Below, one piece after another: positions 1-64,000 of a stretch of 64,000 nt of DNA (positions within the stretch are counted from its first letter, which is position 1; every line of letters starts with the position of its first letter). Origin of the DNA: Candidatus Woesebacteria bacterium. Its GTDB lineage: Bacteria > Patescibacteriota > Microgenomatia > UBA8517. Location: positions 628,549 to 692,548 of the forward strand of contig CP058602.1 of NCBI GenBank assembly GCA_013426185.1, given 5' to 3'. The notes below the pieces were generated by a model, which saw only the letters and a program-made list of their open reading frames with translations, made no database searches and was not told the origin of the DNA. Both the position numbers and the translations under genes were made by a program.

Positions 1-2
1 TA

Positions 3-1496
3 AAGATCAAACCAGAAGATTTTGAATTAAAATACGATTTTGAAGAAACTGCTAAAACTGCTTATTTTAAGAAAGAAGAAAAACCGCTCGAGAATTTAAA
101 AAGTATTTATCAAAAGACTCTTGTTACTCCAATTTTTAACTATGATAAAGAAAAATTAGAAAAAATAATTGAAGAAATTGCTATCAAAACTGAAGAAAAA
201 GGACAAAAACCTCAAGCAACATTAGAAAACGGCAAGATTAAAATCATAAACGGCAGCGTTGGTGTAATCATAAAAAAGGAAGATTTAGAAAACCAAATAA
301 AAGAAAAGATAAAAAACTTTGATTTATCACCGATAACTTTAAAGACAGTTTCCGATGACTATGTTTTAGACGATATTGATTTGAAAAAATATGAGGAGAG
401 AGTAAATAAGTTACTCAATAAAAAAATAGTTGTTTCATTTGAAAATTTTCAACAAGAAATTCCAGATAAAGAAATTATCGGCTTAACCGACTATTTTGAT
501 GGATATCAAAAAGATAAAGTTAAAGAACTGTCAAGTGTAATATCAACCAAGATCGAAAGGCCTCCACAAAATCCGATATTTAATTTTGAGAATGGCGTTG
601 TTAAAGAATTTAAACCAGCAGAAGATGGAATAGTTCTAAATCAGGAAGATTTTACTGCTAATTTAATATCTTCTTTTGAAATCCTGGAAAATAGCGACCA
701 GAAGACAATTACCATTACTCCCCCTGTCAAAAGAACACCACCTGACTATAAAACCGAAGATGTCAATTCTTTGGGAATTAAAGAGCTTGTTGGCTTGGGC
801 AAGTCAAAATTTGTAGGGTCAATACCCTCAAGAATACACAACATAAAACTTGCGGCATCAAAATTTAACGGCATATTGGTTAAACCAGAAGAAATTTTAT
901 CTTTTAATCAAATTCTAGGCGAGGTGTCAAAAGAAACAGGATACCAACAAGCTTATATTATCAAAGAAGGACAAACAGTTTTGGGAGATGGTGGAGGGGT
1001 ATGTCAGGTCTCAACCACTCTATTTAGAGCAGTTCTTAACGCAGGACTTCCTATTGTTGAAAGACAAGCCCATGCCTATCGTGTCAGCTACTATGAGCAA
1101 GATTCTCCTCCTGGATTTGACGCTACGGTTTTTTCTCCTTCGCCAGATTTTAAATTTAAAAACGACACGCCGGGCCATTTATTAATCCAAACAAAATTTG
1201 ACGGAAATAATAAAACCTTAGTCTTTGAAATCTATGGCACTAAGGACAATAGAGAGGTTTATATTTCAAAGCCAGTAATTACAGGCATTACCCCACCCCC
1301 TGAAGATCTCTACATTGATGACCCAAGTCTTCCAAGCGGCAAAATCAAACAAATTGACTGGAAAGCCTGGGGGGCAAAAGTCTGGTTTGACTACAAAGTC
1401 ACCAAAGAAGGTCAAGAAATTTTTAGCAAGAGATTTTATTCAAACTACAGACCTTGGCAGGCCAAGTTTTTAAGAGGGATAGGACCAGCACAGTAA
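3..1496 (+). CDS. VanW domain-containing protein (5' partial, continues upstream of window)
   Basis: Frame is open from position 3 with no stop. Conserved VanW core motif GGGVCQVSTTLFRAVLNAGLPIVERQAHAYRVSYY. Confidence 0.7.
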   Translation, partial: KIKPEDFELKYDFEETAKTAYFKKEEKPLENLKSIYQKTLVTPIFNYDKEKLEKIIEEIAIKTEEKGQKPQATLENGKIKIINGSVGVIIKKEDLENQIKEKIKNFDLSPITLKTVSDDYVLDDIDLKKYEERVNKLLNKKIVVSFENFQQEIPDKEIIGLTDYFDGYQKDKVKELSSVISTKIERPPQNPIFNFENGVVKEFKPAEDGIVLNQEDFTANLISSFEILENSDQKTITITPPVKRTPPDYKTEDVNSLGIKELVGLGKSKFVGSIPSRIHNIKLAASKFNGILVKPEEILSFNQILGEVSKETGYQQAYIIKEGQTVLGDGGGVCQVSTTLFRAVLNAGLPIVERQAHAYRVSYYEQDSPPGFDATVFSPSPDFKFKNDTPGHLLIQTKFDGNNKTLVFEIYGTKDNREVYISKPVITGITPPPEDLYIDDPSLPSGKIKQIDWKAWGAKVWFDYKVTKEGQEIFSKRFYSNYRPWQAKFLRGIGPAQ

Positions 1497-1538
1497 TTTT
1501 TTGAGTTAAAACAATAGTTCAGATATAATTCCACAAAT

Positions 1539-2156
1539 ATGGACACTTTGGTTATTATCGCTAAAATTGAAAGATTGTTTGATCAATTTGGTTATCTTAT
1601 TGTCTTTTTTTCAAGCTTAATTGAAATCACTCCCTTTGGGTGGATAATTCCAGGCGGACTTGTCTTGGCAACCGCCGGCTTCTTTACCTACAATAAAGCT
1701 TACGCTCTTGCCAAAATCTTAGTAAGCGGCTGGTTGGGAGCCTGGTTTTCGCTTGTTGGGGCATACATACTAGGAAAAAGAACAGGAATGTGGTTGGTTA
1801 AAAAATTAAAACAAGAAAAAAACGCACAAAGAGCAAAAAGAATGCTTGATAAAAACGGACCAATAATTTTAACTTCATCAATGCTTGCAAATTTAACACG
1901 ATTCTGGTCGGCTTATGTTGCTGGGGTTGAGAAATACTCATTCTTGCGTTTCCTTATTTACTCGGGTGCGGCTTCATTCACATGGGTTGCTCTAATGGTT
2001 TTTATTGGGTTTTTGGGAGGCAGCGAAAGAGGACAAATAGAAAACCTCTTAAGAAAAACCGGGGCCATGTCATGGATAATTCTGGGAATAGTTGGCATTA
2101 TCATCTTTCTTTCAATCAAATCCGACAAGAAAGAAAATGAAAATAATTCAAATTGA
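1539..2156 (+). CDS. DedA/SNARE-associated family membrane protein
   Basis: Multiple predicted TM helices. N-terminal pattern resembles DedA family (…ITPFGWIIPGGLVLATAGFF…). Confidence 0.55.
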   Translation: MDTLVIIAKIERLFDQFGYLIVFFSSLIEITPFGWIIPGGLVLATAGFFTYNKAYALAKILVSGWLGAWFSLVGAYILGKRTGMWLVKKLKQEKNAQRAKRMLDKNGPIILTSSMLANLTRFWSAYVAGVEKYSFLRFLIYSGAASFTWVALMVFIGFLGGSERGQIENLLRKTGAMSWIILGIVGIIIFLSIKSDKKENENNSN

Positions 2157-3195
2157 AAAAGTAAATATAGATAAAATCTGCGACGTCCTAAAAAAGGGTG
2201 GTCTTGTTATTATGCCAACCGAAACTGTTTATGGCGCTTTTGTTGACGCAACGAACCCCAAAGCGGTAGAAAAGCTCAATCAATATAAAAAAAGGCCTTT
2301 TGGCAAGCCTTATTCGGTTGCAGTCTCGGATCAAAAGATGGCAGAAAGATATGTTTTTCTTAACGAAACTGCCAAGAATCTTTATCAAAATTTTCTGCCT
2401 GGTCCACTAACCATTATTTCAAAAGGCAAAGGTAAAGCAGCAAAAGGAGTTGAATCAGAAACAGGAACTTTAGGAATTAGGATCCCAGATTACAAATTAG
2501 TAATAGAGGTCATCAAAAAATACGGCAAGCCACTTACTGCCACATCCGCCAACCAAAGTTACAAGAAAACGCCTTATAGAGTAAGTGACATTCTAGAGAA
2601 TATAAGCGAAAAACAAAAAGGGTTGATTGATATTATCATCGACGCCGGAACTCTGCCCCCCAACAAGCCATCAACTGTAATTGATACAACAGGAGATGAC
2701 GCTTTGATCTTAAGAAAAGGAGACGTTGAAATTAAAGACAAAAAAGAATTCCTTTCAAAAAGCGAGAAAGAAACAGAAGAACTGACAAAAGAAATCTGGT
2801 TAAAATTTAAAAAATTCAAAGGGCAAAGAGCGATTATCTTTGCTTTGGAAGGAGAAATGGGAGCAGGAAAAACAATATTTACCAAAGGTTTAGCAAAAGC
2901 TTTGGGGGTAAAAGAGGAAATTGTCTCTCCAACTTATGACCTATTAATTGAATATCAAACCCAAGAAAAGGTCTCTCTGGTTCACATCGACACTTGGCGG
3001 ATGATAGAGCCAAGCGAAATAGAAGAAGTAAAACTCAAAGACAAAATTTCAGACCACTCGGTAATTGCCATTGAATGGGCAGATAAAGTTGAACAGATAA
3101 TACGTAAATACAACGAAGAAGCAATTGTAATTTGGGTTAAGATAGAATATGCCAACAAAGAAAATCAAAGAAAAATTTTCTGGGGCATACTATAA
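2137..3195 (+). CDS. Fused L-threonylcarbamoyladenylate synthase (TsaC/YrdC/Sua5 domain) and TsaE (P-loop ATPase) - t6A biosynthesis
   Basis: N-terminal YrdC-like region (MKIIQIEK…IMPTETVYGAFVDATNPKAVEKL). C-terminal TsaE/YjeE-like Walker A (ALEGEMGAGKTIFTKGLAKALG…SPTYDLL). ATG at 2137 preferred over the TTG at 2092 that overlaps the previous gene. Confidence 0.7.
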   Translation: MKIIQIEKVNIDKICDVLKKGGLVIMPTETVYGAFVDATNPKAVEKLNQYKKRPFGKPYSVAVSDQKMAERYVFLNETAKNLYQNFLPGPLTIISKGKGKAAKGVESETGTLGIRIPDYKLVIEVIKKYGKPLTATSANQSYKKTPYRVSDILENISEKQKGLIDIIIDAGTLPPNKPSTVIDTTGDDALILRKGDVEIKDKKEFLSKSEKETEELTKEIWLKFKKFKGQRAIIFALEGEMGAGKTIFTKGLAKALGVKEEIVSPTYDLLIEYQTQEKVSLVHIDTWRMIEPSEIEEVKLKDKISDHSVIAIEWADKVEQIIRKYNEEAIVIWVKIEYANKENQRKIFWGIL

Positions 3196-4269
3196 ATGAA
3201 AAATTATATTCTCTCAATTGACACATCTTGCGATGAAACTGCAGCCGCTATAACTCTTGATACCAAGGTTATCGCGAGCAAAGTCTGGTCCCAAGCTTCT
3301 CTTCATGCCAAGTTTGGTGGGGTCTACCCTTCCCTTGCCAAAAGAAAACATGAGGAAAGGATTGATTTTGTTATTAAGCAAACGCTTAAAAAAGCAAAAT
3401 TAGAAATAAAAGATATTTCAGCTATCGCCGTTACTGTAGGGCCAGGTCTTGCTCCCGCGCTTGAGGTTGGTATTCAAAAAGCAAAAGAATTGTCTCTTAC
3501 ATTTAAAAAACCACTTTTTGCTGTCAATCATGTTGAAGCACATCTTCTCTCACCCTTAATTGGAAAAAGCTTTGAGGAAATTAAACAATACTTTCCCGCT
3601 TTGGGATTAGTCGTCTCAGGGGGAAATACACAATTAATATTTACCAAAAAACCGGGAAAATATAAGATAATCGCTGAAACAATCGATGACGCTTTAGGTG
3701 AAGCACTTGACAAAGGAGCGCGTGCTCTGGGTTTGGGCTACCCCGGTGGGCCCGTTCTTGAAAAAATAGCTGAAGAATTCAAAGCCAATAAAAATCTCAA
3801 AAATCCCCTACCCCTTCCTTTTGCTGGGCAAGAAAAACTTAGGAAATTTAGTTATTCGGGCTTAAAAACTGCTCTTGTTAGACTAATTGAAAAAATAAAA
3901 AAAGAAAAAGGCAGGCTTAAAAAGGAAGATATCATAAGCCTTGCTTATTTTTACCAGGAAAGAGCTTTCAATCATATTGAAAGGATAGTTTTGTTTATTC
4001 TTAAAAACCAAAAAGAAAAACCAAAAAGCTTTCTTGTAGGTGGCGGGGTTGCCGCCAACAACAATCTTCGAAAAAAACTGCGCAAAATAGCAAAAAGCAA
4101 CAACTTAAAATTAATTTTTCCACCTCAAAAAAAATACTGCGGTGACAATGCAGCAATGATAGGGGTTGCTCTTGCGATTAATCTCAAAGAAAGAAGTGCT
4201 AAAAATGTAAATCCTCAAAAAATAGACAGAATACCAAGGCTTAAATTGACTGAAAGCAAAATATATTAA
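3196..4269 (+). CDS. tsaD: tRNA N6-adenosine threonylcarbamoyltransferase TsaD (Kae1/YgjD family)
   Basis: N-terminus MKNYILSIDTSCDETAAAI plus HxxH metal-binding region (VNHVEAHLL) and GGVAAN motif. Confidence 0.85.
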   Translation: MKNYILSIDTSCDETAAAITLDTKVIASKVWSQASLHAKFGGVYPSLAKRKHEERIDFVIKQTLKKAKLEIKDISAIAVTVGPGLAPALEVGIQKAKELSLTFKKPLFAVNHVEAHLLSPLIGKSFEEIKQYFPALGLVVSGGNTQLIFTKKPGKYKIIAETIDDALGEALDKGARALGLGYPGGPVLEKIAEEFKANKNLKNPLPLPFAGQEKLRKFSYSGLKTALVRLIEKIKKEKGRLKKEDIISLAYFYQERAFNHIERIVLFILKNQKEKPKSFLVGGGVAANNNLRKKLRKIAKSNNLKLIFPPQKKYCGDNAAMIGVALAINLKERSAKNVNPQKIDRIPRLKLTESKIY

Positions 4270-4300
4270 CTTTAAACCAAAAAGACGGTATAATTGCCGT

Positions 4301-6454
4301 ATGGACAAAGTCTGGGACCACAAAGCTTGGGAAGAAAAGATTTACAAATCTTGGGAAACCTCTGGTGTTTTTACCCCAAAACCCCAAAAAAATAAAAAAC
4401 AATTCTCCATTATTATGCCGCCGCCTAACGCCAATGCCGATCTTCATATAGGTCATGCGCGCTTTATTGCCATCCAAGATATCTTGGTACGCTATCACAG
4501 GATGAAAGGAGAAACAACACTCTGGCTGCCTGGCGCTGATCATGCTGGAATTGAAACACAGTTTGTTTTTGAGAAAAAACTCAAAGAAGAAGGAAAAAGC
4601 CGACTCGACTTTAAACAAGAAGAGCTTTACCAAATGATATGGGATTACGTTCAGAAAAATAAGGTGAATATGGAAAGTCAAATCAGGTCGCTTGGCGCCT
4701 CTTGCGACTGGTCAAGAGAAAAGTTTACTCTTGACCCCAAAATAGTAAAAATTGTCTATAAAACATTTAAAAAACTTTACGATGATGGCCTTGTTTACCG
4801 GGGTAATAGAATTGTTAACTTCTGCCCTCGCTGTGGAACAGCTTACTCTCAACTTGAAATAGACACCAAAGAACAAGAAGATGAACTTTACTACATCGAC
4901 TATGGAACTATTACCATCGCCACAACTCGTCCTGAAACTATATTTGCTGATGCTGCTGTTGCTGTTAATCCCAAAGACAAACGCTACCAAAATTTAGTCG
5001 GCAAAAAAGCTATTATTCCTATAATTGAAAAGGAAATCCCCATTATTGCCGATTCACTTGTAGATCCTGATTTTGGCACAGGTGCATTAAAGATAACTCC
5101 AGGCCATGATGCCACAGATTTTGAAATTGGACAAAAGCATAATCTTGAAACCATCCTTGTTATTAATTACGAAGGCAAGATGATCAACACCCCTGAAAAA
5201 TATATAGGGCTAAAAGCAGAAGTAGCTCGAGATCAAGTAGTTAGTGACTTGAAAGAAAAAGGTAAAATCAAAAAAATAGAAAAAATAAAACACATAATAG
5301 CCATTTGCTATAAAGATAAAGGGTTAATAGAACCTTTACCTTACGAACAATGGTTTATCAAAACCAAAAGTCTTGCTGAAATGGCGCTCAAAGCAATCAA
5401 GGAGAAAAAAGTTTCTTTTACAAGCAAAAAATATGAAAAAATAGCTATACATTGGCTTAAAAACTTAAAAGACTGGAATATTTCAAGACAGATCGTCTGG
5501 GGAATAAGAATTCCTGCTTGGTATTGCAACGATTGCCATAATTGGACTATCACAGATGGTAAAAAACCTGAAAAATGCTCTTTTTGCAAAAGCAAAAATA
5601 TTATTCAAGACAAAGATACTTTTGACACTTGGTTTTCCTCAGGTCAATGGCCATACGCAACTCTTTTGGCAAGTGGTAATATTGATAATCTTGAAACACC
5701 CCTTAATTCAAAATCAAAGGAATACTCCGACTTTAATTTCTTTTATCCAACATCTCTTATGGAAACAGGCTACGATATTATTCCCTTCTGGGTTATTAGG
5801 ATGATAATGCTTGGGCTTTATGCCACTGGTGAAGTGCCATTCAAAGAAGTCTTAATCCATGGTTTGGTAAGAGATAAACAAGGCCAGAAAATTTCAAAAT
5901 CAAAAGGCAATGTTATCAACCCACTTGAGATGTCAACCAAATATGGGACAGACGCCTTAAGAATGGCAATGGTTTGGGGAGCCAAAGTAGAAAATGATAT
6001 TTCTTTATCTGAAGAAAATATTAGAGGACAAAGAAACTTCGCTAATAAAGTGTGGAATATTGCCCGTTTTATAACTCTTGTCTCAGAAAACAAAAAATGG
6101 CCAAAAAACATACCAGACATAAAAAATAAAGACGACCTGCGGCTTTGGAAAAAACTAAATGAAACAATAAAGAAAACGACCAAATATCTAGATAATTACC
6201 AGCTAAATTTGGCTGCTGAAGAAATTTACCAATTCATCTGGCACACTTTGGCTGACATTTATATTGAAAAAATAAAAATTAGAGAAGGAGAAAAGACAAG
6301 AGTTAGAAAAGATGCTTTGCCTATTTTGCAAAAGTCGTTTGAGATTTCTCTTAGACTTCTCCACCCTTTTATGCCATTTATTACAGAAACCATCTGGCAA
6401 GAATTGAAAATTTCCAAACAAAAGATAATAATCTCCGAATGGCCAAAACTATAA
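4301..6454 (+). CDS. valS: Class I aminoacyl-tRNA synthetase, most likely valine-tRNA ligase (short form)
   Basis: HIGH motif in ValRS-like context (PPPNANADLHIGHA). KMSKS-type motif (KISKSKGN). Zn-finger-like Cys pairs. At 717 aa it lacks the C-terminal coiled coil. Confidence 0.65.
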   Translation: MDKVWDHKAWEEKIYKSWETSGVFTPKPQKNKKQFSIIMPPPNANADLHIGHARFIAIQDILVRYHRMKGETTLWLPGADHAGIETQFVFEKKLKEEGKSRLDFKQEELYQMIWDYVQKNKVNMESQIRSLGASCDWSREKFTLDPKIVKIVYKTFKKLYDDGLVYRGNRIVNFCPRCGTAYSQLEIDTKEQEDELYYIDYGTITIATTRPETIFADAAVAVNPKDKRYQNLVGKKAIIPIIEKEIPIIADSLVDPDFGTGALKITPGHDATDFEIGQKHNLETILVINYEGKMINTPEKYIGLKAEVARDQVVSDLKEKGKIKKIEKIKHIIAICYKDKGLIEPLPYEQWFIKTKSLAEMALKAIKEKKVSFTSKKYEKIAIHWLKNLKDWNISRQIVWGIRIPAWYCNDCHNWTITDGKKPEKCSFCKSKNIIQDKDTFDTWFSSGQWPYATLLASGNIDNLETPLNSKSKEYSDFNFFYPTSLMETGYDIIPFWVIRMIMLGLYATGEVPFKEVLIHGLVRDKQGQKISKSKGNVINPLEMSTKYGTDALRMAMVWGAKVENDISLSEENIRGQRNFANKVWNIARFITLVSENKKWPKNIPDIKNKDDLRLWKKLNETIKKTTKYLDNYQLNLAAEEIYQFIWHTLADIYIEKIKIREGEKTRVRKDALPILQKSFEISLRLLHPFMPFITETIWQELKISKQKIIISEWPKL

Positions 6455-7014
6455 GCTAGAATCTTTCGGCAGCCTTTCCTTATACTTGCTTGTGAGGATT
6501 GATCTAAGTCAAAAATTTAACTCAAAAATTAAAACTCAAAAGTTAAAAATATAATTCAAAACTTAAAAATCAAAAGTCAAAAATTAGATTACGGATTACA
6601 GAATACAGATTAGATAACAAAATTCCAAATTACAAATTACAAACTACAAACAAATTCCAAGCTCCAATAAACAAACAAATTACAAAAATTAAATTCTAAT
6701 TTCTAATTTCTAAATTCTAAACCCTGAACCAGAATAAATTCGATTCAGGGCAGGCAAATTCCAAATTACAAACAAATAAATTCCAACTTTTAACTTTTAA
6801 CTTTGAACTTTTAACTATTTATTAATTTTGCTTTCTACTTACTACGTTCTACTTTCTACTTGCATTCCTTGCATAATACATAATACAAAATACTAAATAC
6901 CAGCTTTTGACTGGCTCCGATGTCCGATGTCCGACATCCGACGGCCGATGTCTGATGTCCGACGTCTGATGTCCGAATTCTTTTAACTTTTAACTTTTAC
7001 TCTTTTACCCAATA
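6455..7014. repeat. Dispersed AT-rich repeat family, copy R1 (inverted relative to R2/R3); includes a 7-bp tandem tract (tccgatg-like x9, 6916..6978) and the hairpin ccctgaacc…gattcaggg
   Basis: Reverse complement of 6640..6900 matches 33800..34080 at most positions by eye. The hairpin at 6721..6749 is matched by 33962..33990. The heptad tract is matched in reverse complement at 52210..52260. Confidence 0.7.
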
Positions 7015-7989
7015 TTATTCTCCAACATTAAATTTGGCAGAAGGCGTAGAAGTAGGGGTGTTTGTTGAATTCAGAAATTCGAAGCTCGAGGTCAATCCAG
7101 GCACTAAATTCTCAAAACCAGCTTCTCCTCTTGAATAATCTAAAATAAGGACTTTTTTATTAGTATCTGGATCTTTAAAAACAAAAAACACCGGGCCTCC
7201 TTCAACTTTTGGATTGTAAGATATCAAATCACGAGAACCAATTTTTTCATCAACAAACGAATTTTTGATATCTGCATAAGTTATTACAGGATTAAATTTA
7301 CTCGCCTCTTCTACCAAGATCTCTATTAAATCTTCGGAGCTTAAGACAGGCAAGACTTTTAGTTCAAGCATGGTTTTATTATCTTCTCCTGCCAAGCTAA
7401 AAACTAACAAGTCGCTCTTATTGGTTGGTATTAGATCGGGAGGATATTTTACAATGAAAGAATCACCTCGATAACTAGCCCAATTAGTAGTTAATTTTTC
7501 AAAAGAAATGGGTGTGGGAACAATAACAGCTTCGTCAGACTGATTGGTCTGAAGGGATGGAGTAACAGCCTTCTTTAAATTCAACCTACCACTTTTCCAA
7601 CCACTAATTAAATAAAGACCTAGTCCGAGAACAGAGGTTGCAAACAGAAGTAATGCTAGGGTAAATATAATTTTCTGGTTTTTATCTCTATCTAAAGTAT
7701 TGTTATCTCCTGAAACGTTGGCTTGCTGAGAAACATAATTAACCGCAACAAATGACTCTCCAACTTTATTTTCGGATTGTAAATTTTCAACCGGAACAGG
7801 TGTTGGTTGCTGACCTTGCGGAGAAGCTGCGGTTGTTTTTACTTCAACTGGCTGAGTCGTTTGATTAGAGGAAACAAAAGGCTCATTTTGATTGTTTTCT
7901 TTACCAAGAGACTCAGGGATAGAATTATTTGCACCACCAGAAGAGCTTGCTAAATTCTGATTTTCATCCATATTTATATTAAAACACAA
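7015..7989 (-). CDS. Hypothetical membrane-anchored protein (N-terminal S/N/Q-rich low-complexity region, one TM, C-terminal ectodomain)
   Basis: 324-aa ORF. Hydrophobic segment IIFTLALLLFATSVLGLGLYLI. No recognisable catalytic motif. Confidence 0.5.
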   Translation of the reverse strand: MCFNINMDENQNLASSSGGANNSIPESLGKENNQNEPFVSSNQTTQPVEVKTTAASPQGQQPTPVPVENLQSENKVGESFVAVNYVSQQANVSGDNNTLDRDKNQKIIFTLALLLFATSVLGLGLYLISGWKSGRLNLKKAVTPSLQTNQSDEAVIVPTPISFEKLTTNWASYRGDSFIVKYPPDLIPTNKSDLLVFSLAGEDNKTMLELKVLPVLSSEDLIEILVEEASKFNPVITYADIKNSFVDEKIGSRDLISYNPKVEGGPVFFVFKDPDTNKKVLILDYSRGEAGFENLVPGLTSSFEFLNSTNTPTSTPSAKFNVGE

Positions 7990-8036
7990 AAATAAAACAA
8001 ATTACAAGCACTAATTTTTGGAGCTATTTTTAAAAA

Positions 8037-8708
8037 CTATGAATTATTGTTATTTTCTTCCTCCGCCTCAGAAGAATCTTCTTCTTTTTGAGGCTCGGCT
8101 TCTTCAGCCGCAGCTTCTTCAACAGGAGCAGCTTCTTGCACTATTTCCTCCTTAACAGGCTCTACCTTAACCACTACCTCATCAGGACTCGCCTTAACTT
8201 CTAACTTAAAAGTATCAAAAGCCAAATCCTTAACCAAGATTGCCTGATCTACCTCCTGAAGAGAAGATAAATCAACTTCCATTTTTTCTGGCAAGTCGGT
8301 TGGCAAAGCTTCTACCTCAATTTCATCAATATAAACAACCACTGTTCCCAACCCTTGTTTTTCAACTGGCGATTCACCAATTCCAACCACAGGTATTGAA
8401 GCCGTAACTTTTTCCTTAAGATCAACTTGAAGAAAATCAATATGAATTATATCTTCTGTTACAGGATCTTTTTGGATATTGTGAATTAAAACAGGTCTTT
8501 TTTCTTTCCCCAATTCCAAGTTGACTATTTGAGTTTCCCCTGCTTCTTTAAAAACCTTATCAAAATCTGATTTCTGAACACTCACTGCTTCAGACTTTAC
8601 TTTTCTTCCATAAATATTCGCAGGGATAAGCCCTTCTCGACGAAGCTTTTTTACCTTCTTACCCAAGACATCCCTTTTTTCTACTTTAAGTGATAGAGTA
8701 TTTTTCAT
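8037..8708 (-). CDS. rplY: 50S ribosomal protein L25 / general stress protein Ctc, with acidic C-terminal tail
   Basis: N-terminus MKNTLSLKVEKRDVLGKKVKKLRREGLIPANIYG typical of L25/Ctc. Confidence 0.8.
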   Translation of the reverse strand: MKNTLSLKVEKRDVLGKKVKKLRREGLIPANIYGRKVKSEAVSVQKSDFDKVFKEAGETQIVNLELGKEKRPVLIHNIQKDPVTEDIIHIDFLQVDLKEKVTASIPVVGIGESPVEKQGLGTVVVYIDEIEVEALPTDLPEKMEVDLSSLQEVDQAILVKDLAFDTFKLEVKASPDEVVVKVEPVKEEIVQEAAPVEEAAAEEAEPQKEEDSSEAEEENNNNS

Positions 8709-8709
8709 A

Positions 8710-11679
8710 TTACCAATAAAAGCGACTTACAAAATCTTCGCTTAAGTTCTGCACATTATAAGTGAAACTCCCCCTCTTAGTCAAATGGAAAAGACGATCT
8801 GTGCCAACCACAAAATTAGAGGGAAAATTAACCTCAAATGAAAACGAAAAACTATCTATACCTGCTTGCTTACGCAAATAGAATCTATATTCGCCATTTT
8901 TTGACAGATCAACGGCTTTGCCACCGCTCCACTCAAAAACAACTTTTTTGCTTTCTAATGGCCCTAATTCCAAAAGAAAACCCACTTCCTTTCTTCCACC
9001 CACGAATTCTTCTTTAAAATCAACAGTATCTAAATTGTTCTGATCTCCAAGTGCCACCTTATTAACCTCAACACCAATTGGTAAAAGGAGTCTTACATAA
9101 GCTTTATATTTACCCTTGTCCCCCATAAAAGTCTGGGCTTTGTTGGTAAAACTAATCTCAAGACTTCGCTTTATTGTCTCTTGATTAACATCAACATTGA
9201 GCTTCAGATCACGATCAATAAAATAGTTAGCTTTATTAACTCCCAAATTTGCTTCTATCAAAGAAGCCCAATCAGAAAGACAATTCTCGAGAGAACAGAC
9301 GGGTTCTCTTATCGCCCCGCCCCACCCAAGATTATCTATTTTCTCCTGAAGGCGAGCTTCATGAAGAAAGACTTGAATATGCCGCTTGTTTAAGTTTTGA
9401 TAAGAAGTTTCTAAAATTTGAACCATTTGCCTTTTATCAGCAGACTTAAAATCATTAAAAATAGTTCTTGAAAGAGCTAGAAGAAAATTACCCTTCTGTT
9501 TTGAACCTGGAAAGAAATTTTTTTCAGCTTCATATTGTACAACTTCATAGAAATTTTTAGGATCTATTCTCTTATCAAAATCAGCTACATAAACTGACTC
9601 AAAAGCACCAACCAAATCTCGAGCAAAATTCAAGTCAATTGCAACCACCCCATCAACCTGAATGTTCATAGATTTATCCAAAAACCATTCAGCTCTTTGA
9701 GCGGATTTAGAAAAATCAGGATCCCAATTTGAATCACGCAGATACCAAGCCGGTTGATTAAGATATTCTTTTAATTGCCAAGGTGGTTCAACATATCCTT
9801 TTAACTGTCCATCAGCGTCATAAACATCATAGACTTCAAATTTGGTCATAGCCCCCTTATTAAAACCAACGATGGCAAAGGAACCAATAAAACCACCTGT
9901 AGGTCTTAGCTCCATATTATTCTGAAGAAGAAGCAAATAAATCTTCTCTCTATCTTCTCCCAAAACTTTACCAATAAGAGAAAAAGCAACTTTTGCTGCT
10001 TGGATTTCTTCCCTGCGATGCGGCAGGTCAATCTTATCAATATATGGCGAAAGATAAGTAAAAGGCCAACTGTCTTTAATATCCCTTAACTGCGCTTCTA
10101 AAAATGATGCCTTTTGATAGATAGAATCAAAAGTCAAAGTTAAATCCTGGGAATAACTATTCAAAGGAATTTCTTGTCCATTAAAAGATTTTTCAACCAG
10201 AGATAGTGTTTTTTGAGTACCGTCGATTGCAAGCAGTGCTATTTCAGAAGTTTGTGAAGAAATATTTGCCAGTTTTGCAGGAACTACAAACAATCTCCCA
10301 ATAAAAGGCGTGTCAGAATAAAAATAGAATTGAGACAAAGAAAAATCAGCCAGTTTCCTTTCAAAAGAAAAAGCGTATTTAGCATAAGAAAAAGAACCAT
10401 TCTTTAAAAGTCTTTGGCCAAAATAAACAGACGCCATACTCAAAAAAAGTGATATTGTAGGAACCAAAAGCAAAGTTAAGATTGCTGAAAGAGAAAAAAT
10501 TATATATTTTTGCATGAAGGAAAGATTAAACTCTTTCTTTTTAAAAAGTGGCGCCTTATCTGGCAATTTTAATTTAGATAAAGCCCTGTTCTCTATTTTC
10601 TCGGAAAGAATCTCTTTTATTTTCTCACCCAATCTTGTTTTTCTTTGACTAAAAAATGTTCTTATTTTTCCAAAATTCAGGATAGGAAAATGAAAATCTA
10701 AAAATTTTCTCGGCCTAAAATTTTTAAATATCTTCAAACTAACCACGTCTTTCTTTTTATCTAAAACTTGATTCTTTAAATAGACAGAAGAATCTCCACT
10801 AAGATAAAGTTCCTCAAGATAAAAAATATCTTTATTATTCTTAAACCAATTAATTGTTTGTTTCAAAAATTTAAAATCGACAGTCTCATCAATCAATATT
10901 TCCTTATCAAAAACGCCGTTGACTTTTTTTAACCCCTTTGAAGAAAAAGAGTATTCAAAATTTTGAAATTCATTTTGCACTTCACCTATCCACTCTTTCA
11001 AGGCCATAGGCCGACCTGAAACAACAATTCGAAAATAATTTAAATCATTAGAAGACAAAAGAGAAACAATCTTACGAGAAACACTACCCGCCCTTGATGG
11101 CCTGACTTCGCAAGAAGGCGCAATGGGTATCTCTAAAGTTTTACTTTCAACCAAACTTTTTAGAATCATTAGCAGTTCATCCCTTTTGTTTAAAATTATT
11201 CTCGGTCCAATAAGATTACCCAAGTAAATTACTAAATTTTCAAAAGAAGAACCTTGTTTGATATTTTGCTCATAGACGCGAGTCAGACTCTTCCCTAGAC
11301 TATCAAAAACAAAATAAGGCAAAAGAAAAAATCTTTTTTCTTTTACTTTAATAGAAGAAAGTAGACTTTTAATTCTTAAATCTTCTTTTAAAATAACGTC
11401 TTTTTCTTTTTCTTGATAAAGGTTGTCAAAAAAGGCAGAAACAAAAATTGAATAATCAAAAACTTCATCCCTTTTCTCAAGATAATCAAAAGATAAAAAA
11501 CGACTGTTTTTTAAATATGGAGCATTGTTAAACCACAATTCCCTTTTAACGCAAAACACTGTTACACGAAAGAAATTAGCCAGCAATTTCTCGACTAAAG
11601 AAATAGATAAACCATTGTATTCTGAAACGAGCGCCACCCTTTTTTTATCTATCTTTCCAGCCTCAAAATCTTTTTCCAT
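8710..11679 (-). CDS. Large hypothetical protein with central TM segment and ~560-aa C-terminal ectodomain (possibly DUF4012-like)
   Basis: 989-aa ORF. Single strong hydrophobic block near residue 400 (IIFSLSAILTLLLVPTISLFLSMASVYF). No catalytic motif recognised. The family guess is inference only. Confidence 0.55.
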   Translation of the reverse strand: MEKDFEAGKIDKKRVALVSEYNGLSISLVEKLLANFFRVTVFCVKRELWFNNAPYLKNSRFLSFDYLEKRDEVFDYSIFVSAFFDNLYQEKEKDVILKEDLRIKSLLSSIKVKEKRFFLLPYFVFDSLGKSLTRVYEQNIKQGSSFENLVIYLGNLIGPRIILNKRDELLMILKSLVESKTLEIPIAPSCEVRPSRAGSVSRKIVSLLSSNDLNYFRIVVSGRPMALKEWIGEVQNEFQNFEYSFSSKGLKKVNGVFDKEILIDETVDFKFLKQTINWFKNNKDIFYLEELYLSGDSSVYLKNQVLDKKKDVVSLKIFKNFRPRKFLDFHFPILNFGKIRTFFSQRKTRLGEKIKEILSEKIENRALSKLKLPDKAPLFKKKEFNLSFMQKYIIFSLSAILTLLLVPTISLFLSMASVYFGQRLLKNGSFSYAKYAFSFERKLADFSLSQFYFYSDTPFIGRLFVVPAKLANISSQTSEIALLAIDGTQKTLSLVEKSFNGQEIPLNSYSQDLTLTFDSIYQKASFLEAQLRDIKDSWPFTYLSPYIDKIDLPHRREEIQAAKVAFSLIGKVLGEDREKIYLLLLQNNMELRPTGGFIGSFAIVGFNKGAMTKFEVYDVYDADGQLKGYVEPPWQLKEYLNQPAWYLRDSNWDPDFSKSAQRAEWFLDKSMNIQVDGVVAIDLNFARDLVGAFESVYVADFDKRIDPKNFYEVVQYEAEKNFFPGSKQKGNFLLALSRTIFNDFKSADKRQMVQILETSYQNLNKRHIQVFLHEARLQEKIDNLGWGGAIREPVCSLENCLSDWASLIEANLGVNKANYFIDRDLKLNVDVNQETIKRSLEISFTNKAQTFMGDKGKYKAYVRLLLPIGVEVNKVALGDQNNLDTVDFKEEFVGGRKEVGFLLELGPLESKKVVFEWSGGKAVDLSKNGEYRFYLRKQAGIDSFSFSFEVNFPSNFVVGTDRLFHLTKRGSFTYNVQNLSEDFVSRFYW

Positions 11680-11778
11680 AAAAATAAAAAAATAAAAATC
11701 AATTTATAAATATCATTTAATTCATTAAAGCATTTTTATCAAACTCTAGAAAAATTTTTTTGGTTGCTGCTAAGAAAA

Positions 11779-12222
11779 TTAATTTTCAGGTGATAGAGTA
11801 GTCGGACGTGAAACTCTGTCAAGTTTTTCATTGACAAGTTTGTCCGCCAAAAAATTTTTTTCTCTAAAAATATGAGTGTAGGAAATAGGAAAATAAAAAT
11901 TTTTCTCAAGATTTTTAATACGATCAAAAAATTCTTTCAACTTTAAATTTTTAACTTTATAAATTCTATTCAATTGTCTTACAACTAGTTCCGAGTCCAT
12001 TTCAAAAAAGATATTGCTTTTGGTAAAGTTGTTCTCTATCAACCATTCAAGAGCTTTTAAAACAGCTGTATATTCTGCTACATTATTAGTAGTATTGCCC
12101 AAAAAAAATGCTTCCTTAAAAACAACCTCTCCGTTTCTTTTAACAACAAACGCACAAGCTGCAGGACCTGGGTTTCCTCTTGCCCCTCCATCTGTATTAA
12201 TGATGATTTTTTCCTTTTCCAT
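11779..12222 (-). CDS. rnhA: Ribonuclease HI
   Basis: RNase H fold motifs INTDGGARGNPGPAACAFVV and TNNVAEYTAVLKALE. Confidence 0.8.
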   Translation of the reverse strand: MEKEKIIINTDGGARGNPGPAACAFVVKRNGEVVFKEAFFLGNTTNNVAEYTAVLKALEWLIENNFTKSNIFFEMDSELVVRQLNRIYKVKNLKLKEFFDRIKNLEKNFYFPISYTHIFREKNFLADKLVNEKLDRVSRPTTLSPEN

Positions 12223-13525
12223 TTTTCTCTTGAAAGATTCCGCTAACTAAAAAAACTAGTGCTAACCTATTTTGAGTCAAAGTCAGCCAGTAATGATCTG
12301 CCACTCCACTAATAATAACAAAGGTTAAAGCCAAAAAAAACCAAGGTTTAAGAATTAAGCTTGCAACATGCGCTATCTTAAGCAGGGTTAAATAAAAAAA
12401 GAGAAAACCAAAAAACCCAAGTTCTGACAAAACTAACAGATAGATATTATGGACTGGCTGCAATCGATAATTAATTGCTTTAATGTCAAAAGTATAGCTT
12501 GTCTTAAGAATAAAGTTGTTTAACCCTACGCCAAAGGCTGGATGTTTTATAAACACATCTTTTGTAGAGGTAATCAAAGAAAACCTTTCTCTGATGTTTT
12601 TGTCTAAAAAAGGAATCTCTTTCCAATAATCAGAAATAAAAAGACTAAAAAGAGAAATTAAAAAAACTAGAGTAACAAGCCAAAAACAAAACTCTCTTAA
12701 CTTTTTTCTTTTACTTAACCAGAAAACAAACAGACAAAATAAGAGAGCAAAAAAGGAACCTCGAGAAAAAGACAATAAAAAGACAAAAAAACTAAAAGAC
12801 AAAACACTCCTCTTTAAAAAAACCTCAAAAGAACTGTTAGGAATAAAACTTAAAAATAAAATTAGAAAAAGGCCAAAGAAACCCGCCAAAGAATTGGGGT
12901 GAGAAAATGTGGAATAAGGCCTTAAAAAATCTCTCCCCATTAAAGAAACAAGTGCTATTCCTGGTGTATTCTTGTTAAAACTCCTCTCGCCCAACCAGTA
13001 AAACAAAGATCCAAAAGTTGACCCTTTAATAAATTGAAAAAGAGCCAAAAAACCAAAAAGGATTAAAGAAAAAGAAGCTGGCTTAAAAAACCAATCAGAA
13101 AATCTTCTTTTTTGATAAAAAGTTAAATAATAAAAAAGCCAAAGCAAAAGAAAAATTTTAGACCACAAAAAAAGAGTATTAATTTTATAATCTGAAAAAA
13201 AGAGGTTTACCAAAAACAAAGATATTAAACCAAAAAACCAAAAATTAGAAATTAAAAGAAATATCTTTTTCAATTCTTTCTTATCAAAAAGCAAGATTTT
13301 AAAAAACCAAGACAAAAAAAGAGCAAGGATTAAAACTTCACTTAAAGAAATAGACAAAGAAAGATAATCCACCCGAATTCCAAAAACCAAAGACCATGAA
13401 GGCCAAAAATGTTTAATTAACTGGCTTGGAGACAAAAAAACTAAAAACCAAAGGATAATCCTCTCTAACTGATTTAAAAAATCCTCACTTCTTTTCTTCA
13501 AAAGATTTTCCTTTATAAGAAGCAT
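12197..13525 (-). CDS. Polytopic membrane protein, O-antigen ligase / Wzy-like
   Basis: About 10-12 hydrophobic helices with a central larger loop. Assignment by topology pattern only. Confidence 0.45.
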   Translation of the reverse strand: MLLIKENLLKKRSEDFLNQLERIILWFLVFLSPSQLIKHFWPSWSLVFGIRVDYLSLSISLSEVLILALFLSWFFKILLFDKKELKKIFLLISNFWFFGLISLFLVNLFFSDYKINTLFLWSKIFLLLWLFYYLTFYQKRRFSDWFFKPASFSLILFGFLALFQFIKGSTFGSLFYWLGERSFNKNTPGIALVSLMGRDFLRPYSTFSHPNSLAGFFGLFLILFLSFIPNSSFEVFLKRSVLSFSFFVFLLSFSRGSFFALLFCLFVFWLSKRKKLREFCFWLVTLVFLISLFSLFISDYWKEIPFLDKNIRERFSLITSTKDVFIKHPAFGVGLNNFILKTSYTFDIKAINYRLQPVHNIYLLVLSELGFFGFLFFYLTLLKIAHVASLILKPWFFLALTFVIISGVADHYWLTLTQNRLALVFLVSGIFQEKNGKGKNHH

Positions 13526-13988
13526 CAGGAGTGATTACCAAACAACGTTCTTTACCTTCACCTACAGACTCGCTTTTTACACCTTGAATATTACCAATAG
13601 TCAGATGAATAATTTTCCTCTGATCAGCTGAAAGATTATAAAGGTACTGAGGAGCACCCGTTTCTTTTGCCTTCTTGGCTGTTTTCTCTGCTAGGTCCTT
13701 TAAATATTCCTCTTGTCTTTCAAGCCAATCCCCCACATTAACTTTAACTTGATGCCACTCCCCTGTTTTTTGTTTTAAAGAAAGCTGTAAAAAAGTCTTG
13801 ATGGCATTAATATTTTCACCCTGCCTACCAATAAGAAGCCCCGCTTCACTTTCAGTTTTTAAATCGACTAAATAGAAATCCTCTTCCTGATTCACTCTAA
13901 ACTCAATAGTTAAACCAAGAAGAGAAAAGAGATTTTTAACTAAATCTTCAAGAATTGTTTTTGGATCACTTTTTTCCTGACTTGTCAT
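13485..13988 (-). CDS. jag: Jag/KH-R3H domain RNA-binding protein (SpoIIIJ-associated)
   Basis: Position immediately downstream of yidC. R3H-like segment ADQRKIIHLTIGNIQGVKSESVGEGKERCLVI. Confidence 0.65.
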   Translation of the reverse strand: MTSQEKSDPKTILEDLVKNLFSLLGLTIEFRVNQEEDFYLVDLKTESEAGLLIGRQGENINAIKTFLQLSLKQKTGEWHQVKVNVGDWLERQEEYLKDLAEKTAKKAKETGAPQYLYNLSADQRKIIHLTIGNIQGVKSESVGEGKERCLVITPDASYKGKSFEEKK

Positions 13989-14790
13989 TAGAAGTTGATT
14001 TTAGCAAAGAAAAACGAGAAAGCAAAGAGCCAATCTTGGAGGAGTCATATTGTTGATAAAATTGAATTAAAGAAAAAACCACCCAATAAAGAGCAAGACC
14101 TGAAGGAAATTTCATTCCAAAAAAGAGAGTCATCAAAGGAAAAGTATAAAGCATTGACTGTTGTATTGATGCCTGCAAGTCATCTGAAACTTCTTTTGTC
14201 TTTTTTGCTTTCCTCTTATAAACTTCAGTTGAACTCATCATTAACTTTGAGGACCAAAACTGAACCAAAGCTGCCAAAATAACCACTGGGCCAGGAATAG
14301 GAAAGGGAACGCTGTTTAATTTAAAAACATCGGGTTCTGTGACATCAAGATAAAGAAATTTAGTGTTAACAACTTCCTCTTGAGAAAACTTTAAAGGGGG
14401 GTAAAGAAGGTCATTAAATTTTTGAGTCAAATTCTCGCTTGAATAAATAGTCCTTGTAAAAACATTAAAAAAGGCAATAAAAATTACTATTTGTAGAAGA
14501 TAAGGTAAGCATCCTGCGCCCGGATTTATCTTGTTCTGGCGATAAAGTTCAGCTTGAGCCTGAGCTAGTTTAACCTTATCATCTTTAAATTTAGCTTTAA
14601 TCTTCTCAAGCTGCGGCGCTATCTTTTTCATCTTTTTCATTGACTCAAGATAGGGTTTGGTTAGGGGGTTTAAAACAAATCTTAAAAAGACGCTAAAAAC
14701 AATAATTGCCAAGCCTAAATTATTTCCAAGCAGACGGTAAAATAAAATAAGTCCATTGGCAAGTGGTTGAACAAAAATGGTGGTAAACAT
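13966..14790 (-). CDS. yidC: Membrane protein insertase YidC (short form)
   Basis: YidC/Oxa1 core motifs (…KMKKIAPQLEKIKAKFKDDKVKLAQAQAELYRQNKINPGAGCLPYLLQIVIFIAFF…). Synteny rpmH-rnpA-yidD-yidC-jag. Confidence 0.85.
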   Translation of the reverse strand: MFTTIFVQPLANGLILFYRLLGNNLGLAIIVFSVFLRFVLNPLTKPYLESMKKMKKIAPQLEKIKAKFKDDKVKLAQAQAELYRQNKINPGAGCLPYLLQIVIFIAFFNVFTRTIYSSENLTQKFNDLLYPPLKFSQEEVVNTKFLYLDVTEPDVFKLNSVPFPIPGPVVILAALVQFWSSKLMMSSTEVYKRKAKKTKEVSDDLQASIQQSMLYTFPLMTLFFGMKFPSGLALYWVVFSLIQFYQQYDSSKIGSLLSRFSLLKSTSNDKSGKK

Positions 14791-14791
14791 T

Positions 14792-15016
14792 TTACTTTAA
14801 TAAATCAAGATAAGGCTTTTTAGAAAAAGGATGACAACTCAAAAATCTCTTTAGAGAAAGGTAAAAACCTTTAAAAGTTCCATATTTTTGAAAAGCGGCA
14901 ATTGAATAATCACTACAAGTTGGATAAAAGCGACAACCACCACCAAAAAGACGAACTAACAAAGGCGAGACAAATATCTGATATGCTCTAATTATTTTAA
15001 TAAAAAATTTTTTCAT
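14792..15016 (-). CDS. yidD: Membrane protein insertion efficiency factor YidD
   Basis: Conserved [10 protein letters not shown] motif. Synteny. Confidence 0.8.
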
Positions 15017-15357
15017 TTCAAAAGACCCTTCGTTTTTAAGTTTTCCTTTACTTCTAGAAAAAGAGTGTCTTTGCTACAAGAAAGGCAATTTTTATAGGCA
15101 ATAAAAAGGATATCATATCCTGGCTTAAATTCGGAGATTAAAATCCTTATTGAATCTCTTAACAACCTCTTAATTCTGTTTCTATCAACCGCTCTTTTGG
15201 AAACCCTGGTAGAAACTATAAAACCAAAGCGTGAGGGTTTGTTGTCTTTCCTAAAAAAATAAATAATCAAGAAAAAGGGTGTTCTTAAAAGAATTCCTTT
15301 TTCTTTTACAAGATTAAAATCCTCCTTGGTAACAAGCCTATTTTCCCTCGGCAACAT
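15013..15357 (-). CDS. rnpA: Ribonuclease P protein component
   Basis: RnpA signature region [20 protein letters not shown]. Synteny next to rpmH. Confidence 0.8.
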
Positions 15358-15358
15358 A

Positions 15359-15499
15359 CTAGGGAATTAGTTTTTTCCTTCCTTTCAAAGATCTTCTTTT
15401 CAAGACTAGTCGCCCCTTCTTTGATTTTGTTCTTGATCTAAAACCAAACTTTTTTACTCTCTTTTTCTTGTGTGGAAAAAAAGTTCTTTTTGTTGACAT
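15359..15499 (-). CDS. rpmH: 50S ribosomal protein L34 (not in supplied ORF track; 46 aa)
   Basis: Manual translation of the minus strand gives [46 protein letters not shown], typical of L34. Its TAG stop abuts the rnpA ATG. Confidence 0.8.
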
Positions 15500-15556
15500 A
15501 TCAAGATTATATCACAAAGTTTTTTAGATTGTGCAAGAAATTGGGGGTTGACTAAT

Positions 15557-15565
15557 TGTGGATAA
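15557..15565 (-). promoter_or_regulatory. Consensus DnaA box (TTATCCACA) in rpmH-dnaA intergenic region
   Basis: Plus strand reads tgtggataa, the reverse complement of TTATCCACA, 43 nt upstream of the dnaA ATG. Confidence 0.55.
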
Positions 15566-15607
15566 ATCGCTAAATAATCTTAAGTAAACCCCTGCCTCCT
15601 CTAAATC

Positions 15608-17002
15608 ATGATAAATGAAAGTCAAAAAGAACAAATCTGGCAAGATTGCCTCGGCGATATTAAAGTATCTGTTTCGCCAGCCATATTTTCTACCTGGTTT
15701 TCCCAAACGTATATAACCAAATTGAATCAGAAAGAGGATAGAGTTGTTGTAGAAATTGGTTGTCCATCCTCGTTTGTTAAAAATACTATTGAAAATAGAT
15801 ATTATGGATTAATTCAAGACACCCTAAATAAAATCATAGGACAAAAATGTGATGTTCTTTTTGAAATTAAAGCAAAAAAAGAAAACAAAAGTCAGGAAAT
15901 AGCTTTAACGCCATTATTTCAAGAAAAAAAAGAAAGGGAAGAAAAAAAGGATGAAACCTTCCTTGAGGAACTAAAAAAATCAAGACTTAGACCTTTTTAT
16001 ACTTTTGAAAATTTTGCTGTATCATCTTCTAACCAAATGGCTTGGGCTGCTTGCGAGGCAGTGGCAAAAAACATAGGCAGTGCTTACAATCCACTTTTTC
16101 TGTGGGGCGGAGTAGGTGTTGGAAAAACCCACTTGATGAATGCAGTTGGTTATTATGCTAAGAAAAACGACATTAATAAAAACGTTTATTTTTGCACAGG
16201 AGAAGACTTTACCAACGACATTGTTGAAGGAATAAGAAATAAAACCACGCAAAAATTTAGAAACAAGTATAGAAAGCTAGATATTCTTTTGATTGATGAT
16301 ATACAGTTTATCGCTGGTAAAGATGCTGTTCAGGAAGAATTCTTTCACACATTTAATGCTATTGTTGCAGCAGGAGGTCAAATTATTTTAACTTCTGATA
16401 AACCACCATCTGAAATATCAAAACTAGAGGAGAGGCTAAGAAGCCGTTTTGAAGCGGGTTTAATTGTAGATATTGCTCCGCCTGATTTTGAATTAAGGTG
16501 CGCTATCACCCAAATCAAAGCTAAAGAAAAAAACATCAATTTGGAAATGAATATAGTTCAAACAATAGCCGCCAATCTTGATTCGGCAAGAAAGATAGAA
16601 GGTTTTCTCATAAGGCTAAGAAGTGCCGTTGAAATTAATAAATATCCTGAAATTACAGAAGAAATAGTAGAAAATCTTTTGGGTAAAAGAGATCAAGAAA
16701 TTGAAAAGAGAAAAAAAGTAAGTAGTGAAGATGTAATTGAAGCAGTTTGCAAACAATACACTCTCAAGAAAAAACAAATACTTGGCGATTCGAGAGTTAA
16801 AAATTTTGCTTTACCACGACAGATTTTAATGTATCTGTTAAGAACAGAGCTTAATCTTCCACTTCAGGAGGTGGGTAGAATTATTGGAGGAAGAGATCAC
16901 ACGACTGTAATGCATGCTGTGGAAAAAATAACCAAGCTTGCCTCGGAAAGTGTGGATATCAGAGAGGATATAACGGGGATAAAAAAAACACTTTGGGGAT
17001 AA
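15608..17002 (+). CDS. dnaA: Chromosomal replication initiator protein DnaA
   Basis: AAA+ Walker A (GGVGVGKTHL), Walker B (LLIDDIQF). C-terminal DnaA box-binding HTH (…LPLQEVGRIIGGRDHTTVMHA…). Confidence 0.9.
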   Translation: MINESQKEQIWQDCLGDIKVSVSPAIFSTWFSQTYITKLNQKEDRVVVEIGCPSSFVKNTIENRYYGLIQDTLNKIIGQKCDVLFEIKAKKENKSQEIALTPLFQEKKEREEKKDETFLEELKKSRLRPFYTFENFAVSSSNQMAWAACEAVAKNIGSAYNPLFLWGGVGVGKTHLMNAVGYYAKKNDINKNVYFCTGEDFTNDIVEGIRNKTTQKFRNKYRKLDILLIDDIQFIAGKDAVQEEFFHTFNAIVAAGGQIILTSDKPPSEISKLEERLRSRFEAGLIVDIAPPDFELRCAITQIKAKEKNINLEMNIVQTIAANLDSARKIEGFLIRLRSAVEINKYPEITEEIVENLLGKRDQEIEKRKKVSSEDVIEAVCKQYTLKKKQILGDSRVKNFALPRQILMYLLRTELNLPLQEVGRIIGGRDHTTVMHAVEKITKLASESVDIREDITGIKKTLWG

Positions 17003-17204
17003 TTTAAAATTTTTTCCACTTATACACATTTTTAAAAGCTTTATCCACAAAAATATCCACAAAAAACAAGCTTTAAAATCAACAATCTAATCAGACTTAA
17101 ACAAACCCAACTTTCCACTTTTCAACAACCCCTACTACTATGACTACTTATAGAAAAAGAAAAAACACTGGTTTTTTCAAAAGCAATGTTTTATACTTCT
17201 TTTA
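17003..17204 (+). promoter_or_regulatory. Candidate oriC: AT-rich dnaA-dnaN intergenic region with clustered DnaA boxes
   Basis: TTATCCACA at 17042..17050. ATATCCACA at 17054..17062. TTATaCACA at 17021..17029. Flanking A/T-rich stretches. Confidence 0.55.
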
Positions 17205-18299
17205 ATGAAACTTCAGGTTGTGCAAGAAGACTTTAAGAAAGCTGTTATTATTGCTTCTCGCTTTTCGAGCGCAAGGCCACAAATTCCAGTTTTGTCTAAT
17301 TTACTACTTTCAACAAGTAATAATAATTTAACTATCTCTGCTACCAATTTGGAAATATCTATTAATTTTAAAATAGGAGCAAAGGTGGAAGAAAAAGGTG
17401 ATATTACAGTTCCTGCAAAGTCTTTGGCTGAGATAGTGAGTAATTTAAATCCGGGTGTAATTAAATTAAAATCAGAAAAGGAACAACTAACTCTTGAAGC
17501 TGAAAATTTTAAATCAAAACTTTTGGGAATAAATGCTTCTGAATTTCCCAAAGTTCCAAAAGAGATGACAGGTAGTATGATCGAGATTCCGTTTGGTTCT
17601 TTAGTCCAATCTTTGTCTAAAGTTGTCTTTGCCTCCTCATATGATGAAACAAGGCCTGTTTTGACGGGAATACTTTTAATGCTTGATGAAGGTAAATTAA
17701 GTTTGGTGGCAACTGATGGTTACCGACTTTCTGTTTCTCAAATAGAAGGAAAATATCAAAGCGATGTTAAGAAATTAATAGTTCCAAAATTTATTTTTAA
17801 CGAGATTCCAAGAATTGCAACAGGCGAGAATATAATTTTTTCTTTTGATACTAAAAACAGTCTGGTTCTTTTTAAAACTAAAGAGGCGATTTTATCATCT
17901 CGTGTTATTGAAGGTGTGTATCCTGATTTTCAAAAAATAATCCCCAAAAGTTTTAAAACAAAAGTTTTGATTGATAAAGATGATTTTTTGCGCTTGATTA
18001 AGCTTTCGTCTGTCTTTGCTCGAGATTCTGGTAATGTAATTAAAATTTCAATTAAAAATAATTTGTTGGATGTTTTTGCTGAAAGCCAATATTCTGGTTC
18101 ACAAAAAAGCTCGGCTGAAGCAAAAGTTGAGGGTGATGATGTAGAAATTGCTTTCAATTACAAATTTTTAGAAGATTTCTTGAATTCAGTATCAGGCGAG
18201 ACTGTTTCTCTTGAGTTGAATGACTCAAGTTCTCCTGTTGTTTTTAAAGATACTTCTGATAAAAATTATCTTCACTTAATAATGCCGGTTAAAATTTAA
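17205..18299 (+). CDS. dnaN: DNA polymerase III beta sliding clamp
   Basis: N-terminus MKLQVVQEDFKKAVIIASRFS… and three-domain length typical of DnaN. Position after dnaA. Confidence 0.85.
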   Translation: MKLQVVQEDFKKAVIIASRFSSARPQIPVLSNLLLSTSNNNLTISATNLEISINFKIGAKVEEKGDITVPAKSLAEIVSNLNPGVIKLKSEKEQLTLEAENFKSKLLGINASEFPKVPKEMTGSMIEIPFGSLVQSLSKVVFASSYDETRPVLTGILLMLDEGKLSLVATDGYRLSVSQIEGKYQSDVKKLIVPKFIFNEIPRIATGENIIFSFDTKNSLVLFKTKEAILSSRVIEGVYPDFQKIIPKSFKTKVLIDKDDFLRLIKLSSVFARDSGNVIKISIKNNLLDVFAESQYSGSQKSSAEAKVEGDDVEIAFNYKFLEDFLNSVSGETVSLELNDSSSPVVFKDTSDKNYLHLIMPVKI

Positions 18300-19327
18300 A
18301 ATTGATTTTTTGAAGACGCGTCAAGGTAAAGTAGTGCTTTAACTTCTTTTGTATCTTTAGTCTTGGCCCATCCAGTTAATATAAAGACTGGTGGTAAAGT
18401 ATTGTTTCTTGAGTTATTTTCTAATAGGTATGCTAGTTCTATTTTTTCTACTCTGATTGATTGTATAAAGTCGTTTTCGATATCTGGTATGTTGATATTA
18501 CCTTCGTCTAGACTTATGAGAACCGACTGATTTATGTTTTCTAGAATTTCTTTGTAATCCTTAATTTTTACTTTACCGATGTTGCTAATACTTACGTCGT
18601 TTATTAGGTTAATTTCCGAGTTTAGAATGTTTCCATCCTTAAGCACTTGAACATAATATAAAAATTGTATGGGGGCGGGGTTAAGGATGATAATGTTGTT
18701 GATTTTTTGAGAAAAATTTACTTGGTATATTTGAAAATTATCTTCTTTTGCTTCGGTAAAGGTTTCTTTCTCTTTTTCTAGTTTTAACAAGGTTGTGCTT
18801 GTGTAATATATTTTGTCTTCAGGGATATTTATTTTTTCTTTTAAAAAGTTTTTGGCAATTGCAACGACATCTTCGTTTTTAAGTTGCTTGTTGGGAGCTG
18901 TTTTTATCTCTTCTTCAGGATTGTGATTAGGTGAATACTTAATTTTTCTGTTTTTAAGGTTTATTGTTAAATCATAATTATCACCGTTCCATATGAGTAT
19001 TTTTCCTTCCTCTATGTCGTCAAATTCTTTGGGGCTTTTCGTAAAACCAAGGCTGGAGGCAATTTTTTGGGCATCATCTTTTGAAAGAGGGTTTTGTTTT
19101 TTTACAAGGTATGGCACTTCTTTTGGAAAGGAAAAATCTTTTTCATTAATATTAAATGTTATAGTAAAGTTTGCTTTTTTGGAATCACTTGGATAACTGA
19201 TTTTAGGAGAAATATATTCTTTTTTTGTTTTTTCTTTGTTTTTTCCATTTAGTATAACAATAGCAAAAACAACAAGAGATATTACTAGTAATGCGAATAT
19301 AATAATTTTTGTTTTTTTTGTTTTCAT
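18296..19327 (-). CDS. Hypothetical exported/membrane-anchored protein (first gene of minus-strand T4SS-like cluster, or its last)
   Basis: N-terminal signal anchor KIIIFALLVISLVVFAIVIL. No recognisable motif. Tightly packed with 19337..22318. Confidence 0.5.
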   Translation of the reverse strand: MKTKKTKIIIFALLVISLVVFAIVILNGKNKEKTKKEYISPKISYPSDSKKANFTITFNINEKDFSFPKEVPYLVKKQNPLSKDDAQKIASSLGFTKSPKEFDDIEEGKILIWNGDNYDLTINLKNRKIKYSPNHNPEEEIKTAPNKQLKNEDVVAIAKNFLKEKINIPEDKIYYTSTTLLKLEKEKETFTEAKEDNFQIYQVNFSQKINNIIILNPAPIQFLYYVQVLKDGNILNSEINLINDVSISNIGKVKIKDYKEILENINQSVLISLDEGNINIPDIENDFIQSIRVEKIELAYLLENNSRNNTLPPVFILTGWAKTKDTKEVKALLYLDASSKNQF

Positions 19328-19336
19328 TTTTGGTCC

Positions 19337-22318
19337 TTAAGGTATATTACCACAGTTATTGCTGCACCCGTAAGGTACGTGCTTGGGTATATATGGAACG
19401 TCCATTTTTATATTTTGTCTAAATTCATAATGCAAATGGGGTCCTGTACCATCAGAACCGCTTAGACCTATTATTTGTCCCTTGATTACTTTTTGCCCTG
19501 TTGATACTGATGATGCTGATAGGTGAGCATATCTTGTGATAATTGTTTTGCCGTTACAGGTTGACTCAACGTCTATATAAAGAGGTCTATAGGCGTTACT
19601 AGTTCTTACAACAGTTGCTGTACCCGAGTGCGTGGATATTATAGAATGACCGGTGGTAGCGGCTATGTCTATTGCCTCAACCAGTAAGTGACTAAATATT
19701 CCGCGTGGCCCTTGTGTTATCCTAAGACTCGTCTCCCCGCCCTCTGGCATTATTGGCCAACCACTAGGACATTCTTCTGGAGGATTACCTATTTTGATGG
19801 ATGCAGATCCGGCGCTTGAGACGCTTTCTCCCTCGGCATTTGTAGCAGAAACAGTTATTGTATCTATAGTAAGCGTGTCCTCAAACTGAGGCGAGGTAAA
19901 AGTTTTTTTATAGGTGAAGGTGTAAGGTGATGCTGAGTCTATTGTGCCTATATTGCTACCATTTGGTATTGCTGGATTTGGGTTTGGACAGCTTGGTATG
20001 TTATTCTTTTTTGTTACGTTACAGGTTTCGCTTATTGATATATTTGTTAGAGAACCTTTTTTTGCCTTTATTGTTATTTCGTATGTTATCTCAAGAGGGA
20101 GTTGGTTGTTTTCAAAAGAAAGTTCACTGCTTTTTCCTTTTTCTGGATATTTTTCTGAATAAGCTAGTTTTGCAACTTCTATATATTCGTTTACAACAGC
20201 TCCTGGCCCTAAAGATGCCATTTTTGTTGAAGGAGGATAAACATAAGCTCCAGAATTGATAATAAAAAGAATTATGGCAACAAGAATTGGTATGCCAATA
20301 AAGACAATAAGCATAGGAATAACAAGAGAAGCTAAAACTATATTAGTCAAAGCAAAAAATAGACCTCCCAGAAAAGCACCTATTGATGCAGCTCTTGAGA
20401 CGCTTATTACACCTACTCCGGCAACAAGGTAAAGAGGAGCACCTGTTAAAGCAAATGCTCCTACAAGAATTCCTGCTAGAATGAAAGTAAGTTTGTCTTG
20501 ATTTTTCTTAAGCCAAACTTTTATGAGACTCGCTAGATCCTTAAGCGATAATAGAGCTGTTACTGCTGATATTACTTGTCCAATAGCGGGGATAACGTTT
20601 GCGGCAAGAGCGGCCCCTAGTTTGGTGGCAGCGGCCTTGGCGGCGATTTTGGTGGCGACCTTCGAGCCTAGTTTTGCAGTCATTCCGCTGATAGCTGTGT
20701 TTAATTTGGCAACAGCGGGAATTTTATTTATGAGCTTGTCGAAGGCAAAGTTGAGTATAGGAGAAGACAAAATGTTTGGTGACGAGAAACTGCCAAAATT
20801 TAAAGAAATTGCAATAGGCAGAGATTGTCCTTGTGTGGAAATACCTATGGTGGCAAGTTGTGTGTCTAGCCAGCCGGTGCTAACAGTTACTACTTGCCCT
20901 TGGGGGGGTGGCAATTTTTTACCGGTGATAAAGCTAAAAGCTCGTGTAGCAGAGGAAACTTTGCCCGCTACTTTTTTAATTTCAGTCTCAAGACGAGCTT
21001 TTTCTGGTTTACTTAGCTGATTGTATGTTTTTTCATCTAAAATAGCATTTTTAATTTGCTTTTCCAAAGTTTGAAAGGAGACAACTTGTTCTAAAAATTC
21101 AGTTAAATTTACATTTATTCCTCCTTCTGGTATTTTCCCTTCCGGCGCAGCTTCAAGTTTTCTTATTTGAGGAGGAATAAAAAAGGGCGACCAGTCTTGG
21201 CCGAATGCTTGATTAACAAAATTAGTGGCAATAGTAGAGTCTTTTTCTAGAGAGTATAGGGCTTCAAGAGATATTCTACTAATTTCCTCTCTTGCTTTTG
21301 CGTCAGGTATTATTTTTGCTAGTTCTTCATTTTTTGGATTAGCAAAGAAAGCTAGTGTTTCAAAAGGCGAAGAATCAATAGTTATTTTTGGGTCTTTAGG
21401 ATCAATGTTTAATAATTTTAGGGTGAAAGTTTTTGCGACGATTTCAGCAGATTCTGTTTCTAAAGGATTTTCAGGATTTAATTTTGATGTTTCTATAATC
21501 CTTTCTTTTAGTTGGTCGGCAAAATTTTGTGGATCTTGGTGAGCTAATTTAACTATTTCCAGTTGTTCTTTGCTTAGTTTTATTGTTGGTTCAGGGAGAG
21601 GAGAGTAGAGATTTGTTTCTAGTGATTTTGTCTCTGTTTTTTTAATTTCAACTTCCTCTCTTTTTAATATTGACCCTACTCTTTTTAGTAGAGTTTTGCT
21701 TGAATTGGTTTTTGCTATTGTTGTTTCTGGTGTTTTTTGGAAAGGTAATATGTTAGGATTAAGAGTTTCTTTCTGAACTGCTGTTGTTTCTTTAGACAGG
21801 ATGCTTTCAGTAGGTTTAATTGAATTTGGCTGTGATGTTGATTGTTCTTGGGTTTTTGCTTGAGGGATTTTGGGTGTAGTTGTTTCTAAAATGTTAGTAG
21901 TATCTGTATCTTCTTTTACAGAAGTTTTTTCCGAAGATTTTGGTTGTTCTTTTCCTTGTGCTTTTGTAGATGAATCTTTAGCCTGGGGTATTACTGGTAG
22001 TGCTTCTTTTTTTTGTCCTGAGGCTTTTTCGTACAATGTAACTAAGTCTTCTATATTGACAGGTACTGTTGAATAGACTTCTTCTCCGCGATCTAAGGCA
22101 ATTTTCCATCCCCTTACAATTTGTATCGCGTCTTGAATACTTTCGGCTTGGGTTGCTTCTAGAAGTTTTTGTTCAAAAGTTTCTTTGTTTTGTCCAGAAT
22201 AAAAAACTGCGGGAGCAACTTTTTGATCTTCTGGATAAAATTGGTCTGGAAAGAAAGCAACACATCCGTTGTACAAGAAATCAACAACTTCTTTGCTTAG
22301 TTCGTATTTTTCTGTCAT
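19337..22318 (-). CDS. Large multidomain protein with central TM block and C-terminal M23 (LytM-type) peptidoglycan endopeptidase domain
   Basis: C-terminal M23 motifs (…LVEAIDIAATTGHSIISTHSG… and GSDGTGPHLHYEF). 3-4 hydrophobic helices near residues 560-660. T/S/P/K-rich linker region. Confidence 0.7.
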   Translation of the reverse strand: MTEKYELSKEVVDFLYNGCVAFFPDQFYPEDQKVAPAVFYSGQNKETFEQKLLEATQAESIQDAIQIVRGWKIALDRGEEVYSTVPVNIEDLVTLYEKASGQKKEALPVIPQAKDSSTKAQGKEQPKSSEKTSVKEDTDTTNILETTTPKIPQAKTQEQSTSQPNSIKPTESILSKETTAVQKETLNPNILPFQKTPETTIAKTNSSKTLLKRVGSILKREEVEIKKTETKSLETNLYSPLPEPTIKLSKEQLEIVKLAHQDPQNFADQLKERIIETSKLNPENPLETESAEIVAKTFTLKLLNIDPKDPKITIDSSPFETLAFFANPKNEELAKIIPDAKAREEISRISLEALYSLEKDSTIATNFVNQAFGQDWSPFFIPPQIRKLEAAPEGKIPEGGINVNLTEFLEQVVSFQTLEKQIKNAILDEKTYNQLSKPEKARLETEIKKVAGKVSSATRAFSFITGKKLPPPQGQVVTVSTGWLDTQLATIGISTQGQSLPIAISLNFGSFSSPNILSSPILNFAFDKLINKIPAVAKLNTAISGMTAKLGSKVATKIAAKAAATKLGAALAANVIPAIGQVISAVTALLSLKDLASLIKVWLKKNQDKLTFILAGILVGAFALTGAPLYLVAGVGVISVSRAASIGAFLGGLFFALTNIVLASLVIPMLIVFIGIPILVAIILFIINSGAYVYPPSTKMASLGPGAVVNEYIEVAKLAYSEKYPEKGKSSELSFENNQLPLEITYEITIKAKKGSLTNISISETCNVTKKNNIPSCPNPNPAIPNGSNIGTIDSASPYTFTYKKTFTSPQFEDTLTIDTITVSATNAEGESVSSAGSASIKIGNPPEECPSGWPIMPEGGETSLRITQGPRGIFSHLLVEAIDIAATTGHSIISTHSGTATVVRTSNAYRPLYIDVESTCNGKTIITRYAHLSASSVSTGQKVIKGQIIGLSGSDGTGPHLHYEFRQNIKMDVPYIPKHVPYGCSNNCGNIP

Positions 22319-22320
22319 CT

Positions 22321-24300
22321 TTATTGAATAATATCAGTTTTAATAGATATTTTTGGTTGCTCTTGTTGTGTCTGATTAAGTGCCACGTCACTTTTATTTG
22401 ATAATTCTATTGGGTTACTGGTTATAAGTTGATGTTCCTCAGGTGAAGCAACTACTCTAATAGGAGCATGGTGCGGGCCGGCGAAGAAGATTCCCTCTCC
22501 AACATTGGCTGAAAGCAAGAGCTGCTTTTCTCCTTGTGAGAGATAAAAAACTTCACCCACGCGGTCTATAGCAGTTGGCGATTGTTTTAATAGGACTCTT
22601 AGGGCGCTGTTTGTTACAATGGCTTTACCAATATCTTGAGAAAGGAAATCTTCTACATCTTGAGTAATAGTTGTTAATCCTAGGAAGTATTTTCTTGCTC
22701 TTTTAACAACGCTCCATAAAAACTGGGCTGAATCTTCATATCTCATCATATGCCAGGCTTCGTCAACAATTAGAATTCTTCTTTTGAGGTTTCTTTGTAC
22801 ACGAGTCCAAATAAAATCAAGAATCATAAACATAGCAATAGGGCGAAGAGCCTCTTGCATATCTTTAACTGAAAAAACTGTAAAGGGATTATTGATGTCT
22901 ATATTTGTTTGTTTGTCGAAAATGCCCACAAAACTTCCTTTGACAAATCTTTCTATTCTTGAAGCAAGATCAAGCGCATCTTGAGTTTCCATACCAATTA
23001 ATGTTTTATAAAGATCTTCCATAAGGGGGGGTTCTTTTTTTTGGGTACTAGGATCTTGGGTTATACCCTTTGCGTGGTATGTTGCCACTATGGCGCGGTC
23101 AAGAAGGGCTTCTTTGATAGGGTCAAGCTTCCCCATAATAACTTTAAAGAATGAATGCAGAGTGAGAATTTTTAAGCCTAGTTGATTTTCTCCCTCTGTG
23201 TAAACTTGAGAGAGATCAAAAGGATTAATCTTTGAGGGAGAGTTGAAAGAAAAGGAAATATATTCTCCTCCTACCGCCTCGCAAAGAGGTTTGTATTCTG
23301 CTTCAGGATCAAGAATGATTACTTCGGTTCCAAGCATTAAACTTCTAACAGACTCTAGTTTTACAAAGTATGATTTTCCTGCTCCAGAAGTTGCAAAAAT
23401 TGTCATATTTGAATTTTCAAGAGAAAATCGGTCAAAGATAATAAATGAGCCGTTTTGTGAATTAATGCCATATAAAACACCTTCATCTGATGAAAGTTCA
23501 GCTGATGTTAAAGGAAAGGTAGTAGCAAGAGAGGTTGAATCCATGTTGCGGGTTATTGCTAGTTTGTTAAAGCCGAAGGGAACTGTGGTTAAAAAGCCAT
23601 TTTCCATATCAAGTGTTGCTTTTTTGGCGATAATCATCAACGAGCCAAGGGTTGACTCTACCTGTTTTGTAATATGATCTAATTCTTCTATGGTCGCAGC
23701 TGGTATGGTTATGTAAAATGCAAACTCAAAAAATCTTTCAGCACCTTTTACTAATTGTTCTTGGAGGGTAAGAGCGTCCTCAAGTTTTGCCTGGGTGTTG
23801 GGATCAATTACCTTACCTCTTTCGATATCGGTTGCAATTTCAGCTTCCATTTCAGTAATTTTTCTTCGCAAATCGTCAAGAACACTTTTCCCTTCGATAG
23901 GATAGATATAGAAGGAAATATCAAGAGAATTATTAAAGTTAATTATGGGTTCAAGCCAACCTGGGCTGACAAAGCGTGGATAACCTGAAACAAAGATAGT
24001 TCGAAAATAAGTGTCGTTGATTTTAATATAATCAAAGTCGGTTTCAATAATTTTGGGAGCGATAGCATCAATCAATTCGACCTTTTTGGTAAAAATATCA
24101 ATACTGGGATTACTTATTTCCGGCTTTTCCTCAGTTGATTTTACCGTTGAATCCAAATTTAAATCTTTTACACTATTTTCTTTATTCTCGACTGGTTGAA
24201 GATTGTTTGGTCCATAAGTAGGCTCTGGCGTTTGATAGAGAACTTCTTGATTATCTTTTTTTGTTTCTTCTTTGTTTTTTTTCTTTAAGATGTTAAACAT
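22321..24300 (-). CDS. VirB4/TrbE/CagE-family type IV secretion ATPase (ATPase body)
   Basis: Walker A FATSGAGKSYFVK. Walker B RILIVDEAWHMM. Conserved TQ motif (LTTITQD). Start taken as the internal MFNILKK methionine rather than the 24366 start that overlaps the upstream ORF. Confidence 0.75.
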   Translation of the reverse strand: MFNILKKKNKEETKKDNQEVLYQTPEPTYGPNNLQPVENKENSVKDLNLDSTVKSTEEKPEISNPSIDIFTKKVELIDAIAPKIIETDFDYIKINDTYFRTIFVSGYPRFVSPGWLEPIINFNNSLDISFYIYPIEGKSVLDDLRRKITEMEAEIATDIERGKVIDPNTQAKLEDALTLQEQLVKGAERFFEFAFYITIPAATIEELDHITKQVESTLGSLMIIAKKATLDMENGFLTTVPFGFNKLAITRNMDSTSLATTFPLTSAELSSDEGVLYGINSQNGSFIIFDRFSLENSNMTIFATSGAGKSYFVKLESVRSLMLGTEVIILDPEAEYKPLCEAVGGEYISFSFNSPSKINPFDLSQVYTEGENQLGLKILTLHSFFKVIMGKLDPIKEALLDRAIVATYHAKGITQDPSTQKKEPPLMEDLYKTLIGMETQDALDLASRIERFVKGSFVGIFDKQTNIDINNPFTVFSVKDMQEALRPIAMFMILDFIWTRVQRNLKRRILIVDEAWHMMRYEDSAQFLWSVVKRARKYFLGLTTITQDVEDFLSQDIGKAIVTNSALRVLLKQSPTAIDRVGEVFYLSQGEKQLLLSANVGEGIFFAGPHHAPIRVVASPEEHQLITSNPIELSNKSDVALNQTQQEQPKISIKTDIIQ

Positions 24301-25003
24301 TTTGATTTTCCTCCTCCTTTTTAGGAACCGGCGGCTTTGAATTAAAAATATTATAGTAGAGATCAATTAATTGGGCTGTAGTTAGCTGTCTTAATGTTAT
24401 ACCCAATCTCCTTGCCTGTCTTATTAAATGATCTCTTTTTGGGTAAAGTGAGATTTTGGCTTTTTTTAAAGCGTAAGATTTTGGGAATGGAAGTTTTTGC
24501 CCTCTTTTTATAATTGTCGAGGCCGATTTGGCTATTCCCATTTCAAGTGGGCTAAAAGGAACAACTATGTAAAAGCTTTTCCCCAATACATTTCTTTTTT
24601 TAATAATTTCATTTACAAAGCTTTTGTAACGACTCATTAAAGAAGCAAGTTTTGGATTTTTAATCTTTTGTTCTGCTGACTCAAGATATTCTATGTATTT
24701 TGAAATATCTTTAATTTGCGAGCGAACAATTATCTGAATTGGGAAAGAAAGCGAGTTTAGAAGCGCAGCATAAGCAAAAATGACTGCTTGTTGTTCTTTT
24801 TCTGAAAGCAAAGAAAAATTAAGAGAAGTTGACTCAAGCACTATTGCAGCTCCGCCATCTTTAAAAAGAACAATATTATCGACAATATCGGCAATGGGTA
24901 GAAAATCTTGAGTAGTAGAAATAATAGGAGTATCGGGCATACTAAGGTAGGGTATTTTTAGAGGTATTTTTTTAATTTTGTCTTTCATATTAGTTAATTG
25001 CAT
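24293..25003 (-). CDS. Protein resembling the N-terminal (CagE_TrbE_VirB-type) domain of VirB4; possible split VirB4
   Basis: Segment …FLPIADIVDNIVLFKDGGAAIVLESTSLNFSLLSEKEQQAVIFAYAALLNSL… resembles the VirB4 N-domain pattern. It lies immediately upstream of, and overlaps, the ATPase ORF in a different frame. Confidence 0.4.
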   Translation of the reverse strand: MQLTNMKDKIKKIPLKIPYLSMPDTPIISTTQDFLPIADIVDNIVLFKDGGAAIVLESTSLNFSLLSEKEQQAVIFAYAALLNSLSFPIQIIVRSQIKDISKYIEYLESAEQKIKNPKLASLMSRYKSFVNEIIKKRNVLGKSFYIVVPFSPLEMGIAKSASTIIKRGQKLPFPKSYALKKAKISLYPKRDHLIRQARRLGITLRQLTTAQLIDLYYNIFNSKPPVPKKEEENQNV

Positions 25004-26042
25004 TTGGTGTTGTTTGCGTTGATTTGGCTCTGATTAATATAGGTGGAATGATTTCTCCTTTTGCTTCAAAAGTGGCAGGTTCAAATTCATAACCTTCTTT
25101 CTCAGTAATAATATCGTATTGTCCGTTGGCAAGCGCGGTGACGATCATAAAGTGGCCGAGTTTATTTGACCTTATAGCACGAACAGGTCGGCCGGCAATA
25201 TCTCTTATTTCAAGTATTGCTCCTTCGATAATTTTTCCATTTTGATCTAACACTTGTCCTGTTATCGTGTTCGGAATGGTTGGTGGAAGTGGAGGTGCTG
25301 CTTCGGCTGAAAACTGAACTTGCTGTGATGCTTTTGGTGGCTCTTTTAGTATAGGAGTAACCTGTTGAAGGGATAAGGAAGGCTGTGCGTTTGGTTGTGT
25401 TTCAGCTATTTTTTCTTCGACAACGATTTTGGGTCTGAACGATTTTGGTTGGGTAGTGGGTGCAACTACTGTCTGAGGTCTAACGGGCGCTTGATTAATA
25501 ACTACTGGAGTGGGAGTAGGAGTAGCAACTTGAGCCTGGTTTGCGGATTGACCTTCTTTGATGACCACATTTCCTTGTCTGAAAAGGCTCAATATTCTTG
25601 AGAGAAAATTTTCCTCACCGCTTTCTAATTTATTAAGAGCTCCCTCGTTTTCAGTTGGCACTTTTTTAAGGTATTCTTCAACTTTTTGTTCAGCTTGTGT
25701 TTGTGGAGCTTGAGCTTGAGCCATCTCTTCGTCTTGAAAGAATTTGTAGCCAGCTTGGTTTTTTTGCCAAAGGTAAATGGTAGGGGAATATACAGAGCGA
25801 AAGAAGGCAATTATCCAACGGCTCAACGGCCTTTCTTCAAAAGGTAAAAATGCAAGAGCTGCTCCAAGCGAAACAGAAAACAAAATTAATGGCCATTTGA
25901 TAAAAGGATGAAGGCCAGTTGAATAGATTAAAAGACCCACTAAAGCTCCACCCCCAAGCTGGAAGAATTGTTTTAAAGTCATATCTCCTACCAATCTGAA
26001 CTGGTAGGAACTTATCTGTTGTGGTATCGGATGAGTCTCCAT
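24990..26042 (-). CDS. VirB3/PrgI-like two-TM membrane protein with Pro/Gln/Thr-rich linker and C-terminal beta-sandwich (carboxypeptidase-regulatory-like) domain
   Basis: Two N-terminal hydrophobic helices (GGGALVGLLIYSTGL…, WPLILFSVSLGAALAFL). Position upstream of VirB4. C-terminal GQVLDQNGKIIEGAILEIRD…GHFMIVTALANGQYDIITEKEGY pattern. Confidence 0.4.
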   Translation of the reverse strand: METHPIPQQISSYQFRLVGDMTLKQFFQLGGGALVGLLIYSTGLHPFIKWPLILFSVSLGAALAFLPFEERPLSRWIIAFFRSVYSPTIYLWQKNQAGYKFFQDEEMAQAQAPQTQAEQKVEEYLKKVPTENEGALNKLESGEENFLSRILSLFRQGNVVIKEGQSANQAQVATPTPTPVVINQAPVRPQTVVAPTTQPKSFRPKIVVEEKIAETQPNAQPSLSLQQVTPILKEPPKASQQVQFSAEAAPPLPPTIPNTITGQVLDQNGKIIEGAILEIRDIAGRPVRAIRSNKLGHFMIVTALANGQYDIITEKEGYEFEPATFEAKGEIIPPILIRAKSTQTTPNAIN

Positions 26043-26084
26043 TTTCAGGTAAAAGGCAAGAGGTAAAAGGTAAAAGTAAAGATT

Positions 26085-26459
26085 TTATATCTTTTCTCTT
26101 GCCCTTTTTCTTGATCCATATAATAATTTTTTGTTCTCAACAATTAGATTTGATACCTCGTTAAAATCATCTTTTCCTATATATTTTAATTCCAGAGATA
26201 TATCAATTAAGACTTCAAGCTCAGTCAAAGAGCCTATTGAGATCGTAAGGAACCTTGAATATTCTTTAGGTTTTTCTTTTATATAACCTTCTACAATATT
26301 GGCAACGACTGATATTGCTGCCCTTCTTATTTGAGGAACAAGGCAGTAAAATTCTTCTTTGGGATAGGAATTTGTGAGGCGGTATATCATTAGAACTAAT
26401 TGTTTTGCTTTTTGATAGGAAATTAATTTCTGATAACTTGTCTTTTGTTGTTTTTCCAT
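26085..26459 (-). CDS. Four-helix-bundle protein (23S rRNA intervening-sequence protein family)
   Basis: Signature YQKAKQLVLMIYRLTNSYPKEEFYCLVPQIRRAAISVVANIVEGY. Flanked on both sides by inverted gtaaaag/ttaaaag-type repeats. Confidence 0.75.
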   Translation of the reverse strand: MEKQQKTSYQKLISYQKAKQLVLMIYRLTNSYPKEEFYCLVPQIRRAAISVVANIVEGYIKEKPKEYSRFLTISIGSLTELEVLIDISLELKYIGKDDFNEVSNLIVENKKLLYGSRKRAREKI

Positions 26460-26544
26460 AGTATTCCTTTTAACTTTTAACTTTTACCTACATATAACTT
26501 TACCCCGTGAAGAGTCTTGTGCAACCCCTCAAAGGTTTTCACAG

Positions 26545-28449
26545 GTGGATAAAAATGATATAATAATCCAAATGACAGAAGGAGAACAACAAATACCAAG
26601 GGCTGAATCTGCACCTAAAGGGTTGGTTCCCGAAAAGTACCTTGCTTTTAAAGGGTCACTGTTTTTCGGGACTGAGGATGAATTGAATAGTTTTAAAGAG
26701 GGATTAAAAGATTTATCAGATCCGGAGCGAGAGATTGGGGAAAGAGTTTTGAAGTTGCATAGGATAATGGCAGGTTTATCCACATCTTCGCTACAAGGTG
26801 AATTAGAAGAGATTTATAAGACAGCTAAAGATAACAATTTACCTGATGATAATGAGTTGTTTGTTTTTGCCGCTTCGGTTCTTTCAACCGAGATAGGACA
26901 GAGAATGACATCTTCCGGTCAGGGTCGTGTTGTAGGTGGAGAGGAAAGAGATCCTGCGTTGAATGATTTGCTAGAAATAAATAGACAACTTCTTAAAGCA
27001 ACGACAGGGCAGTTGGAATTACAAAAACAACAAATGGAGTTATTGAGGCGCTCTGGTTTTTCTGGCTTTGTTTCTGCAATGCAAGCAAGAGCGGGTATAA
27101 ATGTCCAGCAGTTTGATACAGAACCTCCGGTTTGGTATGACAGACTTTCTGATGAGTGGAAAAGAGTTGTTAGAACAAATCTGGGCATTTTGATGGGGGC
27201 TTATCTAAAGTTCAGATCGCCTGGCCAGGGGGCGGAATTGATTATAAAGTCTGAAGATATTCGTATCGAGAGGGAGGCCTTGGCTTTTATGTGGGAGAAT
27301 CTACCTGGTTTTAGGATGACCATTGCTACTATTGTTTCTGAATTGTTTGAGGATAGCGAGGGTAAGATGGTGCTCACCAAAGATGGTAAAGACAAATTAG
27401 CAGACACTCCTGCTTATATATCTTCTTTATTGGCGAGATTAAAGAAATATTTTTCAGAAAATCCCGATAGTCTTATGTTGTATTCACAAACTCTTGGGCC
27501 TGAAGATATAAACCCTGATGTTGCCGCCCGATTTGCTGTTTCTGCTGCCTTTAATTTGCTTTATTTGGGTGGTGCTTTTGAATCTGGTGATTTGGGTAAA
27601 GGCCTAAAGGATTCTTATTCTTTTAATCCTTCTGTGAGGACTTTTTGTTTACCTCGAGATCAGGCAAGGTCAAAATACATTTCAGGTGAAGAAGATATAA
27701 TTGGAACAGATGAGGCATGGGGGGGTAAATTGGGAGAGTGGTTTGCCGAGAGAATTAGGCACAAACCCCAATTTAAGCAAGACTTTTTAAACAACAAGGG
27801 AATAACTAGGCTTATGCCTCAAAGATTAATGTATAGTTTGTTTGATTTAACTTACTTTAAAAATGGAGAAACCCTTTCTAAAGCATTATTGTCAATTTTG
27901 TCTCCTGAAAATAGAAGAGAGATTTCAGGTATGGTTGACTATACAGATCCCAACCTGGTTAATTTTAGAGACCTCAAGTATCCAGAGCTTTGGGGCGGAT
28001 ATTCTGATTTAATGGATTCTGCTTTTAAGGTCTATCAGGCAATAATTGGTAAGGCGGACAAGGAATTTGACCGGCAGGCTCTGGCCAACTCTCTTTCAAA
28101 GTTGAGAAAAGATCCTACTTTGAAGGGTATCTATACGGGAGAAAATGGTGAGTGGGTGGTATTAGCCGCTTTGACCTCTCTTCTTGGCGGTCCTAATTTG
28201 TATAGTTCTGAGATACTTTTAAGATTGCCGGATGAAAGTTATGATTATTCGGTTTGGGAATGGCTTGATGATGACAGAGTTTTAGCCGCCTTGCCGAGTG
28301 GGGCAAGAGAAAGGATTTTTAGAGCTTTAAACGCGAAAAATCTAGATTCTACTGTTGATGCATTTTCATCTTTATTTAGCGGCTCCTTTTTGGGTAGAAG
28401 AGAATCTTTAAGAAGGAGAATAAGAAAGGAACAGAAAAGGTGGCGTTAG
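26545..28449 (+). CDS. Hypothetical 634-aa protein on the strand opposite to, and embedded within, the T4SS-like cluster
   Basis: Long ORF with no TM and no recognised motif. C-terminus Arg-rich (RRRIRKEQKRWR). Confidence 0.5.
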   Translation: MDKNDIIIQMTEGEQQIPRAESAPKGLVPEKYLAFKGSLFFGTEDELNSFKEGLKDLSDPEREIGERVLKLHRIMAGLSTSSLQGELEEIYKTAKDNNLPDDNELFVFAASVLSTEIGQRMTSSGQGRVVGGEERDPALNDLLEINRQLLKATTGQLELQKQQMELLRRSGFSGFVSAMQARAGINVQQFDTEPPVWYDRLSDEWKRVVRTNLGILMGAYLKFRSPGQGAELIIKSEDIRIEREALAFMWENLPGFRMTIATIVSELFEDSEGKMVLTKDGKDKLADTPAYISSLLARLKKYFSENPDSLMLYSQTLGPEDINPDVAARFAVSAAFNLLYLGGAFESGDLGKGLKDSYSFNPSVRTFCLPRDQARSKYISGEEDIIGTDEAWGGKLGEWFAERIRHKPQFKQDFLNNKGITRLMPQRLMYSLFDLTYFKNGETLSKALLSILSPENRREISGMVDYTDPNLVNFRDLKYPELWGGYSDLMDSAFKVYQAIIGKADKEFDRQALANSLSKLRKDPTLKGIYTGENGEWVVLAALTSLLGGPNLYSSEILLRLPDESYDYSVWEWLDDDRVLAALPSGARERIFRALNAKNLDSTVDAFSSLFSGSFLGRRESLRRRIRKEQKRWR

Positions 28450-28468
28450 CCCATGTTTTTGATAGTAG

Positions 28469-30070
28469 TTATTTTACTTGGCCCATAGCGCGGAGCATGT
28501 CAAAGAATTTTTTACCTCTAGCTGTTCCTTCTGGAATCGCTTTTCCTTGTGGAATAGACTTGTATCTAATTTCGCTTTCTGTGGCTGTATATTGAAGTCC
28601 CATTTTACCAACTCCTACGGCCGGCGCCACAGCCTCGCCGATTGCAGTTCCATAAGCAAATGGCTTGCCTTCTATCATACTCTTTATTATATCAGCTACT
28701 TTGGGAATCATCATATAGATCGCGAAACTTGCAAGCATCCAGAGGAACCTCCCACTGTTTGTGCCCCAAGTTAAAGGCGGGTCCCAGTTTGTAGTTGATT
28801 CTAGAGCCCTGGGTGATATTTGAAAAGGTGCCGCGCGTGCCAGAAAATCACCAACGGTGGAGCCGCCTGTTGCCTGAACAGCAAAAAAGAAGGCGAGAAA
28901 GAACATTACTCCTACGGTTGGATAAACAGCAAGATTGGCAATAAAATTTTTAGCCCACTGCCCAAATCCTCCTCCTATCGGACTAACTATTCCAATCAAG
29001 ATTTGTAAAGGAGCAGCAACAATTGAAAGGATTATTGATACATAGGTTTTTATCATCAGCCACAGAATTTTGAAAGAATTAAAGATAGTTGCTATTAGAA
29101 CTACAAAGAAAAAGAGGATGAGAAGGAAACCGCCAAAGAATCCTGCCGAGAAGATTGTGGCTATAGTGCCAAGCAAAAACATTAACACATAGTGCCAAGA
29201 AAGAACTAAAACATTTCTATCACTTGTTAGATCCTTAAATAGATCTATGGCCGAATAGCCTGAATCTACTAGCCCAGAAGCCTTTATGATTGAAGAGGTT
29301 ATCCCTATGACAACATACATCAAATCTATTAAGAAACCTGCAATTGCGTAGGAAAAGGTTATTAAGACAAGACCGATCACTACTTTAGGAAGAGCTGACT
29401 GAACGGTTATAACGGCTTGGGGAGATATTTTAACCCTGAACATTATCATCAAAGCAAAAGCAATGATAATTATAATCAGAAGGCCGTAAGATATATTTCT
29501 TGTTGCTTGCCACAGCCTTTGTACAGCTGCTCCGCCTGAAGTATAGCCAAAGCCTTGAGCTTTAGCTTCAGGCAAGCTGGTTAGTTTTGAAATTTTTCTT
29601 AAGAGATATCCGGTCCCTGAGAGTTCGTTATTGTAAAGGAAGGAATAGAGAGAAAAGTTGTGGTCCCTTGCTAGTTGGGTTCCTGTTTCGTTATCGGTTA
29701 TTAGCCTTATGGGAAAAGAGAAGAAGTTGTACATTCTTTCTATCACTTCCTTTAGGACTTGGACAGCCCCTGTAATACAACTTCCTAGGTCAGCGGAGAA
29801 GACGCAGATCCAGGGTTCTGGTCGCCCTAAGGTAAGAGCGGTCATCATGTGAGCTGGTATGGAATAAAATATCCAATTGACTTGTGCTGCTGTATATCTT
29901 TCTCCGAAAATCTCGGTTGGGTTTGAGACATCAAACGTTTTTACGTACCATTCGGGGTAGTCTTGGTGAAACCATAAATTATCAGCAGCGAAAGCTTGAG
30001 AGGATGAAGCGGGAAGAATGAAAATGGCAATTAAAATCGAGATGATTATTTTTTTAATAGTTTTTTTCAT
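28469..30070 (-). CDS. Signal-peptide-bearing polytopic membrane protein, VirB6/TrbL-like by architecture
   Basis: Signal sequence IIISILIAIFILPASSSQAFA, then an ~170-aa N-terminal domain, then at least 6 TM helices. Architecture and T4SS context only. Confidence 0.4.
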   Translation of the reverse strand: MKKTIKKIIISILIAIFILPASSSQAFAADNLWFHQDYPEWYVKTFDVSNPTEIFGERYTAAQVNWIFYSIPAHMMTALTLGRPEPWICVFSADLGSCITGAVQVLKEVIERMYNFFSFPIRLITDNETGTQLARDHNFSLYSFLYNNELSGTGYLLRKISKLTSLPEAKAQGFGYTSGGAAVQRLWQATRNISYGLLIIIIIAFALMIMFRVKISPQAVITVQSALPKVVIGLVLITFSYAIAGFLIDLMYVVIGITSSIIKASGLVDSGYSAIDLFKDLTSDRNVLVLSWHYVLMFLLGTIATIFSAGFFGGFLLILFFFVVLIATIFNSFKILWLMIKTYVSIILSIVAAPLQILIGIVSPIGGGFGQWAKNFIANLAVYPTVGVMFFLAFFFAVQATGGSTVGDFLARAAPFQISPRALESTTNWDPPLTWGTNSGRFLWMLASFAIYMMIPKVADIIKSMIEGKPFAYGTAIGEAVAPAVGVGKMGLQYTATESEIRYKSIPQGKAIPEGTARGKKFFDMLRAMGQVK

Positions 30071-30136
30071 TTTTTAAAAAGTGTCCTACCTTTTATTTTA
30101 GAGCGATTTTGGTCTTAAAGGCAATAGGCAGTTGGT

Positions 30137-30652
30137 TCAGGGATTTTTATTTTCGCAAAAACTTAGACCATAATTTTTTCCTGCATATTCTGGATTAGCA
30201 TAACTTGGTGTTGTGATATTTACTTTAAGGTAGCAAGCTTCTTGTTGACTAATTTTCAATTTATCAAGCAATGCTTTTTCGGCTTCAGTTCTAATTTCAT
30301 CAAACGGAGAACTGAGTATAGATATAAGAAATGAATTATCAACAGGAATATACATTATTTGGTAATCCTTTTTATCGATAAATTTAGCAAAACCATCCTT
30401 TTTAATTTCAGTTGCTTCTCTATAAAAATTGTTGACCTCTATCCCTGAAATTTTTATTTTTGGCGACTCTTGATCAATTTTTGTTTCCAAATCTTTTGGC
30501 AAAAAGGGGGAAGTTGTGGGTTGTATGGTTTTTTGGGGCTCGGTAATTTCGCTTTTGGGATAGGGAATAAAAATTCCTATTAAAGCAAAAACAGCTACAG
30601 CGAGAAAAGAAAAGATCAGAATTTTGTTTTTGTCAATTTTTTTTATGGGCAT
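30137..30652 (-). CDS. Small bitopic membrane protein (N-terminal TM anchor plus ~140-aa external domain), candidate VirB8-like component
   Basis: Anchor ILIFSFLAVAVFALIGIFIPY. Size and topology fit VirB8-type proteins. No sequence motif confirmed. Confidence 0.35.
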   Translation of the reverse strand: MPIKKIDKNKILIFSFLAVAVFALIGIFIPYPKSEITEPQKTIQPTTSPFLPKDLETKIDQESPKIKISGIEVNNFYREATEIKKDGFAKFIDKKDYQIMYIPVDNSFLISILSSPFDEIRTEAEKALLDKLKISQQEACYLKVNITTPSYANPEYAGKNYGLSFCENKNP

Positions 30653-32985
30653 TTTGATATATCAAGGCCACAAGCTTTAGCTGCGTTTATCCATGGGCAC
30701 CAAGGGCTGTATCCTCTACTTTTCAAGTCTTTTGTCAAAGCAACAGCCTTTTGTATATTATTGGTAGGATCAAAAAACATATTAGCGCATTCAATTACTC
30801 TGTCCTTGTCCTTAATTGTACACATTGGTCGATTTTTATCAAAGGGTGTTCCACCGTCACAGTGTGCCAAAAGGTTTATTTGAAAAAGTCCGATACTGTA
30901 GTCAAAACTACTACCGCTTAAACATCCACAATTGATGGCGTCTGGGTTGCCACCACTTTCAGTGTTGCAAATACAAGACGCGGCTGCAGCATCACCTGGG
31001 TCAAAAAACTGGCTAAGATATGATTGACTACAGTATCCTCCTCCAGGAACAGCCCCACTTGGAGAGCCGCTGTTTCCTGCAGGTGAAGAAGTACAAAGAC
31101 CGGTTGGGTCTGTTCCGCCACCACTTTGTAATTCTTGCCCGACAGAGGCAATGGATTTTTCGCTACAGGCTGATGGTATCCCTCCTATTTCAATACCTCC
31201 TATGAAAGGAATCCAGCCTGGGAGTCTTATTCCTTTTGTGCAAGCGACAATTTGGTCGTGACGATCTTGTCTTGCTCTTGGCGTTACTTCATTGGCTCTG
31301 CCTGTTAGCTGAGTTGCTGGCCTTTGCGAGTTAAGAGTGTTGATTTTGATTTTGTTTTTCCACTGAATTTCTTGAGGCAAGAGCTTGTTTAGTGGACCTG
31401 AAAACGTTGTTATTCTTTTTAGATCTGCTTCCTCTTTGTGGCTTAAAGGGTCGTCTTCGGCTCTATAGAGCGTGCCGTTTAAGTACCAGCTTAGGTATTC
31501 ATTTGCGCGGTCGGCTTCGGGAATCTTCTGGCCTGTGGTTAGACCAGCTGGTGCTCCCCCAAACTCTTTAGGCCTTAGAGCAGTCTGGATGCCCAGTAGG
31601 AAATAGTCATATATGCCTCCGAGGTGGGGAAAATAAAGCTGGGGGTTTTGGGTAGAAAGGTTGGCTCCGTCGCCATTAATATTATATTCTACATTTGAGG
31701 ACGCGGGGATGTCTTTTATTTTTTCATAAGGAGAGTTGGGGCTTGTTTTTGGCATTATTCTCCTGAAAATGGACGAGTTGCCAGCAGTTGTTTTGCTCCA
31801 AATTTCATCTACAAGAGGGGTGAAAGTTTCAACCTGAGCTGATAGTTCTGCTGTATTTGTGCATTCTCCTCTGAGGGAACAAAAACCGGAAGAGCAGTCC
31901 CATACTGCTGGACAATCAAAAGAAGCTGTATATGTTATTTTGGCAGCAGGTGCGCCTGTTGACTTTTGAGCTCTTTTGTCTATTTGTTCCCCAAACAATT
32001 GATCTCCGGGGTTATAGCGCGATTCTAGAATAGTGCACCCTGATTGCTGCCTTACAGCATTAATATCGCCAGCTTTGATGCTTTGAGCTTGTCTGTTGTC
32101 TAGATTTTCTTTTGGGGCGAATGTGGATTGTAACAGTGTTGTTAGTTCTACCCCTTCCTCAAGGTGGGGAAAATAAAGGACGCCCTCTCTTGTGGTAGTG
32201 TTTTTGGTCCTCGGGTCGTCTGATTTTTGTTTCCATTCTGTTCTTAAGTTTTTTATCTCAAAATTGGTTGAGGGCATGGAGCTAAAGTCAGACAATCTTA
32301 TTTTGCCGATTCTATCTTCGGTGGAGGAATAGGGTATGTATGGAAAAAGCGCGGCCCAGAAATCTGGCTGGAGGGGGTTGTTAAAGCAGAACAGAATCTT
32401 GAAACCAATTATTGGTATAGTTACCTCTGCGCAGGTTTTACCTCTCCATTCCTGGTATGCTGCATAATAGTCTTTCAGATTTGAATATCGAGAGGGGTCT
32501 GGTGGCAAACGGTCTTTCCATTCTGCTAGTCTTTTCTCGTTTTCTCCAAGAGACGATGTTTTTCCCCGAGGAACAAGTTCCGTGTTGCCTGCTATTGGCA
32601 GTTCGGAATTAAAAGCATTGACCGAAATCTCGACCTCCTTTGGAACGTTGCAATGGCAGGTAGTGTTTGAATTCCCTGAAGCGGCTTGAGGGGGGTCGCA
32701 TCGGCAATGGGAACTGTTAACATTGGTTGTAAAGGTTTGCCTTATGACGAAATCTTTTCCACAAAGCAGAGATTGCTCTTCATCCTTGATGGGTACTTGG
32801 CAGGGGCTTGCTTGATAAGGCCTTAAAGAGTGCCACTCTGGTTTTTTGGTTTGATCGCAGGGAACGTAGGGTTCGGGAATTGGGGCAGGGTTGGTAGCGT
32901 AGACTTTTTGGGTAGAAGATAGAAAAGCTAATAGGAAAAAGAGAGAAAAAACAAAACTAAGTCTTTTTTTGAATAAACCTGGCAT
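30643..32985 (-). CDS. Secreted cysteine-rich 780-aa protein with C-terminal GH23/SLT-type lytic transglycosylase domain (VirB1-like function)
   Basis: Signal peptide LSFVFSLFFLLAFLSSTQKVYA. Many Cys. C-terminal CICNTESGGNPDAIN…SIGLFQIN matches the SLT catalytic ES…GLMQI signature. Confidence 0.6.
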   Translation of the reverse strand: MPGLFKKRLSFVFSLFFLLAFLSSTQKVYATNPAPIPEPYVPCDQTKKPEWHSLRPYQASPCQVPIKDEEQSLLCGKDFVIRQTFTTNVNSSHCRCDPPQAASGNSNTTCHCNVPKEVEISVNAFNSELPIAGNTELVPRGKTSSLGENEKRLAEWKDRLPPDPSRYSNLKDYYAAYQEWRGKTCAEVTIPIIGFKILFCFNNPLQPDFWAALFPYIPYSSTEDRIGKIRLSDFSSMPSTNFEIKNLRTEWKQKSDDPRTKNTTTREGVLYFPHLEEGVELTTLLQSTFAPKENLDNRQAQSIKAGDINAVRQQSGCTILESRYNPGDQLFGEQIDKRAQKSTGAPAAKITYTASFDCPAVWDCSSGFCSLRGECTNTAELSAQVETFTPLVDEIWSKTTAGNSSIFRRIMPKTSPNSPYEKIKDIPASSNVEYNINGDGANLSTQNPQLYFPHLGGIYDYFLLGIQTALRPKEFGGAPAGLTTGQKIPEADRANEYLSWYLNGTLYRAEDDPLSHKEEADLKRITTFSGPLNKLLPQEIQWKNKIKINTLNSQRPATQLTGRANEVTPRARQDRHDQIVACTKGIRLPGWIPFIGGIEIGGIPSACSEKSIASVGQELQSGGGTDPTGLCTSSPAGNSGSPSGAVPGGGYCSQSYLSQFFDPGDAAAASCICNTESGGNPDAINCGCLSGSSFDYSIGLFQINLLAHCDGGTPFDKNRPMCTIKDKDRVIECANMFFDPTNNIQKAVALTKDLKSRGYSPWCPWINAAKACGLDISKCP

Positions 32986-33027
32986 TTGTTATGATTTTAA
33001 AGCTAAAACGTGAGGAAGTAAAGCTTG

Positions 33028-33330
33028 TTATTCCTGATAGATGATTTTGAATTGGGTAACGTCTACTCCTGTGAATTGATAAATTAACTTAAGTATTAAA
33101 AAAGACATTGCAAGAAGTACGATGCCAAAGATGGCGTAAGTTATGGTTTTTTTTGCTGCTTCTGCTTGCTGAGGGTTGCCTCCTGCAGTTATATAGTTAA
33201 ATCCGCCAACAATAAGCATTATAAAGAGGACTATTCCTGCAAATTCAAGCGCTACTTTTACTATGTTTCCAAAATAAGTTTCAATGTCTGATAGCTTTGC
33301 TGGTGGTTCTGCTGTTGTTGTTGATTCCAT
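33028..33330 (-). CDS. Pilin-like small membrane protein, paralogue 1 of 8 (VirB2/TrbC-like two-helix architecture)
   Basis: Shared motif ITAGGNPQQAEAAKKTITYAIFGIVLL between two hydrophobic helices. Confidence 0.55.
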   Translation of the reverse strand: MESTTTAEPPAKLSDIETYFGNIVKVALEFAGIVLFIMLIVGGFNYITAGGNPQQAEAAKKTITYAIFGIVLLAMSFLILKLIYQFTGVDVTQFKIIYQE

Positions 33331-33377
33331 CAGAGACGATTATAGCAAAAGCAGTAAAAAAAAAGAAGCTTGAGACT

Positions 33378-33773
33378 TTATTGATTAACAGTAGGAATCT
33401 GAAGGTTAAAAATGTTAACACCAAAGAAGGTTCCAATTAAGCCAGCTATTGCCCAAGCGGCAAAGACAATAACCAAGCCAACCAAGGCAGCAGTAATTTG
33501 AGCTCTAGCTTGTTCTGTTTGACCTTTATCGCCACCCGAGATAATCCAACGTATTCCGCCGATTACCAAAATAAAGAAGAAAACAATTGCTGCAATAACC
33601 AAAGCCAGTTTTAGAAGACCCGCAATAATACCTCCTATGGTTAGGTTAGCGACAGTTCCAGCTAACTGGTCGTTTGTTGGTTTTAAGTTTATTGTATTTC
33701 CTTGAGCCAAGACTTCTAGAGCTAAGCTTTTCATATTTCCCATATTATCTAATTTTTGTATTGTTTTTGTCAA
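33378..33773 (-). CDS. Pilin-like small membrane protein, paralogue 2
   Basis: Motif IISGGDKGQTEQARAQITAALVGLVIV. Two hydrophobic helices. Confidence 0.55.
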   Translation of the reverse strand: MTKTIQKLDNMGNMKSLALEVLAQGNTINLKPTNDQLAGTVANLTIGGIIAGLLKLALVIAAIVFFFILVIGGIRWIISGGDKGQTEQARAQITAALVGLVIVFAAWAIAGLIGTFFGVNIFNLQIPTVNQ

Positions 33774-33775
33774 GA

Positions 33776-34146
33776 GGGGAATTGGTCGAAGCTAATCGGA
33801 AGACTGTATTTAGTATTTTGTATTATGTATTATGGGAAATCCAAGTAGTAAGTAGAACGTAGTAAGTAGAAAGCAAAATTAATAAATAGTTAAAAGTTCA
33901 AAGTGCAAAATTCAAAGTTGGAATTTATTTGTTTGGAATTTGTAATTTGGAATTTGCCTGCCCTGAACCGAATTTATTCTGGTTCAGGGTTTAGAATTTA
34001 GATATTAGAATTTAGGATTTGGACCTTGTAATTTGGAGCTTGGAATTTGTTTGTAATTTGTATATTGGAATTTGTGATTTAATTCTATAATCTATAATCC
34101 AAAATCTATAATCTAATCATCAAGTTTTGATTTTGAGTTAATCCGT
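33776..34146. repeat. Dispersed AT-rich repeat family, copy R2 (inverted copy of R1; same orientation as R3)
   Basis: Matches the reverse complement of 6640..6900 over ~280 bp. Contains the perfect 9-bp-stem hairpin ccctgaacc(n13)ggttcaggg at 33962..33990. Confidence 0.7.
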
Positions 34147-34148
34147 CT

Positions 34149-34472
34149 CTATTCAAGAAAATTTATCCTTAATTCTAGAAGTTTAATTCCAAAGAAGTTC
34201 TCAAGTATATAAATTATAGCGAAAAGAGAAAGAAGAATGACTAGTCCAATGACAGCGTTGGTTATTTTGCTTTTTGCTGATTCGATGGCTGCTTTATCTC
34301 CTCCTGAAATAATCCATTGAATAGCGCCCACAATAATTATGGCTACGAAGATAATGGCGCCAACAATAAAACTTAGACTGATTAAATTTGGCAAGAGCTT
34401 GTTAAAAAACTCAGTTCCTGAAAGGTTTCTGACACCTTCTCCTAGAGCTGGATTTTTAATACCTTGGTCCAT
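34149..34472 (-). CDS. Pilin-like small membrane protein, paralogue 3
   Basis: Motif IISGGDKAAIESAKSKITNAVIGLVIL. Confidence 0.55.
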   Translation of the reverse strand: MDQGIKNPALGEGVRNLSGTEFFNKLLPNLISLSFIVGAIIFVAIIIVGAIQWIISGGDKAAIESAKSKITNAVIGLVILLSLFAIIYILENFFGIKLLELRINFLE

Positions 34473-34475
34473 AAG

Positions 34476-34856
34476 TTATTTCCAAATGTTTTCAACAAAC
34501 TGAGCTGGATTGAGAATTAGGCTAATACCCAAGATTTTTCCCACCAGTTCGATCAGAAAGATGGAAGCGACAACAACGACAAGACCTATAAGAGCGTTAA
34601 ATATTCTTTTTCTGGCTGATTCAAGAGCTCCTTTGTCTCCACCTGATGAGATCATTGCAATTGCACCTGAAACGAAAACAAAAATAAACCAGAGCCCAGC
34701 GACAATAGTTAAAACACCTATAACTCCTGAAATGAAGGAGTTAAAAATGGTTGGGGCAGTTTCAGGGTTGCTTTGTTCAAGACCCAGCCTGCCAAAGCCC
34801 TTAAAGCCCTCATTTGGCGAAAGCGGTATGTCTGCAGCAATTAGTTTTGAGATCAT
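34476..34856 (-). CDS. Pilin-like small membrane protein, paralogue 4
   Basis: Motif ISSGGDKGALESARKRIFNALIGLVVV. Confidence 0.55.
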   Translation of the reverse strand: MISKLIAADIPLSPNEGFKGFGRLGLEQSNPETAPTIFNSFISGVIGVLTIVAGLWFIFVFVSGAIAMISSGGDKGALESARKRIFNALIGLVVVVASIFLIELVGKILGISLILNPAQFVENIWK

Positions 34857-35188
34857 AGGCTTGGAATTTTAGGTCTAAGCAAGAAAAAGTAATCGTTGAA
34901 AACCAATTTTCCAAAAATAGCTGCCAAAACAAAAGAGCCAGCTGCAACAGCAAGGCCTAAAAGTGTTTGCCAAATTTTTGCCCAAGCACTTGCTACTTTT
35001 TTAGGATCATCGCTTGCTGAAATGAAAGCATAACCGGCTAGAATTAAATTAATCAAAGCATAAATGCCGGCAATGATTATTAAAGTTCTGAGAATTAAGT
35101 CCAAAAGCTTGCCTATAGCTCCACTTTCAACCGAGCCAAACTTGCTGATTGCTTCAGGTGAATTTATTGGTCCAAAGACTTGTAACAT
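34853..35188 (-). CDS. Pilin-like small membrane protein, paralogue 5
   Basis: Motif ISASDDPKKVASAWAKIWQTLLGLAVA. Confidence 0.5.
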   Translation of the reverse strand: MLQVFGPINSPEAISKFGSVESGAIGKLLDLILRTLIIIAGIYALINLILAGYAFISASDDPKKVASAWAKIWQTLLGLAVAAGSFVLAAIFGKLVFNDYFFLLRPKIPSL

Positions 35189-35192
35189 AAGA

Positions 35193-35513
35193 CTAAATTG
35201 TCGGCTGGGTAATAAAATTGTTACCAGTTATTATTTCAATAATTCTTATTACCCAGTACGCTCCAAATATTATTATAAACCCTATTATAGCAGTTGTGAC
35301 AGCTTTTTTCCCTTTTTCAATTTTTTGAGGATCGGAGGAGCCCGCGCCTGAAATTAGAGAGATTCCGGCGAAGATAAAAAGAAACAAGATTATTATGCCA
35401 CTAACAGCAAAAGATGCGTTTAAGATTAGTGTTATGAGGTCTCCTATTCCTTTGGTGTTGCCAAAAGGAGAACCAAAAGTACTTCCTATGTCAATTGCTA
35501 AGCTTTTCATCAT
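35193..35513 (-). CDS. Pilin-like small membrane protein, paralogue 6
   Basis: Motif ISGAGSSDPQKIEKGKKAVTTAIIGFIII. Confidence 0.5.
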   Translation of the reverse strand: MMKSLAIDIGSTFGSPFGNTKGIGDLITLILNASFAVSGIIILFLFIFAGISLISGAGSSDPQKIEKGKKAVTTAIIGFIIIFGAYWVIRIIEIITGNNFITQPTI

Positions 35514-35830
35514 TATTGGAACGTTTGTCTTATTTTATCAAGTCCTAAAACAGCAGCTACTATCTGCACAATCCAGTAGGATGCAAAAATTATAACAAAA
35601 CCAATTAGAGCTTGGGTAATTTTGCTTTGTGCTTCCTGCGCTTTTTTAGGATCGCCTGCTGAAGTTAAATACTGAAACCCGCCAAGAATCAGGTAGATGA
35701 GAAGAAGAATTCCGGCGACAGCAAAAATGTATTTTAAAGATTCACCAACTATTGTACCCACATTTCCACCCGCAAACTTGAGTCCGATACTGCCTTCTAA
35801 TTGTTGATAATTAACTTGAGCTAGGTTCAT
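35513..35830 (-). CDS. Pilin-like small membrane protein, paralogue 7
   Basis: Motif LTSAGDPKKAQEAQSKITQALIGFVIIF. Confidence 0.55.
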   Translation of the reverse strand: MNLAQVNYQQLEGSIGLKFAGGNVGTIVGESLKYIFAVAGILLLIYLILGGFQYLTSAGDPKKAQEAQSKITQALIGFVIIFASYWIVQIVAAVLGLDKIRQTFQ

Positions 35831-35835
35831 AGTTT

Positions 35836-36375
35836 TTACGATAAACCTGGAATCTTAAGTATACTAACTCCAATTACTCTTAAAATAAAAACAGAAAAAA
35901 TCAAAAGGATTAATCCCATTATAGCCGAACTTAGAAGTTCTTTTCCTGCCTGAAGCCTTTTAGGGTCTCCTTGCGATGTCATAATTTGAAATGAGGCGAT
36001 AATAATTAAGATAAAAGCTATTCCTCCTGCAATACCAATCGCCCATTTAAGTATAAATTCTATCATTCCCTGCTGCTCAATTGGGATACAACCAATGGCG
36101 GTATCAATACAGTCGCCTTTTAGGGCAGAGATACCAGCAGCAGGATTGGCAACCCCTCTTGGTAGGGGTACTATGGTCGAATTGGGGTCGTCTTGACAAT
36201 AGCCATTTACACAGATCAAGCCAGTTTGACAGGAGTCGGGCGGGCCTCCAGCTAAGTTGCAGCATCTCTCCCCAATTAGACCGCATTGAATTGGAGATTG
36301 TGCTGAAACTTTTCCTTGCGCCAGGGACAACAAAAGAAATAAGCTGGCAAGGAAGGTAATTATATTTTTTCTCAT
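35836..36375 (-). CDS. Pilin-like protein, paralogue 8, with added N-terminal signal peptide and 8-Cys-rich ectodomain (candidate minor or tip pilin)
   Basis: Signal peptide, then CGLIGERCCNLAGGPPDSCQTGLICVNGYCQ, then the family motif MTSQGDPKRLQAGKELLSSAIMGLILLIF. Confidence 0.55.
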   Translation of the reverse strand: MRKNIITFLASLFLLLSLAQGKVSAQSPIQCGLIGERCCNLAGGPPDSCQTGLICVNGYCQDDPNSTIVPLPRGVANPAAGISALKGDCIDTAIGCIPIEQQGMIEFILKWAIGIAGGIAFILIIIASFQIMTSQGDPKRLQAGKELLSSAIMGLILLIFSVFILRVIGVSILKIPGLS

Positions 36376-36438
36376 CTTCTTATTTTAACAAATTGCAAAA
36401 CATTAAAACAGTTGTAGTTGGTATAATGATCTAAGATT

Positions 36439-38118
36439 ATGACGATGTCAAAAGCCCGCTTGTTGATTTTGCTAAGAAAAGTCTTTTTTCTTTTGTTTTT
36501 GGTCTCATTTTTTTATCTTTTTAAAAATGTTGTTTTTGCTCAAACCTGTCCCACTACTGATTATGATTGCCAGATAAGAGAAATTCAAAAAGAAATTGAT
36601 CTTTTAAAACCCGCTCATGAGAAAAATAAAGCTGAGCTTGATGGTCTTAAAAAGCAACTTGCCAATCTTGATAAAAGAATTAAAAATCTTTCTTTGAAAT
36701 TGAAGGAAAATGAAGCTGAGATAGAAAAAAGGGAAGAGGATTTAGCTTATGCCAAAGAAATTTTCAATCAGAAAGCAAACAGCCATTATCGCTTTTTAAG
36801 GCTTTATGATCCGATTATTCCCTTTCTTTCAGCCCCTTTAGCCTCAGAGGCTTTTAAGGAAATTAATTTCAGGCAGAGAGCGATTGATGATGACAGGCGG
36901 ACGATGGAAAAATATGCTCAAGATCTTTTGGAACTTAAAAGTGATAGAGAAACTTTGGAGAAGAATAAGACTAGCCTTGCTTCTTTGAAAAAACAGGTTG
37001 ATGAAAGAGCTACTTTTTTGGCAGGTGAGGTTGAAAAAACAGAAAAATATTTGGCTTCTTTGTCGGCAAAACAGGAGGCAATACTTGCAGCAAAAAGCGG
37101 CAGTTTTATTGCCAGTGTTGGAGATAGTGAACTTGCGGATGATTATTATGCTTCAATCAAAGGTTTTCGTGAAGCGGCACCTCCTGGTTCCTATGCTGTT
37201 TTTGCTTTTGGCGCTTATACCCATCGCAAAGGCATGAGCCAATATGGAGCAAGAGGAAGGGCTAATTCAGGGGCAAACTACAAAGATATTCTAAGGGCTT
37301 ATTATGGCAAGGAACCGGTTAAAAAAGATACCGGTGGAACGATTAATGTTTCAGGAGTGGGAACGGTTGATTTTGAAGGATATTATCTTTTGGGAATTGC
37401 TGAAATGCCATCTACCTGGCATCCCGAAGCCTTGAAAGCTCAGGCGGTAGCAGCAAGAACTTATGCCTATCGTTATAAAGTTGAGGGAAGATCTATTTGT
37501 ACAACTGAATCTTGTCAGGTTTTTAGGAAGTCAAAAGCTGATAATTCTCCTGAGGCTTGGAGAAAAGCGGTTGAAGAAACAAGAGGGGAGGTTTTGGAAG
37601 ATGTAATTACTTTTTATTCCTCAACTGCAGGTGGGTATTTGACGACAATGGGTTGGGATACAACAGATGGCTCGGGTGGCGGAAATTTTCTTGATAAATC
37701 CTATGAGAAAATTGGTGGCTCGCCTTGGGTTTATAAGGCATGGTACACCAAAGACTATAGCCCCCAAAGTGATAAGTGTGGAAGAAGTAATCCTTGGTTA
37801 ACAAGCGAGGAATTAGCAGACATTATCAATGCCGCGCGTTATCGTGATGAAAGAGTTACCCCTGTTACAACCGCTTGTTGGGGTGGCAATCCTTATTCTT
37901 ATGAAGAATTAAGGCGAAAAGCCAATGGTCCATCAAGGGTAAATTCGGTTAGTGTAATTCAAGGTAATGGTTCAACCAGTAAGGTAATTTTTCAGACAGA
38001 TATTGGCCAAATTGAATTGTCAGCTGATGAATTCAAAACCGCCTTTAATCTTCGCGCTCCCGGTTATCTTAAAATTCCCCAGAAAGGGTACACCTTCTTT
38101 AACATTGAAAAGAAGTAG
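36439..38118 (+). CDS. SpoIID/LytB-domain protein with N-terminal signal anchor and coiled-coil region
   Basis: SpoIID signatures YTHRKGMSQYGARGRANSGANYKDILRAYYG and ALKAQAVAARTYAY. N-terminal heptad-rich region. Confidence 0.75.
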   Translation: MTMSKARLLILLRKVFFLLFLVSFFYLFKNVVFAQTCPTTDYDCQIREIQKEIDLLKPAHEKNKAELDGLKKQLANLDKRIKNLSLKLKENEAEIEKREEDLAYAKEIFNQKANSHYRFLRLYDPIIPFLSAPLASEAFKEINFRQRAIDDDRRTMEKYAQDLLELKSDRETLEKNKTSLASLKKQVDERATFLAGEVEKTEKYLASLSAKQEAILAAKSGSFIASVGDSELADDYYASIKGFREAAPPGSYAVFAFGAYTHRKGMSQYGARGRANSGANYKDILRAYYGKEPVKKDTGGTINVSGVGTVDFEGYYLLGIAEMPSTWHPEALKAQAVAARTYAYRYKVEGRSICTTESCQVFRKSKADNSPEAWRKAVEETRGEVLEDVITFYSSTAGGYLTTMGWDTTDGSGGGNFLDKSYEKIGGSPWVYKAWYTKDYSPQSDKCGRSNPWLTSEELADIINAARYRDERVTPVTTACWGGNPYSYEELRRKANGPSRVNSVSVIQGNGSTSKVIFQTDIGQIELSADEFKTAFNLRAPGYLKIPQKGYTFFNIEKK

Positions 38119-38148
38119 TTTTGTGTATAAAAGTGGTATAATTGGCAT

Positions 38149-38841
38149 ATGGCAGATATTTATGTCTCTAAGCCTTTTGTCAAAAAGGAAGAAAAACAGG
38201 AAGAAGATGCTTTTCTTGATAAAAAGGAAAATTTGACTAAGAAAAAAAGACCAATTCCTTTCAAAGAAAGAAAGAGTTTAGATTTTAACCCCGTTACCTC
38301 GTTTTCTTTTCTGCCTAAGGGGGTTGATTTTGAGACGAAAAACAAAGGCGAAAAGGTGGTCTTGCTTTTAAGAAGGCATCCGATTACCAATTTACGCTGG
38401 ATATTTTTGGCTATTTTAATGTCTCTTGCTCCTCTTCTACTTGCCAGTTTTCCAATTATTGATTTTCTACCTTCTAATTTTAGGTTTGTTGCAATACTTG
38501 GTTGGTATATGATTACTCTTGCTTTTGTTTTTGAAAGTTTTTTGAGCTGGTTTTTTAATGTCAATATAGTCACCGATGAAAGAATTGTGGATATTGATTT
38601 TGTAAACCTAATTTATAAGGAGATATCGGATGCTGATATTGATAAAATTCAGGATGTAACAGTTAAAGTTGGCGGTGTGGCACAAACAATGTTTAATTAT
38701 GGAGATGTTTATATCCAAACAGCTTCAGAAAAGCCAAGGTTTGAATTTTTGTCGGTTCCCAAGCCTGAAGACGTGGCTAAAATTTTACAAGAGCTAAGAA
38801 TAGAAGAAAAACAGGAAGAACTAGAAGGGAGGGTAAGCTAA
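38149..38841 (+). CDS. Bacterial PH-domain (bPH_2/YdbT-like) membrane protein
   Basis: Two TM helices followed by …VTDERIVDIDFVNLIYKEISDADIDKIQDVTVKVGGVAQTMFNYGDVYIQTA…, typical of bPH_2. Confidence 0.6.
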   Translation: MADIYVSKPFVKKEEKQEEDAFLDKKENLTKKKRPIPFKERKSLDFNPVTSFSFLPKGVDFETKNKGEKVVLLLRRHPITNLRWIFLAILMSLAPLLLASFPIIDFLPSNFRFVAILGWYMITLAFVFESFLSWFFNVNIVTDERIVDIDFVNLIYKEISDADIDKIQDVTVKVGGVAQTMFNYGDVYIQTASEKPRFEFLSVPKPEDVAKILQELRIEEKQEELEGRVS

Positions 38842-39062
38842 TGAATATTAATCCTTTTTCTTTTGAAGTTTGGTCAATTGTTAAATGGTTTTTTGTTTTT
38901 GCCTTTTTTCTTTATATTATTTTTTCCCTTGTTGTAATTAGGCAGGTTAGTTTAATGAATAAAACTTTGGATGTTCATTTTGAAAAGCCATTTACTCTTT
39001 TTGCCTACTTACATTTTTTCTTTGCGGTAGGGGTTTTTATTTTTGCCTTTTTAGTGCTTTGA
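38841..39062 (+). CDS. Small hydrophobic protein (two TM)
   Basis: 73-aa ORF whose start overlaps the upstream stop. Wholly hydrophobic. Confidence 0.3.
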   Translation: MNINPFSFEVWSIVKWFFVFAFFLYIIFSLVVIRQVSLMNKTLDVHFEKPFTLFAYLHFFFAVGVFIFAFLVL

Positions 39063-39065
39063 TAA

Positions 39066-40967
39066 ATGGATCTAAAAAGTACCTCCTTTAAGGTTTTAGG
39101 AAGACCAAGAAGTGGCGGATGGGCAAGTGTTTATGAAAGCGATTCGGGCTTGATTTCTGATCCAAAAGGCCGTCTTTTTATAGTTGTTTCTTCAAACTTA
39201 TCAGAAGATGTAGACGACATAATATCTTTTGGGAGAGACATACTAGTTGATCTTTATAAAGAATATTATAATCACGCATTAAGCAGCAATTTTTATGGCT
39301 TAAAAAATGCTGTTGAAAAAACTTACGCAAAATATAAGGATAGGTTTTCAGGTCTTGAGATGGGAGCGGCAAGCCTTTCTCGCGATGTTTTGAATTGCGC
39401 AGTTGTCGGAGGCGCTCAGGCGGGTGTCTTTCGCAACAAATTTTTGGTAAAGATTTTGGTTAGTTCATCACCTCAAGTGGTTTCAGCCTCAGGTTACCCG
39501 CGCGAAGATGATCTTTTTATCTTGGGAACAAGTGCTTTTTTCGAATGTTTTGAAAATTCCGATTTTGATTCTTTCTTAGAAAAAGAGAAAAGAGGAGAAG
39601 ACGGTTTATCGTTATTAAGGGAAAAAGCTTCTTCGTTTTCAAATAGTTCAAGGCTTGCTGGTTCTTTTGTTTATTTTAGCTTGCAGTCCTTGAAAATTGA
39701 GGAGCCAATCAGGCTTGAGAAAAGAAAGACGATTTTTCAGATGGAAAGGTTTGTCAAAAGAGAGCTGTTTTTACCTCTTGAGAGAGTGATAAATAAAATT
39801 TTGACCAAAAGAGGAGATTCCAGTTTTCCAAGAAGAAAAATATATGTCCGTTCTACTTTTCAGGGGTTAGAAGACGCTCAGTCAAGAAAAAAAGGTTTTT
39901 CTTTGGCACTTTTTTTGATTATTTTTCTTTCCCTTTCAGTTTTAATCGGCTCCAAGCTTAAGGATGTAAAAGAAAAAAGAGCTTTTTATCAAGCTAAATT
40001 AGTTGATGCTTCATCTAAAGTGGAAGAGGCAAAAAAGATAGCTTCTTTAGATCCTGAAAAATCAAGGGAATTATTTTTCAAGGCAAAGGATGAGGTTTCT
40101 TTACTTAAAAACGAAGGAATAAAGGATAAAAAACTACAAGAATTAGATGAAGATATTAGAAAATCAGAGGAGAGTGTTTTGAAAGAATATCACTTGGAGC
40201 CAGAGCTTTTCTTGGACCTTACACTTTTAACCCAAGGTTTTAAAATTTCTCTTTTGAAAGCTGATGCCAATAATATTCTGGTTTTGGATAGAAATGGCAA
40301 AAGATTGGTAAAGATTTCTTTTGAGAATAAGAAAACAGGAGTTGTTTCAGGCCCCGATGATTTTGATAATTATCAGGATGTAGGTCTTTATAGCGGGGAT
40401 ATTTTTGTTTTGACTTCAAAGGCTATTTTTAATGTTAAAGACAACAAAAAAGAGCTTTCCCGCAATGATTTTGGGGATGATGCTTTAATTAATTTTTATG
40501 CTGGCAACGCCTATATTTTAGATAAAAATCCTTCAAGAATTTACAGACTTGCGCCTGACAAAGAAGGCTTTTCGCTGCCACAAATTTGGATGGGAGAGGG
40601 AATAAAAGTTGATTTTACGAGTGCCAAATATTGGTTTATAGATGGTTTTGTCTGGGTTTTAATAGACAATAACCAAATTTTGAAATTTAGCCGTGGTGTG
40701 CCGGAAAGGGTTTATTTAAAAGGTGTTTATCCTGCTCTTGAGGTCATTGATTCTATTTATTCAAACGATGAGTTGAAATTTGTTTATCTTTTGGATTCAA
40801 GAAATGGGAGGGTAGTGGTTGTTGACAAAAATGGCAATTATGTTTGCCAGTATGTGGCAGATAAAATAAAAAGTTCTAATTTTTTGGTGGTTTCAGAAAG
40901 CCAAAAGAAAGCGGTTTTTTCTCTGTCTGATGGTAAGCTTTATTCTTTTGACCTAAAGCATCTTTAA
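39066..40967 (+). CDS. Hypothetical 633-aa protein: N-terminal cytoplasmic domain with faint PP2C-like pattern, one TM, C-terminal external domain
   Basis: TM FSLALFLIIFLSLSVLIGS near residue 280. N-domain segments GRLFIVVSS…, LNCAVVGGAQAGVFRN… and DDLFILGTSAFF give a weak PPM-like pattern only. Confidence 0.5.
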   Translation: MDLKSTSFKVLGRPRSGGWASVYESDSGLISDPKGRLFIVVSSNLSEDVDDIISFGRDILVDLYKEYYNHALSSNFYGLKNAVEKTYAKYKDRFSGLEMGAASLSRDVLNCAVVGGAQAGVFRNKFLVKILVSSSPQVVSASGYPREDDLFILGTSAFFECFENSDFDSFLEKEKRGEDGLSLLREKASSFSNSSRLAGSFVYFSLQSLKIEEPIRLEKRKTIFQMERFVKRELFLPLERVINKILTKRGDSSFPRRKIYVRSTFQGLEDAQSRKKGFSLALFLIIFLSLSVLIGSKLKDVKEKRAFYQAKLVDASSKVEEAKKIASLDPEKSRELFFKAKDEVSLLKNEGIKDKKLQELDEDIRKSEESVLKEYHLEPELFLDLTLLTQGFKISLLKADANNILVLDRNGKRLVKISFENKKTGVVSGPDDFDNYQDVGLYSGDIFVLTSKAIFNVKDNKKELSRNDFGDDALINFYAGNAYILDKNPSRIYRLAPDKEGFSLPQIWMGEGIKVDFTSAKYWFIDGFVWVLIDNNQILKFSRGVPERVYLKGVYPALEVIDSIYSNDELKFVYLLDSRNGRVVVVDKNGNYVCQYVADKIKSSNFLVVSESQKKAVFSLSDGKLYSFDLKHL

Positions 40968-40980
40968 AACTTAAGTTTTT

Positions 40981-41344
40981 TGGTGGAGACGGAGGGATTT
41001 GAACCCTCATCCGAGAAAAAATACCTAAAAACTTCTACAGGTTTAGTCAGTATTGTTTTTTCCTCTGGGATTTACTTACTGACAAGAATTCCCAAAGTGA
41101 GGTTTTAATTTTTGAGCTTTAGCCTGAAAACCAACAAACTAAAGCCGATCTTGACTGGTTTACACCATCAAAAAGCGGTCAAGAAGCACTTTTTGAGATG
41201 CCAACTTAGGCAAACGCGTAAGCGTAGCCGGTTGGAGCGCTAACTTTTACGTTGTCGCTTGTTTTTTTAACCAATTTTTACAAGTTTGGTTAAACTTGAC
41301 CTGCAGTTTTTAAAGTACTTTTTCCGTCGAGACCTGTCGTCCCC
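40981..41344 (-). ncRNA. ssrA: tmRNA (SsrA)
   Basis: Minus-strand 5' end GGGGACGACAGGTCTCGACGG… pairs with 3' end …GGGTTCAAATCCCTCCGTCTCCACCA, forming an acceptor stem with a G3:U70 wobble. Internal tag ORF reads …SDNVKVSAPTGYAYAFA*. Lies immediately downstream of smpB. Confidence 0.8.
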
Positions 41345-41770
41345 TTATTTATTAAAATCTTTAAGCTCTCTTTCCGCTTCTTTTTCGATATCTTGCCTTT
41401 TTAAGGCTTCTTTCTTTTCAAATTGCTTTTTGGGTTTTGCCAGAGATATCTCAACCTTGATATGACGGCCCTTATTATATATTTTTGTGGGTATCAAAGT
41501 CAATTTTTTGGCCTTTATTTTATTTTCCAAAGAAATAATTTCTCTTTTATGTAGAAGAAGTTTTCTTGATCTTGTCGGATTATCACTTTCACTAAAAATA
41601 TTAGCGTTTATAAGATATGCTTCGCCGTTTATGATTTTGACAAAAGCATTGTTAAGATCAGCTCCTCTTTCTCTTAGGGCTTTAATTTCAACTCCAATAA
41701 GAGCAATCCCCGCCTCAAATCTTTCAAGCAGGGTATAATTAAAAGAAGCCTTTTTATTAATGATTTTCAC
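41345..41770 (-). CDS. smpB: SsrA-binding protein SmpB
   Basis: KKASFNYTLLERFEAGIALIGVEIKALRERGADLNNAFV matches the SmpB N-terminal signature. Confidence 0.85.
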   Translation of the reverse strand: MKIINKKASFNYTLLERFEAGIALIGVEIKALRERGADLNNAFVKIINGEAYLINANIFSESDNPTRSRKLLLHKREIISLENKIKAKKLTLIPTKIYNKGRHIKVEISLAKPKKQFEKKEALKRQDIEKEAERELKDFNK

Positions 41771-41789
41771 CGGTTTTATTTTACACTAA

Positions 41790-42473
41790 ATGCTTTTTGA
41801 TTTTTTGTTTCCTAAAAGGTGCGTTTCCTGTCAGAAAAAAGTGGGCTATATTTGCAAATCTTGTCTTCGTTTGGTTAATAAAGCTTCTCCTTTTTGCCCT
41901 GTTTGTCTTGAGCCTTCAATTGATGGAGTAACTCATTTTAAATGCCTTAAAAAACTCTCGCTTGACGGAATAGTAGCAATTTGGCTTTACCGTGGAGTTA
42001 TTAGAAAGGCGATTTTGGCTTTAAAATATAAATTTATTTCTGATTTGGCGCGGGATTTGGTTTCTCTTTCTCTTTTGAGTCTTAAAGATAATTATTCAAT
42101 TTCTTCTTTGAAAAATGTAATTTTGGTGCCGATTCCGCTTAATAAGAAAAGATCTAATTGGCGCGGTTTTAATCAGACGGAGTTTTTGGGGAGGATGATA
42201 GCCTCCTCTTTTGGCTGGAAATTTTCTTCCAATTTGCTTTTGAGGAAGAAATTCACCAAACCTCAAGCTGGCCTTGGCAAGAAAGAAAGAAGGAAGAATG
42301 TTAAGGATGCTTTTGCTATTAACCCGCAATTTGCCAAGATCAAAAATGACAATCTAGAGGTGGTTATTCTTGATGATGTCTTTACCACAGGTTCAACTCT
42401 TAAGGAAGCTTGCAAAGTCTTAAAAAGAAATGGGTTTAAGACGGTTTGGGGACTTGTCTTGGCAAAGTCTTAG
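41790..42473 (+). CDS. comFC: ComF-family protein (double zinc ribbon plus phosphoribosyltransferase domain)
   Basis: CVSCQKK…CKSC…CPVC Zn-ribbon pairs. PRTase motif VVILDDVFTTGSTL. Confidence 0.7.
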   Translation: MLFDFLFPKRCVSCQKKVGYICKSCLRLVNKASPFCPVCLEPSIDGVTHFKCLKKLSLDGIVAIWLYRGVIRKAILALKYKFISDLARDLVSLSLLSLKDNYSISSLKNVILVPIPLNKKRSNWRGFNQTEFLGRMIASSFGWKFSSNLLLRKKFTKPQAGLGKKERRKNVKDAFAINPQFAKIKNDNLEVVILDDVFTTGSTLKEACKVLKRNGFKTVWGLVLAKS

Positions 42474-42484
42474 CTTTAGAAGAT

Positions 42485-42685
42485 TTAATCCTTTTCCCAA
42501 AGCTTTCCTCCCACAATTGCTCCTTGTTTTTGAGCCTTGCCCATTGCTTCCTGAAGCTCGCTTAAGGTAATTTCTCTTCCTTCTTCTTTTGCTTTCTTTA
42601 ATGCTTGGCAGATGGGACAATCGTCAAAATAGTCTTCAGAGGAGGAGATTAGAGTGAAAGCTGGCTCTTTTTTCTTTTTCTTCAC
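42485..42685 (-). CDS. Small hypothetical protein (66 aa, CPIC motif)
   Basis: ORF only. Lys-rich N-terminus. Weak support. Confidence 0.25.
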   Translation of the reverse strand: MKKKKKEPAFTLISSSEDYFDDCPICQALKKAKEEGREITLSELQEAMGKAQKQGAIVGGKLWEKD

Positions 42686-42735
42686 AAGGACATTTTATTT
42701 TGGTGTTCTTTGTTTTACAAGAGTCTTTTTATTCC

Positions 42736-43239
42736 CTAAATTTTTCTTGAGTCGTATGCCCAGTGTAAAAGCGCTTGCCTTTGTTTTCTTCGGCAATTTA
42801 AGTTGCCGGGCATACAATTTTTCTTAATTTGTGCGATATGCCTTTTCATAGCTTGCCATCTTCTGATTTGCCTTAAATCGTCTTCGTGTCTTCTGCCCAT
42901 AAAATAGCGGCAATACCATTGGAACCAGCCTCTTGGGTCGTCAGGATGAATCCAACCTTTTTTGCGCCAGACGGATAACGGCTGGCTTGCGTTTACGCCA
43001 AAAAAGTTTAGTTTTGGATCGTGCCTTTTAGGACATAATTTTGCTTTTAAAAACCAGTCTTTGGGAAATTCGTTCTTACAATCTGTCATATATTTTCCTC
43101 CAAAAACTCCAAGCTCAAGCATTTCTTTTGGAGAAAGTTCAGGCTTAAAATCAGGATGAAAGTTTTCTCCCATAGGCTCGGTTAAATAGTAAACGTAATT
43201 TTTTTGCATTTTGTCATTGACTACTATTTTTTTCTTCAT
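42736..43239 (-). CDS. Conserved-looking hypothetical protein (167 aa; Trp/Cys/His-rich)
   Basis: Long ORF with coding-like composition (…GWIHPDDPRGWFQWYCRYFMGRRHEDD…). Function unknown. Confidence 0.45.
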   Translation of the reverse strand: MKKKIVVNDKMQKNYVYYLTEPMGENFHPDFKPELSPKEMLELGVFGGKYMTDCKNEFPKDWFLKAKLCPKRHDPKLNFFGVNASQPLSVWRKKGWIHPDDPRGWFQWYCRYFMGRRHEDDLRQIRRWQAMKRHIAQIKKNCMPGNLNCRRKQRQALLHWAYDSRKI

Positions 43240-43246
43240 ATTTTTG

Positions 43247-44419
43247 TTAATAGGCTTTTTTATTTTTTTCTAAGAAAATGAATAGAAGCGCAGAAATCAC
43301 CGCCGTTGTTCCTCCAAAAATAAATGGCAGTCTGACGTCAATATAAGTCCAAAGTAGTCCGGCAATAAGGGAAGCAAAAAAAGTACAAACTCCGGTTGCC
43401 ATCTGATAAACACCAAGAGAGGTGGCCATTCTTTCTTTATCACCTATTAAGCTCACGTAAGCTTTACTCACGCCTTCAGTCAGAGCCATATAGAAGCCGT
43501 AGAACATAAAGAGGAGCCAGATCAAAATCTGAGATTGATTGATGCCAAAAAGAAAGTAAATAACAGCAAAGAGAAACCAGCCAAAAATAAGTAATTTCTT
43601 GGGACCAACTTTATCGCTTAAGACGCCAGCAGGTGTGGAAAAAATTGCGTAGGAAAGGTTAAAAAAAGCGTAGGCAAAGACAGCCAGACTGGTAGTTAAA
43701 CCAAGATTTTTTGCTCTTAAGATTAGAAAGGTATCTGAGCTGTTGCCAATAGCAAAGATGATGCTAGTAAAAAGAAAGATCTTGAATGAAGGGTTTAGGT
43801 TTCTAAGAGAAAATTTTGGTAAGACTGTTTTTCCTGTTTCTATTCTTTTTTCTTTAACGAAAAATACAAGAAGTAAAACGGCAATTAAGCCAGGGAAAAA
43901 GGCAATATAGAAAATTTGCCTGAGATTATTATCAAGAAATTTAATTAAAATTATGGCGGTCAAAGGGCCTATTACTGCTCCTAAAGTGTCTAATGCCCGA
44001 TGGAAACCAAAAGCCCTGCCTCTTTTTGTTTTATCGCTGTTTTCAGCAATTAAGGCATCTCTTGCTGAGGTTCTAATGCCTTTTCCAAAGCGATCCATAA
44101 AACGGCCTAATAAGACAAGAGGCCAGTTTTGGGCAAAACCAATAATTAGTTTGGAAAAGGTGGAAAGGGAATAGCCTCCGGTGATAAAAATCTTTCTTTT
44201 CTTAAGTTTATCAGAAAACCAGCCGGAAAAAGCTTTCAAGAGACTGGCAGTTGATTCTGCTATTCCCTCAATTAAACCAACTACTGAGGCTGGCGCTTGT
44301 AATACCGAGGTTAAGAAAATTGGCACGATGGGGTAAATCATCTCAGAGGCTATATCATTAAAAAAACTGACAAGTCCCAGAATAAAAACATTTCTTGAGA
44401 CGCCGAGTTTATTTTTCAT
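43247..44419 (-). CDS. MFS transporter
   Basis: 12 hydrophobic helices. Motif-A-like segments GRFMDRFGKG and FGWFLFAV typical of the major facilitator superfamily. Confidence 0.7.
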   Translation of the reverse strand: MKNKLGVSRNVFILGLVSFFNDIASEMIYPIVPIFLTSVLQAPASVVGLIEGIAESTASLLKAFSGWFSDKLKKRKIFITGGYSLSTFSKLIIGFAQNWPLVLLGRFMDRFGKGIRTSARDALIAENSDKTKRGRAFGFHRALDTLGAVIGPLTAIILIKFLDNNLRQIFYIAFFPGLIAVLLLVFFVKEKRIETGKTVLPKFSLRNLNPSFKIFLFTSIIFAIGNSSDTFLILRAKNLGLTTSLAVFAYAFFNLSYAIFSTPAGVLSDKVGPKKLLIFGWFLFAVIYFLFGINQSQILIWLLFMFYGFYMALTEGVSKAYVSLIGDKERMATSLGVYQMATGVCTFFASLIAGLLWTYIDVRLPFIFGGTTAVISALLFIFLEKNKKAY

Positions 44420-44605
44420 AGAGATTTCCCTTTCGTGGGCTTTTTAGTTGTTAAAACCCTTGCACACCAAAGTATAATCCTGAAAAAATTACTCCGCAAT
44501 TAAAAATACTAATCTTTCTTCCTATATAACTTTTATTGAAGTTTGTTGTGTTAAATTGTAAAGCTGTGTCTTTAGCGTATGGAAAAATGGTTCAGATAAG
44601 AACTT

Positions 44606-44627
44606 AAAAAGCCTGTACTTTAGGCTT
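44606..44627 (-). terminator. Rho-independent terminator-like hairpin on minus strand (AAGCCUAAAGUACAGGCUU + UUUUU)
   Basis: 6-bp GC-containing stem, 7-nt loop, followed by a T-run when read on the minus strand. It lies between the island's left end and the MFS gene, consistent with an original terminator of the tRNA-Arg/tRNA-Ser transcription unit. Confidence 0.35.
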
Positions 44628-44741
44628 GGAATTTATTATCTGTTCTGGGGTTATTTGAACGGCTTAAAATTTAATTTAGAATCTTTGCGGTGTCTGTTCG
44701 AAAAAATTCGAACCGATTTCGCCCAAAACCGATAAAACTCG

Positions 44742-44787
44742 CGGGGCGGGCGGCATTCCCCCCCAGACCCCCCTTCCGCCCGCCCCG
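44742..44787. repeat. GC-rich perfect 12-bp-stem hairpin (cggggcgggcgg…ccgcccgccccg) with C-rich 22-nt loop
   Basis: Direct reading. The composition is very atypical for this AT-rich window. Confidence 0.6.
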
Positions 44788-44971
44788 TGGAAGGCGACCT
44801 TTTCGGATTGAAAAACTGCCAAAGAACCTGAAAAAATATCGGCTCGAACTTTATTTTGGCCAAAAGCGGGCTTTTTCTCATCTTTGCCTTGTAAAAATTT
44901 ACTTGCTTTTATTATATTTGTTAGTATAATAATGAAAGAAGAAAATATCAACAATTTTATGATATCAAAAT

Positions 44972-45184
44972 ATGGAAAATAATCAAGGCAATAAATTAGG
45001 AAAGAAAATCAAAAAGTTAAGAACTGATCTTGGTTTGTCTCAAGACGAGCTCGCCCGAAAAGCCGATATACCTTATACCACTTTAACCAAGATTGAAACA
45101 GGGGTTATTAAAAAGCCTTCTGTGTATGTGGTGGCGAAGATTGCAAAGGCGTTGAATACAAAATTGGATGATTTAATAAATTAA
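44972..45184 (+). CDS. XRE-family HTH transcriptional regulator (candidate R-M controller C-protein)
   Basis: HTH KKLRTDLGLSQDELARKADIPYTTLTKIETG. 70 aa. Immediately upstream of the endonuclease and methyltransferase genes. Confidence 0.65.
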   Translation: MENNQGNKLGKKIKKLRTDLGLSQDELARKADIPYTTLTKIETGVIKKPSVYVVAKIAKALNTKLDDLIN

Positions 45185-45196
45185 GGATAAAAAACT

Positions 45197-45979
45197 ATGA
45201 ACTATTGGCTAAAATTAAGTATTGAATACGCTAACCAAAGAAGTTATTTGGATGATTTATTTCAAGTATATCCAACTATACCCGAGGGTATCAGAGATAT
45301 AGATGAAAATATTTGGGAAGAAGTAGAACAAGCTTTTAAAAACAAAGACAATACTGGACTGTTAAAGAGCCTTCTTAAGTTCGACCTTTTCCCAATAAAA
45401 GATTCTTATGTAGCTTATCTAAAGAGGGATCCGTCTGCAATCGAAAGAAACCCAGCCACAGTAAACCGACTTTGCGGAAGACTTTATGAAATGGGTCTCG
45501 ACAATATTTTTAAGCGTTGTTCAGAACCTAAAGAAACGAACAGACAAATAGGCCCTTTATTTAGGCGATGGCTTAACAAAAAATCTTTAGGTATTCAACC
45601 CGTTAAATTAGAAGAATTTTTAAAAACAAAAGAAAATGCCATATTAGATGGAAGTGATGCGGAGATAAAAAGTTTTGCTCAAGAGCATTTAAATTACAAC
45701 AGAAACAAAGGGCTAGATTTTATTGCTAGATTTAATGGTAAATACATTATTGGTGAAGCCAAATTTTTAACAGATTTTGGTGGTCATCAAAATGCTCAAT
45801 TCAATGATGCAATAGAAACACTGAAGTTGAAAGGTGTCAAGGCTATTACTATAGCCATATTAGATGGAGTTTTATATATCAAGGGGAATAATAAAATGTA
45901 TCGTGAAATAACGACAACTTTCAAAGACTACAATATCATGAGCAGTTTGGTTTTAAGAGATTTTTTATACCAAGTTTAA
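45197..45979 (+). CDS. Putative type II restriction endonuclease (PD-(D/E)xK-like)
   Basis: LDFIARFNGKYIIGEAKF gives a D…ExK arrangement. Position between the C-protein and the methyltransferase. Confidence 0.4.
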   Translation: MNYWLKLSIEYANQRSYLDDLFQVYPTIPEGIRDIDENIWEEVEQAFKNKDNTGLLKSLLKFDLFPIKDSYVAYLKRDPSAIERNPATVNRLCGRLYEMGLDNIFKRCSEPKETNRQIGPLFRRWLNKKSLGIQPVKLEEFLKTKENAILDGSDAEIKSFAQEHLNYNRNKGLDFIARFNGKYIIGEAKFLTDFGGHQNAQFNDAIETLKLKGVKAITIAILDGVLYIKGNNKMYREITTTFKDYNIMSSLVLRDFLYQV

Positions 45980-46065
45980 TTTATTTAGGACTATGATACT
46001 GACTTATAAAAATAAAAAAAAAAGAAATAGATATAATTAATCACACCAAGAAAGCCAAACTTGTT

Positions 46066-47121
46066 TATGTTTCTGAACAAAAGGGATTCAGAAACAAGCT
46101 AATTCAGGGTAATAATCTTGAAGTATTAAAAACTCTTTTAGAAGATTACAACTTTAAAGGGAAAATAGATCTTGTTTACATAGATCCTCCATTTGCTACA
46201 AACGGAGATTTTAAGATAAGTGATGATAGAGCTAATACCGTGAGTAAAAGCTCCTCTGATGAGGTCGCATATAGCGATACCCTAACTGGTAGCGATTATC
46301 TGGAATTTTTAAGAGAGCGTTTGATCCTATTGAGAGAATTGATGTCTGAAAAAGCGTCTATATATCTTCATATTGATTATAAGATTGGGCACTATGTGAA
46401 GGTTATAATGGACGAAGTTTTTGGGGTTGAAAATTTCCGTAATGATATAACACGTATCAAATGTAATCCTAAAAATTTTCAAAGAAAGGCTTATGGCAAT
46501 ATAAAGGATTTAATACTTTTTTATTCTAAAACAAAAAACCCAACTTGGAATGATCCGAGAGTTCCTTTTACTGAAGAAGACATCCGAAGATTGTTTACAA
46601 AAGTTGATAAAGATGGAAGAAGATATACAACTGTACCATTACATGCTCCAGGTGAAACATTAAACGGTAAAACTGGACAAGAGTGGAGAGGAATAAGACC
46701 TCCAAAGGGAAGACATTGGAGGAGCGACCCCGAAGTTTTAGATGAGCTAGATAAGAAAGGTTTAATAGAATGGTCAGAGAGTGGAGTACCGAGAAAGAAG
46801 ATTTATGCTGATGAACAAAAGGGTAAAAAAATGCAGGATATTTGGGAATTTAAGGACCCTCAATATCCTTTGTATCCTACGGAAAAAAACTTAGATTTAT
46901 TAAAGACTATTATAAAGGCTTCTTCAAATGAAGGCGATCTTGTACTTGATTGTTTTTGTGGATCTGGAACAACATTAGTTGCCGCACAAGAATTAAATAG
47001 AAATTGGATTGGTATTGACCAATCAGAGCATGCAATAAAAGTAACAAAAAAAAGACTATCTAAAATACCAAGAGATTTATTCTCTGGTGATGTAGAATAT
47101 GAATTTTTAATTCAAAAATAG
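46066..47121 (+). CDS. DNA methyltransferase (N6-adenine/N4-cytosine, beta-class)
   Basis: Motif IV DPPF (IDLVYIDPPFATNGDF) precedes motif I FxGxG (VLDCFCGSGTTLVAA). Start moved upstream to the ATG at 46066 from the track's GTG at 46240. Confidence 0.8.
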   Translation, partial: YVSEQKGFRNKLIQGNNLEVLKTLLEDYNFKGKIDLVYIDPPFATNGDFKISDDRANTVSKSSSDEVAYSDTLTGSDYLEFLRERLILLRELMSEKASIYLHIDYKIGHYVKVIMDEVFGVENFRNDITRIKCNPKNFQRKAYGNIKDLILFYSKTKNPTWNDPRVPFTEEDIRRLFTKVDKDGRRYTTVPLHAPGETLNGKTGQEWRGIRPPKGRHWRSDPEVLDELDKKGLIEWSESGVPRKKIYADEQKGKKMQDIWEFKDPQYPLYPTEKNLDLLKTIIKASSNEGDLVLDCFCGSGTTLVAAQELNRNWIGIDQSEHAIKVTKKRLSKIPRDLFSGDVEYEFLIQK

Positions 47122-47125
47122 CCAG

Positions 47126-48877
47126 ATGAGAATTACAGAATTAACAATAAAAAATTACCGGAGTTTTGACCCAGCAGGACAGACAATAAAATTCCCCTCG
47201 GTTCATTGTGCTTTAGTTGGAAAAAATAATGCAGGTAAGAGCAATATCTTTAGTGCATTAAACCTAGTTTTAGGAGCTAAAAATCCTGCTTACATAAAAT
47301 TTGAGGAAGATGACTACTTCGATATAAATTTACCAATCGAAATAAAAGTTGTTATTTCTGACATAACAGAGGATGATAAAAATATTTTGTTTACACTTCC
47401 TAATTTAACAAGGCAACAAAAAGGTGCTTTAAATTCAAAAATATCCAATGGCGAAGCAGATATAACTTTTTTGTTGCGAAAAAACTATGAATATATTCCA
47501 CTAGATGAAGACGAAGAACAAGCAGGTGAATCTCAAGATACTTTTGAAATAAAACTTTGGGGATTCAATGTTTATAGAAAAAAAGAAGATATTCGAAAAT
47601 TTTTAATACGCACGTTGTTAGTTCCAGCTGTAAGAGATTACAAAAATGAACTTTCTGCCTCTAAATGGACCCAATACGGGCAATTAATGAAAAGTGTTTT
47701 AGAAGACTCCCCTAAATATGCAGAGATAAAATCTGATCTTCAAAATTTAAATGAGAAAATTCAAGAAATATTTAAGAGCGAGAAAGAGAAACTTTTAAAA
47801 AGCGCGCGTATTGTTTCTTATGTTGATGATATTTCCTTTCAGTTAACAAAGGAAAACCATCCTTCAGAATTATTAAGAAATCTTGAGATTTTTATTAAAG
47901 AAGGTGGTAAATTATTTAATATCGATTATGTTGGTACAGGCACTCAAAGTGCTATTATTATTGGTATCCTTGAACTAGCATTAAAAAATAAATCGACAAA
48001 AAATAGGGTATTTTGCATTGAAGAACCAGAAGCCTTCATCCACCCTCATGGAATTAGGTATTTAGGAAGTCTTATTAAGAATATTTCTAGTGAGCAGAAT
48101 ACACAAGTTATTATTTCAACTCACTCTCTATCACTTACTGCTAATTTCGAACCAAAGGAGATAATTAAGGTTGATAAGGAAAACGGAAAAACTGTAATTA
48201 GACAAGATCCCTCTTTTGATGTTGTTCCTTTTAGACGATTTATTCATCAGGATAATGCAGAATTGTTCTTTAGCGATAGAGTAATTTTGGTAGAAGGACC
48301 AACAGAAAAGCATCTTTTCGATAATTTAGACAAAATCACAAAACAAAATCCCGCAAATCCAGATAGTGAGGATTGTAATTTTGACAGGATAAATATCGGT
48401 ATAATTAGGATGGATTCTGTTGATAGTATTGTAAATTACATAAAGATACTTTCTGCTTTTGGTATTGAATATTGCGCAATTGTTGATAAAGATTTTGTTT
48501 TAGATCCATCAAAACAGAATAAACTTAAGGAGTTATGTAGAGAGATCGGAGTTAATTATCAAAACAATGACATACCCCAACTGATAAATAATTTAAAATC
48601 AAAAAATATTCTAGTTAATACAAAAGGAGAAATCGAAGATTTATTTCCTGACCAAGATATTGCAAATATTACTGGAAGAAATATATCAGATATACAGGGA
48701 ATAAAGAGTAAATATCCAAATAAGACAAGCAAAGCATTTAAAGAATTGTTTGGTACTGGTAAAGCAGAATACGCAATCCAGATTGCAGGCTATTATGTAC
48801 AAAATAATACCTCTCATCCTTTAGAGGATATTATTAGAAAACTTTACAAAAAGGATATTTCTAATATAAATTTATAA
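47126..48877 (+). CDS. OLD-family ATP-dependent endonuclease (N-terminal ABC-type ATPase plus C-terminal Toprim; GajA-like)
   Basis: Walker A ALVGKNNAGKSNIF. Walker B / H-loop VFCIEEPEAFIHPHG. Toprim-like ILVEGPTEKHLFDNL … AIVDKDF. Confidence 0.7.
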   Translation: MRITELTIKNYRSFDPAGQTIKFPSVHCALVGKNNAGKSNIFSALNLVLGAKNPAYIKFEEDDYFDINLPIEIKVVISDITEDDKNILFTLPNLTRQQKGALNSKISNGEADITFLLRKNYEYIPLDEDEEQAGESQDTFEIKLWGFNVYRKKEDIRKFLIRTLLVPAVRDYKNELSASKWTQYGQLMKSVLEDSPKYAEIKSDLQNLNEKIQEIFKSEKEKLLKSARIVSYVDDISFQLTKENHPSELLRNLEIFIKEGGKLFNIDYVGTGTQSAIIIGILELALKNKSTKNRVFCIEEPEAFIHPHGIRYLGSLIKNISSEQNTQVIISTHSLSLTANFEPKEIIKVDKENGKTVIRQDPSFDVVPFRRFIHQDNAELFFSDRVILVEGPTEKHLFDNLDKITKQNPANPDSEDCNFDRINIGIIRMDSVDSIVNYIKILSAFGIEYCAIVDKDFVLDPSKQNKLKELCREIGVNYQNNDIPQLINNLKSKNILVNTKGEIEDLFPDQDIANITGRNISDIQGIKSKYPNKTSKAFKELFGTGKAEYAIQIAGYYVQNNTSHPLEDIIRKLYKKDISNINL

Positions 48878-50334
48878 AAGAATTTGCCGCCAAAGAAAAA
48901 CTTGAAATCGTCGCCTCGCTTTGCGAGGCAAAAACTGCCAAAGAACCTGGCCGAACTGTGTTCGGCGAAATGTTAGATAGAATTGAAAAGGGCGCAGCCC
49001 AAGGAATTTTGGCTTGGCATCCTGATAGACTGGCAAGAAATTCCATTGATGGCGGAAGGATTATCTATCTGCTGGACACAGGAAAACTTAAGGATTTAAA
49101 ATTTCCTACTTTTTGGTTTGATAATACACCACAAGGCAAGTTTATGTTGAATATTGCCTTTGGGCAAAGCAAATATTACATAGATAATCTTTCAGAAAAC
49201 ATTAAACGAGGACACAGGGCAAAACTACGAAAAGGTATTTGGCCAAGCTTTGCCCCTCTTGGATATCTCAACAACCATAAGACAAAAGGGATAGATATTG
49301 ATCAAGAGAAAGCACCGCTTATCAGAAAAGCGTTTGAATTATACGCCACTGGAGAATATACGCTAAAAGCAATTGCAAAAATTTTAAAAGACGCAGGACT
49401 TAGAAGCTACAAGGGCAAGGTGCTTTCTGTTTCCTGTGTCCAGCGAATGCTTAAAAATACGTTTTACTATGGTGTTTTTAGGTTCAATGGCGAAATGTAT
49501 GATGGAAGCCACGAGCCAATTATTTCCAAGAAACTTTTTGATACTATTCAACAGGTAATGAATAACAGAGGCAAGAAAAAGCGAAAAAGAAAACATAACT
49601 TTGCTTTTTCTGGGCTTATGCGTTGCGGAAATTGCGGTTGCATGATTACTGCTGAAATTCAAAAGGGATATATTTATTATCGTTGCACCAAGAAAAAGCA
49701 AAGATGCAATGAAAAGTATTTGCGCGAAGAAAAACTTGTTGAACAGCTAAAAGCAATAATTCAAAAAGTTTCCTTGCCAGATGAATGGGCAGAGAAAATG
49801 TTGGAAGAAATTGAGAAAGAGAAGGAACAGGCCAAACAAGAAACAAAATCACTTGTTCAAAATCTATTAAAACAAAAAGTGGCAATTGAAAGGAAGATGG
49901 ACAGACTGCTTGATCTTTATATTGAAGGCAAGGGTATTGAACCGGAAGAATATCAAGCTAAAAAACAGAAACTTCTTAATGAAAAACTGAAAATTCAACA
50001 GAAGATTAAAGATTTTGAACAAACAGGAAATAATTGGCTCGAACCAATGAAAGAAATGATTTTAGCCAGTAGCCAAGCCAAAATTCTATCGTCGCAGAGC
50101 GACAATTCTCAAATTCGAGCATTTCTAAAAAATATCGGCTCGAACTTTATTTTAAAAGGTAAAAAATTCCAATTTGAAGGGAAAATCGGCTGGCGTGCCC
50201 TTTTAAATTCCCCCCAGAATACCAATTGGCGGAGGGTACAGGATTCGAACCTGTGCCCGCCTGTAAGGCGGAGCGGTTTTCGAGACCGCCGCTTTAGTCC
50301 ACTCAGCCAACCCTCCACTCTTGGCTCCTTTTAA
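48865..50334 (+). pseudogene. Large serine recombinase lacking the N-terminal catalytic-serine segment (likely inactivated integrase of the island); 3' end runs into tRNA-Ser
   Basis: Resolvase-domain remainder …GILAWHPDRLARN…, recombinase domain, Zn ribbon CGNCGCMITAEIQKGYIYYRC, and coiled coil. The reading frame opens only at 48865, so roughly 40 aa including the catalytic serine region are missing. The ORF reads through the tRNA gene. Confidence 0.5.
50227..50316 (-). tRNA. tRNA-Ser (anticodon CGA), with CCA encoded
   Basis: Manual fold: acceptor GGAGGGT/ACCCTCC, anticodon stem GCGGT/ACCGC, loop CUCGAAA, long variable arm CCGCC…GGCGG, T-arm ACAGG-TTCGAAT-CCTGT. Confidence 0.8.
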
Positions 50335-50338
50335 TTAG

Positions 50339-50411
50339 TGCACCTGGGAGGAATTGAACCTCCAACCTTTTGGTCCGCAACCAAACGTTCTATCCGTTGA
50401 ACTACAGGTGC
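50339..50411 (-). tRNA. tRNA, anticodon read as GCG (Arg) by manual folding
   Basis: Acceptor GCACCTG/CAGGTGC, D-arm GTTCAACGGATAGAAC, anticodon stem TTTGG/CCAAA, loop UUGCGGA, T-arm GGAGG-TTCAATT-CCTCC. Confidence 0.65.
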
Positions 50412-50466
50412 GAATGAAACAAGAACTACAAACTAGTTTTCCCGCCAGTTTACAATAATTCTTTTT

Positions 50467-50982
50467 TTATCTATTTTGCATTTTGGTCGAGAACCAGCCA
50501 GCCAGTTTTTCAAGTGAGGAAGGAGGAATAGGTTGTTTAACAACATAATTTTTCAAAACAGATTCTATTTTCTCTTTGTCTTTTTTCTCTGTCACAAGCT
50601 CCATTTTCCCCGGTATAAAGTTAGTTCCCAAAATAAGCTTGTTGTAATCTTTTTCTTCTTCTATCCAAAAACTAATAATATTTTCCCAGGGAATGATGTT
50701 GTCTTTTATTCTCACTCCAAAGTTGGTTATTTTGTACTCAACTTTCTCAGGTTCTACATTGTGCAAGATAAAATAAAGGAAAGACAAAGCTATTAAAAGT
50801 ACAACAGGCACCCACCCTTCCGCTATAAAAATAATAAGGCTGATAACTGCCAAAACCGCGCCTGAATTAAGATAAAATTCTTTGCTTTTCTTTTCAAAGG
50901 GCCTAAGGTAAGCTTGCCAAGAGAAAAACACTTGTTCTTGAACAAGCTTTGGTTCTTTTTTTTCTGGGACAGGCATTTTCAT
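50467..50982 (-). CDS. Hypothetical membrane protein (two TM plus C-terminal soluble domain)
   Basis: 171-aa ORF. Hydrophobic helices AVLAVISLIIFIAEGWVPVVLLIALSFLYFIL. Confidence 0.45.
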   Translation of the reverse strand: MKMPVPEKKEPKLVQEQVFFSWQAYLRPFEKKSKEFYLNSGAVLAVISLIIFIAEGWVPVVLLIALSFLYFILHNVEPEKVEYKITNFGVRIKDNIIPWENIISFWIEEEKDYNKLILGTNFIPGKMELVTEKKDKEKIESVLKNYVVKQPIPPSSLEKLAGWFSTKMQNR

Positions 50983-51011
50983 CTAACAAAATTATATCAG
51001 ATTTATCCAAA

Positions 51012-51040
51012 TTTACCTAAGGAGACTCTTCTGCTATAAT
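51012..51040 (+). promoter_or_regulatory. Candidate sigma70 promoter for tRNA-Ser(GCT)
   Basis: TATAAT at 51035..51040, 10 nt upstream of the tRNA 5' end. Weak -35-like tttacc 17 bp upstream. Confidence 0.3.
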
Positions 51041-51049
51041 TGCTTTATT

Positions 51050-51135
51050 GGAGGTGTCGCCTAGTGGTCGATGGCAGAGGTTTGCTAAACCTCGACCCCA
51101 AAAGGGTCACGTGGGTTCGAATCCCACCACCTCCG
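51050..51135 (+). tRNA. tRNA-Ser (anticodon GCT)
   Basis: Acceptor GGAGGTG/CACCTCC, anticodon stem GAGGT/ACCTC, loop UUGCUAA, long variable arm, T-arm GTGGG-TTCGAAT-CCCAC. Confidence 0.8.
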
Positions 51136-51139
51136 CTTT

Positions 51140-51571
51140 ATGAATAACAATCTGATGCTTGTTGGGGGAGCTGTTGTCTTTAAAAGGGCAAATAATGGCC
51201 GTGTGGATTGGTTCTTGGTTGAGGAAAATAGCAAGGGTTGGGAAATTCCCAAAGCTGTTGTGAGAAAAGGTGAATCGTCTGTCAGGGCGGTTTTGCGGAC
51301 AATGGGGGAGCAAGCTGGTATGAGTTGCCGAGTTTTAGAAGAGGTGGGTAGGATTGAGGATAATCTTGAGGTTAATGGTAAAAAGACTTCCCGAAGGATT
51401 ATTTATTATTTGGTCTTGGGTAGAACTGGTGGTGAGGCTTTGGGTTTTGACAGCTCTGCTTGGCTTAATCTTAATTCGGCTTTAAAAAGAGTGTCTTGGG
51501 AGAAAGAGAAAATGATTTTAAAAAAGGCTAAGCTTGAGTTTGAAAAGTGGCTTTCAAGACAAAAGAAATAG
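51140..51571 (+). CDS. NUDIX-like hydrolase (degenerate Nudix box)
   Basis: 143-aa ORF. Segment KGESSVRAVLRTMGEQAG partially fits the GX5EX7REUXEEXGU Nudix signature. Confidence 0.4.
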   Translation: MNNNLMLVGGAVVFKRANNGRVDWFLVEENSKGWEIPKAVVRKGESSVRAVLRTMGEQAGMSCRVLEEVGRIEDNLEVNGKKTSRRIIYYLVLGRTGGEALGFDSSAWLNLNSALKRVSWEKEKMILKKAKLEFEKWLSRQKK

Positions 51572-51580
51572 CTTTTAGTG

Positions 51581-51668
51581 GGGTGGGATCGCATAGTGGA
51601 CTAGTGCGCACGCTTGGAGAGCGTGTGTCGCCGCAAGGTGACCGAGGGTTCGAATCCCTCTCCCACCG
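51581..51668 (+). tRNA. tRNA-Ser (anticodon GGA)
   Basis: Acceptor GGTGGGA/TCCCACC, anticodon stem CACGC/GCGTG, loop UUGGAGA, long variable arm, T-arm GAGGG-TTCGAAT-CCCTC. Confidence 0.8.
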
Positions 51669-51686
51669 CTTAATTTCCCTTACCTT

Positions 51687-51806
51687 GGTGGGTTGGCCGA
51701 GTGGTTTATTTCGAACGAAGTGAGAAACAAGCTTTGTTTTTTAAGCGGAGCGAGAAAAACAAAGCTTATGGCGCAGGTCTTGTCCGCCATTGGCGGATCA
51801 AGTTTT
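51687..51806 (+). pseudogene. Partial/disrupted copy of tRNA-Ser(TGA): 5' part, then a 60-nt insert containing a 12-bp hairpin, then D/anticodon-stem remnant
   Basis: ggtgggttggccgagtggttta and …atggcgcaggtcttg… are identical to the intact gene at 51912. The insert carries aagctttgtttt / aaaacaaagctt inverted repeats. No T-arm follows. Confidence 0.5.
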
Positions 51807-51843
51807 AGGAGGGATTGATATCTGTTGTTTTGGCTTTTACATT

Positions 51844-51868
51844 GGTGGGTTGGCCGAGTGGTTTACTG
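51844..51868 (+). pseudogene. Second partial copy of the tRNA-Ser(TGA) 5' end (acceptor plus D-arm only)
   Basis: ggtgggttggccgagtggtttac matches the first 22 nt of the intact tRNA, followed by unrelated sequence. Confidence 0.5.
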
Positions 51869-51911
51869 CGAAGCAGCAAAACACGAGGCTAATCTGAATA
51901 GCTTTTTCTTT

Positions 51912-51995
51912 GGTGGGTTGGCCGAGTGGTTTATGGCGCAGGTCTTGAAAACCTGTGGGAGCAATCCCTCAGAGGTTCGAATCCTCTACCCACCG
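51912..51995 (+). tRNA. tRNA-Ser (anticodon TGA)
   Basis: Acceptor GGTGGGT/ACCCACC, anticodon stem CAGGT/ACCTG, loop CUUGAAA, long variable arm, T-arm AGAGG-TTCGAAT-CCTCT. Confidence 0.8.
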
Positions 51996-52005
51996 CCTCT
52001 CTCTT

Positions 52006-52077
52006 GCCCCCGTAGTTTAATGGATAAAACGAGGGCTTCCGGAGCCTTCGATGGAAGTTCAATTCTTCCCGGGGGCA
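52006..52077 (+). tRNA. tRNA-Arg (anticodon CCG)
   Basis: Acceptor GCCCCCG/CGGGGGC with discriminator A, anticodon stem AGGGC/GCCTT (one G-U pair), loop UUCCGGA, T-arm GGAAG-TTCAATT-CTTCC. Confidence 0.7.
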
Positions 52078-52094
52078 CAGTGAAGCTGGGAGGC

Positions 52095-52657
52095 TAGTCT
52101 TCGCCTATGGCAGAGTTGGTCAAAGCTAGTCGAAGCTAGTATTTTGTATTATGTATTATGCAGGGAATAAAGGTAGGAAGTAGAAAGTAGTAAGTAGAAA
52201 GCAACGGATTTCAGATATCGGCTATCGGACGTCGGCTATCGGATGTCGGACATCGGAGCCAGTCAAAAGCTAGTTAAAGTTGGTATCAAGCATCACGAAG
52301 CAGGTGTCGAGTATGGTAATAGGTAAAAGGCAAGGGGTAAAAGTTAAAAGAATTCGGATTTCAGCTATCAGCCGTCAGCTGCCGGAGTTGATTGCTATCT
52401 TAATTCCTTAAATCATAAATCAAAATTCTATAATCAAGGTTTTGAATTTTGACTTTTAAGTTTTGAGTTATATTTTTTGACTTTTAAGTTTTAAGTTTTA
52501 ATTTAATTTGTGATTTGAGAAATTGGATAATTGTAGAATTGTTTAGAATTTAGGATTTAGAAATTAGAATTTAATTTTTGTGATTTGTGATTTGTAATTT
52601 GTTTGTAGTTTGGAATTTGTGATTTGTATATTGTAATTTGTAATTTGTCTTACATCT
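52095..52657. repeat. Dispersed AT-rich repeat family, copy R3 (same orientation as R2), ending at the dnaG start codon
   Basis: Shares agtattttgtattatgtattatg…gtagaaagtagtaagtagaaagc and the …tagaatttaggatttagaaattagaattt…tttgtaatttg… tail with R1 (reverse complement) and R2. Contains the reverse complement of the tccgatg heptad tract. Confidence 0.65.
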
Positions 52658-54454
52658 ATGGATCAGGTAGAAGAGATTAAGCAAAAGACAGACATTGTTA
52701 ATATTATCTCAGAAAGGCTTGAACTTAAAAAAGCAGGCAGGAATTACAAGGCTTTATGCCCCTTTCATCAGGAGAAAACTCCTTCTTTTATGGTTTCACC
52801 CGAGCTTCAGATTTACAAGTGCTTTGGTTGTGGCGAATCAGGAGATGTCTTTTCTTTTCTTGAAAAATATGAGGGAATGAGTTTCTTTGAGACGCTTCAA
52901 TACCTGGCTGATAAATTGGGAATTAAACTTAAAAGGGTAAATCTGGGAAGAGAGGACAAAAGAGAGCGAATCTTGTCTTTAAATGAATTGGCAGCTAAGT
53001 TTTATAATTACGTTCTTTTGGAGCATAAACTGGGGAAAAAGGCCCTGTCTTATCTGACTGAGAAAAGAGGGCTTAAGCTTGAAACTGTTAAAAAGTTTAA
53101 TTTAGGTTTTTCTCCCAAGAATAGTCAGGCTTTGGTCAACTTTTTGATTAAAAAGAAAGGTTTTACAAAAGAGGAGTTAATCGAATCTGGAACTTTTTTC
53201 CCTCGTGCGGGCGCTTTGCAGGATCGTTTTTATGGCCGTGTGATTTTTCCTCTTTATGATCATCGAGGCAGAACCGTGGGCTTTGGGGGTAGAATTTTGC
53301 CACCTGAATTTGGTGGAGAAGAAAATAAAGATCAAGCTAAATATATAAATTCTCCTGAGACTTTGGTTTATAAAAAATCGCACACCTTGTTTGGCTTAAA
53401 TCTTGTTAAAGAGGAAATTAAAAGAGAAAAGGAAGTGGTGATAGTCGAAGGAGAACTAGATATGATTTCCTCTTATCAAGCAGGAGTTAGAAATATAGTG
53501 GCTGTTAAAGGTTCTGCTTTGACACAAGAGCAGGCCTCTTTGCTTTTAAGGTTTGCTGAAAAGTTTATCTTTGCCTATGACACAGATAACGCTGGAATTA
53601 ACGCTATTAAAAGGGGAGCCGTTGTTACCCAAAAGTTAGGAGCTCAAATAAAAGTGGCGCGTCTTGGGAGTTATAAAGACCCAGATGATATGGCAAGAGC
53701 TAATCCTGAAGGTTTGAAGAGAGTGGTTCAAGAAGCAGTTCCTGTTTGGGACTTTTTGATTGATTTGTCTTTTGAAAAAAATGACGCAAAAACTGGAGAG
53801 GGTAAAGCCAAGATTAGTCAAGAGCTAGTGCCTATTTTATCAAGTATCGAAGACAAGATTGTTCAGGCACATTATGTTGAAGTTTTGGCTGAAAGACTTT
53901 CGGTTCCTTCAACGGCTGTTTTTGAAGAGGTTTCAAAAAAGCAAGGCGAGGCTGTTTTGGAACAAAAAGTAGTTACAGAAAAATTTGCTCCTAAGAAAAG
54001 TAGACGTGAGCTTTTGGAAGAAAGATTATTGGCTCTTCTTTTTCAAAGTGATGTGGAAGGTATTTTAGATGAGTCATTAGATTTATTTTTGCAAAGTCGA
54101 GTTCATAAAAAGTTAGTGGAGGAGTTAAGGAAATTCCTTAGCGAGAGTAAAAAATTTGATCCTGCTTTGTTTTTAAAGGCTCTTCCTTCTGAAATTGCAG
54201 GTCATTTTTCAGAATTAATGCTTTATGAAGCTGGTTTTGATTTTGAGGATAAAGAGCGTTTAGAAAAAGAAATTGCTTCAATTAAGAAAGATCTTAAACA
54301 AGAGATGATTAAAGAAAAATTGATTGATATTCAAGAAAAGATGAAGCAAGCTGAGGCAAAGAGGGATGTTGAGGCTTTAAATTTGCTTCGTAAGGAATTT
54401 GCCCAAAAAACAAGTGAGCTTTCGGCTTTGAATAAAGAGAATGGCGTTGTATAA
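52658..54454 (+). CDS. dnaG: DNA primase
   Basis: CHC2 zinc finger (CPFHQEKTPSF…CFGCGESGD). Toprim region (VVIVEGELDMISS … FAYDTDNAG). Followed by rpoD. Confidence 0.85.
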   Translation: MDQVEEIKQKTDIVNIISERLELKKAGRNYKALCPFHQEKTPSFMVSPELQIYKCFGCGESGDVFSFLEKYEGMSFFETLQYLADKLGIKLKRVNLGREDKRERILSLNELAAKFYNYVLLEHKLGKKALSYLTEKRGLKLETVKKFNLGFSPKNSQALVNFLIKKKGFTKEELIESGTFFPRAGALQDRFYGRVIFPLYDHRGRTVGFGGRILPPEFGGEENKDQAKYINSPETLVYKKSHTLFGLNLVKEEIKREKEVVIVEGELDMISSYQAGVRNIVAVKGSALTQEQASLLLRFAEKFIFAYDTDNAGINAIKRGAVVTQKLGAQIKVARLGSYKDPDDMARANPEGLKRVVQEAVPVWDFLIDLSFEKNDAKTGEGKAKISQELVPILSSIEDKIVQAHYVEVLAERLSVPSTAVFEEVSKKQGEAVLEQKVVTEKFAPKKSRRELLEERLLALLFQSDVEGILDESLDLFLQSRVHKKLVEELRKFLSESKKFDPALFLKALPSEIAGHFSELMLYEAGFDFEDKERLEKEIASIKKDLKQEMIKEKLIDIQEKMKQAEAKRDVEALNLLRKEFAQKTSELSALNKENGVV

Positions 54455-54469
54455 TCAAGTGCAAATAAT

Positions 54470-55549
54470 ATGGAGAAAAAGGTAGCCTCAGAGCTTATTA
54501 AAAAAGGCAGGAGTCAAGGGTTTTTAACTCAAGACGAAATTCTTGAGGCATTTCCTGATGCTGAAAACCACATTGAGGAGTTAGATGAGCTTTATGAGAA
54601 GTTAATAGCTGAAAATATTGATGTTTTTGAGTCAGTTGCCCTTGAGGAGACGGATAGCGAAGAGAAAGCAAGAGAAAAACTTGAGCGCGAGATAGAGCTT
54701 CTGACGAAACTTGAAGGTCTTGAATCAACAGATCCTGTCAGACAATATCTAAGAGAGATTGGTAGAGTGCCGCTTCTTTTTGCTGAAGATGAAATAGAGC
54801 TTGCCAAAGCTTATGAGAAAGGTGATAAAAAGGCAAAAGATCTTTTAACCGAATCAAACCTCCGCTTGGTTGTTTCAATCGCCAAAAAATATATTGGCCG
54901 TGGGCTTTCTTTGCTTGACTTAATTCAGGAGGGAAATCAAGGATTAATTAGGGCGGTTGAGAAGTATGACTGGCGGCGTGGTTACAAGTTTTCAACTTAT
55001 GCTACCTGGTGGATAAGGCAAGCGATAACAAGAGCAATTGCTGATCAGGCAAGAACTATCAGAATACCGGTCCATATGGTTGAAACCATTAATAAAATTT
55101 ATCGTGTTTCAAGAAAACTGATGCAAGAGTTGGGTCGTGATCCTACTCCTGAGGAAATAGGAGAAGAGCTTGATATGCCACCCGAGCGGGTAAGAGAAAT
55201 TTTTAAGATTGCCCAGGATACGACTTCTCTTGAAGCGCCAGTTGGAGAGGATAAGGATAGTATTTTAGGGGATTTTATTCCTGATGAGCAATCTTTATCA
55301 CCAGTTGACCAAGCTTCAAAGCAGCTTTTGAAAGACCATCTTGATGAGGTTTTTTCCACTCTCTCTGATCGCGAGGCAAAAGTTTTGAAATTAAGATTTG
55401 GGCTTGAGGGAACAAAACCGTTGACGCTTGAGGAAGTCGGTAAGGTTTTTGGGGTTACTCGCGAAAGAATTAGACAAATTGAAGCAAAAGCTTTGCGAAA
55501 GCTAAAACATCCAAGCCGCAGAAAGAAGCTTCAAGATTATCTTGATTAG
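54470..55549 (+). CDS. rpoD: RNA polymerase sigma factor RpoD (sigma-70)
   Basis: Region 2 ([56 protein letters not shown]) and region 4 ([25 protein letters not shown]). Confidence 0.9.
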
Positions 55550-55570
55550 TTTCAGTATTTGCAACGGTGA

Positions 55571-56131
55571 CTATTGGTTGGTATTAAATTGGGCCGGGTT
55601 GAATTTATTTAGGTCAATGAAATTAATATCAGCTGGCGGTTCAAATTTGTCGTTCGAAATAGCTGCTGGCAAACAAGTGTATTTAATGTCAGGACTATCA
55701 ACTCCGCTTTCTTCCCATGCATCTTTTGTCTCCCCCGTTTGATCTTTTTCTTCATAACAGATCTTGGCTCCTTGCTTTAATTTGTCAGCTGAATTCCAAC
55801 TCCAGACACAATTATCTTTAACGATCACCTCAGCTGTGTCGCCATTTGCTGATGACATTTTTCCTCTCCACATCTTGCCTTTTAAGTATCCTTCAAACTC
55901 GTTTTCGCCGATTTTGTAGGTGCATTTCATCGGTATTCCTTTTTCAACAGCTAATTTCAAACTTCCGACTACTGCTTCTTCTGTTTTTTGACTTACATTT
56001 TCAGCCACTTTTTCAACAGGACTGGTGATATTTTTATTAATTCCTTTTTGTTTTGAAATTAGAAAGGCAAAGATAAGAAGAACGACTATTATAGTTGCAA
56101 TAGGTAAAATTTTCTTTTTAATTTTACTCAC
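55571..56131 (-). CDS. Hypothetical exported protein (N-terminal signal anchor)
   Basis: 186-aa ORF. Anchor ILPIATIIVVLLIFAFLI. No motif. Confidence 0.45.
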   Translation of the reverse strand: MSKIKKKILPIATIIVVLLIFAFLISKQKGINKNITSPVEKVAENVSQKTEEAVVGSLKLAVEKGIPMKCTYKIGENEFEGYLKGKMWRGKMSSANGDTAEVIVKDNCVWSWNSADKLKQGAKICYEEKDQTGETKDAWEESGVDSPDIKYTCLPAAISNDKFEPPADINFIDLNKFNPAQFNTNQ

Positions 56132-56185
56132 CTCCTTTTGGTGAGTTAATAATAACAGATTGCGATTTCTTTTTTCTAGGGGAAG

Positions 56186-56470
56186 TTAGCTTGATTTTTT
56201 GAGATTCACAAAAGTTCCAAGAGATCCGCCTAGGGAATAGGAGATAAGAACAGGCAGATTGTTTTCAAGATGATTTATGAGCTGATAGAGAATGAAGAAG
56301 TAGAGGATATTTTCTATAAAGACGACTACTGAAGCACTAAAATTCCTTCCCCTTGCGATAAAAGAGGTTCTTGCTGTTGCCAGAAACATTTCTATAAATC
56401 CAACAAAAAGATAAATTACAGCTTGTATGACTGTGTTTAGCATAGCGTTTATTCCTCCCCAAAGGGTCAA
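56186..56470 (-). CDS. Small hypothetical membrane protein
   Basis: 94-aa ORF with three hydrophobic helices. Confidence 0.35.
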   Translation of the reverse strand: MTLWGGINAMLNTVIQAVIYLFVGFIEMFLATARTSFIARGRNFSASVVVFIENILYFFILYQLINHLENNLPVLISYSLGGSLGTFVNLKKSS

Positions 56471-56585
56471 AATCAGAGTTAGTAAGATATTCTTTTTCCA
56501 TAGGCTTTGAAAACGGAACGAAAGACTTGTTCCGCTAGCTTATTTTATCTTAAAGACGCTCTTCTATCAAGTCTAAAAAATGATA

Positions 56586-56710
56586 TAATATTAAAAGTTA
56601 AAAGTTAAAAGTTGAAATTTGTAATTTGTAACTTGGAGTCTGTTTGTATATTGGGATTTGTGGTTTGGAATTTGTTTAGAATTTAGGATTTAGAAACTAG
56701 AACTTTAAAA
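56586..56710. repeat. Dispersed AT-rich repeat family, short copy R4 upstream of tRNA-Asn
   Basis: aaagttaaaagttaaaagttgaaatttgtaatttg…gaatttaggatttagaaactagaac shares the aaagttaaaag, tttgtaatttg and tagaatttaggatttagaaa modules with R1-R3. Confidence 0.5.
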
Positions 56711-56718
56711 CAAGATAA

Positions 56719-56794
56719 TCCCCGGTAGCTCAGCTGGTAGAGCGCGCGGCTGTTAACCGCTAGGTCGAAGGTTCGAGTCCTTCCCGGGGAGCCA
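56719..56794 (+). tRNA. tRNA-Asn (anticodon GTT), CCA encoded
   Basis: Acceptor TCCCCGG/CCGGGGA, D-arm GCTCAGCTGGTAGAGC, anticodon loop CUGUUAA, T-arm CGAAG-GTTCGAGT-CCTTC. Confidence 0.75.
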
Positions 56795-56941
56795 TCCTTC
56801 GCCAAGGCTACGGAGTGGCATGCTCTAGTGTTACGAAGCTTTGGCACAATACACCTACCCAAGGAGCATTCTATAGGGGGTAGCGGATGAGATGATTATC
56901 GAACATTAAATATGAGCAAAACTAGTTGGAGTAGTATATAA

Positions 56942-57262
56942 TTATCGCTGGGGTTTATCTCTGTGAGATTCTAATTCTATCGCGAAAACTCCTAATTTTT
57001 CTTTAAATGGCGGATATAAACTTCTTAACACTCTAAGGATTTCTTCCTTTGGCATACCTGGAACAATCTTTTCGGCTTCCTCATGTTCTAACATCTCAGA
57101 AAAGGTGGAATATCTTCTCACTTCCTTGATTCCAATTTCATACTCATTATTTAAGAAGAGTCTCATCCCTGGCTTCAATTCCTGGATGTTCCTATAGCCA
57201 ACCCTAACTTCAACTGTCTTTTTGCCTTCCAGAATCTCCTTCAGAAATTGCCTTTTATCCAA
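56942..57262 (-). CDS. ASCH (PUA-like) domain protein
   Basis: 106 aa. Pattern …ILEGKKTVEVRVGYRNIQELKPGMRLFL… typical of ASCH. Confidence 0.5.
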   Translation of the reverse strand: MDKRQFLKEILEGKKTVEVRVGYRNIQELKPGMRLFLNNEYEIGIKEVRRYSTFSEMLEHEEAEKIVPGMPKEEILRVLRSLYPPFKEKLGVFAIELESHRDKPQR

Positions 57263-57303
57263 AGTGTTTTGGGTCTTGTGTCCATTACTCTTTTTACCTC
57301 ACA

Positions 57304-57909
57304 CTAGAAATTAAGTGCAATAAACGCAAGTAGTCTATTTTTTACCTCGTCAACAGGAATATCAGAAGTGTCGATAGAAAGTGATCTTACTGCATAAGAG
57401 TCAATTACGGTTGATAATTGGTGTCGCTGTTCCGAATAAGTTAGAAATCGAGTTTTGTAATGATCAGGTGTTTCTAATCTACCCTTATTACTTCTCTGAG
57501 ATATTCTTTGCAAAGCAATGTCTTCTCTAACATCTAAATATAAAGCCAAATCTATTCTTACTTCATTATTAGATGCCCAAGAAACTAAACTTTCTGCTTC
57601 ACTTTTTTGTCTTGGTAGACCATCTAACACAAATCCAGTATCTTTCATCTTGAGAATGTGAGGTGCAACTATGCTTACTACAAAATCAGCTGACCACGGA
57701 TTGGTGCGTGCAAACTGAGACTGAATTTGCCTTGCTAATTCGCTATCTGTTTGTAACTCTATTCTTGTTATTTCACCGAGAGAAATATAATTTGGTCTTG
57801 GGGTAATATTATTTACCAAAGTAGATTTCCCAGAGCCAGGAAGACCCATCAAAATTATGTTTAATTGAGATATTTTTGATTCTGCCTCCCTTAACATTAA
57901 TCTTTCCAT
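57304..57909 (-). CDS. Adenylate-kinase-like P-loop nucleoside/nucleotide kinase
   Basis: Walker A ILMGLPGSGKSTL. ADK-like LDGLPRQKSEAESL. No LID insertion. Confidence 0.55.
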   Translation of the reverse strand: MERLMLREAESKISQLNIILMGLPGSGKSTLVNNITPRPNYISLGEITRIELQTDSELARQIQSQFARTNPWSADFVVSIVAPHILKMKDTGFVLDGLPRQKSEAESLVSWASNNEVRIDLALYLDVREDIALQRISQRSNKGRLETPDHYKTRFLTYSEQRHQLSTVIDSYAVRSLSIDTSDIPVDEVKNRLLAFIALNF

Positions 57910-57982
57910 ATTATCAAAAGTGGACTCGGTTGGTTTCGCACCAACTTTTTCCTGATGAACAGGCTGTTTTAACTACATATAA

Positions 57983-58831
57983 CTACGAGCCCAGACTATC
58001 CTCGCTCCTTTTAGGAAAGATTATTGGAAGCGGGTCTGTTTCAAATCTGTGCCCTGAATAAACTTGCGCTCGTTCCAACATAGTAGGCGTGTAGACCATA
58101 ATTGAATTCGGCATAAGATATCTAATAGTGTTACCGACAAGGGCTTCGCTGGAAGCTATAACCTCAGATCTTTCTTTTATTTGCTTGCTTGTCCAGCCAA
58201 ACAATTTATAGAATTTTTTTCCCCTCTCAATTATACGATCTAAGGTAGTCTGAGGAACCGGGAGAGGTTGAATCTTAATTCCTCTGTATCCGATTGTGTC
58301 AAATAAGAAAGGAAACAATTCGCTTAATAATTCAAAAGACATTCCTTTAGGAACATATTTTTTTAGATTTTCAATATTTTTCTTCAGATCATTGATCTTC
58401 TTTAAACTTTTTTCTGGCTGTTCTAAAGCAACATCAAAAAAAATAGCCCGAGGTGGTTTACAGGTAAATCCTAACTGTCTTGACTTTTGTATAATTTCAC
58501 TTAATTTTATTATTCCCCAGCGTGAAGTATTCCCAACATCGTCGGTTCTAAACCCGTAAGCACCCAGACCCTTCTTGTATGAAGGACAAAATAAAGCATA
58601 AAATTCGAGGGGTTTCTCTTTACTGGAATTTAAGAGTATTTGACAAAGCTTCCTAGTTACTAGTTTGGGTCTCCAACCCACAACTTCATATTCTTGCAAA
58701 TAACTGAACCAGTCGAGTATATTCTTATTATAACCAACCTCTTTTATAACGATTTTCAGATCATCGAACTTTTCTTTCGATATTCTTTTATCTTCAAGAT
58801 ATTTGTTGAGTAATTTATTTATCGAAGTCAT
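57983..58831 (-). CDS. Hypothetical protein (282 aa) co-oriented with CYTH and folE
   Basis: Long ORF with coding-like composition. No motif recognised. Confidence 0.45.
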   Translation of the reverse strand: MTSINKLLNKYLEDKRISKEKFDDLKIVIKEVGYNKNILDWFSYLQEYEVVGWRPKLVTRKLCQILLNSSKEKPLEFYALFCPSYKKGLGAYGFRTDDVGNTSRWGIIKLSEIIQKSRQLGFTCKPPRAIFFDVALEQPEKSLKKINDLKKNIENLKKYVPKGMSFELLSELFPFLFDTIGYRGIKIQPLPVPQTTLDRIIERGKKFYKLFGWTSKQIKERSEVIASSEALVGNTIRYLMPNSIMVYTPTMLERAQVYSGHRFETDPLPIIFPKRSEDSLGS

Positions 58832-59396
58832 CGAATCTCATATGGGGTTTAAAAGTCAACCCTCTCTCCTTGCGCCATTCTTGAAATAAGGTATCTGCTG
58901 GTTTTGTTAAACCTTGTTGGGTGCTAAATCCTAATTCTTGAGCTACTCGTTCTATATCTTTTTTTTCGCCCTCAATTTCAATTATATCTGCAAATGGATA
59001 TTCATCTAGAGTAACATGAACGCCATCTATTTCCCATGTTGTTTGAAAACGCTCATAACTAGTTGTTGGAAGAAATTCCATTGCTTCTAAAATCTTTTCT
59101 ATTTGTCCGTTAGGATCATGAAACTTTATCTCATATTCGATTTCTCTTTTTGCTCCATTTTCGGGTGGGAGTGGTTTTTTATAGGTTAAGGTTTTCTCCC
59201 CTGAATCACCGAAGGTTCTCACTCGGATTCTGCCATCAGTTTTTTGCATAGTCCCCGCAGGGTTGTCAAACATAACATTGCTTTGGTATTGGCGAGGCTT
59301 GCTTGCGCTTGCTTTTTGATCTAAAACCTTAATCAATTTTTCCTTATCTTTAACCCAAAACTTGTATTCTAACTCTATATTGCGTTTATTGCTCAT
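58815..59396 (-). CDS. CYTH-domain protein (triphosphate tunnel metalloenzyme: class IV adenylyl cyclase / triphosphatase family)
   Basis: N-terminal EYKFWV (ExExK-type) and the alternating acidic/basic beta-strand pattern of CYTH. Confidence 0.55.
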   Translation of the reverse strand: MSNKRNIELEYKFWVKDKEKLIKVLDQKASASKPRQYQSNVMFDNPAGTMQKTDGRIRVRTFGDSGEKTLTYKKPLPPENGAKREIEYEIKFHDPNGQIEKILEAMEFLPTTSYERFQTTWEIDGVHVTLDEYPFADIIEIEGEKKDIERVAQELGFSTQQGLTKPADTLFQEWRKERGLTFKPHMRFDDFDK

Positions 59397-60010
59397 AGTG
59401 GATGATTAAAATTAGTTGCTAATGACAAAAATTCGTCTCTGGTTCTCTCGTAATCCTTGAAATCTCCTTTAACTGCCGATGTTTTGTTGATTGCTTCACA
59501 GTGAACGCCTCTCATTTTCATACAAAGATGAACACCCGATACCACTATCGCTAATCCTTGTGGTTGAAGCTTTTTATAAAACAAGTCTACCGCTTCTTGA
59601 GTGAAGTCCTCTTGGTTCATCGGTCTTTTTGCAATATGACGCAGTATACGAACAATCTTGGAAAAACCAATTTGCTCTCCGTTCTTGGGAATATAAGCAA
59701 ATGCTATATCGTAAATCACTGGTAACATGTGATGGGAACATAATGAATAAACTCTGACTGGGCTTTGCACTATCATCCCTTTGTATTTTACTTTTCTGTC
59801 GCTATGTTTCGGAAATAGGACGCTGAAATATTCTTCTAACTCTTTATTTGATTCTTCGCGAAGTGAGGAAGTAAATTCAGCCAAAACTTCCACCATCCTT
59901 CTGGGTGTGCCTTCGTAGTTGGGATCTTTAAGGTCTAAGCCAAGGTTCGTCAGAAGGTCTTTGGCTGCGATCTCCGCTTTAGTTAAGTCTATTGTTCTTT
60001 TCATTATCAT
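59393..60010 (-). CDS. folE: GTP cyclohydrolase I
   Basis: CSHHMLP (the family's CEHH-type zinc motif) and the …GTPRRMVEVL… N-terminal region. Confidence 0.75.
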   Translation of the reverse strand: MIMKRTIDLTKAEIAAKDLLTNLGLDLKDPNYEGTPRRMVEVLAEFTSSLREESNKELEEYFSVLFPKHSDRKVKYKGMIVQSPVRVYSLCSHHMLPVIYDIAFAYIPKNGEQIGFSKIVRILRHIAKRPMNQEDFTQEAVDLFYKKLQPQGLAIVVSGVHLCMKMRGVHCEAINKTSAVKGDFKDYERTRDEFLSLATNFNHPL

Positions 60011-60220
60011 TATTAAAAAATAAAGACCTGACTTAACAGGTTCTAAGGCAAAATTATATCGTTATTATTTGTATTTTTCAACTATAGTGGGTAATTAATC
60101 TTTATTACTCGTTTCGATGAGTTTGTTTACTTAACAGAAAAAATTATTGTAAGACATAGACTAGGTTTCAGACTGCAGCTAAAAGCTGCTGGGTAGATTT
60201 AAGTATTGTTTTTGGGAATT

Positions 60221-60466
60221 TCAGAGAGATAAAAATCTGTTCACTTCTTTGTTCGTAAATTCTGGATATTCTAGCTCACTTGCCCAATCTATTTGTCGGA
60301 AATCATACCATTGTTCGAGCCAGAGTTGACTATCAGCATAATTAATGATGGTATCGAAGGGTTTTAGCAAGGTATATCGGACTATTTTGCCATCTAAGGT
60401 TGGGTTCTGAAGTAAAAGCTTCAAAAGTAGCCGTCTTTCGTGAGCTTTGGGGTTTTCAAATTTCAA
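60221..60466 (-). CDS. Small hypothetical protein (81 aa)
   Basis: ORF only. Confidence 0.25.
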   Translation of the reverse strand: MKFENPKAHERRLLLKLLLQNPTLDGKIVRYTLLKPFDTIINYADSQLWLEQWYDFRQIDWASELEYPEFTNKEVNRFLSL

Positions 60467-60532
60467 ACAGATCCTTTAACTTTATTAGGTTATAGCCTTA
60501 ATCATAATGTTTTGCTACAATTTTTTTGTCTT

Positions 60533-61693
60533 ATGAAGGAAAAACAGATACAATCATTTTTTATACTTCTTTTGTTTTTAATTAGCTTTTTCTTTTGGAA
60601 ACCTCATTTTGCGTTGGCGCAAGAAGAAGTAGACCAAAGAGAAACTGAAAGAAAGGAAATTCCTAATTTTGACATCAAAGAAGAAACTTTGGAAGGGAGG
60701 GTAGTTACTATTCTTGAGCAGAAACAAATTATTCCTATAGGAGCAGATAACACCCAGCTTTATCAAAAATTGGAAATATTGATTACTAAAGGCTCTTTGA
60801 AAGACAAAAAGATTACTGTTGAAAACGGCAATTTTCCGAGTAGCAACTTGCAGGAGTACAAAGTTGGAGACAAAGTGATGATAAGTTACAGCAAGGATTT
60901 TGAAGATAAAGACGTTTTTTATATTACAGATTATGTCAGACACGGTGCTTTGCTTTTCTTGTTTTTTGTTTTTGTAGCCTTGGTGGTTTTTATTGGTCGT
61001 TGGCAGGGAATTTCTTCTTTAGTTGGTATGGGAATTTCTTTTCTAGTTATTTTTAAGTTTGTTCTCCCCAAAATCTATGCGGGAGGCAATCCTGTACAAA
61101 TTGCTATTTTAGGTTCTTTGATAATTATACCCACCACTTTTCTTTTATCTCATGGGATAAATAAAAAAACAGTAATTGCTATTATAGGAACAATTATCTC
61201 TCTTGTTATTACAGGCATTTTAGCCGGTATTTTTGTTGATTTTGCTAAACTTACGGGTTTTGCTTCAGAAGAAGCAGGTTTTCTGCAGGTTTATAAACCA
61301 GGCTTGATTAATATTAAAGGACTTCTTTTGGCGGGAATTATAATTGGTGTTTTGGGTGTTTTAGACGATATAACCATTTCTCAATCAGCGATAGTTGAAA
61401 AGTTAAAAGAAACCAACCCCAAACTGAAAGCAGGCGAGGTTTATAAAAAAGCAATGGCAATAGGAAAAGACCACATCGCTTCAATGGTTAACACCCTTGT
61501 TTTGGTTTATACGGGCGCTGCCTTGCCTCTACTTCTTATTTTTATTGACAACCCTCATCCTTTTTCTGAGGTGATCAATTATGAAATTATTGCTGATGAA
61601 GTGGTTAGAACTTTGGTGGGAAGTATTGGCTTGATACTAGCTGTTCCGATTACGACTTTTATTGCATCACTTGCTTTTGAAAAGAAAAGCTGA
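60533..61693 (+). CDS. YibE/F-family polytopic membrane protein
   Basis: Signal/TM N-terminus, external domain, then multiple TM helices with GLLLAGIIIGVLGVLDDITISQ, typical of YibE/F. ATG at 60533 preferred over the track start. Confidence 0.6.
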   Translation: MKEKQIQSFFILLLFLISFFFWKPHFALAQEEVDQRETERKEIPNFDIKEETLEGRVVTILEQKQIIPIGADNTQLYQKLEILITKGSLKDKKITVENGNFPSSNLQEYKVGDKVMISYSKDFEDKDVFYITDYVRHGALLFLFFVFVALVVFIGRWQGISSLVGMGISFLVIFKFVLPKIYAGGNPVQIAILGSLIIIPTTFLLSHGINKKTVIAIIGTIISLVITGILAGIFVDFAKLTGFASEEAGFLQVYKPGLINIKGLLLAGIIIGVLGVLDDITISQSAIVEKLKETNPKLKAGEVYKKAMAIGKDHIASMVNTLVLVYTGAALPLLLIFIDNPHPFSEVINYEIIADEVVRTLVGSIGLILAVPITTFIASLAFEKKS

Positions 61694-62310
61694 ATTTGTT
61701 TGTGAAAGTTCAAAGGCTTGGTTTATTAAGTGGAATCACATAGTCAAACAGAGCCTTGCCTTCTAGCTTAGGGTTGTTGTTGTTGGAATTAACATAAAAG
61801 CATTCTATATTAATTCATCTCCTTAAGTTGTGGTGTAAAAAAAGTACATCGGATTCTTGGGAAGTGATTTCACCACCTTAATACCAAGATTGCCTACTTG
61901 TTTTTTCTAGGTCTCCTACAACTTTGGGTGTGTTGTAGCCACTACATCTTTTTTGTATTTCCAATGATTTATTGACGACGGAACAGGAGAAAGGTTGATC
62001 TTTTATTGGTGTTTTTTCTTTAAAAGTTGCCGATCCGGGGAAACTACAACCACCCCAAATTGTTAGGTGGGGGCACTTTAGATCTGTTTTTCTATCTTTA
62101 TCCATACTCGAAAGAATTCTAGCAATTTGTCTAAAAAAGGCAAGATAAATCTTTTTGATACATAAACAACTGTTTGTTTTAAAGCTTTGTCGTACCTATA
62201 TCCTTAATTGTTGAGGCTGGGACCAATATCAAAATGTTGATAAGAAATTGTGCCTCTTAATTTTTCCACTAAAATTAGTCTAGAATAGACTATTGCTGCT
62301 GTCAATTTTT

Positions 62311-62436
62311 ATGGATAAAGAAGAAGAAAAGGAAACACAGAACTGCCCTAATTGTGGTTTTCCCATTGGGGTAGTAGCAGGCAGCAAGGAGGCAATTTGT
62401 AAAAATTGTGGCTTTAAAGATCCTTGTTGCGAATAG
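62311..62436 (+). CDS. Small zinc-ribbon protein (41 aa, CPNCG…CKNCG)
   Basis: Manual translation gives MDKEEEKETQNCPNCGFPIGVVAGSKEAICKNCGFKDPCCE. Not in supplied track. Confidence 0.3.
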   Translation: MDKEEEKETQNCPNCGFPIGVVAGSKEAICKNCGFKDPCCE

Positions 62437-63225
62437 CTAAGGGCAGTTCTTTGCTTTTCTGAATCCTGCAAATATTGCTTCTTTTTCGCTGCAAAACCAC
62501 TTTTCGCCTTTTGATTCATTAATGACAGTTTTGTGATAAGAGCCGCATTCTGTGAGGTGATAGATCTTTTCGCCTGAGGCTGAAATGTTGCCTTTAATTA
62601 AGCATCCTTTTTCTGCTTGGCTGGATAACACTTTCTGTCCAAAATATTGGCAGCTACTCCAAAGACCTTTATTTTCCTCTCTTGCTTTTCTTTGGGCTTC
62701 AAGAAATCTTTCCTGGTATTTTACATCGGGAGGATAGGTGCTTACTTGTGCGTAGCCTTCTTGAACCAAGACTTCATTAACTAAAATATCATTCACCCAA
62801 ACATATCTTAGAAGTCTGCCGTATTTGTCGGTTTCTGAAATATCCTTTTCGAGCCATACTTCTTTTCCCAAAACCAATTCTTTGTTTTTCTCTTGCGCTT
62901 CTTTGGCAAAGCATTCAACTGGTTTTGAAGGGTGAACCAGTTCTGGTGTGTCTATTCCGATATAGCGAACTTTTTGCCCGTTTTCAAGCTCAATCGTATC
63001 CCCGTCAATCACTTTTACTACTTTTATTTTTGACTCTTTGGTTTTTGTTTCCTCTTTAGTTTCAGGAATATTTGTTTTGAAATCTTTTATTATTTTGATA
63101 TTTGTGGTTTTTTGAGGCCTAAAAGTTGCAAGAAGAAATGCGAGAAAAGCTGCTAAGACAAAAAAGCTTGTGCTTTTTATTAGTTTAATCTTTTGGTTAT
63201 CAGGATCTATTTTTCTCTCGTCCAC
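62437..63225 (-). CDS. Thermonuclease (staphylococcal nuclease homologue) with N-terminal TM anchor and C-terminal Cys-rich extension
   Basis: SNase motif KVIDGDTIELENGQKVRYIGIDTPE. C-terminal Cys pairs. Confidence 0.7.
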   Translation of the reverse strand: MDERKIDPDNQKIKLIKSTSFFVLAAFLAFLLATFRPQKTTNIKIIKDFKTNIPETKEETKTKESKIKVVKVIDGDTIELENGQKVRYIGIDTPELVHPSKPVECFAKEAQEKNKELVLGKEVWLEKDISETDKYGRLLRYVWVNDILVNEVLVQEGYAQVSTYPPDVKYQERFLEAQRKAREENKGLWSSCQYFGQKVLSSQAEKGCLIKGNISASGEKIYHLTECGSYHKTVINESKGEKWFCSEKEAIFAGFRKAKNCP

Positions 63226-63971
63226 TTTTTGAGTGTTTCGGGAACAAAATCTGACAGATCGTCGGCGTTATAGTTAAACCCAACTTTTTTGTAAAGTTCA
63301 TCCGCTGCCCTTTTGACGATGAAAGAAGCAACAGAAGCAGCAAGAAGAGGTTCGTTTTTAGCAAGAAGAGCAGTGACAAGGCCTGCTAGAACATCTCCTG
63401 TTCCTCCTTTGGTTAATCCAGCATTACCGCCTTTGACAACAACTACTTCTTTGGGAGACGAGACCAATGTTTCAGCTCCTTTTAGGACTATGTAAATTTT
63501 GTATTTTTGGGAAAGAGATTTTAAAAGTTCTGCTTTTTCTCTGCCTGGCATTGTGTCAATGCCTTTTGATTCATCTTTAAAAACAAGCTTAAATTCGCGC
63601 TTGTTGGGGGTGATAATGGCATTTTGAGGAATGTCTTTTGCTTCTATTGTCTGCAGGCTTCCGGCGTCAATTACCCATTTTTTCTGTGGAAATTTTTTGA
63701 TTAGATTCTTGGTTATTTTCTTTGTCTTTTCTGCTTCTATGCCGCATTTTCCATCCTCTAAGCACTCTTTCCTTTGCTTTTCATTTCTATAGCGCATAAA
63801 ACCTGATCCGATTAAAATAGCGTCTGATTTTTTAATGTATTCTTCTACTTCTTCCCAAGGTACCCAGATAAAAGATGAAAGTTGAGCTTTGATGATAGAT
63901 GCTACTTCTCTTAGTGGTTTTTCAGGAGAGGAAAAGAAGACCATATCAACAATTCTTGAAGCAGTCTTCAA
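63207..63971 (-). CDS. nnrD: ADP-dependent NAD(P)H-hydrate dehydratase (YjeF C-terminal domain / carbohydrate kinase family)
   Basis: GGNAGLTKGGTGDVLAGLVTALLA motif. The ORF may continue beyond the window end. Confidence 0.65.
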   Translation of the reverse strand: MKTASRIVDMVFFSSPEKPLREVASIIKAQLSSFIWVPWEEVEEYIKKSDAILIGSGFMRYRNEKQRKECLEDGKCGIEAEKTKKITKNLIKKFPQKKWVIDAGSLQTIEAKDIPQNAIITPNKREFKLVFKDESKGIDTMPGREKAELLKSLSQKYKIYIVLKGAETLVSSPKEVVVVKGGNAGLTKGGTGDVLAGLVTALLAKNEPLLAASVASFIVKRAADELYKKVGFNYNADDLSDFVPETLKKWTREK

Positions 63972-64000
63972 GGCTAGAATAGGCGCGCCATGAAAAAGGG

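What the first reader, a model, noticed from the sequence alone, without database searches (positions are those of the whole stretch)
22321..25003. VirB4 appears split into an N-domain-like ORF and an ATPase-body ORF
The 236-aa ORF 24293..25003 shows the pattern of a VirB4 N-terminal domain (…LFKDGGAAIVLESTSLNFSLLSEKEQQ…). It ends 4 nt before the best start codon of the 660-aa ATPase body, in a different frame. Together they total about 900 aa, the size of a canonical VirB4. This could be a genuine two-gene arrangement, a programmed frameshift, or a sequencing/assembly frameshift.
Basis: inference. Interest (0 to 1): 0.5.

Follow-up and report, generated by a model that had tools for sequence, protein, structure and literature searches.

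The report
Two-gene VirB4 (TrsD-like plus ATPase)
The type IV secretion ATPase VirB4 of this ultra-small (Patescibacteria) bacterium really is encoded as two overlapping genes, a small TrsD-like piece and the ATPase body, but this is a conserved and already published arrangement, not an error or a frameshift.

Summary
The two minus-strand ORFs exist as described. One detail is wrong: they overlap by 8 nt (ATGTTTAA) and are not 4 nt apart. A GGAGGAGG ribosome-binding site lies 9 nt upstream of the ORF2 ATG.

ORF1 (231/236 aa) and ORF2 (659 aa) align colinearly to single-chain VirB4 proteins. ORF1 covers the first ~170-250 residues and ORF2 covers the rest.

It is a genuine two-gene arrangement.
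- Four independent assemblies carry the identical junction, with ~2% SNPs and no indels.
- Of 80 Patescibacteria species loci, 78 keep the genes separate. They do so in all three relative frames, with junctions from -32 to +219 nt.
- These two results rule out an assembly error and a programmed frameshift.

Natural in-frame fusions (30 protein clusters; 2 of 80 loci) link the two parts functionally.

ORF1 belongs to Pfam PF26593 (TraC-like) and is a remote homologue of TrsD/TraD of staphylococcal pGO1/pSK41. In pSK41, trsD lies directly upstream of a 672-aa VirB4.

Quinonero-Coronel et al. 2025 (PMC12102498) already report 2,272 TrsD homologues in Patescibacteria. They find 1,664 of them beside virB4, often near dnaA, as in this window.

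Verdict: real, ordinary and already known. Interest is low.

The parts
24990..26042 (-). PrgI/VirB3-like membrane protein with a C-terminal CarboxypepD_reg-like domain (350 aa). It lies immediately upstream of ORF1.
   Evidence: Pfam PrgI 27.3 bits (cut-off 27) at aa 5-87; CarboxypepD_reg E 3e-7 at aa 259-319. The same gene order is seen in four other assemblies.
24293..25003 (-). ORF1: TrsD-like / Pfam PF26593 'TraC-like' protein, the detached first N-terminal subdomain of VirB4. It is 236 aa from ATG 25003, or 231 aa from ATG 24988.
24310..24317 (-). Shine-Dalgarno sequence GGAGGAGG for ORF2. It lies inside the 3' end of ORF1, 9 nt upstream of the ATG.
   Evidence: Read directly from the sequence.
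24293..24300 (-). 8-nt gene overlap ATGTTTAA (ORF2 start codon and ORF1 stop codon); the site of translational coupling.
   Evidence: Read directly. The junction is identical in four independent assemblies.
22321..24300 (-). ORF2: VirB4 body (659 aa). It has a ~75-aa polar tail, then the CagE_TrbE_VirB part of the N-terminal region, then the P-loop ATPase domain.
   Evidence: NCBIfam conju_CD1110 393 bits (cut-off 325), positions 179-734 of 752. Pfam P-loop_TraG E 6.4e-32 and PF03135 24 bits (cut-off 21). 4ag5 VirB4 E 6e-48; TrwK residues 446-736.
23371..23391 (-). Walker A motif TSGAGKS (ORF2 aa 304-310).
   Evidence: Read from the translation and alignment.
22759..22776 (-). Walker B motif ILIVDE (ORF2 aa 509-514).
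   Evidence: Read from the translation and alignment.
19337..22318 (-). 993-aa protein with a C-terminal M23 peptidase domain, probably the cell-wall hydrolase of the system. Its ATG lies 2 nt after the ORF2 stop.
   Evidence: Pfam Peptidase_M23 E 6.2e-18; junction read. An M23 gene follows VirB4 in the Pontibacillus and Carboxydocella plasmids as well.
33378..33773 (-). VirB2-like T4SS pilin gene, one of three. The others are at 34476..34856 and 35836..36375.
   Evidence: Pfam T4SS_pilin E 9.3e-10. NCBIfam Mbov_0395-family pilin-like hits for all three.

Best explanation
This is the chromosomal type IV secretion locus of a Patescibacteria bacterium of the Microgenomates/Woesebacteria type. 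In it, VirB4 is encoded by two translationally coupled genes.

ORF1 is a soluble TrsD-like (Pfam 'TraC-like') protein of about 230 aa. It corresponds to the first roughly 170-250 residues of single-chain VirB4 proteins. ORF2 carries the remainder: the second half of the N-terminal region (PF03135) and the P-loop ATPase domain.

Shown here:
- the homology and its colinearity with single-chain VirB4;
- conservation of the split;
- the gene overlap and the Shine-Dalgarno sequence;
- the existence of natural fusions.

Inferred:
- The two genes are made from one transcript, running PrgI/VirB3-like gene, ORF1, ORF2, M23 hydrolase gene. A ribosome terminating at the ORF1 TAA re-initiates at the ORF2 ATG 2 nt upstream, helped by the GGAGGAGG inside ORF1. 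This would give roughly equimolar products.
- The ORF1 protein docks non-covalently on the ORF2 protein and rebuilds a complete VirB4 N-terminal region. In the R388 structure that region contacts VirB3 and the VirB8 tails and anchors the ATPase hexamer to the membrane channel.
- The poorly conserved C-terminal tail of ORF1 and the polar first ~75 residues of ORF2 are the remnants of, or equivalent to, the linker seen in fused forms.
For: Colinearity with single-chain VirB4:
- ORF1 aa 30-170 match VirB4_plasma positions 103-254; ORF2 matches positions 292-893. ORF2 also matches CD1110-family VirB4 positions 179-734 of 752.
- Against the fused 754-aa Carboxydocella protein, ORF1 aa 32-212 align to residues 12-167 (E 2e-17) and ORF2 aa 76-633 to residues 184-747 (E 3e-92).

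Structure:

Not an error:
- Four assemblies from different samples differ from the window by 33-59 SNPs over 2.4-2.7 kb. They have no indels and an identical junction.

Conserved as two genes:
- ORF1 has 2987 homologues; the 120 listed are all 209-283 aa.
- 78 of 80 species-level genome loci keep two ORFs. Relative frames are 38/25/11 and junctions run from -32 to +219 nt, with ATGA (-4) the commonest at 21 loci.

Functional link:
- 30 of the 120 best hits to a fused query carry both parts in one chain of 709-1429 aa. They fall in several unrelated groups.

Precedent:
- pSK41 has trsD (227 aa) directly before a 672-aa VirB4.
- The ORF1 family profile against TrsD gives E 8.6e-5 over 179 columns, end to end.
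- The Pontibacillus megaplasmid has the same split, an 11-nt overlap and a downstream M23 gene.

Literature (PMC12102498):
- TrsD homologues are the most abundant T4SS component in Patescibacteria.
- 1,664 of 2,272 lie beside virB4.
- One is listed as essential in Ca. Southlakia epibionticum.
- The locus is often near dnaA/dnaN, as here.
Against: - Physical association of the two proteins was not tested, and no complex prediction was possible with these tools.
- ORF1 scores only 26 bits against the NCBIfam TrsD model (cut-off 200). It gave no hit in the local Pfam copy or in PDB sequence searches.
- The tools do not print aligned ranges, so which part of TrwK matches ORF1 is inferred, not seen.
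- The paper reports TrsD homologues not adjacent to virB4 (about a quarter; most Gracilibacteria). Some independence of function is therefore possible.
- Translational coupling is inferred from geometry only. Some relatives have gaps of 118-219 nt.
Confidence: 0.85

Rival explanations
1. A single virB4 gene was broken by a sequencing or assembly indel at about 24293-24300.
For: The two ORFs abut, sum to ~895 aa and are colinear with single-chain VirB4. Fused forms exist in relatives.
Against: Four independent assemblies (two ENA, one JGI, one Logan) have the same junction, with ~2% SNPs and no indels over 2.4-2.7 kb. 78 of 80 other species have two ORFs, 11 of them in the same frame and separated by a real stop codon. 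ORF2 has its own ATG and a strong Shine-Dalgarno sequence.
Confidence: 0.01
2. A programmed +1 ribosomal frameshift near the ORF1 stop fuses ORF1 to ORF2 into one ~890-aa VirB4. The internal Shine-Dalgarno-like GGAGGAGG would stimulate the shift, as in prfB.
For: ORF2 is in the +1 frame. The ORF2 frame is open for 66 nt upstream of its ATG. An SD-like sequence precedes the ORF1 stop.
Against: No slippery motif is conserved. Relatives use all three frame relations, overlaps of 1-32 nt and gaps up to 219 nt. No single frameshift mechanism can serve all of these. At GTT-TAA, +1 re-pairing of a Val tRNA on TTT is poor (inference). The SD-to-ATG spacing of 9 nt fits ordinary initiation.
Confidence: 0.02
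3. ORF1 is an independent T4SS accessory protein (TrsD). It shares ancestry or fold with the VirB4 N-terminus but does not complete VirB4. It might act as an adaptor, an assembly factor or a regulator with its own partners.
For: About a quarter of Patescibacteria TrsD homologues are not next to virB4 (PMC12102498). No function is assigned to TrsD. The TrsD-like part and the next VirB4 subdomain have the same order of secondary structure and a weak profile match (E 0.0018), so ORF1 could be a paralogous copy rather than a missing piece.
Against: ORF2 and TrsE start exactly where the TrsD-like region ends in fused proteins. Split-type VirB4 therefore lacks that region rather than duplicating it. 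Fusion has recurred in several lineages with linkers as short as ~15 residues. The fused model superposes on full-length TrwK.
Confidence: 0.1

Closest known systems
TrsD/TraD plus TrsE/TraE (VirB4) of Staphylococcus aureus pGO1/pSK41 (MPF_FATA, pGO1 subclass; NCBIfam NF041427)
   Same: A protein of about 227 aa is encoded directly upstream of a ~670-aa VirB4 that lacks the first N-terminal subdomain. Gene order is pilin-like, VirB3-like, TrsD, VirB4, then a cell-wall hydrolase. The ORF1 family profile aligns to TrsD end to end (E 8.6e-5). ORF2 against TrsE gives E 5e-44, with ORF2 aa 77 matching TrsE aa 35.
   Different: The homology is only remote: 26 bits against NF041427 (cut-off 200). pSK41 has a 14-nt gap rather than an overlap. 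pSK41 is a conjugative plasmid with a relaxase and coupling protein. The window locus is chromosomal, next to dnaA/dnaN, with an M23 hydrolase rather than a CHAP hydrolase.
Patescibacteria T4SS with TrsD homologues (Quinonero-Coronel et al. 2025, Microb Genom, PMC12102498); Pfam PF26593 'TraC-like'
   Same: It is the same family: ORF1's identical protein P0001 carries PF26593. It lies beside virB4, with PrgI/VirB3-like and VirB2-like pilin arrays, near dnaA/dnaN (paper).
   Different: Nothing substantive differs. In a term search for 'split', 'fused' and 'N-terminal', the paper did not mention TrsD-VirB4 fusions; 'fused' occurs only for VirB3-VirB4. It also says VirB3 homologues are mostly not virB4-associated in Microgenomatia. 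Here a weak PrgI hit lies directly upstream.
Single-chain VirB4 (TrwK of R388; CD1110-family and Mbov_0397-family VirB4; Carboxydocella pCCELLA01 754-aa protein)
   Same: ORF1 plus ORF2 are colinear with these over essentially their whole length. Fold searches give TrwK as the top hit for ORF1 and align 639 residues for a fused relative.
   Different: Those are one polypeptide; here there are two. Sequence identity to TrwK is only 12-15%.
Split arrangement in Bacillota plasmids (Pontibacillus sp. ALD_SL1 megaplasmid; Clostridium sporogenes/botulinum 'TraC family protein')
   Same: A PrgI-like gene, then a 257-274-aa ORF1 homologue, then (in Pontibacillus) a CD1110-family VirB4 with an 11-nt overlap, then an M23 peptidase.
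   Different: The Bacillota proteins have an N-terminal hydrophobic helix. The Patescibacteria proteins lack it and have a conserved KIPYLxxPDxPI motif instead.

Membership tests
VirB4/TraC-type T4SS ATPase (ORF2) | P-loop ATPase domain of the VirB4/TraG/HerA type with Walker A and Walker B motifs | tested here: met
   P-loop_TraG E 6.4e-32; AAA_10 and DUF87 above their cut-offs. TSGAGKS at aa 304-310 and ILIVDE at aa 509-514. 4ag5 VirB4 C-terminal domain E 6e-48.
VirB4/TraC-type T4SS ATPase (ORF2) | Passes a curated VirB4 family model | tested here: met
   NF045971 conju_CD1110 scores 393.1 bits against a cut-off of 325, although only positions 179-734 of 752 are covered.
VirB4/TraC-type T4SS ATPase (ORF1 + ORF2 together) | Complete N-terminal region upstream of the ATPase domain | tested here: met
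   ORF2 alone lacks profile positions 1-178 (CD1110) and 1-291 (VirB4_plasma). ORF1 supplies positions 103-254 of VirB4_plasma and residues 12-167 of the fused Carboxydocella protein.
VirB4/TraC-type T4SS ATPase | Encoded with other T4SS components (VirB3/PrgI, pilin, cell-wall hydrolase) | tested here: met
   PrgI-like gene upstream, M23 hydrolase gene downstream, three pilin-like genes and an SLT_3-like protein within 12 kb.
TrsD/TraD family (NCBIfam NF041427) | Score above the curated family cut-off | tested here: not met
   26 bits against a cut-off of 200 (E 7.2e-6, positions 14-142 of 201). ORF1 is a remote homologue, not a member by NCBI's threshold.
TrsD/TraD family (NCBIfam NF041427) | A protein of about 200-230 aa encoded immediately upstream of a VirB4 that lacks its first N-terminal subdomain | tested here: met
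   Window: ORF1 236 aa, 8-nt overlap with ORF2. pSK41: trsD 227 aa, 14 nt before a 672-aa VirB4. The family profile against TrsD aligns end to end.
Pfam PF26593 (TraC-like) | Match to the Pfam model | tested here: met
   There are precomputed PF26593 hits for P0001 (100% identical to ORF1 from M6) and for most of the 120 listed homologues. The name is given. The model is absent from the local Pfam copy, so it could not be re-run.
Programmed ribosomal frameshift gene | Conserved slippery site and a fixed frame relation between the two ORFs in homologues | tested here: not met
   Frame relations are 38/25/11 across 74 loci. Junctions run from -32 to +219 nt, with different sequences at the junction.
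Functional VirB4 complex (TrsD-like protein bound to VirB4 body) | Physical interaction and ATPase/secretion activity | not testable with these tools
   There is only indirect support: recurrent natural fusions and superposition of a fused model on TrwK.

The most novel reading that the evidence does not exclude
The TrsD-like piece is more than a passive detached subdomain. Repeated fission and fusion in Patescibacteria, its recurrence as a separate gene in Bacillota plasmids, and TrsD genes away from virB4 could mean it is an exchangeable or separately regulated module. Such a module might gate VirB4 assembly onto the VirB3/channel complex. It may also be an ancient duplicate of the adjacent VirB4 subdomain, which would make the VirB4 N-terminal region a tandem repeat.
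Probability: 0.12. Interest if true: 0.4.

Novelty: already known. Interest (0 to 1): 0.15.

Why it matters
For annotation, ORF1 should be labelled as the TrsD-like/TraC-like partner of VirB4. The pair should not be flagged as a pseudogene or a frameshift.

Biologically, the Patescibacteria T4SS is reported to be essential for epibiotic growth in Ca. Southlakia epibionticum, including its TrsD homologue (PMC12102498 citing Wang 2023; PMC12857230). No function is assigned to TrsD. The colinearity and the natural fusions shown here give a simple testable hypothesis: TrsD is the first subdomain of VirB4 supplied in trans. This refines published knowledge and is not a discovery.

Tried and rejected
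- Local Pfam scan of ORF1: only a chance HEAT_ULK4 hit. PF26593 is not in that copy.
- PDB sequence searches with ORF1 and with the family profile: nothing meaningful. The link to solved VirB4 needed fold comparison.
It was re-run with permitted rows.
- Slippery-site or frameshift reading of the junction: rejected on comparative grounds.
- Promoter/terminator scan of 18000-27000: counts were near the shuffled expectation, and there was no minus-strand terminator between the genes.
- Internal duplication test (TrsD-like block against the next VirB4 subdomain): hhalign probability 15%, E 0.0018 over 45 columns. Inconclusive.
- Guglielmini 2014 (PMC4027160) main text does not contain 'TrsD'. The statement of remote homology therefore rests on the 2025 paper's citation of it.
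- The pNP40 genetic study (PMC8194271) has no TrsD-type gene to inform function.
- The exact ORF1 start (25003 or 24988) could not be decided. Neither has a clear Shine-Dalgarno sequence.
Full report
**What is in the sequence**

Four genes are packed head to tail on the minus strand.
- A 350-aa PrgI/VirB3-like protein, 24990..26042.
- ORF1, 24293..25003, 236 aa.
- ORF2, from ATG 24300 to 22321, 659 aa.
- A 993-aa protein ending in an M23 peptidase domain, 19337..22318.

The junction on the minus strand reads AAAGGAGGAGGAAAATCAAAATGTTTAA. The ORF2 ATG (24300-24298) lies 2 nt before the ORF1 stop TAA (24295-24293). The genes therefore overlap by 8 nt, with ORF2 in the +1 frame. GGAGGAGG lies 9 nt upstream of the ATG.

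The ORF1 start is ambiguous. ATG 25003 overlaps the PrgI-like gene by 14 nt. ATG 24988 lies 1 nt after that gene's stop and is the start used by gene callers elsewhere. ORF2's stop is followed 2 nt later by the next gene's ATG. No terminator-like site separates the genes.

**Is ORF1 the missing N-terminus of VirB4?**

Yes. ORF2 passes the curated CD1110-family VirB4 model (393 bits, cut-off 325), but only from profile position 179 onward. It matches the Mbov_0397-type VirB4 model from position 292. ORF1 aa 30-170 match positions 103-254 of that same model (E 1.4e-9).

A single-chain 754-aa homologue on a Carboxydocella plasmid gives the same picture. ORF1 aa 32-212 align to its residues 12-167 (E 2e-17). 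ORF2 aa 76-633 align to its residues 184-747 (E 3e-92).

ORF2 retains the PF03135 (CagE_TrbE_VirB) part at aa 95-241 and the P-loop domain, with Walker A TSGAGKS and Walker B ILIVDE. ORF2 aa 298-595 equal TrwK residues 446-736. The break therefore lies inside the VirB4 N-terminal region, at roughly TrwK residue 220. It does not lie between the N-domain and the ATPase.

The structural evidence agrees.

**Error, frameshift or two genes?**

Four independent assemblies from different samples (two ENA, one JGI, one Logan) encode the identical ORF1 protein. They differ from the window by 33-59 substitutions over 2.4-2.7 kb, with no indels, and their junctions are identical to the window's.

ORF1 has 2987 homologues at E <= 1e-3. 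The 120 listed are all 209-283 aa and come from Patescibacteria.

In 80 species-representative genome loci, mostly Woesebacteria/Microgenomates, 78 keep two separate ORFs.
- The relative frame is +2 in 38 loci, +1 in 25 and 0 in 11. The frame-0 cases are separated by a real stop codon.
- Junctions run from a 32-nt overlap to a 219-nt gap.
- ATGA (a 4-nt overlap) is the commonest, at 21 loci.

No single slippery site or frame relation is conserved. Programmed frameshifting and sequencing error are therefore both excluded. The arrangement is a real two-gene operon segment, typically translationally coupled.

**Fusions**

Two of the 80 loci (L011, L031) carry both parts in one ORF of about 860-915 aa. 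A search with the fused protein found 30 fused clusters among the 120 best hits, 709-1429 aa, with PF26593 together with P-loop_TraG.

The fused forms fall into two clades, one pair and several singletons. The nearest VirB4-body relatives of the singletons are split forms, which suggests several independent fission or fusion events. Linkers range from about 15 residues (P0141, P0145) to long Gly/Pro-rich stretches. This matches the poorly conserved C-terminal tail of ORF1 and the polar first ~75 residues of ORF2.

**What it is called**

The precomputed Pfam family for ORF1's identical protein is PF26593, 'TraC-like'.

ORF1 is also a remote homologue of TrsD/TraD. It scores E 7.2e-6 and 26 bits against NF041427, far below the cut-off of 200. 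In pSK41, trsD (227 aa) sits 14 nt upstream of a 672-aa VirB4. Pilin-like and VirB3-like genes lie before that pair and a hydrolase gene after it.

The ORF1 family profile aligns to pSK41 TrsD end to end (E 8.6e-5, 179 columns). ORF2 aa 77 aligns to TrsE aa 35 (E 5e-44), so TrsE lacks the same region.

The same split occurs on a Pontibacillus megaplasmid, with an 11-nt overlap and a downstream M23 gene. Standalone 'TraC family protein' genes follow PrgI on Clostridium plasmids.

**Literature**

Quinonero-Coronel et al. 2025 (PMC12102498) report the following.
- They found 2,272 homologues, 1,664 of them associated with virB4.
- A TrsD homologue is listed as essential in Ca. Southlakia epibionticum.
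- The T4SS genes often lie near dnaA/dnaN.

The window has dnaN at 17205..18299 and dnaA at 15608..17002. It also has three VirB2-like pilin genes, matching that description. A 2025 review (PMC12857230) summarises the essentiality of this T4SS. The finding is therefore already known.

A term search of that paper did not turn up the recurrent TrsD-VirB4 fusions or the precise colinear break point. Both only refine the published picture.

**Mechanism**

Shown:
- homology and colinearity;
- conservation as two genes;
- the overlap and the Shine-Dalgarno sequence;
- natural fusions.

Inferred:
- co-transcription with the PrgI-like and M23 genes;
- termination-reinitiation coupling that gives near-equimolar products;
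- non-covalent docking of the TrsD-like protein onto the VirB4 body, completing the N-terminal region that contacts VirB3 and VirB8 in R388.

I put 0.85 on this reading overall. The main residual alternative, at about 0.1, is that the TrsD-like protein has an accessory role of its own.

**Verdict**

The feature is real and correctly spotted. The junction geometry was mis-stated. It is a genuine, conserved two-gene VirB4 (TrsD-like plus ATPase body), already described. Interest is low.

Noticed in passing
P0141 model residues 16-199 versus 224-366 (equivalent to window ORF1 versus ORF2 aa ~80-225): The TrsD-like part and the next VirB4 subdomain have the same order of secondary-structure elements. 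They give a weak in-register profile match (hhalign E 0.0018, probability 15%, 45 columns; BLASTP cross-match E 0.62). The VirB4 N-terminal region may be an ancient tandem duplication.
   Followed up: partly
window 24990..26042 (-): The PrgI/VirB3-like protein is unusually long (350 aa). It has a Pro/Gln-rich middle and a C-terminal CarboxypepD_reg-like beta-sandwich domain, presumably outside the cell.
   Followed up: no
window 26085..26459 (-) and 26545..28449 (+): A 23S_rRNA_IVP / bAvd-like four-helix-bundle gene (107 bits) and a 634-aa plus-strand ORF with no family hit interrupt the T4SS cluster. They lie between the PrgI-like gene and the upstream minus-strand T4SS-cluster genes.
   Followed up: no
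window 33378..33773, 34476..34856, 35836..36375 (-): There is an array of three divergent VirB2/Mbov_0395-like pilin genes upstream of the cluster. This is consistent with the pilin arrays reported for Patescibacteria.
   Followed up: partly
proteins P0138 (1429 aa) and P0213 (1191 aa): Some Patescibacteria VirB4 proteins carry an intein with a LAGLIDADG homing endonuclease (PF14528 + PF14890) inserted in the ATPase.
   Followed up: no
alignment A1; L001:4893-5717 and L002:4833-5606 versus window ORF1 aa 15-27: Bacillota ORF1 homologues begin with a hydrophobic, probably membrane-spanning helix. Patescibacteria ones lack it and have a nearly invariant KIPYLxxPDxPI motif, possibly a docking peptide.
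   Followed up: no
window 15608..18299 (+) next to 18296..26042 (-): dnaA and dnaN lie directly beside the T4SS operon and are divergently oriented, so the locus sits at the chromosomal origin region. YidC (13966..14790) is also nearby.
   Followed up: partly
L010, L012, L014 and many other loci: Many of the genome records carrying this Patescibacteria-type locus are titled 'uncultured Gammaproteobacteria bacterium'. This looks like a mislabelling in the source records.
   Followed up: no

What the first reader, a model, noticed from the sequence alone, without database searches (positions are those of the whole stretch)
26043..26500. Four-helix-bundle (23S IVS-type) gene carried as a cassette flanked by inverted gtaaaag-type repeats
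Upstream of the gene lies …ggtaaaaggcaagaggtaaaaggtaaaagtaaag. Downstream lies …ccttttaacttttaacttttacc…, which is its approximate reverse complement. Homologous genes in 23S rRNA intervening sequences sit in a long stem processed by RNase III. Here the same architecture occurs in a protein-coding cluster. The flank motif (ggtaaaag / gttaaaag) recurs inside repeat R3 at 52320..52360, linking the dispersed repeat family to this cassette type.
Basis: seen in the sequence. Interest (0 to 1): 0.5.

Follow-up and report, generated by a model that had tools for sequence, protein, structure and literature searches.

The report
IVS-type four-helix-bundle cassette in operon leader
A 452-base cassette, a small four-helix-bundle gene enclosed by inverted 7-base tandem repeats like the intervening sequences of some 23S rRNA genes, sits in the leader of a secretion-system operon of a Woesebacteria genome; it is swapped or absent in close relatives, and the same anatomy surrounds most genes of this family that I sampled from many bacterial phyla.

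Summary
Window 26085..26459 (-) encodes a PF05635/TIGR02436 four-helix-bundle protein (E=7e-31). It is enclosed by (GGTAAAAG/GTTAAAAG)n on its 5' side and the reverse complement on its 3' side. This locus alone is borderline: arm duplex -25.6 kcal/mol, 5 of 100 shuffles as good. The comparative evidence is strong.

- Nine orthologues keep a long-range stem, with compensatory changes in 11 of 15 pairs (0 of 500 shuffles).
- Two genomic backgrounds each carry either this cassette or an unrelated one (36% aa identity, GAACAAA arms). The breakpoints fall at the arm ends.
- 52 of 68 related operons have an empty site, with about 22 nt between a conserved promoter-like motif and the PrgI start.
- In 80 loci from many phyla, 71-75% of such genes have flanking inverted repeats above the 95th percentile of control genes, mostly of period 7. 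None of the 40 loci checked lies in rRNA.

The Coxiella 23S IVS has the same anatomy, including heptamer repeats, and is cut by RNase III. RNase III excision here is inferred, not shown, and the arms show no G:U strand bias. The arm unit also recurs in dispersed arrays (R3: 27/29 match). New variant of a known kind.

The parts
26043..26494 (-). Whole cassette (452 bp): 5' arm, four-helix-bundle ORF, 3' arm
   Evidence: Limits come from alignment with L099/L101, which have the same flanks but a different cassette, and with the empty site in L160. Flank identity is 99.5% and 95.9% for window-L099, and 99.8% and 99.6% for L100-L101. The two cassette types themselves cannot be aligned (about 62%).
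26085..26459 (-). Four-helix-bundle protein gene (124 aa, PF05635 / TIGR02436)
   Evidence: The RxxxSxxxNxxE motif is present (RAAISVVANIVE). The closest solved structure is 2GSC XCC0516, E=2.6e-19. The protein is identical on all eight contigs shown (of 14 that carry it) despite silent DNA differences.
26466..26489 (-). 5' arm: GGTAAAAG TTAAAAG TTAAAAGG, ending 6 nt before the ATG and containing the likely Shine-Dalgarno AAGGA
   Evidence: It pairs with the 3' arm in the MFE fold and in the RNAalifold consensus of 9 orthologues.
26047..26080 (-). 3' arm: CTTTACTTTTACCTTTTACCTCTTGCCTTTTACCT, five 7-nt units, ending 4 nt before the PrgI-like ATG
26051..26107 (-). Alternative local hairpin between the last codons of the ORF (AAAGGGCAAGAGAAAAG) and the 3' arm
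   Evidence: I3. The local fold is -19.1 kcal/mol. It is not part of the consensus structure of the orthologues, so it is less conserved than the long-range stem.
26497..26543 (-). Conserved promoter-like motif of the operon: GTGAAAA (26542..26536), -35-like TTGCAC (26524..26519), -10-like TAAAGT (26502..26497)
   Evidence: The motif GTGAAAA-N8-22-TTGNNN-N15-18-TANNNT is found in 51 of 52 empty and 15 of 16 filled orthologous loci. The distance from its end to the PrgI ATG has a median of 22 nt when empty and is 454-512 nt when filled. Promoter function is inferred. The consensus scan did not call it.
24990..26042 (-). PrgI-like first gene of the T4SS-like operon (host gene directly downstream of the cassette)
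   Evidence: PF12666 PrgI. It is followed by TraC-like 24293..25003 and VirB4/TraG-like 22321..24366.
52315..52350 (+). Solo copy of the cassette arm inside dispersed repeat R3
   Evidence: 52322..52350 matches 27 of 29 positions, with 0 matches expected by chance. The context is read.
6980..7010 (-). Solo arm-like array in the R3 copy at 6.5-7.0 kb (GTAAAAGTTAAAAGTTAAAAGAATTC on the - strand, close to the cassette 5' arm plus the next bases)

Best explanation
Window 26043..26494 is a selfish, exchangeable cassette of the kind known as ORF-bearing intervening sequences (IVS) of 23S rRNA. Here it lodges in the roughly 22-nt leader between the promoter and the first gene (PrgI-like) of a T4SS-like operon in a Candidatus Woesebacteria genome.

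Shown:
- The cassette is a promoterless four-helix-bundle gene (PF05635) bracketed by inverted arrays of 7-nt repeats.
- The arms' complementarity is preserved by compensatory change.
- The cassette is present, absent, or replaced by an unrelated cassette with its own arms at exactly this site in close relatives.
- This anatomy is the rule for the family outside rRNA in the loci I sampled.
- The genes are co-oriented with and tightly packed between host genes.

Inferred:
- The operon transcript starts at about the 5' arm.
- The two arms pair into a duplex of about 20-26 bp that encloses the ORF and hides its ribosome-binding site.
- RNase III cuts this stem, as it does in the Coxiella, Leptospira and Salmonella IVS.
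- Cutting releases the cassette RNA and leaves the PrgI mRNA with a short, near-native 5' end, so the insertion does little harm to the host operon.

The way cassettes are gained or exchanged is not known. It could be recombination through the conserved promoter and the PrgI 5' end, or a dedicated mechanism. The role of the protein is also not known.
For: Identity of the gene.

Arms and stem:
- Inverted arms are found.
- RNAalifold on 9 orthologues (50-66% aa identity to the window protein, plus one 97% strain variant) independently predicts the long-range helix.
- Counting gives 83.7% of cells paired, 11 of 15 pairs with changes on both sides, 0 of 500 shuffles as high, and slid controls at 37-50%.

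Cassette behaviour:
- 16 of 68 orthologous operons have a four-helix-bundle gene at the site and 52 have none.
- Cassette A is 96.7% identical between the window and L100, and cassette B is 98.1% identical between L099 and L101. Yet the two backgrounds differ by 13% in PrgI and carry different upstream genes.
- Within each background A and B alternate, with flanks 99.5-99.8% identical on the left and 95.9-99.6% on the right.
- The A, B and empty states are scattered over the PrgI tree.
- The insertion always lies between the conserved -10-like element and the PrgI ATG.

Generality in 80 loci from many phyla:
- The median inverted-repeat score is 30 against 15 for 291 control genes. 71% exceed the control 95th percentile, or 75% against the refined 270-gene control set (MWU p=1e-27).
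- The highest-scoring controls were themselves further four-helix-bundle genes.
- Tandem arrays have period 7 in 31 of 43 cases.
- 0 of 40 loci scanned lie in rRNA.
- The gene is co-oriented with its upstream neighbour in 70 of 75 loci and with its downstream neighbour in 62 of 74, against 174 of 269 control pairs (p=2e-7 and 2e-3). Spacers are about 53 nt.
- Arm unit and protein are inherited together, including across phyla: L059 and L062 share 81% aa identity and the same CAGGAGA arms.

Precedent: the Coxiella IVS is 428 nt with a 28-bp terminal stem cut by RNase III within the stem, an S23p ORF, and tandem GACAGAT heptamers of variable copy number. Its Shine-Dalgarno sequence is removed by the cut (PMC4990558).
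Against: - No transcript data exist, and RNase III cleavage is untested here. No RNase III signature was found in the window itself. This says nothing about the rest of the genome.
- The arms show no sign of selection on the sense RNA. Mismatches are G/T 46 against A/C 44. The sense duplex is more stable in 29 loci and the antisense in 26, p=0.57.
- The single-sequence fold is not significant.
- Both cassette lineages, A and B, are found upstream of PrgI down to 50-60% identity. CPR genomes also carry such genes at other junctions of the same operon. That could mean a functional tie to the operon rather than pure selfishness.
- Near-identical copies of either cassette at a different genomic site were not found. 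Transposition to new sites is therefore not shown.
- The promoter assignment is by conservation only.
Confidence: 0.6

Rival explanations
1. The arms work at the DNA level. They are terminal inverted repeats, or cruciform or hairpin sites, used by a recombinase or transposase acting in trans, or by a replication template-switch process. That process inserts, excises and exchanges the cassette. RNA processing is incidental.
For: - There is no G:U strand bias in the arms. This fits symmetric DNA-level constraint or frequent arm homogenisation.
- Presence, absence and replacement have sharp limits at the arm ends.
- Cassette and arms travel together across phyla.
- The same unit forms ORF-less inverted pairs and solo arrays nearby in 20 of 57 loci, against 6% for foreign arms. 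This is like MITEs or REP elements.
- The literature records unexplained inverted heptamer pairs inside Geobacter operons and 70 pairs in Xanthomonas (PMC2700814, PMC4692102).
Against: - No transposase or integrase lies next to the cassette.
- No clear target-site duplication was seen.
- No near-identical copy was found at a second site.
- Strong co-orientation with host genes is not expected for random DNA insertion, unless selection filters it.
- The A/B exchange can be explained by ordinary homologous recombination through the ~110-nt conserved promoter region and the PrgI 5' end.
Confidence: 0.22
2. The gene is a regular, optional accessory or regulatory component of the CPR PrgI-TraC-VirB4 operon. 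The arms are a cis-regulatory device that sets its translation and the stability or stoichiometry of the operon mRNA. For example, the protein could bind its own repeats. Cassette A and B are old alleles exchanged by homologous recombination. It is not a mobile element.
For: - Orthologues of A (50-66%) and of B (53-60%) keep the same position upstream of PrgI.
- 6 of 80 genome loci, all CPR, place such genes at junctions of this operon.
- The arm sequence stays recognisable down to about 55-60% protein identity. This suggests sequence-specific recognition.
- The 5' arm contains the likely ribosome-binding site.
Against: - 52 of 68 orthologous operons do without it, and the states are scattered on the tree.
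- 74 of 80 surveyed genes lie in unrelated contexts with the same flank anatomy.
- Members sit in rRNA and in cas loci (PMC4990558, PMC3936711, PMC11270868).
- Degraded remnants occur at the site (L171).
Confidence: 0.15
3. The flanking complementarity is a chance product of AT-rich low-complexity sequence or of slippage-prone simple repeats, and has no meaning.
For: - The genome has 36% G+C.
- The single-locus statistics are weak: z=-1.15 for the full fold, and 5 of 100 shuffles match the duplex.
- Heptamer arrays are common in this window's intergenic regions.
Against: - Covariation across orthologues.
- The family-wide excess over control genes, p=1e-27.
- Different units in different lineages are always matched by their own complement.
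- A 27/29 match that includes an aperiodic core.
Confidence: 0.02

Closest known systems
ORF-bearing intervening sequences (IVS) of 23S rRNA genes (Coxiella burnetii helix-45 IVS; Leptospira, Brucella, Xanthomonas IVS with S23p ORF)
   Same: - The protein family is the same (PF05635).
- The size is similar: 452 bp here against 428 nt.
- The ORF is enclosed by terminal inverted repeats that form a stem of 20-30 bp.
- The arm is built of tandem heptamers directly upstream of the ORF.
- The ribosome-binding site lies inside the arm.
- The ORF is co-oriented with the host transcript.
- The distribution is sporadic, which suggests mobility (PMC4990558).
   Different: - The host site is an mRNA leader of a T4SS-like operon, not helix 25 or 45 of 23S rRNA.
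- RNase III cleavage is shown for the IVS and only inferred here.
- Here there is direct population evidence of empty sites and of cassette replacement.
Avd, the accessory protein of diversity-generating retroelements
   Same: Homologous four-helix-bundle fold. Weak hits to PF22296 bAvd and NF033474. The homology is noted in PMC10053308.
   Different: - Scores are below both curated cut-offs (28.4 against 40; 26.5 against 80).
- No reverse transcriptase lies next to it, and there are no template or variable repeats.
- The gene is flanked by inverted heptamer arrays instead.
REP/BIME elements with their RAYT genes (REPtrons), and MITEs with their parent transposons
   Same: A small gene is flanked by inverted copies of a short repeat. 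That repeat is also dispersed through the same genome as solo copies and ORF-less inverted pairs. Examples are R3 in the window and L021 and L065 elsewhere.
   Different: - The protein is not a Y1 or DDE transposase and has no known catalytic activity.
- The repeats are tandem 7-8-nt units, not single palindromes.
- No evidence yet shows that the protein acts on the repeats.
Dispersed heptameric simple repeats of bacteria (STRR of heterocystous cyanobacteria; GGGAATC of Xanthomonas; MTYCTGA pairs of Geobacter metallireducens)
   Same: - The period is 7 nt, with typically 3-5 units.
- They are intergenic or lie within operons.
- They are often in inverted pairs, are transcribed, and have no known function (PMC4692102, PMC2700814).
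- The Geobacter unit (TTCTGA/TCCTGA) equals the arm unit of cassettes L038 and L074.
   Different: Those reports did not connect the repeats with PF05635 genes. They were read as G-quadruplexes or as binding sites for regulators.
Integron gene cassettes
   Same: A promoterless ORF lies just downstream of a resident promoter. It is exchangeable and has an imperfect inverted repeat associated with it.
   Different: - An attC lies only at the 3' end of an integron cassette. Here the two arms bracket the ORF.
- No integrase gene and no attI are nearby.

Membership tests
PF05635 / TIGR02436 four-helix-bundle protein (23S rRNA IVS protein, 'S23p') | Profile score above the curated cut-off | tested here: met
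   PF05635 scores 107.1 bits against 33.8. TIGR02436 scores 99.6 against 24.
PF05635 / TIGR02436 four-helix-bundle protein (23S rRNA IVS protein, 'S23p') | Conserved motif RxxxSxxxNxxE(G) (Lin et al. 2006; Zhang et al. 2014, PMC3936711) | tested here: met
   R46-S50-N54-E57-G58 are invariant in alignment A2.
PF05635 / TIGR02436 four-helix-bundle protein (23S rRNA IVS protein, 'S23p') | Homopentamer of four-helix bundles | not tested
   There is only sequence similarity to 2GSC (E=2.6e-19). No structure was predicted.
23S rRNA intervening sequence (IVS) element | Inserted in helix 25 or 45 of a 23S rRNA gene | tested here: not met
   No rRNA match in the window. The cassette lies between a promoter-like motif and a PrgI-like gene.
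23S rRNA intervening sequence (IVS) element | Terminal inverted repeats forming a stem that encloses the element | tested here: met
   Arms of 20-26 nt with 81-90% complementarity. The stem is supported by covariation.
23S rRNA intervening sequence (IVS) element | Internal ORF of the S23p family, co-oriented with the host transcript; size about 0.4-0.8 kb | tested here: met
   452 bp, on the same strand as the operon.
23S rRNA intervening sequence (IVS) element | Tandem heptamers in the 5' arm (described for Coxiella) | tested here: met
   Period-7 arrays on both sides. Compare GACAGAT x2-3 in PMC4990558.
23S rRNA intervening sequence (IVS) element | Excision from the precursor RNA by RNase III without religation | not testable with these tools
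   No transcript data are available. The step is inferred from the stem only.
Diversity-generating retroelement accessory protein Avd | Score above the curated cut-off of NF033474 / PF22296 | tested here: not met
   26.5 against 80, and 28.4 against 40.
Diversity-generating retroelement accessory protein Avd | Adjacent reverse transcriptase with template and variable repeats | tested here: not met
   The neighbours are PrgI-like, TraC-like, VirB4-like and ORFs of 634 and 533 aa with no Pfam hit.
Transposon / MITE with terminal inverted repeats | Terminal inverted repeats at the element's ends | tested here: met
Transposon / MITE with terminal inverted repeats | Target-site duplication and a cognate transposase | tested here: inconclusive
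   No clear duplication appears at the junctions compared with the empty site in L160. No transposase is in the neighbourhood. One elsewhere in the genome cannot be excluded.
Transposon / MITE with terminal inverted repeats | Near-identical copies at different genomic sites | tested here: not met
   All contigs shown that carry the identical protein, and those carrying close relatives of cassette B, have the same context.
Integron gene cassette | attC at the 3' end only, with intI/attI upstream | tested here: not met
   The arms bracket the ORF. No integrase domain is found among the neighbours.

The most novel reading that the evidence does not exclude
PF05635 four-helix-bundle genes and the long-unexplained dispersed heptameric tandem repeats of bacteria form one system. 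The repeats meant are STRR-like arrays, Xanthomonas GGGAATC, the Geobacter inverted heptamer pairs, and R3 in this window. The relationship would be comparable to RAYT genes and REP elements.

- The ORF-bearing cassettes, of which 23S IVS are only the rRNA-resident subset, would be the autonomous form.
- ORF-less inverted pairs and solo arrays would be their derivatives.
- The pentameric protein would recognise 3-5 tandem units of its own arm, TRAP-like. In doing so it would control stem formation, processing or spread.
Probability: 0.25. Interest if true: 0.85.

Novelty: new variant of a known kind. Interest (0 to 1): 0.68.

Why it matters
ORF-bearing IVS elements of 23S rRNA have been known since the early 1990s. 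Their origin, their mobility and the role of their protein remain open. This work bears on that in three ways.

1. The rRNA IVS appears to be one special case of a much larger set of stem-enclosed cassettes. These live inside ordinary transcription units in many phyla.
2. One locus gives clean population evidence that such a cassette is gained, lost and swapped as a unit together with its arms.
3. The cassette arms are tied to dispersed heptamer repeats, whose over-representation in bacterial genomes has no accepted explanation.

Together this gives a widespread protein family of unknown function (PF05635) a concrete, testable setting: RNase III cleavage of the arms, binding of the protein to its own repeats, and a census of gene copies against repeat load.

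I found no paper in the searchable library that makes this connection. I cannot exclude that it has been noted elsewhere.

Tried and rejected
- **Single-sequence fold.** It is uninformative alone.
- **Other copies in the window.** There is no second four-helix-bundle gene in the window (phmmer).
- **Known RNA families.** Rfam has no family for the region. Only chance-level hairpin hits appeared.
- **Terminator.** The scan found none after the gene. The local hairpin 26051..26107 is not conserved in orthologues.
- **Near-identical strains.** L001-L008 were uninformative about the flanks.
- **RNA-strand signal.** Two tests for a signature on the sense RNA (G:U against A:C mismatches; sense against antisense duplex energy) were both null.
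- **Same cassette at a second site.** None was found for cassette A or cassette B.
- **DGR Avd reading.** Rejected: the scores are below the cut-offs and no RT is present.
- **Defence-system reading.** PADLOC gave only a negligible AbiB hit, E=7e-4.
- **Nested-palindrome reading of R3.** I asked whether R3 is a graveyard of cassette arms. Its modules are not mutually complementary.
- **Papers and genomes I could not reach.** Ralph & McClelland 1993 (PMC47033) is not held.
- **Rfam coverage.** Only 40 of the 80 survey loci were scanned with Rfam.
Full report
**What is in the window**

The window has 36% G+C. It comes from a Candidatus Woesebacteria (CPR, Microgenomates) genome. The identical protein is named so in NCBI, and GCA_020725745.1 holds the same locus.

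At 26085..26459 on the minus strand lies a 124-aa ORF.
- It scores 107 bits on PF05635 (23S_rRNA_IVP, cut-off 33.8) and 99.6 bits on TIGR02436 'four helix bundle protein'.
- Its nearest solved relative is XCC0516 (2GSC, E=2.6e-19).
- It is the only such gene in the window.
- It is co-oriented with, and 42 nt upstream of, a T4SS-like operon: PrgI-like 24990..26042, TraC-like 24293..25003, and VirB4/TraG-like 22321..24366.
- A 634-aa ORF with no family match diverges from it at 26545.

**The observation**

Read on the gene's strand, GGTAAAAG-TTAAAAG-TTAAAAGG ends 6 nt before the ATG. CTTTACTTTTACCTTTTACCTCTTGCCTTTTACC begins a few nt after the stop and ends 4 nt before the PrgI ATG.

TRF reports period 7 on both sides. 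The repeat finder reports inverted arms of 20-26 nt at 81-90% complementarity.

Taken alone the evidence is thin.
- The 466-nt fold has z=-1.15.
- The arm duplex is -25.6 kcal/mol. With 80-nt flanks, 5 of 100 shuffles do as well.

**Orthologues keep the stem**

Homologues at 50-66% identity occupy the same position upstream of PrgI. The gene further upstream differs between them: AbiEii, HepT/MNT, HicAB or others.

Each homologue has its own version of the arms, for example GAGTAAAAG/CTTTTACTC and GTATAAG/CTTATAC.

RNAalifold on nine of these cassettes predicted, unprompted, a long-range helix between the two flanks. Counting that helix gave:
- 83.7% of cells paired;
- 11 of 15 pairs with changes on both sides;
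- 0 of 500 shuffles as high;
- slid controls at 37-50%.

The local hairpin between the end of the ORF and the 3' arm (I3) is not part of the consensus.

**It behaves as a cassette**

A metagenome scan with the PrgI-like protein returned 80 operons. Of the 68 with enough upstream sequence, 16 have a four-helix-bundle gene at the site and 52 have none.

All but two of the 68 share a promoter-like motif, GTGAAAA-N-TTGNNN-N15-18-TANNNT. The distance from its end to the PrgI ATG has a median of 22 nt in empty loci and is 454-512 nt in filled ones.

The empty site in L160 reads ...CTTCACGGGGTAAAGTTATAATGTC|ATG. The window reads ...CTTCACGGGGTAAAGTTATATGTA[arm-ORF-arm]TGAAA|ATG.

The strongest evidence comes from four contigs.

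| Comparison | Left flank identity | Right flank identity | Cassette identity |
|---|---|---|---|
| Window vs L099 (same background, different cassettes) | 99.5% | 95.9% | about 62% (unrelated) |
| L100 vs L101 (same background, different cassettes) | 99.8% | 99.6% | about 62% (unrelated) |
| Window vs L100 (different backgrounds, both cassette A) | 67% | 87% | 96.7% |
| L099 vs L101 (different backgrounds, both cassette B) | 67% | 88% | 98.1% |

- The protein of cassette B is only 36% identical to that of cassette A. Its arms are GAACAAA/TTTGTTC.
- So two cassettes have been shuffled between two lineages. The limits are at ...GGGGTAAAGTTA| and |ATG of PrgI. This sets the cassette at 26043..26494.
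- On a PrgI tree the states A, B and empty are scattered.
- L171 holds a truncated remnant.

Relatives of B at 53-60% identity also sit upstream of PrgI. Several loci carry a second cassette between PrgI and TraC-like, with yet other arms.

**The anatomy is general for the family**

A scan of one genome per species returned 80 loci from CPR, Bacteroidota, Thermodesulfobacteriota, Planctomycetota, Acidobacteriota, Chloroflexota, Proteobacteria and others.

Most genes have a short tandem array upstream and its reverse complement downstream. The unit differs from locus to locus: GTGAGCA, GGGTCAG, AATAGTG, CGGTATA, GTTTAGA, CAGGAGA and more.

- The local inverted-repeat score has a median of 30, against 15 for 291 neighbouring control genes.
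- 71% exceed the control 95th percentile and 46% exceed the 99th (MWU p=1e-27). Against a refined set of 270 controls the figure is 75%.
- The few high controls turned out to be additional four-helix-bundle genes or genes next to them. Two DUF559 genes were the only other outliers.
- The period is 7 in 31 of 43 arrays, otherwise mostly 8 or 9. The arms have a median length of 30 nt. They end about 19 nt before the ATG and begin about 15 nt after the stop.
- None of the 40 loci scanned lies in rRNA.
- The genes are co-oriented with the upstream neighbour in 70 of 75 cases and with the downstream neighbour in 62 of 74, against 174 of 269 for control pairs (p=2e-7 and 2e-3). Spacers are about 53 nt.
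- Arm unit and protein travel together. Pairs sharing arm 6-mers have a median of 62% protein identity against 45% (p=2e-10). This holds across phyla.

**Link to dispersed repeats**

In the window the arm unit recurs only in long intergenic regions made of strings of different heptamer arrays: 6455..7015, 33775..34150, 52100..52660 and 56560..56720. Position 52322..52350 matches the arm at 27 of 29 positions, including its aperiodic core, with none expected by chance.

In the survey, 11-mers of a locus's own arms recur elsewhere in the same 6 kb in 20 of 57 loci, against 6% for arms of other loci. A couple of these sites abut the cassette and may be extensions of the arms. Some of the others are ORF-less inverted pairs, as in L021 and L065.

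**What is known**

- The Coxiella 23S IVS is 428 nt and has a 28-bp terminal stem cut by RNase III. It carries an S23p ORF and tandem GACAGAT heptamers of variable number just upstream of the ORF. The cut removes the Shine-Dalgarno sequence (PMC4990558).
- PF05635 ORFs occur in CPR rRNA insertions (PMC11270868) and in cas loci (PMC3936711). They are homologous to the DGR protein Avd (PMC10053308).
- Unexplained inverted heptamer or octamer pairs within operons were catalogued in Geobacter metallireducens as presumed regulator sites (PMC2700814).
- Xanthomonas has about 186 GGGAATC arrays, including 70 inverted pairs (PMC4692102).
- I found no paper linking these repeats to PF05635, or describing the stem-enclosed cassette outside rRNA. 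The library is incomplete.

**Mechanism**

Shown: the cassette identity, the conserved complementarity, gain, loss and replacement at a fixed site in an mRNA leader, and the generality of the anatomy.

Inferred:
- Transcription from the conserved motif starts near the 5' arm.
- The arms pair and hide the cassette's ribosome-binding site.
- RNase III cuts the stem, as in the IVS.
- PrgI mRNA is left with a short leader like that of empty operons.

Against an RNA-only view, the arms show no G:U excess on the sense strand (46 against 44 mismatches). They also show no sense-strand energy advantage (29 against 26 loci). A DNA-level role of the arms therefore remains a serious rival.

The steady association of two cassette lineages with this operon in CPR leaves room for a functional tie.

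**Verdict**

This is a new variant (mRNA-leader resident, population-polymorphic) of a known kind (IVS-type S23p element). There is a wider, untested implication for the whole PF05635 family and for bacterial heptamer repeats.

Noticed in passing
Long intergenic stretches are made of consecutive arrays of different 7-nt units: GTATTAT, GTAGAAA, CGGATGT, GGTAAAAG/GTTAAAAG, TTTTAAG, TTTAGAA, TTTGTAA. The 6-kb and 33-kb copies align over about 300 nt. The 52-kb copy has the modules in another order. The modules are not mutually complementary, so these are not nested hairpins.
   Followed up: partly
window 26497-26543 (minus strand) and L097-L176: A strongly conserved promoter-like motif, GTGAAAA-N8-22-TTGNNN-N15-18-TANNNT, precedes the PrgI-like operon in 66 of 68 related loci. 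In some empty loci the -10-like element ends only 4-9 nt before the ATG. That suggests leaderless or near-leaderless mRNAs.
   Followed up: partly
L009/L166 5484-5932; L178 4509-4910; L180 4390-4743; L085 3934-4318; L029 3001-3321; L087 3001-3327: Further four-helix-bundle cassettes, each with its own inverted arms, sit at other junctions of the same operon in CPR genomes (PrgI|TraC-like and TraC-like|VirB4). In the window these genes overlap or abut instead.
   Followed up: partly
L080 3891-4245 (+); L018 5087-5462 (in reverse-complement coordinates of the locus): Small DUF559-like (Vsr-type endonuclease fold) genes are flanked by inverted CCCCTCCCC/GGGGAGGGG hairpin repeats. This may be a second gene family carried in stem-enclosed cassettes.
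   Followed up: no
L021 4397-4480; L065 1410-1508; also L038, L052, L064: ORF-less inverted pairs are built of the same heptamer unit as the arms of the four-helix-bundle cassette 1-2 kb away. They resemble the 'paired regulator sites' described in Geobacter metallireducens.
   Followed up: partly
L171 about 2150-2317: A truncated four-helix-bundle ORF (about 42 codons), followed by CTTTGTACTTTGTA-type heptamers, lies at the PrgI site. It looks like a decaying cassette.
   Followed up: no
L009 2965-3893; L013 233-2772: Toxin-antitoxin modules (AbiEii/DUF6922, HepT/MNT, three HicAB pairs) lie immediately upstream of the cassette in related genomes. The window has a 634-aa ORF of unknown family in that position.
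   Followed up: no
L177 5143-6384: The VirB4/TraG-like ATPase of a related operon carries an intein with a LAGLIDADG endonuclease domain (1191 aa product).
   Followed up: no
window 40981-41344; 50227-52078; 56719-56794: A tmRNA gene (tag DNVKVSAPTGYAYAFA) and a cluster of seven tRNA genes, including four tRNA-Ser. Several tRNA genes directly adjoin the heptamer-array regions.
   Followed up: no

Follow-up and report, generated by a model that had tools for sequence, protein, structure and literature searches.

[quoted passage not shown] A survey of Patescibacteria found few VirB1 homologues near virB4, described pili that apparently do without one, and suggested other glycosidases as possible substitutes (PMC12102498). 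The locus studied here belongs to an ultra-small bacterium (Woesebacteria, CPR). This locus, part of a 64,000-nt stretch of DNA that was analysed as a whole (hereafter the window), raises the question of whether the large gene next to its pilins encodes a wall-cutting enzyme, and of which family. From the DNA alone, it had been predicted to encode a secreted, Cys-rich giant with a VirB1-like GH23 lytic transglycosylase at its C-terminus. Based on the results below, we conclude that this cluster has a predicted wall-cutting enzyme built in directly after the pilins, which is too divergent for VirB1 profiles.

An exported, Cys-rich protein encoded within the T4SS cluster

The gene and its predicted export signal are located as follows.

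30643..32985, reverse strand: family ORF, 780 aa plus stop, from ATG to stop
32896..32985, reverse strand: signal-peptide-like N-terminus (aa 1–30) with KKR, hydrophobic aa 4–22 and VYA/T

The start of the ORF is supported since homologues align from residues 1–10, and an identical protein is present on a public contig. The single hydrophobic segment (aa 4–22) has K6-K7-R8 before it and VYA/T after it, a helix spans aa 4–23 in the structural model, and 116 of 118 Met-initiated homologues have an N-terminal hydrophobic segment as well. The signal peptide of the original prediction is therefore borne out, with cleavage probably occurring after VYA. Cysteine makes up 28 of the 780 residues (3.59%), compared to 0.66% in the 54 other ORFs of the window, a 5.5-fold enrichment (binomial P = 1.3e-12). 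Since Cys columns are also conserved in the family alignments, this enrichment favours an extracellular location. However, the protein is not Cys-rich throughout, as had been claimed: the residues are concentrated in three patches (seven in aa 31–120, four in aa 341–400 and twelve in aa 621–780) with few between. The ORF is confirmed as a real exported Cys-rich protein of the predicted length, although "giant" overstates what is simply a large protein.

The surrounding genes of the cluster are listed here.

33028..36375, reverse strand: eight VirB2-like T4SS pilin paralogues in an upstream array, order kept across species
28469..30070, reverse strand: downstream gene for a polytopic membrane protein of 533 aa, resembling VirB6 in position and topology, without Pfam match
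24990..26042, reverse strand: PrgI/VirB3-like
24293..25003, reverse strand: TrsD-like
22321..24366, reverse strand: VirB4 ATPase
19337..22318: M23 peptidase, a separate 993-aa gene

Synteny was counted in 80 species-level loci of the family gene. It follows the pilin array in 70 and precedes the VirB6-like gene in 71 of them, and PrgI, TrsD and VirB4 are found downstream wherever the contig extends that far. This place amid the genes of a T4SS suggests a VirB1-like role. When the gene run was scanned for promoters and terminators, no intrinsic terminator stood out and terminator counts were at chance level. NCBIfam and PHROGs gave no match for the family protein, its small downstream neighbour p171 (see below), the VirB6-like protein or a 634-aa neighbour. 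The cluster is chromosomal, adjoins dnaA and dnaN and lies near oriC; a chromosomal location has likewise been published for T4SS of Patescibacteria (PMC12102498).

This location near oriC, with other wall enzymes (SpoIID-like and M23) alongside, would also suit a housekeeping autolysin for growth or division, its adjacency to the T4SS being incidental. We consider this very improbable, as the place between pilin array and VirB6-like gene is fixed across the 80 species, the family appears to be confined to the lineage possessing the T4SS cluster, and swaps of the catalytic domain between close relatives, as described below, are not expected of such an enzyme.

The C-terminal tail is a lysozyme-like domain

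The tail and its putative active-site codons are as follows.

30646..31035, reverse strand: lysozyme-like domain, aa 651–780, Pfam SLT_3
30958..30960, reverse strand: Glu676 codon, invariant, aligning with Glu35 of C-type lysozyme
30895..30903, reverse strand: Asp695-Tyr696-Ser697 codons, Asp and Ser invariant, opening DYSIGLFQIN

The ES…GLFQI signature that had been read in the last ~130 aa is present, as E676-S677 and G699-L-F-Q-I703. The tail alone matches Pfam SLT_3 (PF18896, 'Lysozyme like domain') with 30.6 bits (E = 4.6e-7; cutoff 27), the full-length protein scores 26.4 bits, slightly below this cutoff, and all 22 aligned family tails match the profile (best E = 1.8e-13). On the other hand, the search with the SLT/GH23 profile, named in the original prediction as its check, stayed below cutoff and SLT_3 was matched instead: with Pfam SLT (PF01464), the full protein scored 14.8 bits and the tail 20.5, both under the gathering threshold of 21.3. 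Sub-threshold SLT matches were found in 10 of the 22 members and are confined to the ES..GLFQ stretch; the tail does contain the GH23-type catalytic Glu followed by Ser at a helix end, and a GLMQ-type motif.

A profile of the domain scored human lysozyme at 23.8 bits, MltE at 6.6, VirB1 of A. tumefaciens C58 at 1.3 and Slt70 at −0.7. In hhalign, lysozyme reached a probability of 74–78%, MltE 48% and VirB1 5% (E 0.0075 in the latter case), and among the best 60 matches of the family profile in the PDB lysozyme C occurred alone (top E = 2.4e-5). By profile and fold, the nearest solved relatives are GH22 C-type lysozymes first and GH23 transglycosylases second. Identity of the tail with the C-type lysozymes is only about 19–20%, and Pfam Lys (PF00062) was matched by just 3 of the 22 tails, with E about 0.03. 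To our knowledge, GH22 is essentially an animal family, whereas the tail, with animal-type lysozymes as its nearest relatives of solved structure, is a bacterial domain and follows an unrelated region of 650 aa in the same chain. VirB1/GH23 family 1 enzymes (A. tumefaciens VirB1, EPEC EtgA) have no family-level sequence match to the tail; the family protein is three times the size of a VirB1-type enzyme and carries a conserved N-terminal module, and its T4SS is monoderm (MPF-FATA-like), unlike the VirB1 system. Of the proposed VirB1-like GH23 lytic transglycosylase, the lysozyme superfamily and the T4SS position are retained, but not the membership in GH23 or VirB1.

E676, S677, D695, S697 and GLFQIN are invariant in the 22 tails. 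The tail was modelled with high confidence (pLDDT 91.7), and E676-S677 end a helix at tail-model positions 23–37 (aa 663–677 of the protein). Glu676 is predicted to be the general acid. In the profile alignment, a two-residue gap is needed to bring Asp695 onto lysozyme Asp53, and the strand register of the model puts Ser697, rather than Asp695, at the Asp53 position. Since the hairpin is two residues longer than that of C-type lysozymes, it is uncertain whether Asp695 corresponds to their catalytic Asp. GH23 enzymes cleave without hydrolysis, using a single acidic residue and leaving 1,6-anhydroMurNAc; with Asp695 invariant in the hairpin, the tail may either hydrolyse or act in this way. C-type lysozymes have four conserved disulfides. 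Three Cys columns align with them (C30, C65, C77), and seven Cys positions of the tail are conserved within the family. A wall glycosidase of the lysozyme superfamily is supported by the SLT_3 match, the invariant Glu676-Ser677 and the C-type lysozymes as nearest relatives taken together.

GH22 has a non-enzymatic member, alpha-lactalbumin. Comparably, the tail might be catalytically dead and bind glycan or peptidoglycan, the protein being a structural or adhesive part of the T4SS or pilus. The large conserved N-terminal module dominating the protein would fit such a part, as would one family member (P0019) without a recognisable tail. However, a Glu-Ser pair and a DY.. GLFQIN hairpin kept in 22/22 tails point to an active site under selection, and a dangerous enzymatic activity explains the dedicated partner gene p171 more easily, which makes a non-catalytic tail improbable.

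Using tblastn with the tail, no match was found in plasmids and one weak match in phages (Streptomyces phage Forthebois, E 0.02), and when the tail by itself served as query in a word-indexed homologue search, only 3 proteins were obtained. One of these, P0121, was rejected as a candidate for a stand-alone tail gene, as it is a full-length family member cut short by a scaffold gap.

The N-terminal region defines a conserved family

The remainder of the protein was divided into three modules and a linker.

32545..32895, reverse strand: module A, aa 31–147 (BLAST segments, conserved columns, model pLDDT 67–98)
31552..32544, reverse strand: module B, aa 148–478, the best-conserved core
31150..31530, reverse strand: module C, aa 486–612 (HSP order; multiple matched stretches in query-type proteins)
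31036..31149, reverse strand: Gly/Ser/Pro-rich linker, aa 613–650 (sequence; pLDDT <50)

The N-terminal ~600 aa had been described as lacking recognisable homology. With respect to described families and solved folds this is correct, as no match was found in Pfam, NCBIfam, PHROGs or PDB sequences. However, the region is not an orphan: it defines a conserved family of 886 representatives, whose named matches all belong to Woesebacteria/Microgenomates. Module A contains the conserved motifs SLRPYQASPC and ELPIxGNTE, and is modelled with a long beta-hairpin (strands 71–88 and 106–123) carrying CxC...CxC at its tip. In module B, the motifs PYIPYSSTEDR, LYFPH(L/M)EE, RxNPGD and LYFPHLGG..YFLxGIQTALRPK are found together with a second long hairpin (347–363/374–390) that bears C358/C364/C369/C375 and has Cys-rich insertions at its tip in many homologues. 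The ~400-aa N-terminal core gave a confident model and has no solved structural relative. Module C is poorly modelled; it follows B here, but most homologues have it between A and B, i.e., a domain permutation. Two further ideas were dropped. The LYFPH(L/M)+helix motif, which occurs twice, had suggested an internal duplication, but hhalign aligned 7 columns only (20% probability), and an N-terminal Zn-hydrolase (conserved H274-x-x-E277 ... H454, E223/D224, D328) is speculation, having neither fold nor profile support.

The wall hydrolases PrgK (pCF10), TraG (pIP501) and CwlT (ICEBs1) of Gram-positive conjugative T4SS are likewise large and exported, and have a domain of the muramidase/SLT type. 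In each of them, the same polypeptide also contains a peptidase domain (CHAP, NlpC/P60 or LytM). In the family protein, by contrast, no peptidase domain was detected, the M23 peptidase being encoded by a separate gene, and its N-terminal module has no counterpart in the three. Their systems belong to the same broad T4SS class, with VirB4, PrgI and TrsD (PMC12102498).

Proposed role at the pilus

We assign a probability of about 0.6 to the reading that the gene encodes a dedicated peptidoglycan glycosidase of the Woesebacteria T4SS/pilus, filling the VirB1 role without homology to it. The protein would be exported by Sec via its N-terminal signal-like segment and fold outside the membrane, where, judging from the conserved Cys residues, disulfides may stabilise it. 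We infer from conservation and the rigid synteny that the N-terminal ~600 aa hold the enzyme at the T4SS/pilus or at the wall. EscI would be a parallel, as it holds EtgA, a secretion-system glycosidase with a mixed lysozyme/transglycosylase active site (PMC10880428). The tail is then expected to cut the MurNAc-GlcNAc backbone, using Glu676 as general acid and the Asp/Ser-bearing beta-hairpin, and might in this way make an opening through which the pilus or channel passes. However, SpoIID-like and M23 wall enzymes are encoded in the cluster as well, so that the family protein may not be the hole-maker, and the lack of lysozyme similarity in the commonest alternative tail (c1, see below) also speaks against this reading.

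The tail and p171 form an exchangeable cassette

The end of the family gene is part of a cassette, which includes p171.

30134..31134, reverse strand: exchangeable cassette of linker, SLT_3 domain and p171 (DNA-homology breakpoints, blastn against locus L088)
30137..30652, reverse strand: p171, 171 aa, anchored by an N-terminal TM segment, two conserved Cys in its C-terminal domain; shares 10 nt with the end of the family ORF

Compared by blastn with the close relative L088, DNA homology breaks off sharply at window positions 31135 and 30133. Another family member, P0005, is 73% identical over aa 1–635, with similarity ending at about 617–635, and continues with an unrelated tail. The last 150 aa of family proteins fall into at least six clusters unlinked by BLAST. 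p171 is present in 11/11 loci of the SLT_3 type and in 0/57 others, with L088 and L089 as controls, and SLT_3 and p171 also occur as a free-standing two-gene unit (locus L091). A second tail type, c5, has its own unrelated TM-anchored partner in three of four loci and none in the fourth, so that partner genes accompany two of the at least six tail types. The Pfam entry of SLT_3 is silent on the N-terminal module, the cassette behaviour and the partner gene. No relative of p171 was found in PDB sequences or Pfam, nor a known lysozyme inhibitor among them.

Polymorphic toxins likewise have a conserved N-terminus and a sharply bounded C-terminal replacement. They also have a small downstream gene co-varying with the tail, which is seen here for the SLT_3 type and mostly for c5, but not for c1 and c3. 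Further, exchange among at least six types of tail, of which two have their own partners, is unusual for an opener of the cell's own constant wall. The protein might, therefore, be a host-directed polymorphic wall effector, in which the N-terminal module, displayed on the pilus/T4SS or released through it, serves for delivery or adhesion and the tails are interchangeable 'warheads'. The C-type-lysozyme-like warhead would be swapped between Woesebacteria as a cassette together with p171, which, like the c5 partner, would confer immunity and shield the producer's own wall. Apart from the toxin-like architecture, with its breakpoints, unlinked tails, strict co-occurrence of p171, free-standing pair and second partner, the Cys-rich insertions at the hairpin tip of module B speak for such an effector, and so does the position directly after the pilins, which in Agrobacterium is the place of VirB5-type tip proteins. 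If true, the relaxase-less CPR T4SS would gain a concrete job, namely breaching the host envelope. However, the two commonest tails, c1 (26/28 loci) and c3 (8/11), have no obvious immunity gene, since no gene intervenes between family gene and VirB6-like gene. Nor does the missing partner at one c5 locus fit well, p171 resembles no known lysozyme inhibitor, and activation or anchoring would be equally plausible functions of a partner. Unlike in polymorphic toxins, only two of the at least six tail types have a partner, no orphan cassettes were seen, and the family gene has a fixed place, in single copy, within the operon of a secretion apparatus. We regard a pilus- or T4SS-presented effector against the host wall as possible, yet rather unlikely.

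For a dedicated T4SS glycosidase, the tail and the membrane-anchored p171 would form one exchangeable unit, in which p171 most likely restrains or positions the SLT_3-type lysozyme. In either case, the cassette and its co-inherited partner provide a handle on the distinction between inhibitor or immunity protein and activator, and between self and host wall.

The other tails gave no match in Pfam, and no lysozyme similarity was detected for c1, the commonest of them; the assumption that all alternative tails are lysozyme-like is, therefore, unsupported. Comparisons between tail types gave 96% for c4 with c6, 40–60% among c3, c4 and c5, and 36% for c4 with MltE.

A conserved, cysteine-rich protein with an export signal

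The 780-aa ORF runs on the minus strand from an ATG at window position 32985 to a stop codon at 30643-30645, in agreement with the length originally predicted, and a public metagenome contig encodes an identical protein. Since homologues align with the query from the first ten residues, the annotated start is correct. Export is very likely, because the sole hydrophobic stretch (aa 4-22) is preceded by K6-K7-R8 and followed by VYA↓T, and such an N-terminal segment is common to 116 of the 118 family homologues beginning with Met. In the predicted structure, aa 4-23 form a helix. The proposed signal peptide is thus upheld and would presumably be cleaved. With 28 Cys (3.59%, compared to 0.66% in the other 54 window ORFs; binomial P = 1.3e-12), the protein is as unusually cysteine-rich as claimed, but not throughout its length, as the spacing of the residues shows three patches (aa 31-120, 341-400 and 621-780). 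Most Cys occupy conserved alignment columns in the family. Such enrichment and conservation in an exported protein point to structural disulfides.

No match to the N-terminal 600 aa was found in Pfam, NCBIfam, PHROGs or PDB sequences, as the claim of missing homology implied. However, this region is the conserved, family-defining part of the protein: a word-indexed homologue search detected 239 relatives, and a HMMER scan of 1.84 billion representatives detected 886 at E <= 1e-3 (536 at E <= 1e-30). BLAST segments delimit three modules:

Module A, aa ~31-147
Module B, aa ~148-478
Module C, aa ~486-612 (window 31150-31530)

Their order is A-B-C in the query and close relatives and A-C-B in most family members, i.e., a domain permutation; a test for internal duplication of the N-terminal region failed. 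Conserved polar motifs (STEDR, LYFPH(L/M) twice, NPGD) might mark a site for binding or catalysis. In each LYFPH(L/M) copy (aa 270-275 and 450-455; window about 32161-32178 and 31621-31638), a beta-strand ends and a helix follows, and both His are nearly invariant. Together with the conserved E223/D224, E277 and D328, the twin His could form a metal or ligand site, although nothing supported this.

A one-genome-per-species scan yielded 83 loci with the family gene, whose informative taxon names are, without exception, Woesebacteria, Microgenomates or Patescibacteria. Many loci from GTDB-representative MAGs (L011, L015, L016, L020-L022 and others) are titled "uncultured Gammaproteobacteria bacterium". 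These titles appear to be placeholders or wrong labels, as the loci have the same Woesebacteria-type gene cluster.

The C-terminal domain is related to lysozymes

The original prediction placed a GH23 domain of VirB1 type at the C-terminus. By fold and family, this tail (aa 651-780) is a lysozyme-superfamily glycosidase domain, and it is presumably enzymatically active. Pfam SLT_3 (PF18896, "Lysozyme like domain") matched aa 661-762 with 26.4 bits in the full-length protein and 30.6 bits in the tail alone (cutoff 27), and was matched by all 22 of 22 aligned homologue tails (best E = 1.8e-13). The GH23 assignment was not supported, with the classical SLT model remaining below its 21.3-bit cutoff (14.8 bits for the full protein, 20.5 for the tail alone). 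Invariant in family tails are Glu676-Ser677, Asn685, Asp695, Ser697, Gly699-Leu-Phe-Gln-Ile-Asn704, Trp762, Trp765 and several Cys. A non-catalytic binding role of the protein is quite improbable, given this invariance of the active-site residues.

When a tail profile was compared with all PDB sequences, the best 60 matches were C-type lysozymes only (best E = 2.4e-5). In the alignment, Glu676 corresponds to Glu35, DY..G.FQIN to TDYGIFQIN, three Cys to Cys30, Cys65 and Cys77, and W..W to Trp109 and Trp112. Five reference proteins were scored with the same tail profile at equal database size, giving 23.8 bits for human lysozyme, 14.8 for hen lysozyme, 6.6 for E. coli MltE, 1.3 for A. tumefaciens VirB1 and −0.7 for Slt70; the human lysozyme sequence used recovers the PDB alignment, and the E. 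coli and Ti-plasmid sequences are database records. hhalign assigned probabilities of 78% to lysozyme, 48% to MltE and 5% to VirB1. Thus, the nearest characterized relatives of the tail, judged by sequence, belong to the GH22 lysozymes and not to the GH23/VirB1 group, and the VirB1 likeness is not supported.

Asp695 coincides with the catalytic Asp of lysozyme only with a two-residue gap in the profile alignment, and in the model's strand register Ser697, not Asp695, takes this position. Due to this ambiguous register, the predicted chemistry would be compatible with either a muramidase or a lytic transglycosylase. The tail shares this ambiguity with EtgA, a T3SS enzyme published as a lysozyme/transglycosylase "hybrid" (PMC10880428).

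The gene has a fixed position in a T4SS cluster

The family gene belongs to a chromosomal cluster near oriC, which is a monoderm-type T4SS as described for Patescibacteria (PMC12102498). Its order is:

36439-38118, divergent, 559-aa SpoIID-domain protein flanking the cluster
33028-36375, minus, eight VirB2-like pilins (179, 105, 106, 111, 126, 107, 131 and 100 aa in order)
30643-32985, minus, 780-aa protein
30137-30652, minus, p171, a 171-aa membrane-anchored protein
28469-30070, minus, 533-aa polytopic membrane protein
634-aa gene, divergent
26085-26459, minus, Avd/23S-rRNA-IVP-like four-helix-bundle protein
PrgI-like, TrsD-like and VirB4 genes
19337-22318, directly downstream of VirB4, 993-aa protein with C-terminal M23 peptidase domain

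The adjoining dnaA and dnaN (15608-18299) agree with the published finding that patescibacterial T4SS genes are often origin-proximal (PMC12102498). Among the window ORFs scanned, neither a relaxase nor a coupling protein was seen. The order of eight pilin paralogs, family gene and polytopic gene is essentially invariant across 80 species-level loci (upstream pilins in 70, downstream polytopic gene in 71); most deviations reflect contig ends, but a few loci, e.g., L063 and L065, are rearranged. A housekeeping autolysin is barely plausible in view of this fixed position. According to a published survey, VirB1 homologs are rarely linked to virB4 outside Paceibacteria, and the VirB2 pilus apparently needs no VirB1, for which other glycosidases might substitute (PMC12102498). 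The family of the 780-aa protein is a candidate for such a substitute.

Several further observations concern the cluster. The eight pilins are individually orthologous between species, in the same order in about 70 Woesebacteria genomes, which looks more like a fixed set of several pilins than like a recent tandem amplification. The first (35836-36375, minus), present in two or three copies in some species, carries an N-terminal Cys-rich extension (8 Cys, 4.5%; ...QCGLIGERCCNLAGGPPDSCQTGLICVNGYCQ...) before its T4SS_pilin domain. The polytopic protein has no Pfam, NCBIfam or PHROG match and is likely the "missing" VirB6 of Microgenomatia, in which VirB6 homologs were scarce in the published survey (PMC12102498). 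Of 80 related loci, 15 contain Avd-like homologs, whose position varies; the 5′ end of the gene and its upstream region (26400-26589, compared with 6146-6335 of locus L088) show 96.8% DNA identity, with flanking genes at only ~73%, and a second such island (80 nt, 96%, 28629-28708) lies inside the VirB6-like gene. The peptidoglycan-active proteins of the cluster number three, namely the M23, SpoIID and lysozyme-like proteins. Downstream of the cluster, adjacent genes for an OLD-family AAA/TOPRIM nuclease and a serine recombinase (47126-50334) may represent a small defense or mobile island.

The tail is exchanged together with a partner gene

Across the family, the C-terminal 150 aa sort into at least six groups without BLAST connection, SLT_3 being the second commonest tail type (26/115). 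The swap is recent, since P0005, a family protein from a relative, shares 73% identity with the query across aa 1-635 but is unrelated thereafter. DNA homology with this relative extends from window 33076 to 31135, breaks, and resumes at 30133; the replaced block (30134-31134) spans the linker and SLT_3 domain as well as the entire p171 gene. The small p171 protein combines a membrane anchor at its N-terminus with a conserved domain of ~100 aa that includes two conserved Cys, and no relatives were detectable in Pfam or PDB. A p171 homolog was found between family gene and polytopic gene in 11 of 11 SLT_3-type loci, whereas all 57 loci with another tail lacked one there. Thus, p171 tracks the tail type, as is also seen in P0004 (SLT_3, with partner) versus P0005 (other tail, without partner). 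Further, a free-standing 175-aa SLT_3 protein also precedes a p171 homolog (E = 1e-31), and the c5 tail type (MEGG...RYNGGGN motifs) has its own TM-anchored partner, unrelated to p171, in three of four loci.

This pattern of cassette and partner could be read as an effector/immunity system against the host cell wall. Such a system, the main rival reading, would better account for the tail diversity, but we consider it rather unlikely, as the two commonest tail types, c1 and c3, have no partner gene. The best supported reading, with a probability of roughly 0.6, is an exported, disulfide-stabilized peptidoglycan glycosidase dedicated to the T4SS/pilus, analogous in function to VirB1 and EtgA but not homologous to them. 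Following export and disulfide formation, the conserved N-terminal module might dock or position the protein at the T4SS/pilus, where the tail would exert its predicted glycosidase activity and p171 could be its type-specific regulator. The protein would then be a secretion-system wall hydrolase that is unusual in three respects: its catalytic domain, although bacterial, resembles C-type lysozymes, its large N-terminal module has no relative of solved structure, and its catalytic tail is exchanged as a cassette with a cognate small gene.

In some species, the family gene and the VirB6-like gene are separated by small toxin-antitoxin-like gene pairs. By eye, these resemble nucleotidyltransferase/HEPN (locus L059, 3346-4180) and HicA/HicB (L071, 10883-11373); at L091 (2365-3082), MazE and PIN are listed beside the free-standing SLT_3 and p171 pair.
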